A program made the translations under genes and the position numbers. A DNA stretch of 64,000 nt from Bacteroidales bacterium UBA2714 (GTDB taxonomy: Bacteria; Bacteroidota; Bacteroidia; Bacteroidales; P3), in the NCBI GenBank assembly GCA_002354035.1, contig DEKU01000020.1, positions 51,205-115,204 on the forward strand. Reading direction: 5' to 3'. The notes under the pieces were generated by a model, which was not told the DNA's origin, searched no databases, and saw only the letters and a list, made by a program, of their open reading frames with translations. Of the stretch, positions 1 through 64,000 are shown one piece after another; the stretch's first letter is position 1; each line of letters opens with the position of its first letter.

Positions 1-1666
1 TCAGGGGGTTGAGAATATTGATGCTGCGGGCCGCGTCGAAATCAGGATTGTTCTCGTAGTATTCTGCTTTGGTCAGCGAGTTGTTCATGATTTCGCTGAA
101 TCCGTTGTAGGTGAGCAGGTCGCTGACTGTGTTCTGTAGCTTGTTGGGGTTGGGCTTGGTTCCAAAGCTGAGGCAACTGTTGATGCGCTCGTCTATCTGG
201 ATGTTGTTATAGCCGTATATGCGCATTATCTCTTCCACCACATCGCATTCGCGGGTCACGTCCACCTTGCACGTAGGTATCAGCAGCTTCATGCCTTCCG
301 CGTTCTCGTTCACTATCTCGATGTCGAGCGAGGTGAGGGCTGTGCGGATGGCCTCGACGGGAATGGTCTGGCCGATAAGGCTGAAGATGCGCCCATAGTT
401 AATCTCCACCTCTGCGCGGGGAATCGGGTTGGGATAGATGTCCACCACCTCCGAGGCAATGGTGGCTCCGGCCAGTTCCTGCATCAGGTATACGGCTCGT
501 TGCAGGGCCCAGCGGGTGATGTTGGGGTCGCAGCCCCGCTCGTAACGGAACGAGGCGTCCGTCTTCAACCCATGGCGCTTGCTGGTTTTGCGGATGCTGA
601 CGGGGTTGAAATAGGCACTTTCCAGAAACACGCGGGTGGTGTCAGGGGTCACACCGCTCTTCTCGCCGCCAAACACACCGGCAATGCACATCCCTTCCTC
701 CTCGTTACATATCATCAGGTCGCGGCGGTCCAGCTTGCGCTCCACCCCGTCGAGGGTGACGAAAGGCGTGTCCTGCGGCAGGGTACGCACCACCACATGG
801 TTGCCAGCAATCTTGTCGGCATTGAATGCGTGGAGGGGTTGCCCCACCTCCATCAGCACGAAGTTGGTGATGTCCACCACGTTGTTGATCGGACGGATGC
901 CCACCGTGCGCAGCTTGTTCTGTAGCCAGTCGGGCGAGTCGGCCACATGCACATTCTCCAGCGTGATGCCGGTATAGCGGGGACAGAGCTCCGGCTCCTC
1001 CACCGTGACGCTCACTCCATGCTCGCCTTTGGCGCCGGAGAGGTCCGCCACCTGTGGCCACTGGATATGTTTGTCGGCCTGGTTGCGGGTGTTGAGCACT
1101 GCCACCACGTCGCGGGCCACCCCGATATGGCTTGTGGCGTCGCTGCGGTTGGCCGTGATAGCCACCTCGAGGGTGTAATCCTCTTCAAGATGAAAATACT
1201 CTTTGGCGGGCATTCCCACAGGGGCGTCGTCGGGCAGCACCATTATGCCCGCATGGTCCGAACCCAGCTGCAGCTCGTCGGCGGCACACAGCATACCCTC
1301 GCTCACGGCTCCGCGAAGCTTGCCTTTCTTAATCTCATAAAACTCGGTGTCCGAAGTATAAATCTTGGTGCCTATCTGAGCGCATACCACCTTCTGGCCG
1401 GCGGCCACATTGGGGGCGCCACAGACAATATGCAGCGGAGTCCCGTTGCCCACATCCACCGTGGTCAGATGCAGGTGGTCGCTGTCCGGGTGAGGCTCGC
1501 AGGTCAGCACCTGGGCTATCACCACATGCTCCAGTCCGCCTTTGATGCTTTCTACTTTCTCTACGCCTTCAATCTCCAGACCACTGAAGGTGAGCAGCTC
1601 GTCAAGTTCGTTGGGGGTGAGGTCAGTGTCGACATACTCACGCAGCCATTTATAAGATATCTTCAT
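1..1666 (-). CDS. pheT: phenylalanine--tRNA ligase beta subunit (N-terminal ~555 codons; C-terminus lies off the left edge)
   Basis: Absent from the ORF track because it is open at the window edge. The reverse complement from the ATG at 1666..1664 reads MKISYKWLREYVDTDLTPNELDELLTFSGLEIEGVEKVESIKGGLEHVVIAQVLTCEPHPDSDHLHLTTVDVGNG..., a canonical PheT N-terminus and tRNA-binding domain. The plus-strand ORFs at 500..1738 are antisense artefacts. Confidence 0.85.
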   Translation of the reverse strand, partial: MKISYKWLREYVDTDLTPNELDELLTFSGLEIEGVEKVESIKGGLEHVVIAQVLTCEPHPDSDHLHLTTVDVGNGTPLHIVCGAPNVAAGQKVVCAQIGTKIYTSDTEFYEIKKGKLRGAVSEGMLCAADELQLGSDHAGIMVLPDDAPVGMPAKEYFHLEEDYTLEVAITANRSDATSHIGVARDVVAVLNTRNQADKHIQWPQVADLSGAKGEHGVSVTVEEPELCPRYTGITLENVHVADSPDWLQNKLRTVGIRPINNVVDITNFVLMEVGQPLHAFNADKIAGNHVVVRTLPQDTPFVTLDGVERKLDRRDLMICNEEEGMCIAGVFGGEKSGVTPDTTRVFLESAYFNPVSIRKTSKRHGLKTDASFRYERGCDPNITRWALQRAVYLMQELAGATIASEVVDIYPNPIPRAEVEINYGRIFSLIGQTIPVEAIRTALTSLDIEIVNENAEGMKLLIPTCKVDVTRECDVVEEIMRIYGYNNIQIDERINSCLSFGTKPNPNKLQNTVSDLLTYNGFSEIMNNSLTKAEYYENNPDFDAARSINILNPL

Positions 1667-1678
1667 CTATTGTTGTTT

Positions 1679-3112
1679 TTATTGTTTCAGTTCAAAAAGT
1701 TTATATTGCCCCGTGGCAACATCAATTTCGGAATATAGCTCCCGCGGCACGGCCACCTTCCCGTCGGTGAGCAGGTGACGCGGCAGGTCGTCGGGCGGGT
1801 TTTGCAGGTCCAAGCACGCAAGGTCGATGTGTTTCTCGCGGTAGTAGTAGGCGTAAAGGCTCCACTCCCAAGCCATCTCTCTCGGCATGCCCACCTGCTC
1901 TCCCTCGGCCAGCAATGGGGCTATCAGCCTCATATCTTCCTGCATGGCCACATCGCGCCCGGGTTTCCCATAGTGTATCGCATTCAGCGTCACGGCTCCC
2001 GCCACAGCTACTAAGGCAACAGCTGTCAGCACATGGCGCAGCCTGACACCACTTTTGTCTACCCACTCTCCCACCGTTCCCTGCACCAATGCACCTGCTC
2101 CGCAGGCCACAATCGGGTAGACCGTGAGAATGTAAAAGCCGTGCTGTTTCAGGCTGATGGCTATCGGAAGCACACCCGACAGACCCAGCAACAGGCAGAT
2201 GTAAAAGTTTCGCCAGTCCCGGCGGACGGTTCTCCATGTCTTCGTGGCCAGCCCTATGCCCGCCACCAGCAGCACCCCGGCCCACAAGGCCAGCGTCTGC
2301 TCCACAAACTTCCACACGATGGTCCATCGGTTTTCCACAATCGGAGTGTCGAGGTTGCCCAAAACCTGGTGGGTCAGGTATTGGTCGAAATAGGTGACCG
2401 CTTCTGGGAAGAGAATGCCGGTGGCAGCCAGACACACGGCAAAGGCTCCCACCGCCATTAGCGTGTCGGCCACCGCCATCAGCAGGGCATTGCCCCACCG
2501 CTTGTGGTTCCCCATGCACAGGTCCACCACCCACACAATCATGGGCAGGGCAAAGGGATAGAGACCCGTAAACCCTTTGCAGAGGAAAGCTCCATAGAGC
2601 ATCACCCCACCTAATGCGTCCCACAGCAGCCGACGGCGCGACTCGCCATGCAGAAGGCACAGCACTGCCGCCATCACATACACCGCCATCGTGCACTCCA
2701 GCATATTGTCGTGGGCGTTGCGCGACATGGCCGGCACCATCACCCACAACATCAGCGCTATCCAGCCCAAACGGCGGTCGTAGCCCATGCGCTGCCACAA
2801 CCTCACCATCAGCCAGCCCGTAAGCACAGCCGTGAACATGGTAAAAAGCCTCGTCACCCACACATGGGTGCCCAGCACCTTGTAGAAAAGGGCCAGCATC
2901 CCCATCGCCAAAGGCGGATGCTCATAGAAATCGGCATGCAGCGACGGCGAGTGCGACGGGTGCCAGAACGTGCAGACCCCCGAAGCCATATTGTCCGCCA
3001 CATTGCCATAGATCAAGCCGTCCATAAACATACCCGTGGTCAGCAGCGAACCGCTGATCAGCATCAAGAATGCCGATACCACTATGGTGTATAACAGACA
3101 GCTGTTTTTCAT
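1679..3112 (-). CDS. polytopic GT-C type glycosyltransferase (ArnT/PMT, family 39-like)
   Basis: 477 aa with many predicted TM helices. It has an early periplasmic-loop motif DFYEHPPL of the kind seen in ArnT/PMT_2 proteins and a soluble C-terminal tail. Confidence 0.55.
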   Translation of the reverse strand: MKNSCLLYTIVVSAFLMLISGSLLTTGMFMDGLIYGNVADNMASGVCTFWHPSHSPSLHADFYEHPPLAMGMLALFYKVLGTHVWVTRLFTMFTAVLTGWLMVRLWQRMGYDRRLGWIALMLWVMVPAMSRNAHDNMLECTMAVYVMAAVLCLLHGESRRRLLWDALGGVMLYGAFLCKGFTGLYPFALPMIVWVVDLCMGNHKRWGNALLMAVADTLMAVGAFAVCLAATGILFPEAVTYFDQYLTHQVLGNLDTPIVENRWTIVWKFVEQTLALWAGVLLVAGIGLATKTWRTVRRDWRNFYICLLLGLSGVLPIAISLKQHGFYILTVYPIVACGAGALVQGTVGEWVDKSGVRLRHVLTAVALVAVAGAVTLNAIHYGKPGRDVAMQEDMRLIAPLLAEGEQVGMPREMAWEWSLYAYYYREKHIDLACLDLQNPPDDLPRHLLTDGKVAVPRELYSEIDVATGQYKLFELKQ

Positions 3113-3215
3113 CTTTTCAATTGTTAGTCAGTATGCCGACGGTCGGGAGGTGCCTTTTGTCAGGCTGGCGTATGTGCCGTTGGGGCCACACCCCCGGCCG
3201 TCGGTCAGCGACACT

Positions 3216-4910
3216 TTAGGCGTTGCTGATTTTTGCCCAGGTGTCTTTCAGCGAGCAGGAACGGTTGAAAACCAAATGTTCCGGTGTGCTGTCGCGGTCT
3301 GTGCAGAAATAGCCCATGCGCTCAAACTGGAACCGCATCGGCTCTTCTATGCCGCGCTCGTTCACCACCATCTTGGCTTCGGCCAAGGAGGGTTCAAGCT
3401 TGCAGCCTTGCAGCACCTGCAGCGATGAGGGATTCAGGTTGTCGAGGAAGGTCTTGCCCTCCGGTGCCTCGTCGGGTGCCTCGGTGGCAAACAGGCGGTC
3501 GAACATCCTCACCTCGGCGTCGACAGCGTGCTGCGCGCTCACCCAGTGCAGTGTGCCCTTCACTTTGCGCCCGTCGGGTGCATCGCCGCCACGGGTGGCG
3601 GGGTCGTAGGTGCAATGGATGCAGGTGATGTTGCCCTCGGCGTCTTTCTCCACGCTCTGGGCTGTGACAAAGTAGGCATAGCGCAGCCGCACCTCGCGAC
3701 CCATGCTGAGACGGAAATACTTCTTGGGGGCTTCCTCCATAAAGTCTTCGCGCTCAATATACAGCTCGCGGCTGAAAGGCACCTCGCGGGTGCCGTCGGC
3801 CTCGTTCTCCGGGTTGTTCACCGCGGTTAGCATCTCGGTCTGCCCTTCGGGATAGTTGTCGATCACCAGCTTCACGGGGTTCAACACCGCCATGCGGCGG
3901 GGAGCCACCTTGTTCAGGTGGTCGCGCAGACTGTTCTCCAGTCGCACATAGTCAATGATATTGTCACGTTTGGCCACTCCGATGTCCTCGCAGAAGTTGC
4001 GGATGCTCTCAGGCGTGTAGCCCCGGCGGCGGAAGCCGCAGATGGTCGGCATGCGGGGGTCGTCCCATCCGCTCACGTAATGCTCCTTCACCAGCTGCAA
4101 CAGCTTGCGTTTGCTCATCACCGTATAGTTGATGTTCAGGCGCGCAAACTCGTACTGATGGCTGGGAAAAATGCCCAGCTGCTCGATAAACCAATCGTAG
4201 AGCGGGCGGTGGATGTCGAATTCAAGGGTGCAGATGCTGTGTGTGATATGCTCGATTGAGTCGCTCTGCCCGTGGGCATAGTCGTACATCGGGTAGATGC
4301 ACCATTTATCGCCCGTGCGGTGATGGTGGGCGTGGAGTATGCGGTACATGATGGGGTCGCGCAACTGCATGTTGGGATGCGCCATATCAATCTTGGCACG
4401 CAGCACCTTCTCGCCGTCGGCAAACTCGCCGTTGCGCATCCGCTCAAACAGGTCGAGGTTCTCCTCCACCGTGCGGTCGCGCCAAGGACTGTTCTTGCCC
4501 GGCTCAGTCACGGTGCCGCGTCCGGCGCGGATCTCCTCCTGCGTCTGGTCGTCGACATAGGCCAGACCCTTTTTTATCAGCACGATGGCCCATTCATACA
4601 GCTGCTCGAAATAGTCGCTGGCATAGTGCACCCCGGCCCAGTCGAACCCCAGCCAGCGGATGTCCTGCTGGATGGAGTCCACATATTCGGTGTCCTCCTT
4701 CACGGGGTTGGTGTCGTCGAAACGCAAGTTGGTCTTTCCGCCATACTTCTTGGCAAGGCCAAAGTTCAGACAGATTGACTTGGCATGTCCGATGTGCAGA
4801 TAGCCGTTCGGTTCTGGCGGGAAGCGCGTCAGGATGGATTTGTAGGTGCCTTCGTTAAGCCCCTGTTCGATGATTTCTTCCAAAAAATTCAGTGATAGAT
4901 TGTCTTCCAT
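3216..4910 (-). CDS. glnS: glutamine--tRNA ligase
   Basis: 564 aa. Class I HIGH motif in [24 protein letters not shown], a VMSKRK (KMSKS-type) loop, and full-length GlnRS-like sequence. Confidence 0.93.
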
Positions 4911-4969
4911 CTTTATAAATTATTCATTACCTTATAATTATTGCAATACTTGCAATCCACTTTAGCCTA

Positions 4970-4977
4970 CAAAGATA
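4970..4977 (-). promoter_or_regulatory. Bacteroidota -7 box (TATCTTTG = TAnnTTTG) upstream of glnS
   Basis: Plus strand CAAAGATA, about 60 nt upstream of the glnS ATG. Confidence 0.4.
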
Positions 4978-5259
4978 CAAAAAAAACTCTTATTATGCTT
5001 GTTTTATATCAAAAAAGAGTTTTCTTTGGGTTCAATTGTTTGAGGGTGTGGGGCTTAATGATGTTGCTGACCAAGCCCCAGCAGGCTGTCTTTGCCTGTG
5101 GATGAGGGGGTATTTAACCGCGCAGCGAAAGGAATTGCGGACAGCTGTTTGCGGTGCCTTAGTAGATGGAACGATGCACGATTAAGCTCAGACGACCAGC
5201 CCCGGAGGGTCTTCCCGGCCGGTCGAAACCCGTCGGCAGTGGGATGTCGGCCAACCGAT

Positions 5260-5330
5260 GCTCGTGTGAAGCTCGTGTGAAGCTCGTGTGAAGCTCGTGA
5301 AAAAGTCGTATGAAGGTCGTGTGAAGCTCC
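5260..5330. repeat. 11-bp tandem repeat GCTCGTGTGAA, about 6 units (the last three degenerate)
   Basis: The sequence reads gctcgtgtgaa gctcgtgtgaa gctcgtgtgaa gctcgtgaaaaa gtcgtatgaag gtcgtgtgaa in non-coding DNA. Confidence 0.8.
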
Positions 5331-5414
5331 GCTCTGTGGCCGCCAGCGCTCAGGCTGTTAGTCGTCACTTGCTCTCCATTTTGTTTGGTCTTTGCCGTTT
5401 GTTATTCAGTGTTC

Positions 5415-5462
5415 AATAGACAAAATAGAATATAAATAGAATGTAAATAGAATATAAATGAT
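5415..5462. repeat. AT-rich 11-bp phased repeat AAATAGAAT(A/G)T, 3-4 units
   Basis: aaatagaatat / aaatagaatgt / aaatagaatat / aaatga.. starting at 5423. The same AAATAGAA core is reiterated at 32872..32915. Confidence 0.8.
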
Positions 5463-5568
5463 GTGCAAGGAGCGGAGGCGGGGTGTGTGAGACTGTGAGG
5501 CGGTGTGGGTCGAGGGGGGTCGGTGCGGCGGGGGAGTGGGTCGCAGCGGGCGCCGAAGGTCGGGACAT

Positions 5569-5624
5569 GAAAAAGGGCAGAAGGTGCGGAGCTGCCGGGT
5601 GGCGGCTTGCATCTTCTGCCTTTT
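5569..5624 (-). terminator. hairpin plus U-run downstream of the OMP gene 5640..6272
   Basis: AAAAGGCAGAAG / CTTCTGCC(C)TTTT arms (one extra G in the plus-strand left arm). On the minus strand they are followed by UUUUUC. The loop is long (~29 nt). Confidence 0.5.
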
Positions 5625-5639
5625 CTGAGTATTGCTGTT

Positions 5640-6272
5640 TTAGAGTGTGTAGCCGAGACCGAGGTAGAAGGCAGTGGTTTTGATGTCCGGGCCTTCGTTG
5701 GGGTTGAGGCTGAGGATGCCCATGCTGTAGCCACCAAAGATGCGCAGGTGCTGCACATCGACGGCCAGGCCGCCGGTGCCTTGCAGATCGAGGCGTTTGT
5801 AGACGGGGTTGGCCTCATACCATAGGGCTTTGACGCTGTTGCCGTAGAGCTGTTCGGTGACGGTGCTGGTGCCCGTGATGCCGAAGCTTACCATGGGGCC
5901 AAGGAAGAGGGAGAGGGTGGCGTAGTCGCTGAGGGGGACGGAGAAGCTGGCCAGCACGGGTACGTCCACCACGATCTGCTGCTCCTCGGTTGTGGCGGGC
6001 AGGAAGGTGAGGGTGGTGGGGTATTCGCGGAGGTTGAAGCGTCCGCCCAGTCCGGCTGTCACGCCCCAGTGTTGGGACAGTTTAAGGGTGTAGTCGATAT
6101 TGAGGAATACGCCTGAGAGGTCGTGACAGACTACGGGTTTGCGTTCTATCAGGGTGTAGGCGGGCAGGTGCTGCGATGAGTAGCCGATGTGGAATCCCAG
6201 TTTCTGGGCTTGGGCTCCAACGGTCGAGAGCATCGCCACGGCCACGGCCATACAGGTGAAAAGGTGTTTCAT
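5640..6272 (-). CDS. small outer-membrane beta-barrel protein (OmpA-like 8-strand / porin-family)
   Basis: 210 aa. Signal peptide MKHLFTCMAVAVAMLSTVGAQAQ, alternating beta pattern, C-terminal ...FYLGLGYTL. Paralogue of 6334..6963 and 17478..18107. Confidence 0.75.
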   Translation of the reverse strand: MKHLFTCMAVAVAMLSTVGAQAQKLGFHIGYSSQHLPAYTLIERKPVVCHDLSGVFLNIDYTLKLSQHWGVTAGLGGRFNLREYPTTLTFLPATTEEQQIVVDVPVLASFSVPLSDYATLSLFLGPMVSFGITGTSTVTEQLYGNSVKALWYEANPVYKRLDLQGTGGLAVDVQHLRIFGGYSMGILSLNPNEGPDIKTTAFYLGLGYTL

Positions 6273-6333
6273 AATGTAGTTCTGTTGGTTTTATGTGTCG
6301 CTAAATTTCCACGCAGCAGGCGCGAGCCGTGGG

Positions 6334-6963
6334 TCAGAGGACGTAGCCCAGACCGACGAAGAGGCCTTGAGTGGTGGTTTTGATGTTGTTGATTTTGTTC
6401 AGGTCGAGGAATCCCATGCGGTAGCCGCCATAGAGACGGATGGTGCGGAACTGGAGTGAGAGACCGGCAGCACCGGAGATGTCGAAACGCTGTCTGTCGT
6501 CGCCGTCTTCGTACCAGTCCTCGTCGTCGTCGTTGCCGCTGATTTTGCCCACGATTTTGGTTTCGCCTTTGACGGCAAAGGAGAGAGCGGGACCGGCAAA
6601 GATGCCCAGGCGGATGTCGTTGCCCAGCGGGAGACCGAAGCTGAGCATTACGGGTACGTCAACCAGAAATTGGGAGTGGTTGAATTTGAGCAGGGCGTTC
6701 TCTTCGTTGCCGTAGTTGTAGCGGGCTTGCAGGCCGACGGTGAGGCCGAGGTTGGAGGTGACGGCACTGGTGTAGCTGACGCCGGCAAAGAAACCGGTCA
6801 TGTCCATGGAGGACTTGGTTTCGGAGTTCAGGATGGTGGTGACGGTGTTGAAGGTCTGCGGCGCGTAGCCGATGTTGACACTGAGGTTGCCTTTTTGAGC
6901 CTGTGTGGAACCGGCGAAGAACATTGCGACAGCCACGGCTGCGATTGTTAAAACTTTTTTCAT
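6334..6963 (-). CDS. small outer-membrane beta-barrel protein (paralogue)
   Basis: 209 aa. Signal peptide ending AGSTQAQ, terminal LFVGLGYVL, and an acidic loop GNDDDEDWYEDGDD. Confidence 0.75.
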   Translation of the reverse strand: MKKVLTIAAVAVAMFFAGSTQAQKGNLSVNIGYAPQTFNTVTTILNSETKSSMDMTGFFAGVSYTSAVTSNLGLTVGLQARYNYGNEENALLKFNHSQFLVDVPVMLSFGLPLGNDIRLGIFAGPALSFAVKGETKIVGKISGNDDDEDWYEDGDDRQRFDISGAAGLSLQFRTIRLYGGYRMGFLDLNKINNIKTTTQGLFVGLGYVL

Positions 6964-7116
6964 GATGTTTTATGTTTTTGTGATTAAACTATTAATTGTC
7001 TTTTCCGAAAAGTATTGTTGGTGGTGACTATTCCATTGGGGTAGGGGGCACTTGTTATTGGATTGTTATTTCGTTTTGTGTACTATTGGATTGCTTTTGT
7101 CGTCAAAGGGTATTGC

Positions 7117-9111
7117 TCAATAATCGGTAAGGTCTCCAATAACGGGTTCCAAGTCAAGATCGTTTGTCGTTTCATCGACTTCGTAAGCATACCGGTATTC
7201 CCAATCACTGAGTGAGACATTGTTGTTATTATTGTAGTTGTCAACATATTGCTGAAGGTGGTCTTTGAGGGTGGTGGGGCCGTTGGTGGTTTGTCCTGTG
7301 GCGTTGCGGTAGCTAAGGTATTGGATGTTGTTTTCTATGTTGCGCGAAGTGGGATTACCCGTTGCATAGAGAATGTTGTGGTAGAAACAGTGTTCTATGT
7401 GGCATTGGCTTCCCACCGATGCGCAGATGTCGGCTCGCATTGCTGCATTGTTATTAGTAGGTCCGTAGGGCTCATATTCGGGATTATATGCTTTATAGCA
7501 ATTAAAGATGTTGGAACTTCCGTCAGCTCGGCCAGCAATGCCGCCAAAGAAGAAAGCGGCGTTTTGTGCCCCGCGGTTCCCGTTGTCGAAGGAGTTGATG
7601 ATTGTGCTGTTGGCTATATGGCCGGCAATGCCACCGACGTAGTATCGGTTGCTGATTCTGTCTCCGTTGACATATATATCGGCAAAGTTGTTGCAGTTGG
7701 TCAGTAGGCTTCGGTCAAAGTTTCCGGCAGTCATTTCCCCTACAATGCCTCCTATATAGGCATGCACGGTATTGCAAGTAATCTCGCAGTCATGACTGAC
7801 GGCCTTGCATCTGTCAATTGTGGAATTCTCAGCGTGACCGCATATTAAGCCTATCATTGCGGAATAATAGGAGTCATAATCGGTGGAGGCACGGAGTGCG
7901 TTGCAATAAAGATACACTGATTTGATGATTGCGCCATTGGCGATATACCCGAAAAGGCCCACACATTCTTCGCCCTCAATGGCCGAATTGGATAGCCAAA
8001 TAGGGTATCCCTGGCCGTCATATACTCCGGTAAAGTTGTTTTTGTCGTTGCCGATGGGGTGAAGCGGGACATTTGTCTCCCAATCGTATATTTCGGTAGT
8101 TTGTACATAGTGGGCGCTGGCAAAGGGTTCGCCCAGTCCGATGGGTTCGTAGCCGCGGTTCACCAGCTGCTCCATCGCAATCAAGTTTTCAATTGAGCTT
8201 ATCTTGTAAGGGTTGGTTTCGGTGCCAAGCCCTTGGAGTGTGGTGGTGTGCGGGGCGTCAAGTTCGATGTTAAGAGGCACAAGTGTGTTGCGGGGTATGC
8301 ATCCGTTGGCGTTTGCCGCCTGACGATGTTTGAAATGATAGATGACAATGGCATCGTTTTCGGCAGCCTGTAGGTCTAAAGCATCAATTTCGATAGTAAA
8401 CTTGTTGCCGGTATAGCTGTCGGTAGGAGGCAGTACGGCATAGAGGATCACGCTTTCGTTTGGGTCGAGTTCAATGGGTTCGGTTTCTGTCATCTGAAGC
8501 ATGACAGTGCGGGTGGTATCGCCGCCAGCTGTGCGTGTAAGCGTTGGCGTGTAGCTATCGATGTCGTCAATTTGGAATGCTCCGCTTAAAGGGGCCAGAT
8601 TGTCACTTATCTTTACATTGCTGATTCGGATAGAGTGGGAGTAGTTGTTGGTCAGATTCAGTTGCATCACCATGCATGCATTCTTGAATGCGATGGTGCC
8701 AGTTTCGGTTGGCAAGTAGGCAGCCATCACTACGGGGATGTTGTCCGGGCTATAGGTGTAGGTGCTGGGCAGTAGCAGATTGGTGATTCCAGAACTGCTC
8801 ATGGTGGTTTGGGGGGTGGCTAATGTGGCGGGTGATAAAGCGGTGTAGCCGATGCTGCTTATGGAAATGTTGTCTATACGGCAATCGCTGCCGTTGATGT
8901 GAAGGGTGAAGTCCTGGTTGTTCACTCTCACTTGGTCACCGTCGGACCAGCAGGTGTACCGCTCGTTGTCGATGAATGTTTTGTAATGGGGCATTTGCTC
9001 TATTTCAACTCTGAGGGAGGTGATGTCGTAGTCTTTTTGGCATCCCAACAGGGTGAGACTGGCAAGTGCCAGCGGTATTGCGGTTAAAAGTATTTTCTTC
9101 ACGGTTCTCAT
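7117..9111 (-). CDS. GLUG-motif repeat lipoprotein (copy 1)
   Basis: 664 aa. Lipobox LTLLGC. The C-terminal half carries GLUG-like units (CVGLFGYIANGAIIKSVYL, IGGIVGEM, VGGIAGHI, FGGIAGRA). Collinear paralogue of 12262..14250. Confidence 0.75.
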   Translation of the reverse strand: MRTVKKILLTAIPLALASLTLLGCQKDYDITSLRVEIEQMPHYKTFIDNERYTCWSDGDQVRVNNQDFTLHINGSDCRIDNISISSIGYTALSPATLATPQTTMSSSGITNLLLPSTYTYSPDNIPVVMAAYLPTETGTIAFKNACMVMQLNLTNNYSHSIRISNVKISDNLAPLSGAFQIDDIDSYTPTLTRTAGGDTTRTVMLQMTETEPIELDPNESVILYAVLPPTDSYTGNKFTIEIDALDLQAAENDAIVIYHFKHRQAANANGCIPRNTLVPLNIELDAPHTTTLQGLGTETNPYKISSIENLIAMEQLVNRGYEPIGLGEPFASAHYVQTTEIYDWETNVPLHPIGNDKNNFTGVYDGQGYPIWLSNSAIEGEECVGLFGYIANGAIIKSVYLYCNALRASTDYDSYYSAMIGLICGHAENSTIDRCKAVSHDCEITCNTVHAYIGGIVGEMTAGNFDRSLLTNCNNFADIYVNGDRISNRYYVGGIAGHIANSTIINSFDNGNRGAQNAAFFFGGIAGRADGSSNIFNCYKAYNPEYEPYGPTNNNAAMRADICASVGSQCHIEHCFYHNILYATGNPTSRNIENNIQYLSYRNATGQTTNGPTTLKDHLQQYVDNYNNNNNVSLSDWEYRYAYEVDETTNDLDLEPVIGDLTDY

Positions 9112-9116
9112 ATTGC

Positions 9117-9320
9117 TTAATCTCCAAAAAAATTGTAGTCGTTGTCGCCAGGGTTGTCGAATTGTTCGTTTCTGAAATAGCCTTGGTGGGTGTTGTCTTC
9201 GAGGAAGTTAATGAACACCTCGTCAGCTTGGGTTGAATGCCTTACACTACCCAGGAATCCCTCTTCGATGGTAAAGGCTACAACTTTGATGCGTGGTGAT
9301 ATGTATTTATTCCGTTCCAT
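9117..9320 (-). CDS. conserved 67-aa leaderless acidic protein of unknown function (copy 1)
   Basis: MERNKYISPRIKVVAFTIEEGF...YFRNEQFDNPGDNDYNFFGD. It shares YI(S/T)PRI, YFRNEQF and a terminal DYNFFGD with the ORF at 14255..14455, in the same position between the protease and lipoprotein genes. Confidence 0.6.
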   Translation of the reverse strand: MERNKYISPRIKVVAFTIEEGFLGSVRHSTQADEVFINFLEDNTHQGYFRNEQFDNPGDNDYNFFGD

Positions 9321-9349
9321 TTTAATTGATTGCCATTTGTTGCAGACTG

Positions 9350-18969: not shown

Positions 18970-20376
18970 TTAGATTGCAGAATTGTCGGGTTGACTGATT
19001 GTCACATTATTTGGATTATATTTGGCGCTGAGGCTGCGGTTGATAGATATGGCAAAGGGAATGGTGAGGATGAAGGTGAGGAGGTCGGCCGCCGCCTGTG
19101 CCATTTCGACCCCCGCCAAGCCGAGCCATTGCGGCAGCAAAAGGATGGCGGGAATAAAAAAGAGTCCCTGGCGCCCGATGGAGAGGAGGGTGGCGGGAAG
19201 CGTGTGGCGGATGTTCTGGAGCAGCATGCCTGTGGTTGTGGCAAGGGTGCAGAGGGGAAAGACTATGCACTGCCATCGGAGTGCGCTGGCTCCGATGCGT
19301 ATCAGTTCGGGGTCTTCGCTCCGGAAGAGGGATATGATTTGGGGCGCAAAGATATAGCCCAATGTGGATAGAACGGTGAGCATGACGAAGGAAAGGCTGA
19401 ACGTGAAGAGGTAGGCCTGGCGGACACGCTGGTAGAGCCGGGCTCCGTAATTGTAGCCGCACACGGGTTGGAAACCTTGTGCGAAACCCAGTATCAGCGA
19501 GAAAGCAAACATCGTGGTGCGCGACACTACTGCGAATGCGGCCACGCTGGAAGCCTCATGGCCCAAGGGCGCATAGTGGGCAGCGGCGTGGTTGAGCATG
19601 ATGGCGGACAGGCAATTGAAAGCCTGCCGGAAAAGTGAAGGCAGCCCTCCGGCCACTATCTCGCGGTAGACGGAGACCGAGGGTCGGAAGTTGGAAAACC
19701 GAATGTGGACAGCCTCGCTCCGCATGGTTCCCCGCAGCAGGATGGCCCAGGCAAAAAGCTGGCTCACGGCTGTGGCCACAGAGGCTCCCGTGACGCCCAT
19801 CCCAAGGCCAAAGATGAGAACCGGGTCGAGAATTATGTTGAGAATCGCACCGCTCACTATGCCCACCATCCCGAACCGCGCATTCCCCTGCAGGCGGAGC
19901 TGATTGTTCAACGTCAGGGCCGACATCATGAATGGCGAGGCCAGAAGAATAAAACGCAGATAGTTGCATGCGTGGGGAACTACGTTGGGCGGAGCCCCTA
20001 AAAGCACCACAATCCTTGGCAGCAGAGGCAGGCCCACAAGAGCAGCCACAGCGCCCACCATGAGCGGTGAGAAAAAACCCACGGCCGCCATCTGGCCCGC
20101 ACGCTCGTAGTGCCTGGCACCCAACGCGCGCGAAATGAAATTCCCTGACCCATGCCCAAAGAAAAAACCCACGGCTTGGATGAAAGTCATGTAGGCAAAG
20201 GCTATCCCGATGCCGGCCGTGGCCTCGGTGGACAGCCTGCCCACGAAGGCCGCATCCACAACGTTATACAGCGCCGTCACCACCATGCTGATCATCGAAG
20301 GCACAGCCAGCCGCAACACCAGTCGGGGAACCGGCGTTTGCGTCATCTCGATGTACTTCTTGTCAAGTCCAGCCAT
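18970..20376 (-). CDS. MATE family efflux transporter
   Basis: 468 aa, 12-TM-like. The N-terminus PVPRLVLRLAVPSMISMVVTALYNVVDAAFVGRL is typical of MATE/NorM proteins. Confidence 0.85.
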   Translation of the reverse strand: MAGLDKKYIEMTQTPVPRLVLRLAVPSMISMVVTALYNVVDAAFVGRLSTEATAGIGIAFAYMTFIQAVGFFFGHGSGNFISRALGARHYERAGQMAAVGFFSPLMVGAVAALVGLPLLPRIVVLLGAPPNVVPHACNYLRFILLASPFMMSALTLNNQLRLQGNARFGMVGIVSGAILNIILDPVLIFGLGMGVTGASVATAVSQLFAWAILLRGTMRSEAVHIRFSNFRPSVSVYREIVAGGLPSLFRQAFNCLSAIMLNHAAAHYAPLGHEASSVAAFAVVSRTTMFAFSLILGFAQGFQPVCGYNYGARLYQRVRQAYLFTFSLSFVMLTVLSTLGYIFAPQIISLFRSEDPELIRIGASALRWQCIVFPLCTLATTTGMLLQNIRHTLPATLLSIGRQGLFFIPAILLLPQWLGLAGVEMAQAAADLLTFILTIPFAISINRSLSAKYNPNNVTISQPDNSAI

Positions 20377-20414
20377 GAGTCAGCTCCGTTGCGTAAAAGA
20401 TGATTGGATAAGAT

Positions 20415-20442
20415 GATAGCGTGCCGCCATCGGCACGCTATC
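20415..20442. terminator. 12-bp hairpin between the C69 peptidase and MATE genes
   Basis: GATAGCGTGCCG-ccat-CGGCACGCTATC. Confidence 0.4.
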
Positions 20443-20507
20443 AAGTTGTTTTCTTTGTTGATGGAGCCTGAAGCTTTCAATACCAAGCTGAATGAGTCTT
20501 CAGTCGA

Positions 20508-22112
20508 TTAGAAGCCCATGCCGAACATGTGCCAATACTTTGCCTCCAGCTGGCTCCAAGCAAAAGAGGTGGTCTCATACTGGTCGCGGGTGAAATTGTT
20601 GAGCGTGGCGCGGCGGTCGTCGATACGGTTCAAGCGATCCAGACGCGAAGCTTCGCGCTCCACAACTTCCAGTCGGCCAAAGGCATTGTCTTCAAGCCGT
20701 TTCAGCTCGCTGCGCATCGAGGCTTTGGTGCGCTGCCAGGCCACTGTGGCCAGCTTGTTGGCACGGCGGTATTTCCAAAGGATGGCGTTGGGGTTATACT
20801 CTTTCTGGCCGCAGATGCTGAAAGGCTCGGGCAGCTCGCTGCCGCCGCAGAAGATGGGAATACGGGGCGACTGGCCCGGATTGTCGACCGACATCCAGCA
20901 GAGGCCGCCCACACAGTCGGGCAGCCAGTCGCGCAGCTGCGCCACAAACGAATAGGAGCACCACGCCACGCTCACCGTGCGGCGGAACTCCACCGTGCCG
21001 GGAGCAATCGTGTTCAGCGTGCGCTGCATCGACGAGCTGAGCCAGGGGTTGGCTATAGGGCTTATAATCGTGTCAGTAAACTGTTTGCCCTGCTTGTCCT
21101 TCTGCACCACCGGCATGCGCAAGTTCTTGCACATGTCCATGTCGGTCCCCTCGTAGGTGCTGCGCAGGAGTTCCATCACAGTCCGCACATCGACCTCCTT
21201 GTCCGGACGCACCGAGAAAGGAAGCTCTGTCGTGTCCATCGTCAGCCCCATAGAGGGTGCCAGCGCGTTGAGGATAAAATATTCGCGTTCGCGGAAATTC
21301 TTGCCGTTGGCATAGCTGCTGTTGAATGCCTTCCAGAACACAAAGTCGCCTTTGCCGTCCCACAGCCCGTACCGGCGGGCCACACTCTCGCAGTTGTCCG
21401 AGCACATGAAATACTCCGTGTTGCCCCGTTGCAGACGGCCGATGCGGGGAATATTGCAGCTGACGCCCACATGGTCGTCGGGAATGCGCTGTGCGGCCCA
21501 CACGCCGCCTATGCTCTCTTTTCCCTCGCCTATGATCTCCATCTGCCATACCTCCTTCGGGTCGGCAATCGTCAGGCACTCGCCGCCGTCGCCATAGCCA
21601 TACACCTTCACCAAATCTGCAATCAGGCGGATGGCGTCGCGCGCCGTAGTGCAGCGCTGCAGGGCCACACGCTCCAGCTCCTCAATCAGGAACATGCCCG
21701 CAGGGTTGCGCAGTGTGTCCGGGCCACCGAAAGTGCTCTCCCCAATGGCCAGCTGATGCTCGTTCAGGCAGGGATAAGCCGTGTTGAGATATGCATAAGT
21801 ATGAGAGGCCTCGGGGATGGCACCCACCAGACGCACACCCGTCGTGTCGCCGCGGAACGTGGTGTGCAGCGTCCCTTTGTACACCGCATGCACCGACCCC
21901 GGCTCGTGGTCAGCCGCTGGCTCCATGTGCATCCAAGTGCGGTAACGCCCGTCGCAAGTGTGCGACGTAACCACACTTCCGTCGCGCGAGGCCCGCTTGC
22001 CCACCATGATGCTGGTGCAGCTCTGTCCGTCAAACTCCGGTTGGCTCAGCTCCTGACTCCATACGGAAAGGAACATCGCCGTCAAGACAATCGAAAATAA
22101 AAACTTCTTCAT
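20508..22112 (-). CDS. C69 family dipeptidase
   Basis: 534 aa. Signal peptide, then the Ntn-type nucleophile context GQSCTSIMVGKRASRDGSVVTSHTCDG. Confidence 0.8.
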   Translation of the reverse strand: MKKFLFSIVLTAMFLSVWSQELSQPEFDGQSCTSIMVGKRASRDGSVVTSHTCDGRYRTWMHMEPAADHEPGSVHAVYKGTLHTTFRGDTTGVRLVGAIPEASHTYAYLNTAYPCLNEHQLAIGESTFGGPDTLRNPAGMFLIEELERVALQRCTTARDAIRLIADLVKVYGYGDGGECLTIADPKEVWQMEIIGEGKESIGGVWAAQRIPDDHVGVSCNIPRIGRLQRGNTEYFMCSDNCESVARRYGLWDGKGDFVFWKAFNSSYANGKNFREREYFILNALAPSMGLTMDTTELPFSVRPDKEVDVRTVMELLRSTYEGTDMDMCKNLRMPVVQKDKQGKQFTDTIISPIANPWLSSSMQRTLNTIAPGTVEFRRTVSVAWCSYSFVAQLRDWLPDCVGGLCWMSVDNPGQSPRIPIFCGGSELPEPFSICGQKEYNPNAILWKYRRANKLATVAWQRTKASMRSELKRLEDNAFGRLEVVEREASRLDRLNRIDDRRATLNNFTRDQYETTSFAWSQLEAKYWHMFGMGF

Positions 22113-22135
22113 AGTGTATTCGTATTATTAATGTT

Positions 22136-23242
22136 TTATTGATCAACCATGGTTGTGATTTCGCAGAAATCGCAGATCACCGTAGTGACAAACTGCGTGG
22201 CGGGGCCGATGAGCTGGTCTGGGAAATCATACTCGGGGTGGTGCAGCTCCGGCTGATCCTCGCCGCTGCCGATGCCGAACATTGCTCCGGGGAACATCGC
22301 CAGATACCGCCCGAAATCTTCCGACCAGCGGAAGGGTCCTTCCTTATATTCCACCGGGATGCCCGCCTTGGTCGCCACCTTCTGCAGCCGCTCCACGAGA
22401 CGGGCGTGGTTCACCGTGGCGCTGAACGGGTCGCGGATGGTCGACTCCACCGTCAGGTGATGCTGTGCTGCTGTGAGCGCTACAATATTATTGGCCTGGG
22501 CAATCAGTTGGTGGATGGTGTTGTTAGAGAATGCCCTCAGGGTGTACATGATTTCAGCCTCGCCGGCAGAGGTACCGAACGTCTCGTCGCCCAAGCGGAC
22601 ACAGATAAGTGTGCTCTGCCTGAAATTGTCGCCCGTCTGGTCGGGCAAGGAGTTTAGTTTGTCAAACTCCCTAATGATTTCAGCCACCGCCAGACCGGGA
22701 TTTATGCCCTTTTCGGGGGTGGAGGCGTGAGTGGCGCGACCTTTAAGATTGTATATGATGCCCGACGACGCGGCGGCGAAGGTGCCGCGGTTCAGGACCA
22801 CCGTGCCCAACGGGAACCCGGGGAGATTGTGGAATCCGAAGACTGCCACAACCTTGTACTGCTGGAGGATATTTGCCTTGATGATTTTTTCGGCTCCCGT
22901 TCCCGTCTCTTCCTCAGGTTGGAAAACGAGGATGACATTGTGGTCGCTGTCGTGGAAATTGTCGCCAAGCCAATGGGCAACTTGCAGAAGAATTGTAGCA
23001 TGGCCGTCATGACCGCACCGGTGGCCAATGGGGAGGGCGTCGATGTCGCATCGCATCGCAATGGTGAGATTTGTCGGAACGGTACCCCAAATGGCAATGA
23101 TGCCATAGCCGCCCACATGGGTGTGGAGCTGGTCGGGATGGCAGGAGGAGAGTTCGTTGGCAATGAGGTCATGGGCATATTGCTCTTGGCCCGAGATGCC
23201 AGGATGCTGGTGCAAGGCGTGTCTTATGTCGGAGGGAGTCAT
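22136..23242 (-). CDS. M20 family amidohydrolase (M20D-like)
   Basis: 368 aa. HQHPGISGQE near the N-terminus, RCDIDALPI, and GHDGH metal-ligand segments typical of M20D aminoacylases/hippurate hydrolase-like enzymes. Confidence 0.75.
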   Translation of the reverse strand: MTPSDIRHALHQHPGISGQEQYAHDLIANELSSCHPDQLHTHVGGYGIIAIWGTVPTNLTIAMRCDIDALPIGHRCGHDGHATILLQVAHWLGDNFHDSDHNVILVFQPEEETGTGAEKIIKANILQQYKVVAVFGFHNLPGFPLGTVVLNRGTFAAASSGIIYNLKGRATHASTPEKGINPGLAVAEIIREFDKLNSLPDQTGDNFRQSTLICVRLGDETFGTSAGEAEIMYTLRAFSNNTIHQLIAQANNIVALTAAQHHLTVESTIRDPFSATVNHARLVERLQKVATKAGIPVEYKEGPFRWSEDFGRYLAMFPGAMFGIGSGEDQPELHHPEYDFPDQLIGPATQFVTTVICDFCEITTMVDQ

Positions 23243-23255
23243 TGTAAGAATACTT

Positions 23256-24566
23256 TTATTGTGAGTCTTTGATTAATTGTTTATATGTATTTCCTCTGTG
23301 TTCGAAATTGGAGAAAGAATCATAACTGGCAGCAGCGGGAGACAGAAGACAAATACCTCCTTTGCAGGTATGGTCGTAGCACCAGGGAATGATGATGGTA
23401 TAATCGTTTTCGGCAAGGAGGGTCTTTCCGTCTATGAGCTTGTCGGAGTTCCATTCGTTGAGCATCCGTTGTCCGGCTGCCCCGACAAAAACAAGGTTAT
23501 TGACAGGGGAGCAGGGGGCTGGAGGATGGGCAAGGAAATGACCCAGCGCGGTGTAGTCGATCCCTCGGTCGAAGCCACCTAATATGAGGGTGTCGACATG
23601 TTTGAGGGCCGACACGGCTGCCATTGTGGCTTCGGGGATGGTGCTGATTGAGTCGTTGTAGAAGGTTATTCCTTTGTATGTGCCTACGAGCTCCAGGCGG
23701 TGGGGAAGCCCTTTGAAGGATGACAATGCTTGTGCAAACTGTTCGAGTGTTACTCCGAAGAGTTCGGCCACTTTGTAGGCCACATATATGTTGGATAAGT
23801 TGTGGTCGCCAGGCAGCGAGGTATGCAATGAGGGGATGACGCTGTGTTGGGCGTCGAGAAGGGAGTAGGGGTGGAGGGTTGAAGGGATGTGAGACCGGAG
23901 GGTTTCGGTTATGTGCGTGAGGTCGCCACTGTCTGTGCAATAGAAAAAGTGGTCTCCGGACTGTTGGTTGAGTGCTATTTGCATTTTAGCCATCTGGTAG
24001 TCGTGGTAGCTGTGGTAGTGGTCCAGGTGTTCCTGATAGAGGTTTAGAAGGATGCCAATATGTGGAGCCTGGTGTATGTTTTCCAATTGATGGCAGGAGA
24101 ATTCGGCAACTACTATGGCTTGTTCGTCTATCTGAGGCAGTATGTCGAAAAGGGGGATGCCTATATTCCCGGCCAGGATGATTCGGCGAGAGGGACTCAA
24201 TGTCTGGTCAAGAACGTGCTGAATAAGAGATGTTGTGGTGCTTTTGCCTTTGGTGCCTGTCACGGCGATGGTTTGAGCCCCGTAGACTTGGAGGAAGATG
24301 TCGGTTTGGGAGCTGATGATGGCAGGATTGCATCTGCCTTCGAGCTTCATGGAGGGTATTCCTGGCGATTTGATGATGAGGTCGAAGGGGGAGGGCGTTT
24401 GGCTCAGTGTGGCATAGATTTCCTCGTCGTTGTGGGCTATCGTTACTTTACTTTCGGGTACAAGCTTTTGAAGCAAGGCGTGTGTGCTCTTGCCTTCGCG
24501 CCCATAGCCTGCTATCAGGATATGGCGGTTGTTCAGTAGATCAATTAGCTGCTGCTGCTTGTACAT
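23256..24566 (-). CDS. Mur ligase, MurD-like (candidate MurD2, UDP-MurNAc-L-Ala--L-Glu ligase)
   Basis: 436 aa. MurD-type N-terminal Rossmann-like domain (ILIAGYGREGKS), the ATP-binding loop AVTGTKGKSTTTSL, and a C-terminal Mur ligase domain. It overlaps the upstream PP-loop-like gene by 26 nt and lies outside any dcw-type context within this window. Confidence 0.7.
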   Translation of the reverse strand: MYKQQQLIDLLNNRHILIAGYGREGKSTHALLQKLVPESKVTIAHNDEEIYATLSQTPSPFDLIIKSPGIPSMKLEGRCNPAIISSQTDIFLQVYGAQTIAVTGTKGKSTTTSLIQHVLDQTLSPSRRIILAGNIGIPLFDILPQIDEQAIVVAEFSCHQLENIHQAPHIGILLNLYQEHLDHYHSYHDYQMAKMQIALNQQSGDHFFYCTDSGDLTHITETLRSHIPSTLHPYSLLDAQHSVIPSLHTSLPGDHNLSNIYVAYKVAELFGVTLEQFAQALSSFKGLPHRLELVGTYKGITFYNDSISTIPEATMAAVSALKHVDTLILGGFDRGIDYTALGHFLAHPPAPCSPVNNLVFVGAAGQRMLNEWNSDKLIDGKTLLAENDYTIIIPWCYDHTCKGGICLLSPAAASYDSFSNFEHRGNTYKQLIKDSQ

Positions 24567-25911
24567 GGCTGTTGAGTGTGTTGAAGAGTGAGGTGGTCAG
24601 GTTGTGGTCAGGGCTTACCTGTCGTAGTGAAACGGATTTGCCATTTGCCACGAAATGGCTCAGCAATAGTGGACGTGAGTCTTTATACCAACGGGCGATG
24701 GCCATCTGGATGGCGGTGTTCACTTCGTCGACGGTTCCTACGCATTCGAATGGCTTGGTTTCGCCGTGTCCCGTAAGCTCAATATAAAAGGGCATGAGGT
24801 CGGGGTCGTCGAGTAGGTTGCTCCCGAAGATGCTTTCCAGTCGTTCAGGGGATATAAATGGGGAGAGGATGATGTATGCGAACAGGCATTTGGCACATTT
24901 GCCGCACCAGATGTCCTGCTTGCTGCCCGCATTGCAGCTGCGGAAGACGTCGAAGTATTGGGGGTGGCGGCTAAAGAGCATGGCTATCTGCAACTCGGAT
25001 AAAGGGCGCAGGAAGCTGAAGTAGTTGAAGGTGTCGCCATAGATTTGGGCGGTATGACGGCGGAAGTCGTCTTCAAATTCTTTGCTTTTAGAGTACTGGT
25101 GGTTCACGTTGGTGTCGGCCACGGTTGCCTCGTTGGCACTGGCTTCGTTGGACAGGGCTATGTTCGGAATGCCGCTCAGCTGGGCGGCCAGCAAGGAGTA
25201 GAAAGCCAGCATGGCACTGAAAGGAGTGTGGCCATTAAGGCATCCCTCTTGGTTGAGTTGTAGCAGATGGGGGTGGATGGTGCGGCGGATAACCAGTACG
25301 TCGTCCATGGTGTAGCCAGCGGCTTTGATGCAATTTTCCGTTGCCCCTCTGGGGTTCATGATGAGGGGGACGATAAGGTTGTTGTTTTGGGTGGCCGCCC
25401 TCAGCACTTCGAGGGTTACCACCGAGTCTTTCCCGCCGCCAATGGGTACGAGATAGCGTTGGCCGCTGGGCAGTGGCAGGCTGTCGCATTGGGGGGTCGG
25501 CATCTGTCCATGGCTTTCAATCTGCATGAAGTCGTCGGGTGTGGCTTTGATGCCGTTGATGTAGAAGAATTCCCCTAATCCGTTATAATATATCTTTTTC
25601 CAGAAGCTGATTTGGCTGGGCGAGAGCGAGCCACAGGCTACTACGACCCGTGGGGGACAGAATGATTTCCAGTAGCTGATTAGTTCAATCATCCCGATGT
25701 TGAAAATCAAGGTGTCCAGAGTTTTCTTGTCTGTATTGAAATTCAAGAATGGACGGGTCGGGATGACAGCCGAGGGGAGAAACCGGTGGTTGCCGATGCG
25801 AAAGGTAAAAACGATGTGCAGCCCGTCGGACTGCACATCGTATGTATAACTTTCATAGACAAACTCATCGTATGTCTTGCGGAAAGCGTCGTATTTTGTC
25901 TGGTTGGACAT
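24541..25911 (-). CDS. PP-loop-like ATP-utilising protein of unknown family (candidate MurL-type epimerase)
   Basis: 456 aa. VPIGGGKDSVVTLEVL resembles the SGGxDS PP-loop of N-type ATP pyrophosphatases. Cys pairs CGKCAKC. Translationally overlapped with the MurD-like gene. Confidence 0.5.
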   Translation of the reverse strand: MSNQTKYDAFRKTYDEFVYESYTYDVQSDGLHIVFTFRIGNHRFLPSAVIPTRPFLNFNTDKKTLDTLIFNIGMIELISYWKSFCPPRVVVACGSLSPSQISFWKKIYYNGLGEFFYINGIKATPDDFMQIESHGQMPTPQCDSLPLPSGQRYLVPIGGGKDSVVTLEVLRAATQNNNLIVPLIMNPRGATENCIKAAGYTMDDVLVIRRTIHPHLLQLNQEGCLNGHTPFSAMLAFYSLLAAQLSGIPNIALSNEASANEATVADTNVNHQYSKSKEFEDDFRRHTAQIYGDTFNYFSFLRPLSELQIAMLFSRHPQYFDVFRSCNAGSKQDIWCGKCAKCLFAYIILSPFISPERLESIFGSNLLDDPDLMPFYIELTGHGETKPFECVGTVDEVNTAIQMAIARWYKDSRPLLLSHFVANGKSVSLRQVSPDHNLTTSLFNTLNSHVQAAAAN

Positions 25912-25941
25912 TGGGTTTGCAGCGGCAAGCCATTGGCCGTA

Positions 25942-27321
25942 TTATTTCAGTTTGAACTCTGTAACTCCGATAAGGTTGCCGTTGGCATAGAGGCTCAATC
26001 TGTAAACGCCCGACTCAAGTTCGGTTTGATCGTCGCAGCTCCAGCTCATGTCGAAAGGACGGGTCTGGCCGGTGAATTCGTATGCTTGAACCATCGTGTA
26101 GGTGGTGCGGACGCCGTTGGCATCGAATTTCTGCTCGACGGTACCGTTGTGGAGCACCACATTTGACGGGGAGGTGATGACAGCATAGAGGGTGATGGTG
26201 CCAGGCTCGACAACGGAGTTGCCCATCAAGTATCCTTCGATGCGGAAGGCGTGGGTTGCGGAGGCGCGAGAAGTGGGTTTGCCGGTGCCGTTGCTGAGGC
26301 GCTTGAGCGGGGTGACGTTCAGTTCGGAGGTGGAAAGAACTGAGGCACGGCTCATCTTAGCGGCCATTTTGGCGTTCTCCACGGCCACGTTCTCCACGTT
26401 CTTCTTCATGGTTACAACTTGGCTGCGGAGGCTGTCGTTCTCATTCTTAAGGATAATGTTCTCGGCACGCAGACGTTCCAGTTCTTCGTAATATTCGTCG
26501 CATTGAGCTTGCAGCTGGGCCAGTTTCTTGTTTATCGATCCTTTGGTCTTGGCGGTAGAGGCTTTGGTTTGGTCAGCGGCGTTGCTGGCGTTCTTGGCAG
26601 CCTCGCTGGCCAGGGCCACCTGTTTGGCCAGTTCTTCTCTCAGACGGTTGATTTCGTTCTGCTGGTTGGCCACCTGGTCTTGGAGCTGAGCCACCTGAGC
26701 GGCATATTCAGCATTGGTAACCTTCTGGCTTTCGGCACGCTGCCCCATCAGGTAAGCCACGTGTGCCACCAACGAGTCGTTGATGCAGGTAAGGGCTACC
26801 TTGTCGTTGGTGAGGGCAATAATACGGTTCTCTTGGTCTTTCACCAGCATCTGCAAGCGGGCCAAGGCTTCGCGGTCGGCATAGTTGTCGGCGGCCTTCA
26901 AAGCATTGAGTTCGGCAGTCTGTTGGTTCAAACGTTCTTGCAGACGGTTGATTTCGGCTTTGCGGGAAGCCAGTTCGGCATTCAGTTTTTTCAGTTTTGC
27001 ACTGCTCACTTTCGAACCCTGGCGCGTACCCTTGCCAGCCACGGTCCCTTTCGAGCCAGAAGCGTTAAGTTGGTCTATCAGACGTTGGATTTCGGCAGCC
27101 TGAGCCTGAATGGAGCTGTCCTTCTCGGCCAGCTGACGGCTGTAGTCATCGCAGGTGCTCTGCATCTCCTGATACTCTTTCATGATGTCGTTCAAGCGGG
27201 TCTGCATTTCGTTGACCGTGGGTCCATTTTGACTGTTTTGGTTGCACGAAACAAGGCAGCCGACAGTCATAAATGTTAGTGCGACCACCTTGAAAATAGA
27301 TACCTTTCTCATTGTCTTCAT
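25942..27321 (-). CDS. coiled-coil lipoprotein with C-terminal beta-sandwich-like domain
   Basis: 459 aa. Lipobox VGCLVSC, then about 300 aa of heptad-like Q/A/E/L/K-rich sequence, then a beta-rich ~110 aa tail. Confidence 0.6.
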   Translation of the reverse strand: MKTMRKVSIFKVVALTFMTVGCLVSCNQNSQNGPTVNEMQTRLNDIMKEYQEMQSTCDDYSRQLAEKDSSIQAQAAEIQRLIDQLNASGSKGTVAGKGTRQGSKVSSAKLKKLNAELASRKAEINRLQERLNQQTAELNALKAADNYADREALARLQMLVKDQENRIIALTNDKVALTCINDSLVAHVAYLMGQRAESQKVTNAEYAAQVAQLQDQVANQQNEINRLREELAKQVALASEAAKNASNAADQTKASTAKTKGSINKKLAQLQAQCDEYYEELERLRAENIILKNENDSLRSQVVTMKKNVENVAVENAKMAAKMSRASVLSTSELNVTPLKRLSNGTGKPTSRASATHAFRIEGYLMGNSVVEPGTITLYAVITSPSNVVLHNGTVEQKFDANGVRTTYTMVQAYEFTGQTRPFDMSWSCDDQTELESGVYRLSLYANGNLIGVTEFKLK

Positions 27322-27401
27322 TGTATTTATGTATTTAGATTATTCTATGTGAAAAATATTTTGTACTTTTGTAATCGAATTGCAAAGATAAATCTTTTTT
27401 T

Positions 27402-28223
27402 TTGAATAGACGGTTTTTCGACAAATTTTTTATGATGCATCGGCGTATATTGCTTTCTCTCATCTGCTTTTTGCCCCTCGTTGTGTGGGGTCAGGACTCT
27501 GCCCGTCAGCCCCTCTTCTTGGTCCTCGAAGGGGGTGGGGGCTTGGGTGTATATCGCGACGCGGGAGCGTCGCCGCTCCGCCATAGGGGCCCTCAGTTGG
27601 GAGGGTCGCTCGGCGTGGAGGCTAAGGGCAATATCTGGCAATGGGCTGCTGGCATGCGGCTGCAAGGCGGCGGCTATGGCTACAAGCTCGACGTCACGCA
27701 GCTGTTTGCCTATGGCGGGCAGCTTTCGGCTTACGGCGAGCTGTTGCGCCGGGTGGGCGGAACTTCCCCCCTCAGCTTCTGGGCTGGAGTGGGAGTCGAT
27801 GAGCTTTTCGACTTGCGCTATAACTCCCAGCTGAGCAACGCGAGTGTGGGGATGTCCAATTTTGTGCGGCTCCGCCTGACGGCGCGGGTGGAAGGTCATC
27901 GGCACGGCTGGATGGCCTGGGCCCAAGCATGGGTGGACCCGGTGGCACTGATGCTCAGACCGGGGTTCCCGTATGTGAATAATTACGACCGCGATATTGC
28001 CAACCCGGTGGCCTGTGCGCTGGACCAATACGGATGGTATGTGGCGGGCCTGACGGGCGTGGCCTCGCAGGTGGGTATCCGCCGCCATCTCAAGAGGGGC
28101 AACGCGCTGGGCTTGGCCTACAGTTGGCAGTATGTCACGTCAAGGACAGCGGAGGACACGGCGCCGTGGCGTTTCCAGCAAGCCTCGCATGGTTTAACCT
28201 TTCAACTTTTATTCTGTCTATGA
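27402..28223 (+). CDS. secreted beta-rich protein, possible outer-membrane beta-barrel (unknown family)
   Basis: Signal peptide (M)HRRILLSLICFLPLVVWGQ, so the true start may be 27432 or 27435. Gly/aromatic-rich alternating pattern. The stop overlaps the next ATG (ATGA at 28220..28223). The competing minus-strand ORF 27345..28088 is Arg/His/Pro-rich. Confidence 0.55.
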   Translation: MNRRFFDKFFMMHRRILLSLICFLPLVVWGQDSARQPLFLVLEGGGGLGVYRDAGASPLRHRGPQLGGSLGVEAKGNIWQWAAGMRLQGGGYGYKLDVTQLFAYGGQLSAYGELLRRVGGTSPLSFWAGVGVDELFDLRYNSQLSNASVGMSNFVRLRLTARVEGHRHGWMAWAQAWVDPVALMLRPGFPYVNNYDRDIANPVACALDQYGWYVAGLTGVASQVGIRRHLKRGNALGLAYSWQYVTSRTAEDTAPWRFQQASHGLTFQLLFCL

Positions 28224-29311
28224 ATAACTTGTCTCCTCGCCTCATTGGCCATACACCGGTGGTCTTTCTCCTGATGATTGTTGCCCAGCTGTCATTCTCC
28301 AGCTGTGAGCGCGCATTCCTGTATGACACTACCGCTACCCCGATGCACACTTTCGACTATTTGTGGCAGAGGGTGGACCAGCAGTATTCGATGTTCGACG
28401 TGAAGGGGGTGGACTGGCAGGCGGTGTATGATTCTCTCCGTCCGCAGGTGACCGACACGATGGGCGACGACAGCCTTTTTGCCCTTTGTGCCTCGATGTT
28501 GAATTGCCTGAACGACGGCCATGTGAACCTCGTCTCCTCGTTCGACGCCTCGCGTTCGGAGTCGGTCCACCATCGTTTCCATGCCCAGTCCGGCATTGAT
28601 GTCGACTTGGTGGTTCTGGACTACCTGGGTGTGGGCTATCACAGCACGGGAGGGATGGTGCATGGCCCTCTGTGCGACGGGAAGGTGATGTACCTTTATT
28701 ATGGTTCTTTCTCCAACACGGTGTCGGTGGCGGGTTTGCGCCGCATTGTCGATTCCTACCCAGAGGCCCAGGGCATGATACTGGACTTGCGGGGCAACGG
28801 GGGTGGCAATCTGGCCAATATCGACCGCATCCTGCGTGTGATGCCATCTCACGGGCAGGTGCTTTACCGAAGCCAGATCAAGGCCGGTCCAGCCCACGAC
28901 GCGTTCACGCCGCTGGAGCCCACCTATGCACCCCAAAGTGTCGACGACCCTTTCTTCCTCCCGGTAATCGTGCTGGTGGACCGAGGGTGTTTCAGCGCCA
29001 CAAGCACCTTTGCCATCGCCACACAGGCCTATGACAACATCTTCCTGATGGGCGACACGACGGGCGGTGGCCTCGGCCTGCCGACGATGGGGACACTGCC
29101 CAACGGATGGGTCTACCGCTTTTCCATCACCCGCACCATTGCCCTCGACGGCCGCAACTATGAGAACGGCGTCCCACCCGACATTCTGCTGCCTTTCGAC
29201 CGCGAGAGGGCCCACTCCCTGCGCCGCGACAATATCATCGACTCCGCCTGCGCCCTCCTCTTGGGCCAGTCCCTTGTTGCGGACAACAAGATGTCCGCAT
29301 TGTCAAACTAA
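28220..29311 (+). CDS. S41 family peptidase (lipoprotein)
   Basis: Start moved to MNNLSPRLIGHTPVVFLLMIVAQLSFSSC. Motifs ILDLRGNGGGNL and VLVDRGCFSATSTFA are S41 hallmarks. Confidence 0.8.
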   Translation: MNNLSPRLIGHTPVVFLLMIVAQLSFSSCERAFLYDTTATPMHTFDYLWQRVDQQYSMFDVKGVDWQAVYDSLRPQVTDTMGDDSLFALCASMLNCLNDGHVNLVSSFDASRSESVHHRFHAQSGIDVDLVVLDYLGVGYHSTGGMVHGPLCDGKVMYLYYGSFSNTVSVAGLRRIVDSYPEAQGMILDLRGNGGGNLANIDRILRVMPSHGQVLYRSQIKAGPAHDAFTPLEPTYAPQSVDDPFFLPVIVLVDRGCFSATSTFAIATQAYDNIFLMGDTTGGGLGLPTMGTLPNGWVYRFSITRTIALDGRNYENGVPPDILLPFDRERAHSLRRDNIIDSACALLLGQSLVADNKMSALSN

Positions 29312-29350
29312 TCATCAATCATTTTTTATCACTTTTACATCGCACAACTC

Positions 29351-32008
29351 ATGAAAATACTGATCAGAGCCAGTTACCCGAACTATCACATGGTGCGCCG
29401 CTATGCCATCAGCGGCCCCGAGGTGTTCAACTGCAACGTCGACGATGCCGACAACACCCTCGAGGGCAATAAGCCCGGCACGGTCATCTACACCCTTGAC
29501 GGCGAGGACACCCCTCGCGAGTTCCCACCCCGCTGGTACGACATGTACCACCTCCTCAAAACCCGTGGCGAGCGGAAGGAGCATTACCTGAAGCTGCTCC
29601 TGGCCGAACACGACGGCACAGCCACCCCTCAGCAAAAGGAGGAACTGGACGCACAGCGGCACAAGCTGCGCCAGGACATTGTCGACTATGTGGAGGCCAA
29701 CCCCCTGGTGGAAAACGACGAGGTCATCACGGCTCTCACCCCCCGCACTTTCACCGACTTCGAAATCAGCTACAAGGGCCGTATGCTCCTCGAGCTGACG
29801 CAGAACTATTACCCTGTGCCCGACTTCGTGATTCTCACCTCCCAGCTCTCCCGCCACCCCGAACATCTGGAGGAACGGCTGGCTCAGGCCATCTCAAACC
29901 TCGAGATCATGACCCACCTCACCCTCGGTCACGAGCACAACCCCCTTGTGTTTGCCATCCGTTGCGCCATGCCGCAGTACATCCCCGGCCTGATGCCCAC
30001 CCTCCTCAACATCGGTGTCACCCGCACAGCCTATCAGGCCCTTGCCAACCATTACGACAAGGGAATGGCCAACCGCGTCTACCTCTCCACCCTCCACACG
30101 CTCTGCGAAATGCTCGGCATCGAACGTAAGTACGACACTTCCGACATTTCCCTCTCCCTCCCCCTCCAGCAGCAGCGCATAGCGGATATGGAGAATGAAA
30201 TCATCCAGGCCCGTGCCGATGGCCACAAGCTGCTCACCGACGCCTTCTACCAAGCCCTCCAGCTCACCCGCCACGTCTATTCCTTCTACACCGACAACCA
30301 AGACCTCATCCTCACCTTCATGCAGGGCAAACAGGCCTCGCCCTCTCTCATCCTGCAGCGCATGGTCTGGACCATCGGCAACAATGCCTCCTATCCGGGC
30401 GTCCTCTACAGCCGCCATAGCCGCACCGGCAAGGGCAGCCAGATTGAGAGCTACCGCAATATCTTCGGCGAAGAGATTATGACGGGCGACGTCACCTCCG
30501 ACGACCGCTCCTACACCAACCGCGACACCATCAAGAACGAGTTCCCGGCCGTTTACCATTTCCATCCCCTCCTCGTCAAGCTTGAGGAGCGCTACCATTC
30601 GCCCGTAACTATCGAGTTCGCGGTCGAAACCCGTCCCCGACAGGTGAGCCTCTTCTCCGTCCTCCAGCTCAACATGAGCGAGATGACCGGCCGAGCCGCC
30701 CTCATCTCCGCCATCGACCTCCTGCGCGAGCACCGCATCTCCCGTTCGCAGGTCATGGACATCATCAAACCCTATCATCTGCGGCAAATCGTATCCGCCT
30801 CCATCGACGACCGCTCCATGCAGCGCCTCCAATACTTCGGTCGTGGCATCAGCGTCCTGCCCCGCACAGCCATCTCGGCCGTGCTCTGCTTCTCCGCCGC
30901 CAAGGCCCGCGAGATGGTGGCCAAAGGCTGCCAGGTCTGTCTCTGCCAGGAGCGTTTCGTCCCCGAGGACACCATCACCCTCAACGAGGTCCACGCCATC
31001 CTCAGCATGACCCCGGCCGCCATCCATGTGGTCACCGCCTGTCGCGGCTACGGCATCCCCGCCCTCCTCGACCTCCACAACTACGGCATCCATTTCGAGG
31101 AGCGAGACGGCCAGCAGGTAGTTGTCAACAGCGAGGGCCTCGTCCTGCACGAACTCGACAATATCACCCTCTCCAGCAAGCACCAAACCATCTACAAAGG
31201 CACCGCCGACTTCAAACCTGCCCGCTTCACCAAATATCTCAGGGGCGAGCCGGTCGAACTCTCACCCGACGAGGAGCAGTTCTTCAGCGACATGAAGAGC
31301 GCCTACGAGGTCTACCAGGAAATCGTCACCGTAGAGCAGGCACCCGTCATCGAAGACCTCGACAAACTGGCGCGCCTCATCCGCTGCGAACTCCAGGACC
31401 GTCCCGAGATAGCCAAAGACCTTGTCAACAGCTGGTATGCCTACCACGCTGACCAATACGTGCAGGAGGTGCTGCAAAGCAAAATGGGCTCGCACCTCGA
31501 CCAGTCGCGCGTCTTTCTCCTCCTCAACACCAACCGCCAGGTGGAGTTCTTCCAGTCCGTATCGAAAATATGTCTCGAACAGGGGCTCAACGGCCTCACC
31601 GCCGGCTCCTTCATGCTGGGCCGTTTCGTCTCTCGCCCCATCTCCCGTTCCGTCTGGAACCGCCTTAGCGACCGCATCGTAGCCTTCCTCCTCAACGAGT
31701 ATGTGCTCTATGAGAAGTACCAGCAGGTGCTGGCCGAGGTGGGCGAAATACGTCTGGCCCGTGCCCACAGCCGCATCGAGACCGAAGGCATCGACAATAT
31801 GACCATCCACAATTTCGACCTCACCACTTTCGTACCCCTCATCTGCTCCTCTCACGACTGGGGACATATAGCGGCCGAACTCGAAAGCATCGACCATCAG
31901 GACAACACCCACATCCTTGTCCAAAAACTGTCCCGTCCCCTCGAAGAGATTTTCGACCTTTCGCAGCCCTACAAAGCCCAGCAAATCCAGCAACTCCGCG
32001 ACTTATGA
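29351..32008 (+). CDS. pyruvate-phosphate-dikinase-like protein: degenerate ATP-grasp plus phosphohistidine swivel domain, with the PEP/pyruvate TIM barrel replaced by a ~300 aa helical domain
   Basis: 885 aa, collinear with PPDK landmarks. NPLVFAIRCAMPQYIPGLMPTLLNIGV matches PLLVSVRSGA..SMPGMMDTILNLGL. GVLYSRHSRTGKG...GEEIMTG matches GVAFTRNPSTGEK...GEDVVAG. MTPAAIHVVTACRGYGIP matches GGMTSHAAVVARGMG. No GTNDLTQ or CGEHGGDP motifs occur in the C-terminal third. Confidence 0.7.
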   Translation: MKILIRASYPNYHMVRRYAISGPEVFNCNVDDADNTLEGNKPGTVIYTLDGEDTPREFPPRWYDMYHLLKTRGERKEHYLKLLLAEHDGTATPQQKEELDAQRHKLRQDIVDYVEANPLVENDEVITALTPRTFTDFEISYKGRMLLELTQNYYPVPDFVILTSQLSRHPEHLEERLAQAISNLEIMTHLTLGHEHNPLVFAIRCAMPQYIPGLMPTLLNIGVTRTAYQALANHYDKGMANRVYLSTLHTLCEMLGIERKYDTSDISLSLPLQQQRIADMENEIIQARADGHKLLTDAFYQALQLTRHVYSFYTDNQDLILTFMQGKQASPSLILQRMVWTIGNNASYPGVLYSRHSRTGKGSQIESYRNIFGEEIMTGDVTSDDRSYTNRDTIKNEFPAVYHFHPLLVKLEERYHSPVTIEFAVETRPRQVSLFSVLQLNMSEMTGRAALISAIDLLREHRISRSQVMDIIKPYHLRQIVSASIDDRSMQRLQYFGRGISVLPRTAISAVLCFSAAKAREMVAKGCQVCLCQERFVPEDTITLNEVHAILSMTPAAIHVVTACRGYGIPALLDLHNYGIHFEERDGQQVVVNSEGLVLHELDNITLSSKHQTIYKGTADFKPARFTKYLRGEPVELSPDEEQFFSDMKSAYEVYQEIVTVEQAPVIEDLDKLARLIRCELQDRPEIAKDLVNSWYAYHADQYVQEVLQSKMGSHLDQSRVFLLLNTNRQVEFFQSVSKICLEQGLNGLTAGSFMLGRFVSRPISRSVWNRLSDRIVAFLLNEYVLYEKYQQVLAEVGEIRLARAHSRIETEGIDNMTIHNFDLTTFVPLICSSHDWGHIAAELESIDHQDNTHILVQKLSRPLEEIFDLSQPYKAQQIQQLRDL

Positions 32009-32793
32009 CCTCACGGCTTCTCATCCTCTTTGCCGCTCTTGCCCTCAGCCTCCATGCCTGGGGGCAAACCACGGCCACGGTGCCGGACACCCTGCCGGAC
32101 ACCCTCGCGGCCCTTCCCGCTCCCACCCCCGACTATGCCGTGCTCAACTACCTCCAGAATCACCGCACTCCCGTCGCCAACCGAGTCATGATAGGCATCA
32201 GCAACACCTTTGTCCTCGCGCCTCTCCCGGCCGCGGTCCATGCGGTGGCGGCCCTTGCCTCGGCCGGTTCCGACTCCCGTTCGCGGCTCAGCGACGATGC
32301 TTTCGAGGCCTCGCTCACCATGGGTCTGTGCGCCGCGGCCACCATGGGCCTGAAAAACACCATCGGTCGACCGCGCCCGTGGGTCACCTACCGGGGCCGA
32401 CTGGTGTGCCTCCAGCATGTGGCGAGCGCCTCGTTCCCGTCGGGGCATACCTCTTTCACCTTTGCCGCCGCCACCTCGATGGCGCTGCTCCACCCCCAAT
32501 GGTATTGTGTAGTACCTGCCTATCTGTGGGCCACAGCCGTGGGCTTCAGCAGGCTGTACATCGGTGCTCACTATCCCTCCGACGTTCTGGCGGGTGCCTT
32601 GGTGGGGGTTGGCAGCGCACTGCTGTCGCACTACATCCGCTCCCGCCTGTCCGCCGCCCAGCCCGACCCCGTCTCGGCTGCCACCGGCGCGGCGGTGAAT
32701 CATGTCGCTCCGCCTGTGGCGACTGGCGCCACAAGCGGAATGCTGCCCCCTGCGCCCAGCATATTCATGCTGCCGGTGACGCTGGTTTTCTGA
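32005..32793 (+). CDS. PAP2 family (acid/lipid) phosphatase, membrane-bound
   Basis: 262 aa. All three PAP2 motifs are present: KNTIGRPRP, PSGHTS, SRLYIGAHYPSD. The ATG overlaps the stop of the PPDK-like gene (ATGA at 32005..32008). Confidence 0.85.
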   Translation: MTSRLLILFAALALSLHAWGQTTATVPDTLPDTLAALPAPTPDYAVLNYLQNHRTPVANRVMIGISNTFVLAPLPAAVHAVAALASAGSDSRSRLSDDAFEASLTMGLCAAATMGLKNTIGRPRPWVTYRGRLVCLQHVASASFPSGHTSFTFAAATSMALLHPQWYCVVPAYLWATAVGFSRLYIGAHYPSDVLAGALVGVGSALLSHYIRSRLSAAQPDPVSAATGAAVNHVAPPVATGATSGMLPPAPSIFMLPVTLVF

Positions 32794-32844
32794 CAGTTTC
32801 GAGACGACAAGCGGGCTACTTTTTTTCTACTTTCACATTGTTTT

Positions 32845-32883
32845 GATTCTATTTTGTTTCTTGCCAAGAAACAAAATAGAATC
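32845..32883. terminator. perfect 19-bp inverted repeat (1-nt spacer) between convergent genes; probable bidirectional terminator
   Basis: GATTCTATTTTGTTTCTTG-c-CAAGAAACAAAATAGAATC. It lies between the PAP2 gene (plus) and the LytTR regulator gene (minus). Confidence 0.6.
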
Positions 32884-32915
32884 AAAATAGAAACAAAATA
32901 GAAACAAAATACAAT
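32872..32915. repeat. 11-bp tandem repeat CAAAATAGAA(A/T), 4 units
   Basis: caaaatagaat caaaatagaaa caaaatagaaa caaaatacaat. The first unit forms the right arm of the palindrome, and inverted copies form the left arm. Confidence 0.8.
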
Positions 32916-32969
32916 CCAATTGTCGTATAAGAAAAAGAGCAGCTGGGAAAACGGTTGCGGGTTGGAGGG

Positions 32970-33818
32970 CTACAGGAGGCCGGTGTACCATTCTTTGAAG
33001 GATTGCACGCGGGCTTTGGGAATGATGATGCGGTCGGGCGTGGGAACGGTGAGGGTCAGTGTGTATTTGCCCAGCAGCCACACCGATATGTCCTTGATGG
33101 CGTTGTGGGCCACGATATATTGGCGGTTGGCGCGGAAGAAGGCCGAGGGGTCGAGCTGGGTCATGATGATGTCGAGGGGTTTGTCGAGGGGGTGGGTGGT
33201 GCCGTCCTGCATCAGGGCCAGGGTGGAGCTGTGGCTGGCGGGGTTGGAGTTGTCGATGTAGATGCAGGCTATCTGGCTCACGTCGATGGGCACAAGCTTG
33301 TCGCGCAGGGGGATGAGGAAGTAGCGCTTGTATTGGTGGTAGTGGCGGTCCAGCATGTCGATGGCGTGGTGGAGGGCGTCGTCGTGTGCTGGGGGAGGAG
33401 GGGTTCGGCTGGCCAGTTTGTCGAGGGCGCGGCGCAGGTCGTTGGGGCTGATGGGTTTGAGCAGATAGTCGATGCTGTTGACTTGGAAGGCTTGCAGGGC
33501 GTACTGGTCGTAGGCGGTGGTGAAGATGATGGGGCAGGGGACTTCCACTTGGTCGAAGATGCGGAAGGCGAGGCCGTCGGCCAGGTGGATGTCCATAAAC
33601 ACCATGTCGGGCAAGGCGGGGTGGGTGGAGGTCGGGAAATCGGGATGGAGGGAATGATGGGCGGGTTCGGCGCATCCGGCGGAGCGGAACCATTCGACCG
33701 ACTCTTCGACTGATTGCAGCAGAGCCAGCACTTGCACTTCGGGTGCCACGGCGGCCAGCTGGCGGGTGAGATGTTGTACAGCGACGTTCTCGTCTTCGAT
33801 TATCAATGCTGTTGACAT
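32970..33818 (-). CDS. LytTR-family two-component response regulator
   Basis: Receiver domain (ALIIEDENVAV..., phospho-acceptor context MVFMDIHLADG, TTAYDQYALQAF) plus a C-terminal LytTR DNA-binding domain. The start is taken at MSTALIIEDE; the track start at 33875 would overlap the kinase gene by 41 nt. There is a ~20 aa insertion in the receiver domain. Confidence 0.8.
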   Translation of the reverse strand: MSTALIIEDENVAVQHLTRQLAAVAPEVQVLALLQSVEESVEWFRSAGCAEPAHHSLHPDFPTSTHPALPDMVFMDIHLADGLAFRIFDQVEVPCPIIFTTAYDQYALQAFQVNSIDYLLKPISPNDLRRALDKLASRTPPPPAHDDALHHAIDMLDRHYHQYKRYFLIPLRDKLVPIDVSQIACIYIDNSNPASHSSTLALMQDGTTHPLDKPLDIIMTQLDPSAFFRANRQYIVAHNAIKDISVWLLGKYTLTLTVPTPDRIIIPKARVQSFKEWYTGLL

Positions 33819-33834
33819 GGTGGGATGGGTGGTT

Positions 33835-34953
33835 TCAGGAGTGACTGTTTTCGAATTGGAGTGGTATTTCGACACTGAAGGTGGTGTCGGTTTGCGAGAT
33901 GGATATGTCGCGGCGCAGCACCAGCCGGCATCGTTCGCTGAGGTTGGTGAGGCCGATGCTTCCGTGGTGGCCGTGGTCGGGGCCGTCCTTGGGCTGCAGG
34001 GGGTTGGAGACGCAGAGCGAGTGGAGGGTGTGGCCGTCGGGAGCAGTGGTGGTGCGGGTGGCGATGGTGACGGTGAGCGGATGGCGGTCGCTCACGATGT
34101 TGTGCTGCAAGGCGTTTTCGACCAACAGCTGGACGCTGATGGGCACCACGTTTGCCGAGAGGCATTGGGGGTCGATGTGGGTGGAGACTTTGAATCCGTT
34201 GCCGTAGCGCAGTTGCATCATGGCTATGAAATTGTCGGTGAATCGCATTTCGTCGGCCAGTGTCACCTGCCGTTGCTGTTGCATGATGTAGCGGTAGGAG
34301 AGGGCCAGCTGGTGGAGGTATTCGTGTGCCCGCTGGTCGTCGTAGCCGATCAGTCCGTCGAGGGTGTTGAGGGAGTTGAAGAGGAAGTGGGGGTCGATTT
34401 GTTTTTCGAGGGCGTCGTAGCGTGTTTGGAGGCTTTCGGAGTTGGAGCGCTCCTCTTCCAGAAGGAGCTGTTGGTGGCGGGTCAGGTTGTAGAGCAGGAG
34501 GGTGATGAGGATGACCGTCAGGGCCACAAAGCCGTCGCGGATCATGCTGATGTCTATCCGGATGGGTATGCCGAGGGAGGGGAAGAGGCCGTTGGCGACC
34601 CAGGCTGAAAGGGTGCTGAAACCTAAGGCGATGGCCAAAGAGCCGCCGATGGACCATGCAAGGCTGACGGCTGAGCTGTGGATGTCTGTGTTACGGGAGG
34701 TCGGGACACTGGGATGTTCGGTGAGACGGCGGAAGATGGCAAAGTTGTAGTGGAAAAGGATGAGGCTGAGAATGAGCAGCTGGATGAGAGTGAAAAGGGT
34801 GTGGGACGTTGAGGGAGGAGTGAATTGGGCAAAGCGGAGGTCGTCGACATGCACGATGGCGGTAAGGATGACACTGGTGATGAGCGCCAGAAGGTTGGCG
34901 TTGCCAGGCTTGTAGGGGTGGGCCATGCGGCGGGTGCTTAGGGCTGAGAGCAT
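33835..34953 (-). CDS. LytS/YehU-type sensor histidine kinase
   Basis: 372 aa. An N-terminal membrane domain, then the His_kinase motif HFLFNSLNTL and an ATPase N-box VENALQHN. Confidence 0.8.
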   Translation of the reverse strand: MLSALSTRRMAHPYKPGNANLLALITSVILTAIVHVDDLRFAQFTPPSTSHTLFTLIQLLILSLILFHYNFAIFRRLTEHPSVPTSRNTDIHSSAVSLAWSIGGSLAIALGFSTLSAWVANGLFPSLGIPIRIDISMIRDGFVALTVILITLLLYNLTRHQQLLLEEERSNSESLQTRYDALEKQIDPHFLFNSLNTLDGLIGYDDQRAHEYLHQLALSYRYIMQQQRQVTLADEMRFTDNFIAMMQLRYGNGFKVSTHIDPQCLSANVVPISVQLLVENALQHNIVSDRHPLTVTIATRTTTAPDGHTLHSLCVSNPLQPKDGPDHGHHGSIGLTNLSERCRLVLRRDISISQTDTTFSVEIPLQFENSHS

Positions 34954-34977
34954 AGATGGGAGTTTATAGTGTTTTTT

Positions 34978-35010
34978 TCTAGAATAATCTAGATTATCTA
35001 GAATTTCTAG
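34978..35010. promoter_or_regulatory. four phased TCTAG(A) repeats immediately upstream of the kinase/regulator genes; candidate operator
   Basis: TCTAGA at 34978, 34988 and 34997, and TCTAG at 35006 (spacing 10, 9, 9 nt), in the 88-nt gap between the ABC-2 permease stop and the kinase ATG. Confidence 0.4.
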
Positions 35011-35041
35011 TTATTAACTTGCTTTTTGGGTGTTTATTGTG

Positions 35042-36214
35042 TCATTTTAGGCGAAATTGTTTGGCGAAGCGGAGGCAGAAGCAGCTGGTGACAAAGTAGA
35101 GGGCTGTCTGGAGCCACAGCATGAGGTATTCGAACTTTACTCCCGCCAGTGTGGAACCCATCGTGTTGATGCGGATGAAGCCCTGGATGCCGTGGGTGGA
35201 GGGGAAGAGGTAGGAGAGTGTGCGCCAGAAGGGGGGCATGTTGCAGGCAGGCCAGATGGCTCCCGAAAGGAAAAGGAGTATGACGCTGAAGAAGATGCAG
35301 GTGACGATGCCGGTGTCGCGTTCGCGGACGAAGCTGCACACTGTCATGCAGAAGAAGATGGTGGCCAGCATGAATGGGAGCAGGAAGAGGCAGAGGTCGG
35401 TGAGACGGCCGATGTGGGGCAGGTCGAACAGGCGGGGTATAAGCACAAGGTCGATGGCCACCACGGGGACGTAGAGCAGCAAGTAGGCCAAGGCGCGACC
35501 TATCACCACGCGGGGACGGCCGTCGCGACGCAGCCGTGGGGGGATGACGCGGAGGGTTTCGCGGTCTTCGCGGGCGGTGCCGAAAAGGATGCCTATGCCG
35601 AGAAAGAGGGTCTGGTGGATGATGAGCACGAGGAGTGCGGGGACCAGAAAACTGGTGAATCCCCCGGTGGGGGAGTAGAGTTTCACATCGTCGTAGGGGA
35701 TGGGTTTGATGAGTTCGTCGGCGCTTTCGCCGGTTATGCCCACTAATGAGTAGCGCTGGAGCTCGATTTGTTGCAGCTCGTCGAGCAGCACGTTGCTGGC
35801 GGCAGAGAGGACGCCACGGTAGTAGAGGAAGCTGCTCATGTCGCAGAAGAGACATACGCGGGCGGTCTCGTGGCGGGAAAGGCGTTGGTCGTAGTCGCGC
35901 GGGAAGAGGAAGATGCCGTTGATGTTGCGCTGCTCCATGAGGTGACGGGCTTCCTCCATATTGCAGCAATGGTAGTCGACCCGTAGTTCGGGGGTGGCGT
36001 CGAGTTTGTGGATGAACCGTCGCGAGGCGTCGCTGCGCGACTCGTCGACTACGGCCACGGGCAGATTGCGCACGAGCTCGTTTTTGTAGATGGCCCCGAA
36101 GATGAGGGGATAGATGAGAGTGGCGATGAAGAAGATGAGCATGACGCCTTTGTCGCACAGCACACGGCGAAGCTCAATCACGTATACGTCCCAGATATCT
36201 TTAAGTACGTTCAT
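35042..36214 (-). CDS. ABC-2 type transporter permease
   Basis: 390 aa. One N-terminal TM helix, a large loop, then five or more C-terminal TM helices (YhhJ/YbhR-like topology). Confidence 0.75.
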   Translation of the reverse strand: MNVLKDIWDVYVIELRRVLCDKGVMLIFFIATLIYPLIFGAIYKNELVRNLPVAVVDESRSDASRRFIHKLDATPELRVDYHCCNMEEARHLMEQRNINGIFLFPRDYDQRLSRHETARVCLFCDMSSFLYYRGVLSAASNVLLDELQQIELQRYSLVGITGESADELIKPIPYDDVKLYSPTGGFTSFLVPALLVLIIHQTLFLGIGILFGTAREDRETLRVIPPRLRRDGRPRVVIGRALAYLLLYVPVVAIDLVLIPRLFDLPHIGRLTDLCLFLLPFMLATIFFCMTVCSFVRERDTGIVTCIFFSVILLFLSGAIWPACNMPPFWRTLSYLFPSTHGIQGFIRINTMGSTLAGVKFEYLMLWLQTALYFVTSCFCLRFAKQFRLK

Positions 36215-36233
36215 GGCTGGTAGAGGAGTGTAA

Positions 36234-37424
36234 TCAGATTGATGGGTTGACAGTTGGGTTGATGGTGGGTTGGGAGGAAGGCTGAGTGGCAGCCTGGCGT
36301 GTCAGCAGCAGGGTTCCGACCAGACCTGTGAGCAGGAAGGCCAGGAGGGCGGCTACCTGCCAGTAGCAGCTGGCGAATCCCGAGCCGAAAAGGGAAATGC
36401 GCGACACGGCCATATAGTAGTGGCGCAGTGGGAAGATGAGGCTGAAGCCTTGCAGAGCGGGTGGCATGCTGGTGACGGGATAGGAGAAGCCGGACATGGT
36501 GAAGGCCAGGGTGCCATAGATGGCGGCAAAACAGGTGGAGAGGTGGGCGTCGGGGATGATGGCACTGAGGAAGACGGCCGTGGCTTGCATGGCCATGACC
36601 AGCAGGATGGTGAAGAGGGCCACGAGCCAGAAGCTGCCGTGCAGCTCGAAACCGCACCACCCGAACAGAACCAGGTTGCCTATGACGCCGAGCAGGGAGA
36701 ACCAGAGGGTGTAGGGAGCCATTTTGCCCAGCAGAGCAGGGAGGGCACCTGCTGCAAGCCATTGGGAGAGGGTTCCCTCGCGGCGCTCTACACCGACCAT
36801 GTAAACCGTAAGCAGCAGGACGAAAAGCCCCAACATGCCAGGCAGCATGGTGGTGAGGACGTAGGGCTGGTAGTTGGCCATGGGGTTGCTGATGAGGTGG
36901 GTGTCGAGTTCGATGGGTTGGATGAGTCCCATGATTTGGCTTTCGTTGAGGCCTTTTTTGCGCAGCACTTCGCGTTGCACGGCTCCGGAGGCGAGGTTGC
37001 TGATGGTGGCCAGTGTGCGGTAGCTGAGTGCGCCGCTGAGGAGGTAGGCATTGTTGCTGTAGAGCACAAGATGGGGCCGGGTGAAGGAAAGGACGTCGTT
37101 ATAGGTGCCGGCGGGTATTTCAAGAAAGGCATAAATCTCCTGCCGCTGCATGGCTTGTCGGGCAGCGGTATGGGAACTGTAGACATTCACCACGCGGACA
37201 CCTTGGCAGGCATTGATTTCGTGGCAAAGGCGGCGGGAGAGGTAGCTGCCGTCTTTGTCGACGATGGCTATGGGCAGCCTTTGGGGCTGCCCTTCGTCCA
37301 TCAACGTGAGGAAGAAGACGTAGCAGAACACCAGGCCCAAAGAAGTGAGGATGAGGTATCGGGATTGGCCTCGGCTCCACAGTCGTTTCAGTTCACGTCT
37401 CAAAGAAATGATGAAAGTATGCAT
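36234..37424 (-). CDS. ABC-2 type transporter permease (paralogue)
   Basis: 396 aa with the same topology as the neighbouring permease. Confidence 0.75.
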   Translation of the reverse strand: MHTFIISLRRELKRLWSRGQSRYLILTSLGLVFCYVFFLTLMDEGQPQRLPIAIVDKDGSYLSRRLCHEINACQGVRVVNVYSSHTAARQAMQRQEIYAFLEIPAGTYNDVLSFTRPHLVLYSNNAYLLSGALSYRTLATISNLASGAVQREVLRKKGLNESQIMGLIQPIELDTHLISNPMANYQPYVLTTMLPGMLGLFVLLLTVYMVGVERREGTLSQWLAAGALPALLGKMAPYTLWFSLLGVIGNLVLFGWCGFELHGSFWLVALFTILLVMAMQATAVFLSAIIPDAHLSTCFAAIYGTLAFTMSGFSYPVTSMPPALQGFSLIFPLRHYYMAVSRISLFGSGFASCYWQVAALLAFLLTGLVGTLLLTRQAATQPSSQPTINPTVNPSI

Positions 37425-37479
37425 TGTGATGATTAGATGTTCGGATGTTGGCGCATCTGTGATGAGAGGGTTTTGTTGT

Positions 37480-38460
37480 TCAGAGTAAAATGGCGGTCAT
37501 GCCCGGCCGCACATCGGGAATGGGTTCGGTGGGCACAAGCTTCACGTCGAAGCTTTTCACGTCGTATTGCCCGTTGATTTTGGTGGCACGCCAAACGGCA
37601 TAGGTGGCCATGGCTTTGAGGTAGGTGACTTTGCAGGTGTAGGTGTTGTCGCCGAGGGCAGGTATCTTTACTTCGACGGTGTTGCCTACGCGGAGGTCGC
37701 CCAGGAGGTCTTCGCGCACACTGATGGTAATCCAGACATTGCTCATGTCAAGGATGGACATGACAGGCGAGCCGGTGCCGATGAGGTCGCTGTGTTTGGC
37801 ATAGATTTCGGCAACTTCGCCGTCGCAGGGGGCCAGCAGGTACCGGTCGCGGATGTATGATTCGACTTCGGAGACGGCACCGTCGGCCTGGCGCACCAAG
37901 GCGCTGGCGGCAGCTTTGTCCTCGGACTGGGCTCCTTCGCGGGCCATGTCGTATTGCAGCTTGGCGGCATTGGAGGTTGCCACGGCGGCACGGTATTGAG
38001 CCTCGGCCTCGTCGCGCTTTTGTGCGGAGATGACCTTCTTGTCGTAGAGGGTCTGAACGCGGTCGAAGGATTTTTTTGCAATGTCTACCCCCACCTCGGC
38101 TTTCTGCCACATCTCATAGGCGGAGGCTATTTGTTGCTGACGGGCTCCGTTCTGGGCTTTGGTGCTTTGGGCATCGGCTGCTGCACGGGCGGCGCGGGCT
38201 TGCTGCATCTTGGCATCGACTTCGGGGCTGGAGATAAAGGCAAGGGTGTCGCCGGCGTGCACTTGCTGCCCTTCTTCCACGAAGAGTTGGCTGAGCCGGC
38301 CGGGCACCTTGTTCGCTACACGGTATTCGTCGGCGCATATCTCGCCGGTAATCATTTCGGGTTCGGGCTGGAGGACCACAAGGCCGATGACGGCCACGAT
38401 GGCCACGATGGCAAGCACCACTCCAATGCCCAACCATAAGCTTTTCTGGTCTTTGTTCAT
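37480..38460 (-). CDS. HlyD-family membrane fusion (periplasmic adaptor) protein
   Basis: 326 aa. An N-terminal TM anchor, a lipoyl/barrel-sandwich segment (GRLSQLFVEEGQQVHAGDTLAFI), and a coiled-coil hairpin. Confidence 0.85.
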   Translation of the reverse strand: MNKDQKSLWLGIGVVLAIVAIVAVIGLVVLQPEPEMITGEICADEYRVANKVPGRLSQLFVEEGQQVHAGDTLAFISSPEVDAKMQQARAARAAADAQSTKAQNGARQQQIASAYEMWQKAEVGVDIAKKSFDRVQTLYDKKVISAQKRDEAEAQYRAAVATSNAAKLQYDMAREGAQSEDKAAASALVRQADGAVSEVESYIRDRYLLAPCDGEVAEIYAKHSDLIGTGSPVMSILDMSNVWITISVREDLLGDLRVGNTVEVKIPALGDNTYTCKVTYLKAMATYAVWRATKINGQYDVKSFDVKLVPTEPIPDVRPGMTAILL

Positions 38461-38494
38461 GACTGAGAGTTTTTGTATGTCGTATAAATCCTAT

Positions 38495-39961
38495 TTATTT
38501 CTGCATTTCGCCAAGAGCCTGCATGAGGTAGAGGTGGTCGAGGCGGACTTCAATCTCGGTGTCGAGCAGCTCGCTCTTGGCTTTCATCCAGGCCGTCTGG
38601 GCTGCCATGAGGTCGGTGGGGTTGATGACCCCTGCGTCGAACGATTCGTCGGCCAGCCGCAGGTTCTCCTCGGCATTCTCGAGGTCGCTCTGCGCTTGCT
38701 GCAACTTGACGTTGGCCACCCTGAGTTGGTGGTTCAGTTTGTTCACCTCAAGCCTGATGAGGTTGCGCGACTCGTCCAGCTGGTAGGCAGCTTCGTTGCG
38801 TTTGTGTTTGGCGGCACGCAGTGCATAGTAGCTGCCGGGGTGGCCCAGAGGTATGGTCACTGCCACTCCGGCGGTGAACATGCCGCCAAAGTTATTCTGG
38901 AATCCGTTGAAGAGATTGGGGTTGCTCACGATGTATGAGCCGGTGAGCGCCACATTGGGCAGCAGTCCTGCACGGGCTATGCGCACTCCCTGCTGGGCCA
39001 GCCCCTCGGCATCGCGTAGCAGCCGGTAGTCGTTGCGGCGGTTGCATATTTGGTCGATGTTGATAGTGTCGACGGGTTGGTAGGGTGTGAGTGTGGAGTC
39101 TTCGGCAAAAGTGTAGTTGCTGTCGGGGCTGATGCCACATATTTGGCACAGGGCCAGGCGCGCCAGTTCGAGTCCGCAGTCGGCTTTGGTGACGTTCATG
39201 CGGGCTTCATTCAGCTTGACACGCACCTTGGTGACATCTGCACGGGTGGCCACGTCGGCCTCCACCATGGCTTCGACGTCGCTGTTGAGTTGCAACAGGA
39301 GGCTGTGGTATTGGTGTGCCAACTGCTGCTTGTGCAGCACTGAGATGTATTGCCAGTAGGCGGCGTCGACAGCTATGAGAAGTCCGTCGTAGACGCGGTC
39401 GCCGATGGCTTGCTGCATGTCGAGGTTGTAGCGAGACGACTGATACATGGCCCAGAGGCGACCGCCAAGATAAATCGGTTGGCTGACGGTGGCGTTGGCA
39501 GCTATGATGTGGTGGAGGTTGATGTCCATGGCATCGGTCACCTGTTGCCCCATGTTGTTGAGGTTCTCCTCCAGCTGCAGGCCACCCAGATTGTCGACTA
39601 TGCGGGCTGCCAAGGCGGGGTCGTGGATGCCTATGTTTTCCAACAGGTCGCTCAGGCTGTGGGCTATGTCGCCCTCCACGGTGGTGCCGATGTGGTTGAT
39701 GTCGTAGGCCTGTTGGTCGCTCAGCAGTGATATGCTTTTCTGATTCCAGATGTAGGTGCCGCCAGCGTCCAGCTTTGGAAGAAACTGGCAGAAGGCCATG
39801 CGCTCCAGCGCTTCGGCGGCGTCGATGCGCTCCTGCGCGGCCTTGAGGGTGGGGTTGCTCTGGGTGGCTAAATAGCGGCACTGGGAGAGCGTGAGCCGTT
39901 GCTGCGCCATGAGTGTGAGCCCCGCTGTGAGGGCGAGAAGAATGACAAATGTGCGTTTCAT
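38495..39961 (-). CDS. TolC-family outer-membrane efflux protein
   Basis: Start moved to MKRTFVILLALTAGLTLMAQQ. Two TolC-type repeats. The 61 upstream codons of the track ORF have no coding character. Confidence 0.85.
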   Translation of the reverse strand: MKRTFVILLALTAGLTLMAQQRLTLSQCRYLATQSNPTLKAAQERIDAAEALERMAFCQFLPKLDAGGTYIWNQKSISLLSDQQAYDINHIGTTVEGDIAHSLSDLLENIGIHDPALAARIVDNLGGLQLEENLNNMGQQVTDAMDINLHHIIAANATVSQPIYLGGRLWAMYQSSRYNLDMQQAIGDRVYDGLLIAVDAAYWQYISVLHKQQLAHQYHSLLLQLNSDVEAMVEADVATRADVTKVRVKLNEARMNVTKADCGLELARLALCQICGISPDSNYTFAEDSTLTPYQPVDTINIDQICNRRNDYRLLRDAEGLAQQGVRIARAGLLPNVALTGSYIVSNPNLFNGFQNNFGGMFTAGVAVTIPLGHPGSYYALRAAKHKRNEAAYQLDESRNLIRLEVNKLNHQLRVANVKLQQAQSDLENAEENLRLADESFDAGVINPTDLMAAQTAWMKAKSELLDTEIEVRLDHLYLMQALGEMQK

Positions 39962-39980
39962 TGTTCTTATTTTTGAATTG

Positions 39981-39988
39981 CAAAAGTA
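39981..39988 (-). promoter_or_regulatory. -7 box TACTTTTG for the TolC/HlyD/ABC-2 operon
   Basis: Plus strand CAAAAGTA, about 20 nt upstream of the TolC ATG. Confidence 0.4.
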
Positions 39989-40105
39989 GTGCTTTTTTTC
40001 TGCCGAGGAGGCTGCGATGGTTGCGAAATGGGCTTTTGGGGCTCCGAAACGGCTATGTGGGGATTTGAATTGTTGTTTTTTTTCTGTTGAATTGATTTTT
40101 ATTTG

Positions 40106-40113
40106 TATTTTTG
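40106..40113 (+). promoter_or_regulatory. -7 box TATTTTTG for the large T9SS cargo gene
   Basis: Matches TAnnTTTG, about 30 nt upstream of the ATG at 40143. Confidence 0.4.
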
Positions 40114-40142
40114 CAAGTGCAAAATGTGGATTATTAGTAAAC

Positions 40143-43100
40143 ATGATGATTATTAATAATAGGAATATGCATTTTACAAGCTATAAAATTGCGCTTTTAA
40201 CCCTTGTGGTGGCGTTTCTTTTCCCGCTGAAGGCTGGGGGACAGCCGACGGTGGTGCATGGGTATGAGTTTACAACGGGAGTGGATTCGTCGCTGTGGGT
40301 CGATATGAGTCATTCTACCTCTTGGTGTTTGGGCAGTGAGATGTGTTACGAGCTTCCGTTTACGTTTTTCTGGGGTGACGATTATCGGAAGGTGCAAGTG
40401 TTTCGTGATGGGTCGATGCTTTTTGTCAGGCAAGCGGTGGACTCCATTTTTCTGCCCTACGTTTATTTCCCTTCGGATTTGCCATCTATGAGTCTTTTTT
40501 CCTCAAACCCGGCAGCGGGTGTATTCCCGTGCAGGAATAGGCTTATTAATACTTTGGATTTGCCGTTTATGCAGACGATGGAGACCGATTCGGTATCCTG
40601 CCCGCCAGGACAACGTATGGTTGTTTTCCAGTTGGGCAGTTTTTTGAACAACGGGGTGGTCAACAGGTTCCAGATTCAGTTCAGGGAGGAGGATAATTCG
40701 CTGACATTAGTGTATGGCCCCCAGGAGTTTCAACCTCCTGTTTTTTCGCAGGTGGGGCTGACGTTGGATACATCTCACATCATTTTCATAAACCCCCTTA
40801 GCCATACGGCTTTGGCTGTGCAACCCGCGCTTCAGCATGTGTGGCCAGGTGCGTACCGCTATTACCGTTTTACGCCATCGGACACGTTGTGCTGTGAACC
40901 GAGGAATTTGAGTGTGCAGGAATTAGGGCTGTATGGCTCGCCCAGAGTGCGGTTGCATTGGCATGGGTGTATGCTGGCGGAAAGATATGAGGTGGAGTAC
41001 GGCCCAGAAGGTTTTGCGGAGGGGGAGGGGACGCTGCTTTCGGTTACGGACACGCAAGTTGTAATCCGTGGATTGCAGGCCGATAGGGTCTATGAAGCGC
41101 GTGTGCGCAGTGTGTGTCCGTTGTCGGAGACTGGTTGGGTCAGCACGGTGTTCAGGTCGACTTGTACCAGAAGGTTGTTCTATGACCATCTTTATGCCGA
41201 TAGTGTGAAGTGCTGCACGGGTACTTTTCGCACCCCTTCGGGTGTCTGGTCGCCTCAGAATGTGGTGGATTTCGGAAATACCTCGATATCTTCGAGGCAT
41301 ACGGTTCACAGGGATACGGCTGAGAGGGACAGCCGCACGAACTATCTATTGCGCACGGTGCCAGAGGGGTACTGCTCGTCGGTGCGCTTGGGCAATTGGA
41401 GGAATGGGAGTGAACAGGAGTCCATCACCTATACGCTGGCTGTTGATACCAATCAGTTCGGCTTGCTGGTTTTGCGTTATGCGGTGGTGGAGCAGAATCC
41501 CGGCCATCCGCCGGAAGAACAGCCGCGCTTCGAGTTTGAGATCACTGACACAGCTGGAGTCCGGATTAGCGATTGCTATTATGGCAATTTTGTGTCGGGC
41601 GATTCGTCGGGATGGAATATCGGGGAGATCAATGTGGTGTGGCGCGACTGGGAGGCTGTGGGCGTGGACTTGTCTCCTCTTCACGGGCAGACTATTAATG
41701 TGACTCTATCCAATTATGACTGCGCTCACGGAGCACATTACGGCTATGCGTATTTCGTGTTGGAGGCTGTTGACAAGAATATCTTTGTGGAGAGCTGCGG
41801 CGATATAGACTCGAGTATGCTTTACGCTCCTGACGGTTTTTCCTATCGGTGGTATTCGATGGACGACACGACGACCACGCTCTCCACCTCACGCTCCTGT
41901 CTTGCCACTTCGCGGGGTGTGTATAAGTGTCACATGACTTATCAGTTGTCCGGACAGGAGTGCGGATTCACTTCGTCGGCATTCGTGGGCGGGCGTTATC
42001 CAGCGGCGGCTTTCGCAATGAGACAGCTGGATTCATGTGGGTCAACAGTACATTTCGAGAACCTCAGCTCGGTGGCACGCGACTCGAACCTTTCGCAGCT
42101 GACCGCTTATCCCTGCGATGAGTACCGCTGGGATTTCGGCGACGGGACTTCGTCGACTACTCCCAGCCCCACCCATGTTTTTGGCGAAGGGACGTTCAGG
42201 GTGACGCTCTATGCCATACTTGGAGGGGGTGAGTGTGTGGACTCGGCGAGCCAGACGGTCACGGTGGCGTTGGGACATGACACGGTTTATGCCTCGATTT
42301 GCGAGGGGGAGGAGTATGACTTTTTTGGACGAAGACTGACAAGGGAGGGTGAGTATCAGCATCAGGATAGCTGCCTGCTGACGACGCTCATGCTTCGGGT
42401 GAACCCTGTCTACGCCACAGAGGTTGTGGACTCGTTTGCGGCGGGCGGAATCTTTCGGTGGAATGGCGAGATGTACGACGAAGCTGGGGTGTACACAAGG
42501 AATCTCGTCAGCACTATGGGCTGCGACAGTCTGGTCACCTTGCGTCTGAGTTGTGTCACCCAAATTGATACGGTGGTCTGCTCGTCTTCGCTTCCGGTAG
42601 TGTGGCGCGGTGTTCTTTTCGAAGTTGAGGGAGCGGACACTTTAAGGCACAGGGTTTATGAGGGAGCCGACAGTGTCTGGGTGTTCGCGCTACGGGTCTT
42701 GGTGCCGCCTGAACTGAGTGTGGAGGCTGAGCCGTTCTGCCACTTGCCGGGAGGATATAGCATCATGCTGCCCGACTCGCTGTGCTACCGCTTTACCGCT
42801 TCGCCCGTCGACTCGGCATTGCCTCTGGGATGGGTGAGGGGTACCGAAACGGAGTGGCCCCTGCTGCTTACCCCACGCAGCCCGACTCGCTACTGTTTGG
42901 AGGCCGAGCGGTGTGACACAATCCATTGCCCGTGGCGCGACACACTGCTGCTCAACCCTATTGAGACGGTGGTGGCGGGAATTTCGGTCTCTCCTCGATG
43001 GTTGGATTTGGAACACTTGGAGTTTACGGCCTTCGACGTGACCGCCATGGCTCATGAACGCAGCTGGTTCTTGAACGGGACGCTTTGGCCGGAAGGAGAC

Positions 43101-43481
43101 AGTGTCCTCACCTATCAGGCTTCGATCACCGATGACAGTGTGACGGTGATGTTGGTGGCAAGCACGCCCGACTGTAGCGACACGGCGCGTGCCGTGGTGC
43201 CTGTAAGGGTGCAGAGCTTGTGGTTCCCCAATGTCTTCACACCTGATTTGCCGACGAACTACCGTTTCCGCGGTTATGGGGTGAATGTGAAGGATTACGA
43301 CTTGCAAGTGTTCACCCGTTGGGGCGACTGCATTTTCCACACCAAGAACCTTGAAGAGGGTTGGGACGGAACATACCGCGGGGTGAAGAGTCCGGAGTCG
43401 GCCTACGCCTACCTCTGCCACTACACCACACTGGAGGGCAAGCCAGAGGTGATGGCTGGCACAGTGACGCTTGTGAGGTAA
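40143..43481 (+). CDS. large secreted multi-domain protein with T9SS type-B (gliding-motility-associated) C-terminal domain
   Basis: The start (40143 or 40167) is placed just before the signal peptide KIALLTLVVAFLFPLKAGGQ. FN3-like segment (PRNLSVQELG...YEARVRSVC). PKD-like segment (YRWDFGDGTSSTTPSPTHVFGEGTFRVTLYA). C-terminus FPNVFTPD...YDLQVFTRWGDCIFHTKN..GWDGTYRG is typical of TIGR04131-type CTDs. Confidence 0.8.
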   Translation: MMIINNRNMHFTSYKIALLTLVVAFLFPLKAGGQPTVVHGYEFTTGVDSSLWVDMSHSTSWCLGSEMCYELPFTFFWGDDYRKVQVFRDGSMLFVRQAVDSIFLPYVYFPSDLPSMSLFSSNPAAGVFPCRNRLINTLDLPFMQTMETDSVSCPPGQRMVVFQLGSFLNNGVVNRFQIQFREEDNSLTLVYGPQEFQPPVFSQVGLTLDTSHIIFINPLSHTALAVQPALQHVWPGAYRYYRFTPSDTLCCEPRNLSVQELGLYGSPRVRLHWHGCMLAERYEVEYGPEGFAEGEGTLLSVTDTQVVIRGLQADRVYEARVRSVCPLSETGWVSTVFRSTCTRRLFYDHLYADSVKCCTGTFRTPSGVWSPQNVVDFGNTSISSRHTVHRDTAERDSRTNYLLRTVPEGYCSSVRLGNWRNGSEQESITYTLAVDTNQFGLLVLRYAVVEQNPGHPPEEQPRFEFEITDTAGVRISDCYYGNFVSGDSSGWNIGEINVVWRDWEAVGVDLSPLHGQTINVTLSNYDCAHGAHYGYAYFVLEAVDKNIFVESCGDIDSSMLYAPDGFSYRWYSMDDTTTTLSTSRSCLATSRGVYKCHMTYQLSGQECGFTSSAFVGGRYPAAAFAMRQLDSCGSTVHFENLSSVARDSNLSQLTAYPCDEYRWDFGDGTSSTTPSPTHVFGEGTFRVTLYAILGGGECVDSASQTVTVALGHDTVYASICEGEEYDFFGRRLTREGEYQHQDSCLLTTLMLRVNPVYATEVVDSFAAGGIFRWNGEMYDEAGVYTRNLVSTMGCDSLVTLRLSCVTQIDTVVCSSSLPVVWRGVLFEVEGADTLRHRVYEGADSVWVFALRVLVPPELSVEAEPFCHLPGGYSIMLPDSLCYRFTASPVDSALPLGWVRGTETEWPLLLTPRSPTRYCLEAERCDTIHCPWRDTLLLNPIETVVAGISVSPRWLDLEHLEFTAFDVTAMAHERSWFLNGTLWPEGDSVLTYQASITDDSVTVMLVASTPDCSDTARAVVPVRVQSLWFPNVFTPDLPTNYRFRGYGVNVKDYDLQVFTRWGDCIFHTKNLEEGWDGTYRGVKSPESAYAYLCHYTTLEGKPEVMAGTVTLVR

Positions 43482-43499
43482 TGACGAGCAGAGCCCGGG

Positions 43500-44435
43500 T
43501 TACTTTCTGTTCAGGTATTGCTTGACGTGGTCGAAGACAATGTCGGCCCGGATGTCGAAAGCCTCGCGCGAGGCGTAGCCGATATGGGGTACGCATACAC
43601 AGTTGGGCGCACTGAGCAGAGGATGATCAGTGGGCAGAGGAGGCTCTTTCTCATACACGTCGATTCCGGCACCGGCTATGCGGTGTTCCTTTAGGGCTTC
43701 GGCCAAGGCCTGGATGTCCACCACATTGCCCCGGGCGGTGTTGATCAGTATGGCGGTGGGCTTCATCATGGCGATGCGCTCGCGGCTGATGAGGTGATGG
43801 GTCTCGGCTGTCATGGGCACATGCAAGGTCACTATGTCGCTGCGCTGCATCAGGGTGTCGAGGTCGGTGTATTCCACGCCCATCTGCTCCACATCGGCAT
43901 GACGACTGCGGTTGTAGGCCTTCACCTTGCAGCCGAAGGCAAGCAAGAGCCGGATGGTGGCGGTGCCGATGGCACCAGTGCCTACCACACCTACGGTCTT
44001 GCCCCTCAGCTCGCGTCCCAGGAATGCTCCGCGGCCTTCGCCCTGGCGGATGGCGGCATCGAGGCTCGTGACGCGCCGCAGCACGTCGAGCATCAGTCCA
44101 ACGGCCAGCTCACTCACCGCCGTGGTGGAATAGCCCGCAGCGTTCTGCACCTCGATGTGGTGTTCCTGGCAGTAGGCCAAGTCTATATGGTCCAACCCGG
44201 TGAAAGCCACCGAGAGGTACTGGAGTTTGGGACATTGGCTGAGCACGGCGGCTGGCAGGGGGATATTGGATATTACGGCTATGTCGGCATCACACATGCG
44301 GGCGACCAGTGCGGCGGCATCTTCGTTGCGGTCCATATGGTAGACAAACTCGTGTCCCTCCGTGGCCATTCCCTGTTTAATCTCTTCGAAATGCTCTTGG
44401 CTTATGCCCAGAGGCTCTACACATACTATTTTCAT
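43500..44435 (-). CDS. D-isomer-specific 2-hydroxyacid dehydrogenase family protein
   Basis: 311 aa. NAD-binding loop GKTVGVVGTGAIGTATIRLL and catalytic His context VCVPHIGYAS. Confidence 0.8.
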   Translation of the reverse strand: MKIVCVEPLGISQEHFEEIKQGMATEGHEFVYHMDRNEDAAALVARMCDADIAVISNIPLPAAVLSQCPKLQYLSVAFTGLDHIDLAYCQEHHIEVQNAAGYSTTAVSELAVGLMLDVLRRVTSLDAAIRQGEGRGAFLGRELRGKTVGVVGTGAIGTATIRLLLAFGCKVKAYNRSRHADVEQMGVEYTDLDTLMQRSDIVTLHVPMTAETHHLISRERIAMMKPTAILINTARGNVVDIQALAEALKEHRIAGAGIDVYEKEPPLPTDHPLLSAPNCVCVPHIGYASREAFDIRADIVFDHVKQYLNRK

Positions 44436-44449
44436 GACGGGTGAAAGAT

Positions 44450-45031
44450 TTATTTCTTGTTGTGTCGGTTGTTCTTCTTCACGCTGAAACCAAAACTGCC
44501 CAGTTTCTGGCCCAGTGTATAGTATTTGCCATGCGAGTAGGCTATGGGTCCCGCGTGGTTCAGTTGGAAAGCCCCGGTGCTCTTGTCAATCAGTCTTTCG
44601 TCGGCGTCTACGGCCACCACGCGGGCCATAAACATGTCGTGGCTGCCCAGAGGCCTCACCTCCATCACCTGGCATTCTATGTTCAACGGACTTTCGGCAA
44701 TCAAGGGGGCTTTCACCACCTGTCCGGTTTCCGGGGTGAGGTGCATCTCTTTGAACTTGTCGTAGTCTCTCCCGCTCCGCACCCCGCACCAGTCGGTGGC
44801 GCGGCAAAGCTCCTCGGTCGTGAGGTTGATGACAAATTCGCCGGTGCGTTTGATAATGTCATACGAGTGCCGCTCATGCCGCACCGATATATAGCATAGT
44901 GGGGGTTCGGTGCAGAGTGTCCCAGTCCATGCCACAGTGATGATGTTGTAGTTCTCTGGCTCGTCGCCGCAACTCACCATCACTGCGGGCAGCGGATAGA
45001 TCAGTGTGCCGGGCTTGAAAGGGACTTTCAT
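44450..45031 (-). CDS. flavin reductase-like (FMN-binding split-barrel) protein
   Basis: 193 aa. YPLPAVMVSCGD...NIITVAWTG is the typical flavin_reduct pattern. Confidence 0.7.
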   Translation of the reverse strand: MKVPFKPGTLIYPLPAVMVSCGDEPENYNIITVAWTGTLCTEPPLCYISVRHERHSYDIIKRTGEFVINLTTEELCRATDWCGVRSGRDYDKFKEMHLTPETGQVVKAPLIAESPLNIECQVMEVRPLGSHDMFMARVVAVDADERLIDKSTGAFQLNHAGPIAYSHGKYYTLGQKLGSFGFSVKKNNRHNKK

Positions 45032-45042
45032 GATGTCGCGCC

Positions 45043-46524
45043 TTATTCCTTGAATTTCTTGTCTAACTCTTCAATCCAGAAACGGAATTGCTTGTCGGTC
45101 GCGGCCAGGTTGGAAACCGTCTTGCAGGCGTGCAGAACGGTGGCGTGGTCCTTATTGCCGCACTGCAGGCCTATGATGGCCAGCGACGACTTGGTGAGCT
45201 TCTTGGCATAGTACATGGTCAGCTGGCGTGCCTGGACAATCTCGCGCTTGCGGGTGCGGGACTGGATGCTCTCGATGGGGATGTTGAAATAGTCGCACAC
45301 CACCTTCTGGATGTAGTCTATTGTCACCTCCCGATTGGTACTCTTCACAAACTTGTCCACCATCTGGCGGGCCAGGTCGATGGTGATGTCGCGGTGGTTC
45401 AGTGACGACTGTGCCATGAGCGATATCAGCGCTCCCTCCAGCTCGCGGACGTTCGTGTTGATATTGTAGGCGATGTACTCTATCACCTCATCGGGCATCT
45501 CCACACCGTCGTTGGCCAGTTTTTGGCGCAGGATGCTCATGCGGGTCTCCACGTCGGGCGGCAGCAGTTCGGCGGCCAGTCCCCATTTCAGGCGCGAAGT
45601 GAGGCGTGTCTCTAACCCTTGCAGCTCGCTCGGAGCCTTGTCGCTGGTGATGATAATCTGCTTGTTGGCCTGGTGCAGGGTATTGAAGATGTGGAAGAAG
45701 GCCTCCTGTGTGCGACCAGCCTTGTTGCTCCAGAACTGGATATCGTCCACTATCAGCACATCAATCATCTCGTAGAAGTGCACAAAGTCCGATGTGGTGC
45801 CGCTGCGGCCCGCATCCATATACTGCTGCATGAATTGCTCAGAGGTGACATATAGCACAGTCAGTTCGGGGTGCAGCTCCTTGGTCTTCAATCCTATTGC
45901 ATTGGCCAAATGGGTCTTGCCGAGCCCCACTCCCCCATGCAGCATCAAGGGGTTGAACGCTGTCTTGCCGGGCTTCTCGGCCACGGCATAGCCTGCCGCG
46001 CGGGCCAGACGGTTGCACTCGCCCTCTACATAATTGTGCAGTGTGTACGACGAACTCAGCTGCGAGTTGATGCGCACCTTCTGGATGCCCGGAATCACAA
46101 AAGGATTGGGTATCTCGCGCGTGTCGCCGCGCCTGATGTCCATAGGCACATCGCGTGGCTGGTTCACGGTCGACTGCTTCCCTGTCGAAGGCATGCGTGT
46201 GGTCAGCGGCTTGTCGGCTATGCTGGTGTCCATCACCACGCTGTACTGAAGGCATGCGTCGTTGCCCAGCGTCAGCTGTATGGCGCGTTTCAGCAGGTCG
46301 GCATAGTTCTGCTCCAACCATTCATAGAAGAACGGGCTGGGCACCTTTATTATTAAGGTGCTGCCATCAAGTTTCATCGGAACGATAGGCTCAAACCATG
46401 TGCTGAACACCTTCTCATTCTCTTTCCCGGTCAGGTTGTCCTTGATAAAACCAAGGCACTCTTCCCATACTTTTTGGTAGTCCTTCTCCATCCTCGTGCT
46501 GTTTGTTTCGTTATTGTTGTTCAT
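45043..46524 (-). CDS. dnaA: chromosomal replication initiator DnaA
   Basis: AAA+ Walker A HGGVGLGKTHLANAIG, box VII/sensor segments, and a C-terminal DNA-binding domain (ATVLHACKTV). The start is moved to MNNNNETNSTRMEKDYQKVWEECL; the upstream part of the track ORF is Arg-rich junk. Confidence 0.93.
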   Translation of the reverse strand: MNNNNETNSTRMEKDYQKVWEECLGFIKDNLTGKENEKVFSTWFEPIVPMKLDGSTLIIKVPSPFFYEWLEQNYADLLKRAIQLTLGNDACLQYSVVMDTSIADKPLTTRMPSTGKQSTVNQPRDVPMDIRRGDTREIPNPFVIPGIQKVRINSQLSSSYTLHNYVEGECNRLARAAGYAVAEKPGKTAFNPLMLHGGVGLGKTHLANAIGLKTKELHPELTVLYVTSEQFMQQYMDAGRSGTTSDFVHFYEMIDVLIVDDIQFWSNKAGRTQEAFFHIFNTLHQANKQIIITSDKAPSELQGLETRLTSRLKWGLAAELLPPDVETRMSILRQKLANDGVEMPDEVIEYIAYNINTNVRELEGALISLMAQSSLNHRDITIDLARQMVDKFVKSTNREVTIDYIQKVVCDYFNIPIESIQSRTRKREIVQARQLTMYYAKKLTKSSLAIIGLQCGNKDHATVLHACKTVSNLAATDKQFRFWIEELDKKFKE

Positions 46525-47348
46525 TTTGCTTCGTTTCTCTTTTTGTGGCCTGCGGCGGTCTGCGGCGCGGCCTTTACTGTTTTTCAAACACCGGCTTGTT
46601 GAAAAGCTCAGCCCCCTGCACTGTCTCTGTTCCACTTATGAAGCATCCCTCGGACGATGTTTACAATGCAAAAATGCAACAAAAATATCACCTGTCAAGG
46701 TGAAAAATAAATTTGCACATTTCGCGAAAAAAATGTAAAGCAACGGCACTCTCGGCACTCACTTGCCAACCTCCTACCCCTCAAAAAAACTGAAAAATAA
46801 TCTTTTTGCTTTCGAAGGCCCATTTTTCGGCCGTGTAAAATACGATTTTTTCCCCATTTTTCAAAAAATTTTTTCGACTTTTCATCCCTGGAACGCCATT
46901 TTGTTGATAAGCCAACCAACTTGTTGACCAATAGTCCAATATTATTTAATATCTATCCTAACGTGCCGATATTAAGCGGTTTGCGTACAATTATCTGATA
47001 ATCATTGCCCACTCTTCCACCCCTCTTTTTTTAACTCCCTAATCCTCAAAAGTATGTTTTTTTATTCACACATTCCAGTTCAAAAGTATATTTTTTTTCA
47101 CCCCCTCCCGGAGTTAGAAAAAATGCCTCTCCATCCCTCCCCCTCCCTTCGCCAGCACCGCCTCCGACGCCCTTTCCATCCTCCTGCGTCGCCCTGTTAT
47201 TCCCCCTCGGCACCACCTCCCCGCACAGCCCAAAATATTTTTTTCAAAGAAATAACTCATTATTATAAAAAAAAAGAGTACCTTTGCAAATCGAATCAAC
47301 AAGACAAAAAACACAGAAAACAATATAAAACTTTTAAATTCAAATCAA
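46525..47348. other. candidate oriC / dnaA-serC intergenic spacer
   Basis: An 824-nt non-coding gap next to dnaA with long A/T runs (46690..47100). One exact TTATNCACA DnaA box (TTATTCACA, 47062..47070) and a one-mismatch box on the other strand (TTATCAACA, rc of 46902..46910). The box density is low, so this is only a candidate. Confidence 0.35.
47279..47286 (+). promoter_or_regulatory. -7 box TACCTTTG upstream of serC
   Basis: Matches TAnnTTTG, about 63 nt upstream of the serC ATG. Confidence 0.4.
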
Positions 47349-48464
47349 ATGAAAACAGCTTATAATTTCAATGCAGGCCCTTGCGTCCTGCCCAAAGAGG
47401 CCATCGAGTCCACCATTGCCGCCATCCGCGACTTTGACAACACCGGTATCGGCCTCCTCGAAATCTCTCACCGCACCCCCGGTTGGGAGCGCACCATGGA
47501 AGAAACCCGCCAGCTCTGGCGCGACCTCCTCAACATCCCCGCTGAGTACGAAATCCTCTTCCTCGGTGGTGGTGCCAGCACCGGCTTCATGGATGTCCCC
47601 GCCAACCTGCTGAACAAAAAAGCCGCCTATCTCCAGACCGGCGTCTGGGCCAAGAAAGCCGCCAAAGAGGCCAAGAACTTCGGCGAGACCGTAATCGTCG
47701 CCTCCAGCGAGGACAAGACCTACAGCTACATCCCCAAGGGTTGGACCGTCCCTGCCGACGCCGACTACTTCCACATCACTACCAACAACACCATCTATGG
47801 TACCGAAATCCGCAAGGACTTCGCCCCTAACGAAATCAACAACGTGATGCTTGTCGCCGACATGAGTTCCGACATCATGAGCCGTCCCGTCGACGTGAAG
47901 AAATACGGCCTCATCTACGGTGGTGCCCAGAAGAACGTCGGCCCTGCCGGTGTCACCTTCTACATCGTCCGCAAAGACATCCTCGGCAAAATCACCGACC
48001 GCCAGTACATGAACCCCCTCCCCACCATGGTTGACTTCCGCACCCACGCTGCCGAAGAGGCCAAGAACATCTCCATGTTCAACACTCCTCCCGTGAGCGC
48101 CATCTTCGTCATGCACGAGACCTTGAAGTGGGTTAAGAACACCATCGGCGGCGTAGCCGAGATGGAAAAAATCAACCTCAAGAAGAGCGCCATGCTCTAC
48201 GAGGAAATCGACCGCAACAGCATGTTCCGCGGCACCGCCGAGAAGGAAGACCGCTCCATCATGAACCACTGCTGGGTCATGGCCGAGGGTCGCGAGAACC
48301 TCCAGGACGCCTTCATGGCCTTCGCCAAGGAGCGCGGCATGGTCGGCATCAAGGGCCACCGCAGCGTCGGCGGCTTCCGCGCCAGCCTCTACAACGCTTG
48401 CCCCGTCGAGGCCGTCGAGGCTCTCATCCAGTGCATGCAGGACTTTGAGAAAGCTAACAAATAA
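47349..48464 (+). CDS. serC: phosphoserine aminotransferase
   Basis: 371 aa. N-terminus YNFNAGPCVLPKEAIE and full-length SerC-like sequence with a PLP-lysine region (GAQKNVGPAG). Confidence 0.9.
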   Translation: MKTAYNFNAGPCVLPKEAIESTIAAIRDFDNTGIGLLEISHRTPGWERTMEETRQLWRDLLNIPAEYEILFLGGGASTGFMDVPANLLNKKAAYLQTGVWAKKAAKEAKNFGETVIVASSEDKTYSYIPKGWTVPADADYFHITTNNTIYGTEIRKDFAPNEINNVMLVADMSSDIMSRPVDVKKYGLIYGGAQKNVGPAGVTFYIVRKDILGKITDRQYMNPLPTMVDFRTHAAEEAKNISMFNTPPVSAIFVMHETLKWVKNTIGGVAEMEKINLKKSAMLYEEIDRNSMFRGTAEKEDRSIMNHCWVMAEGRENLQDAFMAFAKERGMVGIKGHRSVGGFRASLYNACPVEAVEALIQCMQDFEKANK

Positions 48465-48475
48465 AAATCATCAAC

Positions 48476-48504
48476 AGGAAATCCTATGCCTCATAGGATT
48501 TCCT
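48476..48504 (+). terminator. 13-bp hairpin between serC and serA (partial terminator/processing hairpin)
   Basis: AGGAAATCCTATG-cct-CATAGGATTTCCT, followed by only a weak T-run. Confidence 0.4.
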
Positions 48505-48530
48505 ACCTTTAATAATAGTAAAGCAATAAC

Positions 48531-49451
48531 ATGAAAGTATTAGTTGCTACCGAGAAACCCTTCGCCAAAGTCGCCGTCGACGGTATCCGCGAAGTGGTTG
48601 AGAAGAATGGCCACACCCTGGCCCTCCTCGAAAAATATACCGACGTGAACGACTTCTACAAAGCCGTCGAAGATGCCGACGCCCTCATCGTCCGCTCCGA
48701 CAAAGTCACCAAAGAGGTCATCGACCACGCCAAAAACCTCAAAATCGTGGTCCGCGCTGGCGCCGGCTACGACAACCTCGACCTCGAGGCCTGCACCGCC
48801 CGCGGCATCGTGGCTATGAACACCCCCGGTCAGAACAGCAACGCCGTGGCCGAACTCGTCATGGGCATGCTTGTCTACACCGTGCGTAATTTCTTCAACG
48901 GCAAATCCGGTTCCGAGCTCATGGGCAAAAAACTGGGTATCCTCGCCTTCGGCAACGTAGGCCGCAACGTGGCCCGCATAGCCAAGGGCTTCGGCATGGA
49001 CGTCTATGCCTACGACGCCTTCCTCACCGCTGACCAAATCAACGAGTCCGGCATGGCCAAGGCCGTCGCCAACCAGGATGCACTCTTCGAAACCTGCGAC
49101 GTGGTGTCCCTCCACATCCCCGCCACCGCCGAGACCAAGCAGAGCATCAACTACGCCCTCGTCAACAAGATGCACAAGGGCGGCATCCTCGTCAACAGCG
49201 CCCGTAAAGAGGTCATCAACGAGCCCGAACTGCTCAAACTCATGGCCGAGCGTACCGACCTCAAATACATCACCGACATCATGCCCGATGCCGACGCCGA
49301 ATTCAAGGCGTTCGAAGGCCGCTACTTCGCCACTCCCAAAAAGATGGGTGCCCAGACAGAAGAGGCCAACATCAATGCCGGCATAGCCGCCGCCAACCAG
49401 ATCAGCAACTTCTTCGCCACTGGTTGCACCAAATTCCAGGTGAACAAATAA
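48531..49451 (+). CDS. serA: D-3-phosphoglycerate dehydrogenase (short form)
   Basis: 306 aa. 2-hydroxyacid dehydrogenase fold (GKKLGILAFGNVGRNVARIA) located directly after serC. Confidence 0.8.
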   Translation: MKVLVATEKPFAKVAVDGIREVVEKNGHTLALLEKYTDVNDFYKAVEDADALIVRSDKVTKEVIDHAKNLKIVVRAGAGYDNLDLEACTARGIVAMNTPGQNSNAVAELVMGMLVYTVRNFFNGKSGSELMGKKLGILAFGNVGRNVARIAKGFGMDVYAYDAFLTADQINESGMAKAVANQDALFETCDVVSLHIPATAETKQSINYALVNKMHKGGILVNSARKEVINEPELLKLMAERTDLKYITDIMPDADAEFKAFEGRYFATPKKMGAQTEEANINAGIAAANQISNFFATGCTKFQVNK

Positions 49452-49531
49452 GCCTTTTTCCGGCTTGACAATACCAACGAGGGGAGGTGCAAACTTCCCC
49501 TCTTCCATTTCCCAAGCCAACCTCCCGACCT

Positions 49532-50458
49532 ATGCTCTGCCTCTTCAACCCCGAGCACGACCTCTGCCTTGCCAACGGCGGCCCCCATTATATGCCTCCG
49601 GCCTCGGCCCTCCGTTTCGCCCGCGAAGGAGCCTCCGTTATGCAAGTGCTCTACCCCGGCGCCCAAGCCCTCGCCCTGGCCCAGGCCGATTCAGCCTTCA
49701 TCGCCGTCTGGATTGCACAGCAACCCGAAGGCCACCTCCCCGCCATCGTGCCCTGGGGCTGGAACCTCACCCTCGCCACCTCGCTCCTCAAAGTCGGCAT
49801 CCCCGCCCAGTGGCTCCCCTCCGCCGCCACCCTTGCCCTTTGGCGCCAACTCCAACACCGCTCCACACTCCTCCCGCTTCAGCCCGAATCCCACGCCGTG
49901 CAGACACCCCGGCAGGTCGACGCCCTCTTGGCCTCCCACCCCCGCTTAGTGCTCAAAGCCCCATGGTCCGGATCGGGCCGGGGCCTCCGCTGGGTGGACC
50001 ACGCCCTCACCCCGCTCGACCAGCAATGGATGCAGAAAGTAGTGGCAGCCCAACAGTGCGTTATAGCCGAACCCCGCCGCCAAGTGGCAGCCGACTTCGC
50101 CCTCCTCTACCATATCCACCACGGGCAGCTGCACTTCGTGGGCTACTCCCTCTTCAACGCCCTCCACGGCGTCTACCGCTCCAACCTCCTGCTGCCCGAC
50201 AGCCAGATTGCCCTCCGCGTGGGCTACACGGAGGCCATGCGCTCGCACCTCGACCGTTGGCTCCTCGCCCACATAGCCCCACACTACGAAGGCCCCTTCG
50301 GCGTCGACCACATTCTCGACAGCGAAGGCCTCATCCACATCAGCGAGCTCAACCTCCGCCACACCATGGGTCTTGTGGCCCACCAATACCTCGCCGCCCA
50401 CCCCGAATCCAAGGGCCGCACCCTCACCCTCGTCGACGGCCGCTTAGTGGTCGCCTGA
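49532..50458 (+). CDS. hypothetical protein, ATP-grasp-like C-terminal half suspected
   Basis: Start moved to MLCLFNPEHDLCLANG. Motifs LVLKAPWSGSGRGLRWV and ELNLRHTMG are reminiscent of ATP-grasp folds. The competing frame 49465..50562 is Pro/Arg-rich. Confidence 0.45.
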   Translation: MLCLFNPEHDLCLANGGPHYMPPASALRFAREGASVMQVLYPGAQALALAQADSAFIAVWIAQQPEGHLPAIVPWGWNLTLATSLLKVGIPAQWLPSAATLALWRQLQHRSTLLPLQPESHAVQTPRQVDALLASHPRLVLKAPWSGSGRGLRWVDHALTPLDQQWMQKVVAAQQCVIAEPRRQVAADFALLYHIHHGQLHFVGYSLFNALHGVYRSNLLLPDSQIALRVGYTEAMRSHLDRWLLAHIAPHYEGPFGVDHILDSEGLIHISELNLRHTMGLVAHQYLAAHPESKGRTLTLVDGRLVVA

Positions 50459-50799
50459 CCCCTCCGTCCCTCCACCCCCATCCATACGAGAGCCCCAAAT
50501 TTACCCGTCTTACTGCGTATGGGCAACTGCGTTGTTCGGTAATAGCCATTGCGCATGAGTGAAAATCCTCCTTCGCTCTGGCTCCGCTCCAGGTTCGCTC
50601 CATGTCCGCTTTTTTGTTTCTTTTTTCCCTCTATTTATTGTCTGTTTATTATCTGTCCAAAGGGAAAACGAGCCAAGATGTATCGTGCAAGGAGGGTTGT
50701 TGTGGCGGACAACGGGCGTGGGGGCTGCGGGCATGGGGCGGAGGCCGGGCGACAGCTGGGGGGCGGAAAAGTTTTTTGCGGTATGTGGAAAAAAAAGTG

Positions 50800-50807
50800 T
50801 AATTTTG
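50800..50807 (+). promoter_or_regulatory. -7 box TAATTTTG driving the riboswitch-TerC transcript
   Basis: Matches TAnnTTTG, about 10 nt upstream of the predicted riboswitch P1 helix. Confidence 0.5.
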
Positions 50808-50817
50808 CACTCGGTTT

Positions 50818-50912
50818 TATGAGGGAGTAATCGGCGGCAAAGGCCGTGGGCAGCGTCAACAAATCACTGGCTTCTTGAAGCTTGGCGTTGTCCGCAATCG
50901 ATGAGACTCATA
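50818..50912 (+). promoter_or_regulatory. yybP-ykoY (Mn2+) riboswitch aptamer
   Basis: P1 UAUGAG/CUCAUA encloses the conserved GGAGUA (5' side) and GAGA(C) (3' side). Internal GCGUCAAC...GUUGUCCGC pairing mirrors the GUCAA...UUGACA signature. Inner hairpins have AAAG and CUUG loops. It sits upstream of a TerC-family gene, the classic context for this riboswitch. Confidence 0.7.
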
Positions 50913-50945
50913 GGTGCGTGTGGTCGCGTCTATGGTCTTTTTTTT
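50905..50945 (+). terminator. intrinsic terminator (riboswitch expression platform)
   Basis: GAC(U)CAUAGGUGCG-UGUGGU-CGCGUCUAUGGUC followed by U8. Its 5' arm re-uses the 3' strand of P1 (CUCAUA), so the aptamer and terminator are mutually exclusive. Confidence 0.7.
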
Positions 50946-51009
50946 GTGCTTGCCGCTGGCTTCCCGGAGCCGAACGGTTTATTTTTGAGTATTGAATATT
51001 ATAAATGTT

Positions 51010-52065
51010 ATGACAACACGTTATTTGTTTTTCGGGGCCTTCATGGTGTTTATCATCTTTATGCTGGCCATGGATTTGGGCGTGTTCCACAAGAAGGACC
51101 ACGTGATTAAGATTAAGGAAGCAGCCATCTGGACGGGAATCTGGGTGACGCTGGCCATGCTTTTTGGCCTGTTGCTGAGGTTCAAGGCGGAGTGGGTGCA
51201 CGGCATCACGTGCATGGATGAGCTGCTGGAGTATGTGAAGGGGGGTGTGCTGGCTCAGCACATCGTGCCGGGCATGGATTTCGGCGAGGCGCTGGAGGTG
51301 TACCGCAAGGAGGTGTTCTCGCAGTATCTGGCCGGCTATTTCTTGGAGGAGACGCTGTCGATTGACAATATTTTTGTGATGATAATGATTTTCGTGAGTT
51401 TCGGTATTGACAAGCAGTATTATCACCGCATCCTGTTCTGGGGCATCCTGGGCGCCATTGTGATGCGTTTCCTGTTCATCTTCCTGTTGGGCGCGGTTAT
51501 CGAGAGGTTCAGCTGGGTGCTGGCCATCTTCGGCGTGATATTGATTTACAGTGGTATCAAGATGTTCCGCGACAAGGGCGACAAGAAGATCGACACGGCC
51601 AATCACCCGGTGGTGAAGGTGGCGAGCCGTTTCCTGCCACTGAGCCGCACTACGGACGGCCACAATTTCTTCACCAAGAAGGATGGCAAGTGGTTTATGA
51701 CTCCGTTGTTTTTGGTGTTGCTGGTGATTGAGTTTTCGGATGTGATTTTTGCGGTTGACAGCATCCCGGCTGTGTTTTCGGTGACGACGGACACGTATAT
51801 TGTTTATTTCTCGAATATTTTTGCCATCATGGGACTGCGGTCGCTGTTCTTCCTGCTGAGCAATGTGACGGATATGTTCTGGCTGCTGAAATACGGCCTG
51901 GGCGTGCTGCTCTGCTTCATCGGCGTGAAGATGATAGGGCACGAGTTCTTCGGTTGGGAGATTGGCACGTTGGTGTCGCTGGCAGTGATTCTGGGCATCC
52001 TTGTGGCTTCCATAGGATTTTCGCTGCTGTTCCCCAAGAAGAAACAGGTGGAGCCTGCTGCCTGA
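51010..52065 (+). CDS. TerC/Alx-family integral membrane protein (putative Mn2+/metal exporter)
   Basis: Motifs LSIDNIFV and EFSDVIFAVDSIPAVF. The start is taken at MTTRYLFFGAF (the track ORF starts 18 nt earlier). Confidence 0.85.
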   Translation: MTTRYLFFGAFMVFIIFMLAMDLGVFHKKDHVIKIKEAAIWTGIWVTLAMLFGLLLRFKAEWVHGITCMDELLEYVKGGVLAQHIVPGMDFGEALEVYRKEVFSQYLAGYFLEETLSIDNIFVMIMIFVSFGIDKQYYHRILFWGILGAIVMRFLFIFLLGAVIERFSWVLAIFGVILIYSGIKMFRDKGDKKIDTANHPVVKVASRFLPLSRTTDGHNFFTKKDGKWFMTPLFLVLLVIEFSDVIFAVDSIPAVFSVTTDTYIVYFSNIFAIMGLRSLFFLLSNVTDMFWLLKYGLGVLLCFIGVKMIGHEFFGWEIGTLVSLAVILGILVASIGFSLLFPKKKQVEPAA

Positions 52066-52102
52066 ACGGCGAGGCGGAATAGTCCGTGATTGGACATAAA
52101 GA

Positions 52103-52139
52103 ATCGAGGTTAAAAGGCGACGAGCCTTTTAACCTCGAT
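52103..52139. terminator. 16-bp perfect hairpin between convergent TerC and patatin genes (bidirectional terminator)
   Basis: ATCGAGGTTAAAAGGC-gacga-GCCTTTTAACCTCGAT. Confidence 0.65.
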
Positions 52140-52167
52140 GCTTTATTGTAAGTAACCTGAGGTTTCC

Positions 52168-54825
52168 TTAGAAGTCGAAACCGGCGCTGAGGTAAACACC
52201 CCAGGGCGAGGGCTGGTTGTAGCGTGACCAGTGGACGTTGAACAAGATGGGACCGATGAGCGATTTGTGGCCGTATTGCAGTGCAAAGGCATAGTCGGTA
52301 AGGGTGTTCAAGCGATACGCGGATGATTCCTCAGCATCGATATCGCCGGCCAATGTGCTGAATCCGGCAACGGTGAAGGAGATGTAGTCTTTGGGGGCGA
52401 TTTGCCAGCGGAAATCGATATTGGCCACAACTTCGGCATGGGAGTAGGAGAAGAAGTGGGGCATAATGTAGCCGATGTATGGAAGTTGGTTTTCGTAGAA
52501 TCGTCCGGGAGTGATGCCACCGATATAGCTTTCCATCCATGAAGGGACTATGCCTTCGATGATTCTGCCTTCTAATAACTGGATGTTGGAGTGGAGCCAG
52601 AGCGAGGGCAGGATGGTGAAGGCTTTGGCAACAGGGATGGCGGCCTTGATATGGGCATTGATGTTGTTGGATCTATAGTAAATGTGCTCGATCGTATTAT
52701 ACCATGCGTCAGGGTAGCAGTAGTGGTAGATGTAATAGTCGTAACGGAAGCGGGCGTTGATGCCTTTGGTGGGGAAGTAGCTGTCGTCGGTATTGTCGTA
52801 GGTGGCTTCGAAGAAAGGGGCGACGACGAAGTGGTCCCAGTTGTTCACGGAGTCGGCACGCAGGCCGTTCCACGTTCTTCTGAGGGTGTCGGCGAAATAA
52901 TAGACGGTGTCTATGATGTAGGTACCGCCTTCTTGGATGGTGTCGTATCTCTGATGCCATATATAGACGGGTTCGAAAGCGGTTTTCCGCTCGAAGGGTG
53001 AAACATAGAATTTGACACCCAACCGTATGGCACCGTGGCGCCAGGAGTGGGTTAGACTGTAGAGGTCGACGGTGTTGTACCAAGATGTCAGCGTGTTGAA
53101 CCCTTCGGCGAGATTGGTCTGGGCCGAGTACTGCTCGATGGTCTGGTAGCGGGTGTGGATGTTGAGGCCCAACGAAGGACCGTTGAGGAAAGCGTATAAG
53201 AAGTTGACGGTTGCGGATGGGTTGTTGCCGATGACGGCCGAGAAGTCGGCTTTGAAGCCGGAGAGTTTGCGCCTGTTGAGACCGATGTTGAAGGCGGCGG
53301 AGAGCATGGTTTTGGTGTCGAACCGCAGTCCGAAACCGAACTGATGGATGGGGCCGCGCTTGCAGTGGAAGGCAAGGGTGAAGGGCTCCTTGTCGCCGTA
53401 GAGGCTGTAGGACACTTGGTCGAAGAGACCTGAGCCGTACATGAGGGCAAGCTCTTCCTCGATGTCGTCGCTGCTGTAGGCATGGCCTTTTTGAATACTG
53501 CAGTTTTTCTCGAAGTAGGAGACGATGTCGGGTTTAATGCCTTCGTAGACGACGTTGCCGATAACCACTTTGCGGTTGTGGATATTGATGCCGGGGGTGT
53601 TGTTGAGCGGACGGGTTTGGGTGGCTCCGACCTTCTGCAGGATGGTCTCAAGCCCCTCGGCCTGGCTCTGTGCGGCGACATAGCCGCGGTGGAGGCATTC
53701 GGCGATGGAGGCGGAGTCGAAACTCATCATGTTCATGCCCGACATGTCGGGGTGGATGTAGACGTCGGCCAAGGGGAGGTTGTTGTCGAAGGCGTCTTTG
53801 CCCATCAGCGAGATGCACTGCATGAGGAGGTTGGCCATTCCGCTGATTTCGGAATAGGTGCGGGGCTGACTGAGGTCAACGCCGATGATGTAGTCGGCTC
53901 CCATGGCGCGTGCCATATCGGTGGGGAAGTTGTTGCGGGTGCCGCCGTCGATGTAGATGCGTCCATCCTGACGGACGGGCGTGAAGAAGAAGGGGATGGA
54001 CATGGTGGAGCGCATGGCATCGGCCAGGTGGCCGTGGGTCCAGTATTTGGCTTTCATCGTGACTAAGTCGGTGGCCACGCAGCAGTAGGGGATGGGCAGG
54101 TCGCAGAAGTCCATCGAGTCCTGGTAGCCCACCGTGAGGCTGTTGATGGTGTTGTTGACATTGTAGCCGTAGATGTAGCCGTCGGGGAGGTTGGAGATGA
54201 GGTTGGCGGTGTATGACTGTCCCATCTCGGAGGAGGTGAGGGGATTGGCGGTTTCGTTGGCTTTGCGGGTGATATAGTCTTCGCGTTGCCGGCGTTCCCA
54301 CTCTTCGCTCTCGTAGCGGAAGGGGGAGCGGATGAAGTAGGTCTCGTTGTATTTGCGTCGCATGTACGACATCTTGTTGACGGGCACCTGGTCGCTGAGC
54401 ATCACGCCCCAGTTGGTGGAGGTGAGGATGGTGTCGATGGCTTTGCTGGAGTAGCCCATGGCAACCAGGCCACCTACAAGACCGCCCATGCTGGTGCCGA
54501 GCACCATGTCGATGGGGATGCCCAACTCTTCGATATACTCGAGGGCACCCACATGGGCTGCCCCCTTGGCACCTCCGCCGGCCAGCACCAGGGCCACGGT
54601 GGGACGGTGGCGGCGGATGGAGTCCATGCGGAGGCGCATTTTGACAATGGCGACGGAGTCGGCGGATGGGTCGATGCTGGGTGTGGCAAGGTGGCGGACC
54701 AGCATGGAGGCTTCCTGCTTAATCTTGGAGAGGTTTTTGGACTGTTTGGCTGGCCGGCTCTGGGCCATGAGGCCGGAGGCACTCAGCACGAGGATGACCA
54801 GTATGGCGACGGCGTTTTTCATCAT
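52168..54825 (-). CDS. patatin-like phospholipase fused to an Omp85/BamA-type beta-barrel
   Basis: Start moved to MMKNAVAILVILVLSASGLMAQ. Patatin motifs LVLAGGGAKGAAHVG and GTSMGG, DGG later, and a C-terminal ~400 aa beta-barrel ending GVYLSAGFDF. Confidence 0.8.
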   Translation of the reverse strand: MMKNAVAILVILVLSASGLMAQSRPAKQSKNLSKIKQEASMLVRHLATPSIDPSADSVAIVKMRLRMDSIRRHRPTVALVLAGGGAKGAAHVGALEYIEELGIPIDMVLGTSMGGLVGGLVAMGYSSKAIDTILTSTNWGVMLSDQVPVNKMSYMRRKYNETYFIRSPFRYESEEWERRQREDYITRKANETANPLTSSEMGQSYTANLISNLPDGYIYGYNVNNTINSLTVGYQDSMDFCDLPIPYCCVATDLVTMKAKYWTHGHLADAMRSTMSIPFFFTPVRQDGRIYIDGGTRNNFPTDMARAMGADYIIGVDLSQPRTYSEISGMANLLMQCISLMGKDAFDNNLPLADVYIHPDMSGMNMMSFDSASIAECLHRGYVAAQSQAEGLETILQKVGATQTRPLNNTPGINIHNRKVVIGNVVYEGIKPDIVSYFEKNCSIQKGHAYSSDDIEEELALMYGSGLFDQVSYSLYGDKEPFTLAFHCKRGPIHQFGFGLRFDTKTMLSAAFNIGLNRRKLSGFKADFSAVIGNNPSATVNFLYAFLNGPSLGLNIHTRYQTIEQYSAQTNLAEGFNTLTSWYNTVDLYSLTHSWRHGAIRLGVKFYVSPFERKTAFEPVYIWHQRYDTIQEGGTYIIDTVYYFADTLRRTWNGLRADSVNNWDHFVVAPFFEATYDNTDDSYFPTKGINARFRYDYYIYHYCYPDAWYNTIEHIYYRSNNINAHIKAAIPVAKAFTILPSLWLHSNIQLLEGRIIEGIVPSWMESYIGGITPGRFYENQLPYIGYIMPHFFSYSHAEVVANIDFRWQIAPKDYISFTVAGFSTLAGDIDAEESSAYRLNTLTDYAFALQYGHKSLIGPILFNVHWSRYNQPSPWGVYLSAGFDF

Positions 54826-54842
54826 AATGGCGAGGGGTTTGA

Positions 54843-55685
54843 TTAGAAACTGAGGACGGTGACCACGGGATAGTGGTCGGAGATGTAGGGCACACCATAG
54901 TCGTCGGTGAGGGTGCGGAAGGATTTGACTTTGCTCCATCCGCGGACGAAGAAGTGGTCAATCTGGGCCGGAGTGCCTTTGCCGAAGGCGTTGTAGGTGG
55001 TGGCACTGTCGGAGATCTCGGCCAGGTCGCGTGCCGAAGTGAGGTCGTGCATTTCCATGGGGTCGAAGATTTTGTCCTGCAAGGAGGAGTTCATGTCGCC
55101 ACCCATCACGCAGGGAACGTGGTAGGGCAGGGCCAGAGTGCAGAGCAGTTTGACAGAACTCTTCCGGGCCAAGGAGCCTACGTGGTCGAGGTGGGTGTTG
55201 AAGTAAACGAAGAGGCTGTCGGTCAGTTTGTCGCGGAAAAGGCCGACGGTGACGGTGCGGCGGCATGCGGCGTCCCATCCAAGGCTGACGGTTCTGGGGG
55301 TGTTGCTCAGCCAGTAGGTCTTTTGTTCGAGCAGTTCGAGGCGGTCGGTGCGGTAGAAGATGCACATGATTTCGCCCTCGCGGCGGCCGTCGTCGCGTCC
55401 CACGCCGAAGCTTTTGTATTCCCCGGCCAGGGCGCTGTCGAGATAGTCGAGCTGGTGGGGCAGCACTTCTTGCATGCCGATGGCGTCGGGGGCCTCCTTT
55501 CGAATCATTTCTACGACGGCTTCTTTGCGGTGCGACCAGGCATTTTCGCCGTCCTCACGCTCGGCCCATTCGCTGCCGTTGCGGATGTTGAACGACATGA
55601 ATTTGAGGTCGTGGTTTTTGTCGGTGAGTTGGGAGCTACCCATTGCAAGGGTTGCAATCAGTAAGATGATACTTATTTTTTTCAT
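54843..55685 (-). CDS. endonuclease/exonuclease/phosphatase (EEP) family protein, secreted
   Basis: 280 aa. Signal peptide, MSFNIRNG...GMQEV, and a terminal SDHYPV motif. Confidence 0.8.
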   Translation of the reverse strand: MKKISIILLIATLAMGSSQLTDKNHDLKFMSFNIRNGSEWAEREDGENAWSHRKEAVVEMIRKEAPDAIGMQEVLPHQLDYLDSALAGEYKSFGVGRDDGRREGEIMCIFYRTDRLELLEQKTYWLSNTPRTVSLGWDAACRRTVTVGLFRDKLTDSLFVYFNTHLDHVGSLARKSSVKLLCTLALPYHVPCVMGGDMNSSLQDKIFDPMEMHDLTSARDLAEISDSATTYNAFGKGTPAQIDHFFVRGWSKVKSFRTLTDDYGVPYISDHYPVVTVLSF

Positions 55686-55709
55686 GGGTGTTGGGTTTTA
55701 TTTCGACTG

Positions 55710-55717
55710 CAAAAATA
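55710..55717 (-). promoter_or_regulatory. -7 box TATTTTTG upstream of the EEP gene
   Basis: Plus strand CAAAAATA, about 25 nt upstream of the ATG at 55685. Confidence 0.4.
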
Positions 55718-55784
55718 CGAAAAAGTGCTGAATTATCGGTTTTTTGTGTCTCGGTATTTGCAAAAGGATGCTTTTCAGGGATGC

Positions 55785-55828
55785 AAAAAAGGCAGAGACA
55801 GTCGGTTGTGGGAGTGACGGTCTCTGCC
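55785..55828 (-). terminator. intrinsic terminator after the thioredoxin-fold gene
   Basis: GGCAGAGAC...GTCTCTGCC 9-bp stem, followed on the minus strand by U6. Confidence 0.6.
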
Positions 55829-55853
55829 CGAAAGTTGTTATTGCAGGGATGTG

Positions 55854-56399
55854 CTACTTGATGGTGTTGATGGCTTCGAGGGTCCAGTTTTGGAAGAACT
55901 CCATGACTCGTTTGGTGTTGTAGGACTTTTCCTCCTCGAGGTAGGAGCTGTTCTGGATGTGGAGCACACGGCCTTCGTGGTCGAGGATTACAAGGACGGG
56001 ATAGCCAAAACGTCCGGGGTTACCCAGCCGTTTCAGGGCTTCGATGTTCTTGTTTTCCTTAGAGGTGTTGACATGGATGTAGACAAAGTGTTTGTCCACC
56101 AGCTCGGCAATATCCTTGTTGTCATGGATGAACTGGTTGAACTTCAAGCACCAGGGGCACCAGTTGCCGCCCACTTGGCACATCACCAGACGGTTCGAGG
56201 CACGGGCTTCTTCCAGTGCTTTCTCTATCTGCTCCATGGCGTCGATCTTCTCGTCGTAAGGCTTCGTCATGTCGCGCCGTTCTTTCATCTCCTTTTTCCC
56301 GGTGTTCATCTTGGGAGCATTCTTGGAGGTGGTAAGGGTCTGGGCGCTTAGGGGCAGAGCCAGGCACATGATTGCGATAGCGATGATTATTCGTTTCAT
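55854..56399 (-). CDS. thioredoxin-fold protein (secreted, CxxC)
   Basis: Start moved to MKRIIIAIAIMCLALPLSAQ. Active-site-like GGNWCPWCLKF. Confidence 0.75.
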   Translation of the reverse strand: MKRIIIAIAIMCLALPLSAQTLTTSKNAPKMNTGKKEMKERRDMTKPYDEKIDAMEQIEKALEEARASNRLVMCQVGGNWCPWCLKFNQFIHDNKDIAELVDKHFVYIHVNTSKENKNIEALKRLGNPGRFGYPVLVILDHEGRVLHIQNSSYLEEEKSYNTKRVMEFFQNWTLEAINTIK

Positions 56400-56432
56400 T
56401 GTTTTAAGGATTTTGATGTGATACATACTTGT

Positions 56433-57617
56433 TTAAACGGCCATAAGCACCAAGAGCTGCGCCGTGAAAATGCGCAGGAACATGGTGAGGGGATAAACGG
56501 TGGCATAGCCCATATTGGGCAGTTTGCATCCCTCAGGGGCAATGTTGTTGGCAAAAGCCAGCGTGGGAGGGTCGGTGTGGGCTCCGCCGATAAAGCCGAT
56601 GAGGGTCCAATAGTTGAGGTGCAGCACCCAGCGGCCAAACAGGGTGACCAGAATGGGGGGCACCATGGTGATGATGACGCCGTAGACCACCCACATGTAG
56701 TGTACCTGCACGGTCTCCACAAACTTCTCGCCAGCTCCGAGGCCCACGCCTGCCAGGAAGAGGGCTATGCCCACTTCGCGCAGCATGTGCACGCCTTGGC
56801 CTTCGGTGAAGTCGGTGCTGAACCAGCCTTTCTTCACGCCCAGCCAGCCGCCAATCAGGGCCACCACCAGCGGGCCTCCGGCCAGTCCCAGTTTCACCGG
56901 GGCTTTCATGCCCACGGGAATGGGGATGGAGCCGAGCAGGATGCCCAGGGCGATGATGACGAACACGGGGATGAGCAGGATGCCACCTTTGCCCTTCTTG
57001 GGGGCCGATTCAGTGGCTGCAGGAGCGTCGGCGGTGGAAGGCTCTTTCTGGAGGTCCACACGGCAAATCCAGCGCAGCAGCAGACAGGAGACGATCATGC
57101 CCACCACAGCCAGCGGATAGGCCACGGCATAGCCCGCTGCCAGCCGTCCGGAAGCCCCCTCGATGCCGAGGTCGCCCACAGCCTGCTGTGCGGCGGAGAG
57201 ACCGGGAGTGTTGGTGATGGCTCCGGTGTAGACGCCGGCCATGTCGGTCAGCTCCTCGTTGGCCAGATTGGCTATCACCACAGTGATGCCGACACCCAGC
57301 GCCACGTTCACCACCGCCATCAGGTTCATGGCCAGTCCGCCTTTCTTAAACGAGCGGAAGAATCCGGGTCCCACTTGCAGTCCCACGGCTGTGACGAACA
57401 GTATCAGGCCGAATTCCTTGATGATATGCAGCATGTCGTGGTTGCATGCCACACCGATTGCGCTCAGCCCAATGCCCACAAAAAGCACCCACGTGATGCC
57501 CAGGGTGATGCCCTTCACTTTGATTTTGCCCAGCAGCAATCCTGCAAAAATAGAAACGGCAAGCATCAGCACCGTTGTCCCTACGCCGCCGTTGGTAAGT
57601 AAATTAGTGAACCACAT
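56433..57617 (-). CDS. AspT/YidE/YbjL-type transporter (duplicated permease domains, no TrkA-C insert)
   Basis: Start moved to MWFTNLLTNGGVGTT. The segment FAGLLLGKIKVKGITLGITWVLFVGIGLS is repeated in the second half (PVKLGLAGGPLVVALIGG). Confidence 0.6.
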   Translation of the reverse strand: MWFTNLLTNGGVGTTVLMLAVSIFAGLLLGKIKVKGITLGITWVLFVGIGLSAIGVACNHDMLHIIKEFGLILFVTAVGLQVGPGFFRSFKKGGLAMNLMAVVNVALGVGITVVIANLANEELTDMAGVYTGAITNTPGLSAAQQAVGDLGIEGASGRLAAGYAVAYPLAVVGMIVSCLLLRWICRVDLQKEPSTADAPAATESAPKKGKGGILLIPVFVIIALGILLGSIPIPVGMKAPVKLGLAGGPLVVALIGGWLGVKKGWFSTDFTEGQGVHMLREVGIALFLAGVGLGAGEKFVETVQVHYMWVVYGVIITMVPPILVTLFGRWVLHLNYWTLIGFIGGAHTDPPTLAFANNIAPEGCKLPNMGYATVYPLTMFLRIFTAQLLVLMAV

Positions 57618-57717
57618 AGTTTTCGAAGTATGAATGTAGTTAAACAAAAGGAAAAAACTAAAAACCAAAAGAGGACGATGCAACTTTCAGTTTTTAGTTT
57701 TTACCTGTTACAATATC

Positions 57718-58719
57718 TTAGTCGCCAAGTGTTGCAACCATGACGGCCTTAATGGTGTGCATGCGGTTCTCAGCCTCGTCGAACACGATGCTGTTCTCGC
57801 TCTCGAAGACCTCTTCGGTCACCTCGATGCCGTCCAGGCCGAACTGCTTGTTCACATCGCGTCCCACCTGGGTCTCCAGGTTGTGGTAAGCGGGCAGACA
57901 GTGCATGAATTTGCATTTGGGGTTGCCGGTGTTCTTCATCATCTGGGCGTTCACCTGATAGGGCATCAGCATGTCGATACGCTCTTTCCACACCTCGGCG
58001 GGCTCGCCCATGCTCACCCACACGTCGGTATAGATGAAGTCGCAACCCTCAACACCCTTCACGGGGTCGTCGGTCACGGTCACCTTGGCGCCGGTCTCCT
58101 TGGCAATCTCCTGGCATTTCTCCACCAGCCAGGCTTCGGGCTGAAGTTTCTTGGGAGCGATGATGCGCACATCCATGCCCATCTTGGCACCACCCACCAT
58201 CAGGCTGTTGCCCATGTTGAAACGGGCGTCGCCCACGTAGGCGAAAGTCACCTGGCTCAGGGGCTTGTCAACATGCTCCTGCATGGTGAGGAAGTCGGCC
58301 AGAATCTGTGTGGGGTGGCTCTCGTTGGTCAAGCCGTTCCACACGGGCACACCAGCGTATTTGGCCAGCTCCTCTACGGTCTCCTGCTTGAAGCCGCGGT
58401 ACTCGATGCCGTCGAACATGCGACCCAGCACGCGAGCCGTGTCCTTCATGCTCTCCTTCACGCCGATCTGGCTGCCGGTGGGACCCAGATAAGTCACGTG
58501 GGCACCCTGGTCCTTGGCGCCAACCTCGAAGGCGCAACGTGTGCGGGTGGAGGTCTTCTCGAAAATCAGGGCGATGTTCTTGCCCGTCAGCGTGGGCTGC
58601 TCGGTGCCGGTATACTTGGCGCGTTTCAGGTCGCGGGCCAGATCCAGCAGATAGTTAAGTTCCTTGGGGCTGAAGTCTAAAATCTTCAGAAAATTGCGGT
58701 TTCTTAAATTGTAAGCCAT
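57718..58719 (-). CDS. argF: ornithine carbamoyltransferase
   Basis: Start moved to [16 protein letters not shown]. Carbamoyl-phosphate motif [13 protein letters not shown], and ornithine-site HCLPAYH. The anabolic versus catabolic role cannot be decided from sequence. Confidence 0.88.
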
Positions 58720-58748
58720 TGTATTTATGTATTTAAATTGTAATTGCT

Positions 58749-59144
58749 CTATTGTTTGTCGCGGCGAAGGAAGTAGAACAGCCATATCAGCCCTGTCAGC
58801 AGCAGCGAGCCACCGCCTATGGCCAGCACCATCTTGCCGCCGGGCCAGCGCTGCAACACAAACAGCAGCCCTATCAGCGCAGCGGCCAGGCTGTAGCCCG
58901 TAAGGGTCATCCCGAAGTTCCATATCTGCGCCATGGGGGTGTCGGGCTTAGCCGGGAACAGCTTGCCCAGGTAGAAAGCCACGATGGCCAGCGTGCCGAA
59001 GCCCGTGGTGAGCAAAGCATCGTTATAGTGCACGCCCGCCAGTTTCAGCACCAGCGCCACCAGCACCAGCGCACCACCCATCACCGCCACCATCTTCATA
59101 AAGCGGCGCAGCCGGGCCGAAAATGTCTGAGGGTCTTTGTCCAT
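58749..59144 (-). CDS. small 4-TM membrane protein of unknown function
   Basis: 131 aa with four hydrophobic segments, located between the carbamate kinase and OTC genes. Confidence 0.5.
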
Positions 59145-59166
59145 TACTTCTTTGCCGTTGCTTGGT

Positions 59167-60102
59167 TTATCGCACTATGCGTGTGCCGCAGTTGGGGTTG
59201 TCCAGCTGGCCCGCCTCGGTGATGATGCACTCCTTGCCGCCGTTCTCCACAAACATGATGGCGGCGCGGATTTTCGGTGCCATGCTGCCTTCGGCAAAAT
59301 GGCCAGCCTCCAGATACTCCTTGGCCTCGGCCACGGTGATCGTGTCCAGTGCCTTCTCGTTCTCCTTGCGGAAATTGATATACACCTTGGGCACATCCGT
59401 CAGGATGTAGAACTCGTCGGCGCCGATCTGCACTGCGCACAGGGCGCTGGCCAGGTCCTTGTCGATCACGGCCTCCACACCTCTCACATAGTCGCTCTCC
59501 TCCACCACCGGGATGCCGCCGCCGCCAACTGTCACCACAATGTGGCCGGCTTTGGCCAGCTCCTGCACCACCTTGATGTTGTTGATGCGGGTCGGTTTGG
59601 GCGAAGCCACCACCTTGCGCCAGCCGCGTCCCTTCGGGTCCTCCTTATACACGGCACCCGTCGTCTTGGCCAGATCGTCGGCTTGCTCCTTGGTGTAGTA
59701 GGGGCCCACAGGTTTGGTGGGGTTCTGGAACATCGGGTCGAACTTATTCACGGCCACCTGTGTCACCAGCGTCACCACATCGCGCTGAATGTCGTGGCGC
59801 GCCATCACATTGCGCAGCCCCATCTCAATCAGGTAAGCTATCGAACCCTGCGTCTCGGCCACACAGAAATCCATCGGCATGGCCTCAATACCGGCGCGCT
59901 TGCCCTCCTCGTGCTGCAACATCACATTGCCCACCTGAGGACCATTGCCATGGCCAATCACTATATTGTAGTTCCGTTTCAGCAGGTTGCACAGCGACTC
60001 GCAAGTCTGTTCCACATTTGCTATTTGTTCCTGATAAGTGCCCTTCTGGCCGCTGCGCAGCAGCGCATTGCCGCCGAAAGCCACCACAGCAAGTTTCTTC
60101 AT
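59167..60102 (-). CDS. arcC: carbamate kinase
   Basis: 311 aa. N-terminus KLAVVAFGGNALL, GHGNGPQVG, and full-length carbamate kinase-like sequence. Confidence 0.9.
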   Translation of the reverse strand: MKKLAVVAFGGNALLRSGQKGTYQEQIANVEQTCESLCNLLKRNYNIVIGHGNGPQVGNVMLQHEEGKRAGIEAMPMDFCVAETQGSIAYLIEMGLRNVMARHDIQRDVVTLVTQVAVNKFDPMFQNPTKPVGPYYTKEQADDLAKTTGAVYKEDPKGRGWRKVVASPKPTRINNIKVVQELAKAGHIVVTVGGGGIPVVEESDYVRGVEAVIDKDLASALCAVQIGADEFYILTDVPKVYINFRKENEKALDTITVAEAKEYLEAGHFAEGSMAPKIRAAIMFVENGGKECIITEAGQLDNPNCGTRIVR

Positions 60103-60165
60103 TTTCTATGTATCTTGTTAGTTACTATATTATTATATATTTCAGACGCAGGGCGTTTGAAAGTG

Positions 60166-60173
60166 CAAATTTA
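60166..60173 (-). promoter_or_regulatory. -7 box TAAATTTG upstream of arcC, embedded in a small palindrome
   Basis: Plus strand CAAATTTA within AAGTG-CAAATTTA-CACTT, about 64 nt upstream of the arcC ATG. Confidence 0.45.
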
Positions 60174-60756
60174 CACTTTTTTTTTGAATAAACAGAACCC
60201 TGTCACATTTATGCCTTCAAGGGCCGCGCGCCACCCCTGCCGAAAGGGCTCCGCACGGCTTTCGCGCAGCGGGATGGAAGCACGAAACCCCGGCCTGCTG
60301 GCCGGGGCTTCGTCCGAGGGTGCGGCGCACGCCATGCGTGCCTCCGCGGCAGTCTACCAGTTGAAGTTTCGAGTCAACCGCACAGGCATTCTACTCCATA
60401 TATGATGAGGACTATTGGTCAAGACACTAAACATCAAATAAGAATATGCATAAGTCCATATGCAGACAATTGAAATAATAGTCGTAACTTTGCACAGCCA
60501 AACAGTCAGGGCTGCGACAGCTTTAGGCCATCGTCACCTTAAAAGTCGGACGGGGCATCGAGCCCCGCCTCGACTTTGCCAAACAATCAGGGATGGCTCT
60601 GCATTATCCATTGTCACTACCCCTGTCAAGCGATTCAGTACGGCAGCAGTTTTTTTGACAAGCCAATCAGTTTAACCAGCAAAAATCTGTCAAGCGATTT
60701 CAGAAAAACACACCATGTCCGCCATTTAGTTTACATTTAGTTTCTATTTATCCTAT

Positions 60757-60781
60757 GTTTTGTTTCTTGACAAGAGACAAA
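60757..60781. repeat. 12-bp inverted repeat sharing its core with the 32845..32883 palindrome
   Basis: TTTTGTTTCTTG-a-CAAGAgACAAAA (one mismatch). The same TTTTGTTTCTTG-N-CAAGAAACAAAA core occurs at 32.86 kb. Confidence 0.7.
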
Positions 60782-61267
60782 ATGGTGGCAAACAGCAAAC
60801 GAACATCAGGCCAAAGAGAAGAGAAAAAGGTGGCAACAAAACCGCTGGAACAGCTGTAGAGTCAGGCCCGGAGGAGACAGAGCCGGGGTCAGTGAGAGTG
60901 GTCTGCACAAAGTCGAGGAGCTGGACGGGGGAGACGGCGGTGGAGGAAGGAGGAGGGAGGGAAGGAAGGGAATGAGGGAGAATGGGGTGGCGGTGATTTG
61001 GAGGGCTGGTTGTGGTCGAATGGCTGGGACGGGTTGGAGGTGGCTTTTGTTCTCGTGGAGGGGTTGTTTTGCCGTTTGTTGCAGATGGGACAGTCTCGTG
61101 CAACCGCCGATAATCGCCCGCAAGTGGCTGGGACAGATACAGCTGTATGCTTTGCCTACAGAAAACAGAGCAATACAGCAACGCTCAGCAAGGGCAAAAC
61201 ATCAAAGCGAACGGCTTTTAGTACCTATTTTGAAAGAAATAAGTTTGCAGATATGGAAAAATAAAGT

Positions 61268-61275
61268 TATTTTTG
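61268..61275 (+). promoter_or_regulatory. -7 box TATTTTTG upstream of the HD-GHKL gene
   Basis: Matches TAnnTTTG, about 60 nt upstream of the ATG at 61336. Confidence 0.4.
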
Positions 61276-61335
61276 CATTCTGTATTGTTCTTGGGAACAA
61301 GAGGATGATTCTGTTTTATTAAATTGATTCGCAAA

Positions 61336-64000: not shown

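Follow-up and report, generated by a model that had tools for sequence, protein, structure and literature searches.

The analysed window, a stretch of 64,000 nt of Bacteroidales DNA, contains a gene for an 885-aa protein composed of an N-terminal extension, an ATP-grasp domain, a swivelling phosphohistidine domain and an all-helical C-terminal domain, in this order (Table 1). Homologues with 64-99% identical aa span the protein from residue 1 through its end and therefore argue that the start codon is right. Searches with family HMMs detected all four domains in every branch of the family.

The S41 peptidase gene upstream (position -1) recurs at this place in 38 loci of Bacteroidales, with 64-100% identity, and is absent from other branches; a functional link of this peptidase to the PPDK-like gene is not supported. 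The PAP2 phosphatase gene was found at position +1 in 14 loci only, those of homologues 70-85% identical to the window protein, and is absent in loci L001 and L005 and in all distant branches. Most of the family, including the clade of the window protein, has no conserved partner gene, and in that clade the gene context gives no clue to the substrate.

Table 1. Position of the gene, its domains and motifs, and the flanking genes in the window
Feature	Position	Strand	Basis
S41 (tail-specific-type) peptidase, upstream, ends 39 nt before the gene	28223..29311	+	Pfam
Whole gene, four-domain PPDK-like protein, 885 aa	29351..32008 (stop codon included)	+	ORF and full-length homologues
N-terminal extension, residues 1-135	29351..29755	+	secondary structure, family HMM
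PPDK-type ATP-grasp domain, residues 136-480	29756..30790	+	TIGR01828, PDB alignments, L093 PPDK alignment
K142 codon, equivalent to PPDK/RPH Lys22	29774..29776	+	invariant in family alignments
R204-T217, RCAMPQYIPGLMPT, equivalent to the PPDK R92...G101-M103 phosphate loop	29960..30001	+	alignments, translation checked
E422...Q439-L-N441, equivalent to PPDK E323, Q335, R337	30614..30673	+	alignments
Swivelling phosphohistidine (PEP-utilizers mobile) domain, residues 481-620	30791..31210	+	PPDK central-domain alignment, Foldseek
H559 codon, predicted phosphocarrier His, equivalent to PPDK H455	31025..31027	+	alignment, codons checked
All-alpha C-terminal domain, residues 621-885, in place of the PEP/pyruvate TIM barrel	31211..32005	+	AlphaFold
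G713-S-H715, invariant Gly-x-His motif of the C-terminal domain	31487..31495	+	family alignments
E783...Y790 (EYVLYEKY), invariant Glu and Tyr of the C-terminal domain	31697..31720	+	family alignments
PAP2-family phosphatase, downstream, ATG overlaps the stop of the gene by 4 nt	32005..32793	+	Pfam E=6.7e-22

Relation to PPDK and conservation of the catalytic residues

The dikinase superfamily includes PPDK, PEP synthase, glucan water dikinases, rifampin phosphotransferase (RPH), phenol and hydroxyphenylethanone kinases and VadK. Both sequence and structure searches with the entire window protein revealed PPDK (EC 2.7.9.1; TIGR01828; PDB 1DIK/1KBL/5JVJ) as the closest match, with the first two modules in the same order and of the same fold. 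TIGR01828 matched with E=9.9e-36 and 123.1 bits, which does not reach the equivalog cut-off of 843.45, and the match covers residues ~142-630 of the query and positions 21-516 of the 865 of the profile; the PPDK structures 5jvj and 1dik aligned with E~1e-17. Foldseek searches with the whole-protein model placed PPDK on top (E=8e-23), with PEP synthase (5e-5) and RPH (1e-4) far behind, and the PPDK mutant structures 2DIK (R337A) and 1JDE (K22A) were among the matches. The full-length AlphaFold model leaves the inter-domain geometry uncertain (pTM 0.58) and is of low confidence precisely in two loops, the one with the His and the one reading GEEIMTG. These searches support that the protein is a PPDK-derived paralogue, collinear with PPDK through the ATP-grasp and swivelling domains as the initial annotation had proposed. 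As elsewhere in the PEP-utilising/dikinase superfamily, the ATP-grasp and mobile His domains lie on one polypeptide, with the Lys22 equivalent and the His kept.

The ATP-grasp domain scored 21.8 bits with PF01326 (PPDK_N), below the gathering cut-off of 27. Its alignment with PPDK showed that the equivalents of K22, R92, G101, M103, E323 and Q335, like that of H455 in the swivelling domain, are kept, and that the short PPDK-type phosphate loop is shared. K142 corresponds to Lys22, which in RPH binds the ATP polyphosphate and is essential (PMC4844700). In the phosphate loop R204, G213, M215 and T217 are invariant in the family, and AIRCAMPQYIPGLMPT of the window protein aligns to SVRSAARASMPGMMDT in the PPDK alignment. 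An alignment of 23 diverse members with 23-61% identity showed K142, R204, G213, M215, E422, Q439 and H559 to be invariant, and among 79 members with less than 55% identity the six ATP-grasp residues are at least 99% conserved.

Other positions have changed throughout the family. E422 and Q439 keep the equivalents of E323 and Q335, whereas R337, which we take from mutagenesis of the C. symbiosum enzyme to be part of the Pi/PPi site of PPDK, is replaced by N441, rarely by D. PPDK D321 corresponds to T420 in the window protein and to T, M, L or V over the family. The QTRxGKR segment of PPDK has lost its basic residues, R337 included, and reads Q-x-N-x-x-E in the family. Because of these replacements orthophosphate is probably not a co-substrate, and the enzyme would more likely be of the water-dikinase type, converting ATP to AMP and Pi. 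PEP synthase (PpsA; 2OLS), which is of this type and carries three modules in the same order, has a PEP/pyruvate barrel and shows far weaker similarity than PPDK (Foldseek E=5e-5).

The swivelling domain matched PF00391 with E=0.036, under the cut-off of that profile, and aligned in Foldseek to the phosphoryl carrier domain of PPDK (2fm4; TMt 0.74). AAIHVVTACRGYG aligns to TSHAAVVARGWG/MG with H559 on PPDK H455, and this position is a His in all 79 distant members. The motifs quoted in the initial annotation, and the retained His, were thus found and aligned as claimed. The canonical swivel motif is T/S-x-x-G-G-x-x-x-H with a regulatory Thr at -2 in PPDK (PMC12167813). Compared with it, the loop of the family is one residue shorter, lacks the Gly-Gly and has an Ala at -2: GGMTSH of PPDK is replaced by PAAIH, and the regulatory Thr is consequently missing. 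Since the Gly-Gly is absent and the loop shortened, phosphotransfer chemistry could be altered or lost. The flank of the His had been described as eroded, and it does depart from the PPDK consensus; random erosion does not fit, since the motif S-L-[ST]-P-A-A-I-H-V-V-T is nearly invariant in the family. Judged by these alignments, the PAAIH loop is a fixed family motif rather than decayed sequence.

Family-specific terminal domains, distribution and gene neighbourhoods

AlphaFold modelling of the C-terminal domain (265 aa) gave 15 helices and no strands (pLDDT 87, pTM 0.81), and residues 621-885 were all-helical in both AlphaFold models. The description of the last ~300 aa as all-helical was right as to the fold and needs shortening to about 265 aa. 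Comparison of the fold with the PDB (Foldseek) revealed no match at E<=0.001 (best E=0.31), none was found in BFVD, and neither PDB sequence profiles nor Pfam gave a profile match, in agreement with the earlier view of a novel domain replacing the barrel. No RPH chain was among the 50 best Foldseek matches listed for the domain model. The weak Foldseek matches are helical-repeat scaffolds. Across the 885-aa protein PF02896 had no match, and GTNDL, NDLTQ and CGEHGG were absent, as the earlier reading had stated for the barrel motifs. Among 1.84 billion representative proteins the C-terminal domain occurs in complete proteins only alongside PPDK-like modules.

The C-terminal domain is nearly as conserved as the catalytic domains: distant members compared pairwise share on average 37% identity in it, 45% in the ATP-grasp and 50% in the His domain. 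Besides the motifs in Table 1, Glu641 and Trp769 are invariant in the C-terminal domain. Invariant polar residues of this sort are what one expects of a binding or catalytic site and not of a mere spacer; alternatively, they could serve protein binding or the binding of an allosteric ligand and not catalysis.

The N-terminal extension was modelled as a small beta-sheet with long helices (pLDDT 60-94). It is recognised by its family HMM with E=2e-30 and contains an invariant D64, and searches of the PDB and Pfam gave no credible match. It is a conserved, family-specific domain without known relatives, present as initially annotated and longer than the ~100 aa given there (about 120-135 aa, as K142 equals PPDK K22). 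A tandem-fusion protein (P0167) is devoid of it.

Members of the four-domain family turned up in no fewer than 358 species genomes, from rumen and gut Bacteroidales and environmental Bacteroidota to Cloacimonadota, Margulisbacteria and Saganbacteria, and its architecture is constant from phylum to phylum. Sampled members from rumen Bacteroidales share ~65% identity. Named copies are labelled "hypothetical" or, by automatic annotation, "phosphoenolpyruvate synthase/pyruvate phosphate dikinase". To call the protein degenerate, as was done at first, is misleading for a strongly constrained four-domain family of hundreds of species. In locus L093 a canonical three-domain PPDK, in which the aligned FGTNDLHQ and CGEHGG are present, adjoins a family member, which argues that the family has an additional function and is not a replacement PPDK.

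A circularly permuted enolase adjoins the family gene in nine of 75 distant loci, in none of ~90 Bacteroidales loci, and is absent beside the gene in the window. These loci fall into no fewer than three divergent sub-branches, in which the family protein is 27-30%, 37% and 38-39% identical to that of the window; their gene arrangements vary, and the orientation is often convergent or divergent, not operonic. The permuted enolase has an N-terminal extension and keeps the enolase catalytic motifs; no Bacteroidales were among its 120 best relatives. In locus L092 the family gene lies beside a GAPDH-like pseudo-enzyme, which lacks the catalytic Cys and His, and a short PGK-like protein.

Predicted function and alternative readings

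We regard it as fairly probable that the window protein descends from PPDK and works in the cytoplasm as a catalytically active phosphotransferase of the dikinase type. The proposed mechanism is modelled on PPDK, PEP synthase and rifampin phosphotransferase, and from these we infer that the protein autophosphorylates and swivels, where the second reaction takes place and what the products are. ATP would be bound in the ATP-grasp domain by K142, R204 and the G213-M215 loop, with E422 and Q439 as putative Mg2+ ligands. His559 would then attack ATP and become phosphorylated, an autophosphorylation predicted from the conserved residues to depend on ATP and Mg2+. The swivelling domain would bring the phosphate to a second site other than a PEP/pyruvate TIM barrel, for which the candidate is the C-terminal domain (His715, Glu783, Tyr790, Glu641, Trp769), perhaps aided by the N-terminal domain, and from there the phosphate would pass to an acceptor. 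PPDK itself has this barrel where the family has an unrelated all-alpha domain, and lacks the extra ~135-aa N-terminal domain; without the barrel, PPDK catalysis (ATP + Pi + pyruvate = AMP + PPi + PEP) would not be expected of the family.

In favour of this reading are the homology to PPDK over the first two modules, the conserved catalytic residues, the fixed swivel loop, the conservation of the C-terminal domain with its invariant polar residues, the constant four-domain architecture, the canonical PPDK beside a member in L093 and the precedents for re-use of the ATP-grasp/swivel-His pair in RPH, HpeHI/PpsAB and VadK. On the other side of the balance, the sub-threshold scores of the PPDK_N and PEP-utilizers Pfam profiles, the family-wide changes of D321 and R337, the shortened swivel loop without Gly-Gly, the low model confidence at the His and GEEIMTG loops, the uncertain inter-domain geometry and the uninformative gene context in the window's clade were counted against it.

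The combination of an ATP-grasp domain and a swivelling His with a non-barrel acceptor-binding domain is known from RPH (PMC4844700) and from the two-component dikinases HpeHI, CreHI and PpsAB (PMC12167813). Dikinases of the RPH type convert ATP to AMP and Pi and pass the phosphate via the His (PMC4844700, PMC12167813). The initial comparison with rifampicin phosphotransferase is sound in this principle and does not extend to the architecture: RPH-type enzymes have the order ATP-grasp, substrate-binding domain and swivelling domain, or two subunits, and an ATP-grasp domain of the PEP-synthase type, whereas the family has a PPDK-type ATP-grasp domain followed by the swivelling and the new domain. 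The RPH structures 5hv2 and 5hv6 were weak Foldseek matches (E~1e-4) confined to the shared modules, and the RIF-binding domain of RPH does not resemble the C-terminal domain model.

The nearest functional precedent is, in our assessment, VadK (Rv1127c) of M. tuberculosis, a PPDK derivative without the barrel in which the ATP-binding domain and the swivelling His are retained (PMC13400623). Given ATP and Mg2+, VadK autophosphorylates on this His, and it works by way of protein partners, interacting with methylcitrate-cycle enzymes encoded nearby (PMC13400623). It shows that a PPDK paralogue need not have the barrel to be functional, and it differs from the family in being actinobacterial, linked to prpDC and truncated (~490 aa), without a replacement or N-terminal domain, whereas the ~885-aa proteins of Bacteroidota and other phyla carry two extra conserved domains. 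The two-domain VadK-type architecture (~490-530 aa) is thus not that of the window protein. PRK05878, a profile of 534 positions for a short "PPDK" that is possibly of the VadK type, scored 84 bits (cut-off 456) as against 123 bits for TIGR01828, and this weaker match makes an origin independent of VadK likely.

A VadK-like regulator is an unlikely reading of the window protein, though the foremost of the rivals. His559 would be autophosphorylated without passing its phosphate to a metabolite, and the phospho-form would bind or phosphorylate partner enzymes through the C- and N-terminal domains and so tune a metabolic pathway, which in some lineages could be lower glycolysis. All-alpha domains are common protein-interaction scaffolds, the weak structural matches of the C-terminal domain to helical-repeat scaffolds are consistent with such a role, and the neighbours in several deep branches are enzyme paralogues (nine enolase loci, L092, L093) and not transporters or catabolic genes; VadK itself offers the example of a barrel-less, autophosphorylating protein with partners encoded nearby (PMC13400623). 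However, VadK has no third domain and the invariant His, Glu and Tyr of the family resemble a ligand or active site more; the PRK05878 score likewise speaks against this reading, as does the fact that most members, those of the window's clade included, lack a conserved partner gene.

Quite unlikely, in our estimate, is a broader version in which the family forms the core of a hitherto unrecognised phosphotransfer system. The ATP-grasp/swivel-His engine would deliver phosphate to a partner enzyme or to His715 as a second histidine, not to a metabolite in a barrel of its own, and the two new terminal domains would couple it to glycolysis-derived proteins. The partners would be the permuted enolase, the dead GAPDH-like and the short PGK-like protein in Saganbacteria-type, Terriglobales-like and other lineages.

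We consider it very unlikely that the protein is one half of a split dikinase, with the second active site contributed in trans by a protein docked on the helical C-terminal domain; in some phyla the adjoining permuted enolase, which binds PEP/2-phosphoglycerate, would be a candidate. The intact catalytic motifs of this enolase and its recurrence beside members in divergent sub-branches, in differing arrangements, would suit this reading. Against it stand the small share of distant loci with this adjacency, its absence from Bacteroidales loci, the lack of Bacteroidales among the best enolase relatives and the frequent convergent or divergent orientation. The enolase barrel is moreover unrelated to the PEP-utilizer barrel, and we know of no reaction by which a ligand bound to an enolase would exchange with a phospho-His. 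Two-component precedents exist in HpeHI, CreHI and PpsAB (PMC12167813).

Still less probable is a pseudo-enzyme or relic, considered in the initial annotation, whose modules would neither bind ATP nor carry phosphate and whose role would be purely structural or scaffolding. The loss of the third catalytic domain, of D321, R337 and the Gly-Gly swivel loop, the sub-threshold Pfam scores and the association in L092 with a GAPDH-like protein without catalytic residues point in this direction. Mapping of conservation as then suggested argues otherwise: the swivelling His and the six ATP-grasp residues persist at 23-55% overall identity, catalytic residues kept at 23-61% identity would be unexpected for a relic, and the changed positions are fixed to specific residues (N441, PAAIH), which suggests a re-tuned site rather than decay.

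An ordinary PPDK or PEP synthase with a cryptic TIM barrel, to which the near-PPDK length and the automatic annotation of some members might point, can practically be dismissed on sequence and predicted structure, since the model check proposed at the outset gave 15 helices and no strand at pLDDT 87, PF02896, GTNDL and CGEHGG are lacking, TIGR01828 reaches 123 bits against 843, and a canonical PPDK adjoins a member in L093.

The pair of ATP-grasp domain and swivelling His is a portable engine for difficult phosphorylations, as the dikinase superfamily illustrates. As a dikinase-type phosphotransferase, the family would add an independent re-use of this engine with two domains of unmatched fold, and it is not rare, as hundreds of anaerobic species from gut, rumen and sediment carry it. 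If the phosphotransfer system outlined above were real, it would be a new module for regulation or energy coupling, linked to PEP or ATP and assembled from glycolytic enzymes put to another use. The link to the permuted enolase in other phyla provides a concrete entry point to function. With the acceptor identified, a conserved gene of the abundant Bacteroidales of the rumen would gain a function, recurrent false "PPDK" calls that can distort metabolic reconstructions would be mended, and either a phosphorylated metabolite not seen before or a further layer of metabolic regulation, similar to that by VadK, might come to light.

Domain architecture and homology to pyruvate phosphate dikinase

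The gene is an intact ORF encoding 885 aa, with a GC content similar to that of the surrounding DNA. Comparison with the NCBIfam profile of pyruvate phosphate dikinase (PPDK), TIGR01828, aligned residues 142-630 with profile positions 21-516 of 865 (E=9.9e-36), at a score of 123 bits compared to a curated cut-off of 843 bits. The same stretch was matched by PPDKs of the PDB (5jvj, 1dik and others; E~1e-17). In Pfam searches PPDK_N and PEP-utilizers both stayed under their gathering thresholds and PEP-utilizers_C (PF02896) gave no match; the profile searches placed the end of PPDK homology past the second module. In the PPDK alignments RCAMPQYIPGLMPT of the window protein pairs with RSAARASMPGMMDT, and AAIHVVTACRGYG pairs with TSHAAVVARGMG, putting His559 on PPDK His455. 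This exact alignment to PDB PPDKs bears out the collinearity of swivel and phosphate-loop motifs on which the initial annotation had relied. The absence of PEP/pyruvate barrel motifs, also claimed there, was found again: a motif search detected no GTNDL, NDLTQ or CGEHGG anywhere in the protein, and an aligned canonical PPDK of 1016 aa from the related locus L093 has FGTNDLHQ and CGEHGG. The barrel-less PPDK-like protein is confirmed as a real observation.

AlphaFold modelling of the full-length protein with 32 homologues gave a model of moderate quality (pLDDT 75). A Foldseek search with this model revealed PPDKs as the best structural matches in the PDB (E=8e-23), the PPDK mutant structures 2DIK and 1JDE being among the matches, and PEP synthase, rifampin phosphotransferase (RPH) and HpeI followed far behind. 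Residues 621-885, modelled separately on 21 diverse homologues, yielded 15 helices and no strands (pLDDT 87, pTM 0.81). A cryptic PEP-utilising TIM barrel, named in the initial annotation as the fold that would contradict it, is therefore excluded for the C-domain, which also has no PF02896 match and no barrel motifs. The structural interpretation given there is correct apart from the lengths: the tail is all-helical, with about 265 aa instead of ~300 aa, and the N-terminal extension exists, with about 120-135 aa instead of ~100 aa.

Foldseek searches with the C-domain showed no credible neighbour in either the PDB structures (E=0.31 and a TM of about 0.25 for the top match) or BFVD (best E=0.91), the best matches in both being generic helical repeats, and its profile gave chance-level matches only, to PfEMP1 and LapB, against PDB sequences. 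A Pfam match to DUF1376 (E=7e-4) was spurious, because it was present in one of 21 members. The N-terminal extension is modelled as a small sheet with long helices. All its profile matches in the PDB had E-values of at least 0.07, no known family was recognised, and PDZ_1 (E=0.05) was discarded, occurring in one of 14 members. The extension is a conserved family-specific domain without known relatives.

Distribution and residue conservation of the family

More than 900 clusters (90% identity) match the window protein. The best 120 of these are all about 885 aa long, 64-99% identical to it and derived from Bacteroidales MAGs. Scanning a single genome for each GTDB species, we found 358 species with relatives; the top 80 are all uncultured Bacteroidales/Bacteroidetes MAGs, mostly from ruminant guts. 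Distant members (23-50% identity) belong to environmental Bacteroidota, Cloacimonadota, Chlorobi-type bins, Margulisbacteria and Saganbacteria. Where names are given, they read 'hypothetical protein' or, automatically, 'PEP synthase/PPDK'.

With one family HMM for each of the four modules, all four were detected in every branch. With only the C-domain as query, exhaustive searching of 1.84 billion representative proteins retrieved just 86 clusters, and in the complete proteins the domain occupies about residues 590-890 of 800-920 aa. The sole exception is P0167, a homologous protein of 1550 aa in which two copies, both complete but for a missing N-terminal extension, are joined head-to-tail. 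Two or three adjacent paralogues, some without N- and/or C-terminal domains, are present at loci L093 and L153. In some lineages, family members have been duplicated in tandem and fused.

Residues K142, R204, G213, M215, E422, Q439 and H559, which align with PPDK K22, R92, G101, M103, E323, Q335 and H455, are invariant among 23 diverse members that share 23-61% identity with the query and at least 99% conserved in 79 members less than 55% identical to it; the His at the phosphocarrier position is found in all 79. In RPH as in PPDK, Lys22 is essential for binding the polyphosphate of ATP (PMC4844700). Other PPDK positions have changed throughout the family: that of D321 is occupied by T, M, L or V, that of R337 by N or rarely D, and the GKR following R337 reads x-E-(L/M)-(T/S)-G. 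The swivel loop is fixed as S-L-[ST]-P-A-A-I-H-V-V-T. In contrast to the motif T/S-x-x-G-G-x-x-x-H common to PPDK, PEP synthase, RPH and PtsI (PMC12167813), it is one residue shorter and has neither the Gly-Gly nor the regulatory Thr. Within the C-domain E641, G713-x-H715, G748, G752, F754, G757, W769, E783, Y790 and P863 are invariant; between distant members this domain has a mean pairwise identity of 37%, and the ATP-grasp and His domains have 45% and 50%, respectively.

The initial annotation had called the protein degenerate and taken loss of the ATP-binding residues and swivel His across homologues as the sign of a relic. Mapping their conservation showed these residues retained, and the 'degenerate' label gives way to a family in 358 species with conserved catalytic residues. 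Such a residue pattern speaks for an active enzyme that has been re-tuned, and against decay.

Genomic neighbourhood

In the window an S41 peptidase gene precedes the gene with a 39-nt gap, and the stop of the gene overlaps the start of a PAP2 phosphatase gene by 4 nt. We analysed the neighbourhoods of 173 loci, including roughly 90 from Bacteroidales. The S41 peptidase occurs at position -1 in 38 Bacteroidales loci and at -1 only within this order; PAP2 occurs at +1 in only 14 loci, with homologues 70-85% identical to the window protein. Both neighbours are absent from locus L005 and all distant branches, and the neighbours in the remaining Bacteroidales and in all distant branches are unrelated. 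Functional coupling to the S41 peptidase or PAP2 phosphatase was accordingly rejected as clade-level synteny, and across most of the family the gene stands alone. Other recurrent neighbours (sensor kinase, SelA, DPP-IV, sulfatase, beta-lactamase-fold protein, alpha-galactosidase, LarA, C69 peptidase) are mutually unrelated. A general link to glycolysis was also rejected, with GAPDH adjacent in two loci, canonical PPDK in two and CTP synthase in three related loci. PADLOC found no anti-phage defence match for the gene or its neighbours.

Directly past PAP2, a response regulator and sensor pair on the opposite strand is followed by two permease genes; no link of these to the gene was seen in other loci. 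Elsewhere the window carries a tandemly duplicated two-gene module, in which each C10 peptidase is paired with a GLUG-motif protein, and a patatin-like protein. Because dnaA is present, the window may be near the chromosomal replication origin; cumulative GC skew showed no clear turning point at dnaA.

Features of the window and of loci carrying family members
Sequence	Feature	Position	Strand	Description
Window	PPDK-like gene	29351-32008	+	885 aa
Window	Two-gene module	7117-17367	-	tandemly duplicated
Window	C10 (streptopain-like) cysteine peptidases	9350-12229, 14500-17367	-	~955 aa; Spi-inhibitor prodomains, InlB-type repeats
Window	GLUG-motif proteins	7117-9111, 12262-14265	-	~665 aa
Window	Response regulator and sensor	32970-34953	-	LytTR-type; His_kinase (PF06580)
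Window	Two ABC-2 permeases	35042-37424		
Window	dnaA	45043-46635	-	
Window	Patatin-like protein	52168-54939	-	922 aa; phospholipase domain, C-terminal Omp85-superfamily beta-barrel
L092	GAPDH/E4P-dehydrogenase-like protein	7836-8948	+	
L092	Permuted enolase	9088-12693	+	
L093	Family paralogue	5959-8502	+	beside family member
L093	Permuted enolase	8563-12093	+	
L099	Permuted enolase	8416-10851	-	
L153	Permuted enolase	3367-6264	+	
L153	Family paralogues	6379-8487, 8872-9294	+	side by side

One exception recurs across divergent branches: in nine loci a large enolase homologue adjoins the gene, a neighbour found in none of the roughly 90 loci from Bacteroidales. The nine belong to at least three sub-branches, whose family members are 27-30%, 37% and 38-39% identical to that of the window. 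The homologue is a circularly permuted enolase, with the TIM barrel ahead of the N-domain and the catalytic motifs of enolase preserved. At L099 its barrel (281-571) aligns to residues 143-411 of canonical enolase and the N-domain follows at 592-757. The permuted enolases also have an N-terminal extension of roughly 280-350 aa with weak Peptidase_M50-type Pfam matches. They form a large family of proteins of 800-1200 aa that is very conserved, identities being 73-77% across more than 100 clusters. The 120 best relatives of the L099 enolase, none of them less than 73% identical to this probably acidobacterial query, include no Bacteroidales protein; those with names come mostly from Terriglobales, plus one Elusimicrobia MAG, and bear the label 'enolase' or 'hypothetical'. 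No description of this enolase family turned up in a literature search.

The cluster at L092, from a Saganbacteria MAG, comprises the family member, a permuted enolase, a short PGK-like protein (264 aa) and a GAPDH-like protein. In the latter, other residues stand in place of the catalytic Cys (SCTT to SFMT) and the catalytic His (tiHs to iiQa), which makes it a probable pseudo-enzyme. At L093 the cluster includes, besides a canonical PPDK, another paralogue of the family.

Possible reaction and relation to known dikinases

The window protein is a member of the PEP-utilising/dikinase superfamily and a descendant of the PPDK lineage. In principle it resembles PPDK, VadK (Rv1127c of M. tuberculosis) and RPH-type enzymes, but it is a member of none of them: it differs from PPDK in cut-off score, barrel, R337/D321 and swivel motif, from VadK-type truncated PPDKs in their two-domain architecture, and from RPH-type dikinases in domain order and substrate-binding fold. 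New is the combination of four domains, two of which have an unknown fold.

The function is probably catalytic, and we consider it rather likely that the protein is an active dikinase-type enzyme passing phosphate via His559 to an acceptor at the helical C-domain. In the chemistry we infer, ATP would bind the PPDK-type ATP-grasp domain and His559 would become phosphorylated; the swivel domain would then bring the phosphate to a second site of the C-domain, possibly with the N-domain, where an acceptor would take it. Mutagenesis of the C. symbiosum enzyme has given PPDK R337 a role in Pi/PPi binding. In the family the basic residues around this position are lost; this suggests an enzyme that does without Pi as a co-substrate and would release AMP and Pi, as PEP synthase and RPH do.

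The main rival is a regulatory role like that of M. tuberculosis VadK, a PPDK derivative without the barrel that autophosphorylates on its swivel His and binds methylcitrate-cycle enzymes (PMC13400623). The enzyme paralogues adjoining the gene in deep branches would fit such a role, which we hold to be possible and rather unlikely. A split dikinase using the active site of a partner protein appears improbable. We think equally little of a pseudo-enzyme, given a conservation pattern that indicates a re-tuned active enzyme, and an ordinary PPDK can practically be dismissed with no barrel in the C-domain model and a score far under the cut-off.

A specialist would not be astonished, as modular re-use of the ATP-grasp and swivel-His engine is known already. 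The family itself is abundant, highly conserved and either unannotated or mis-annotated, and its link to the permuted enolase makes the question of its function approachable by experiment.
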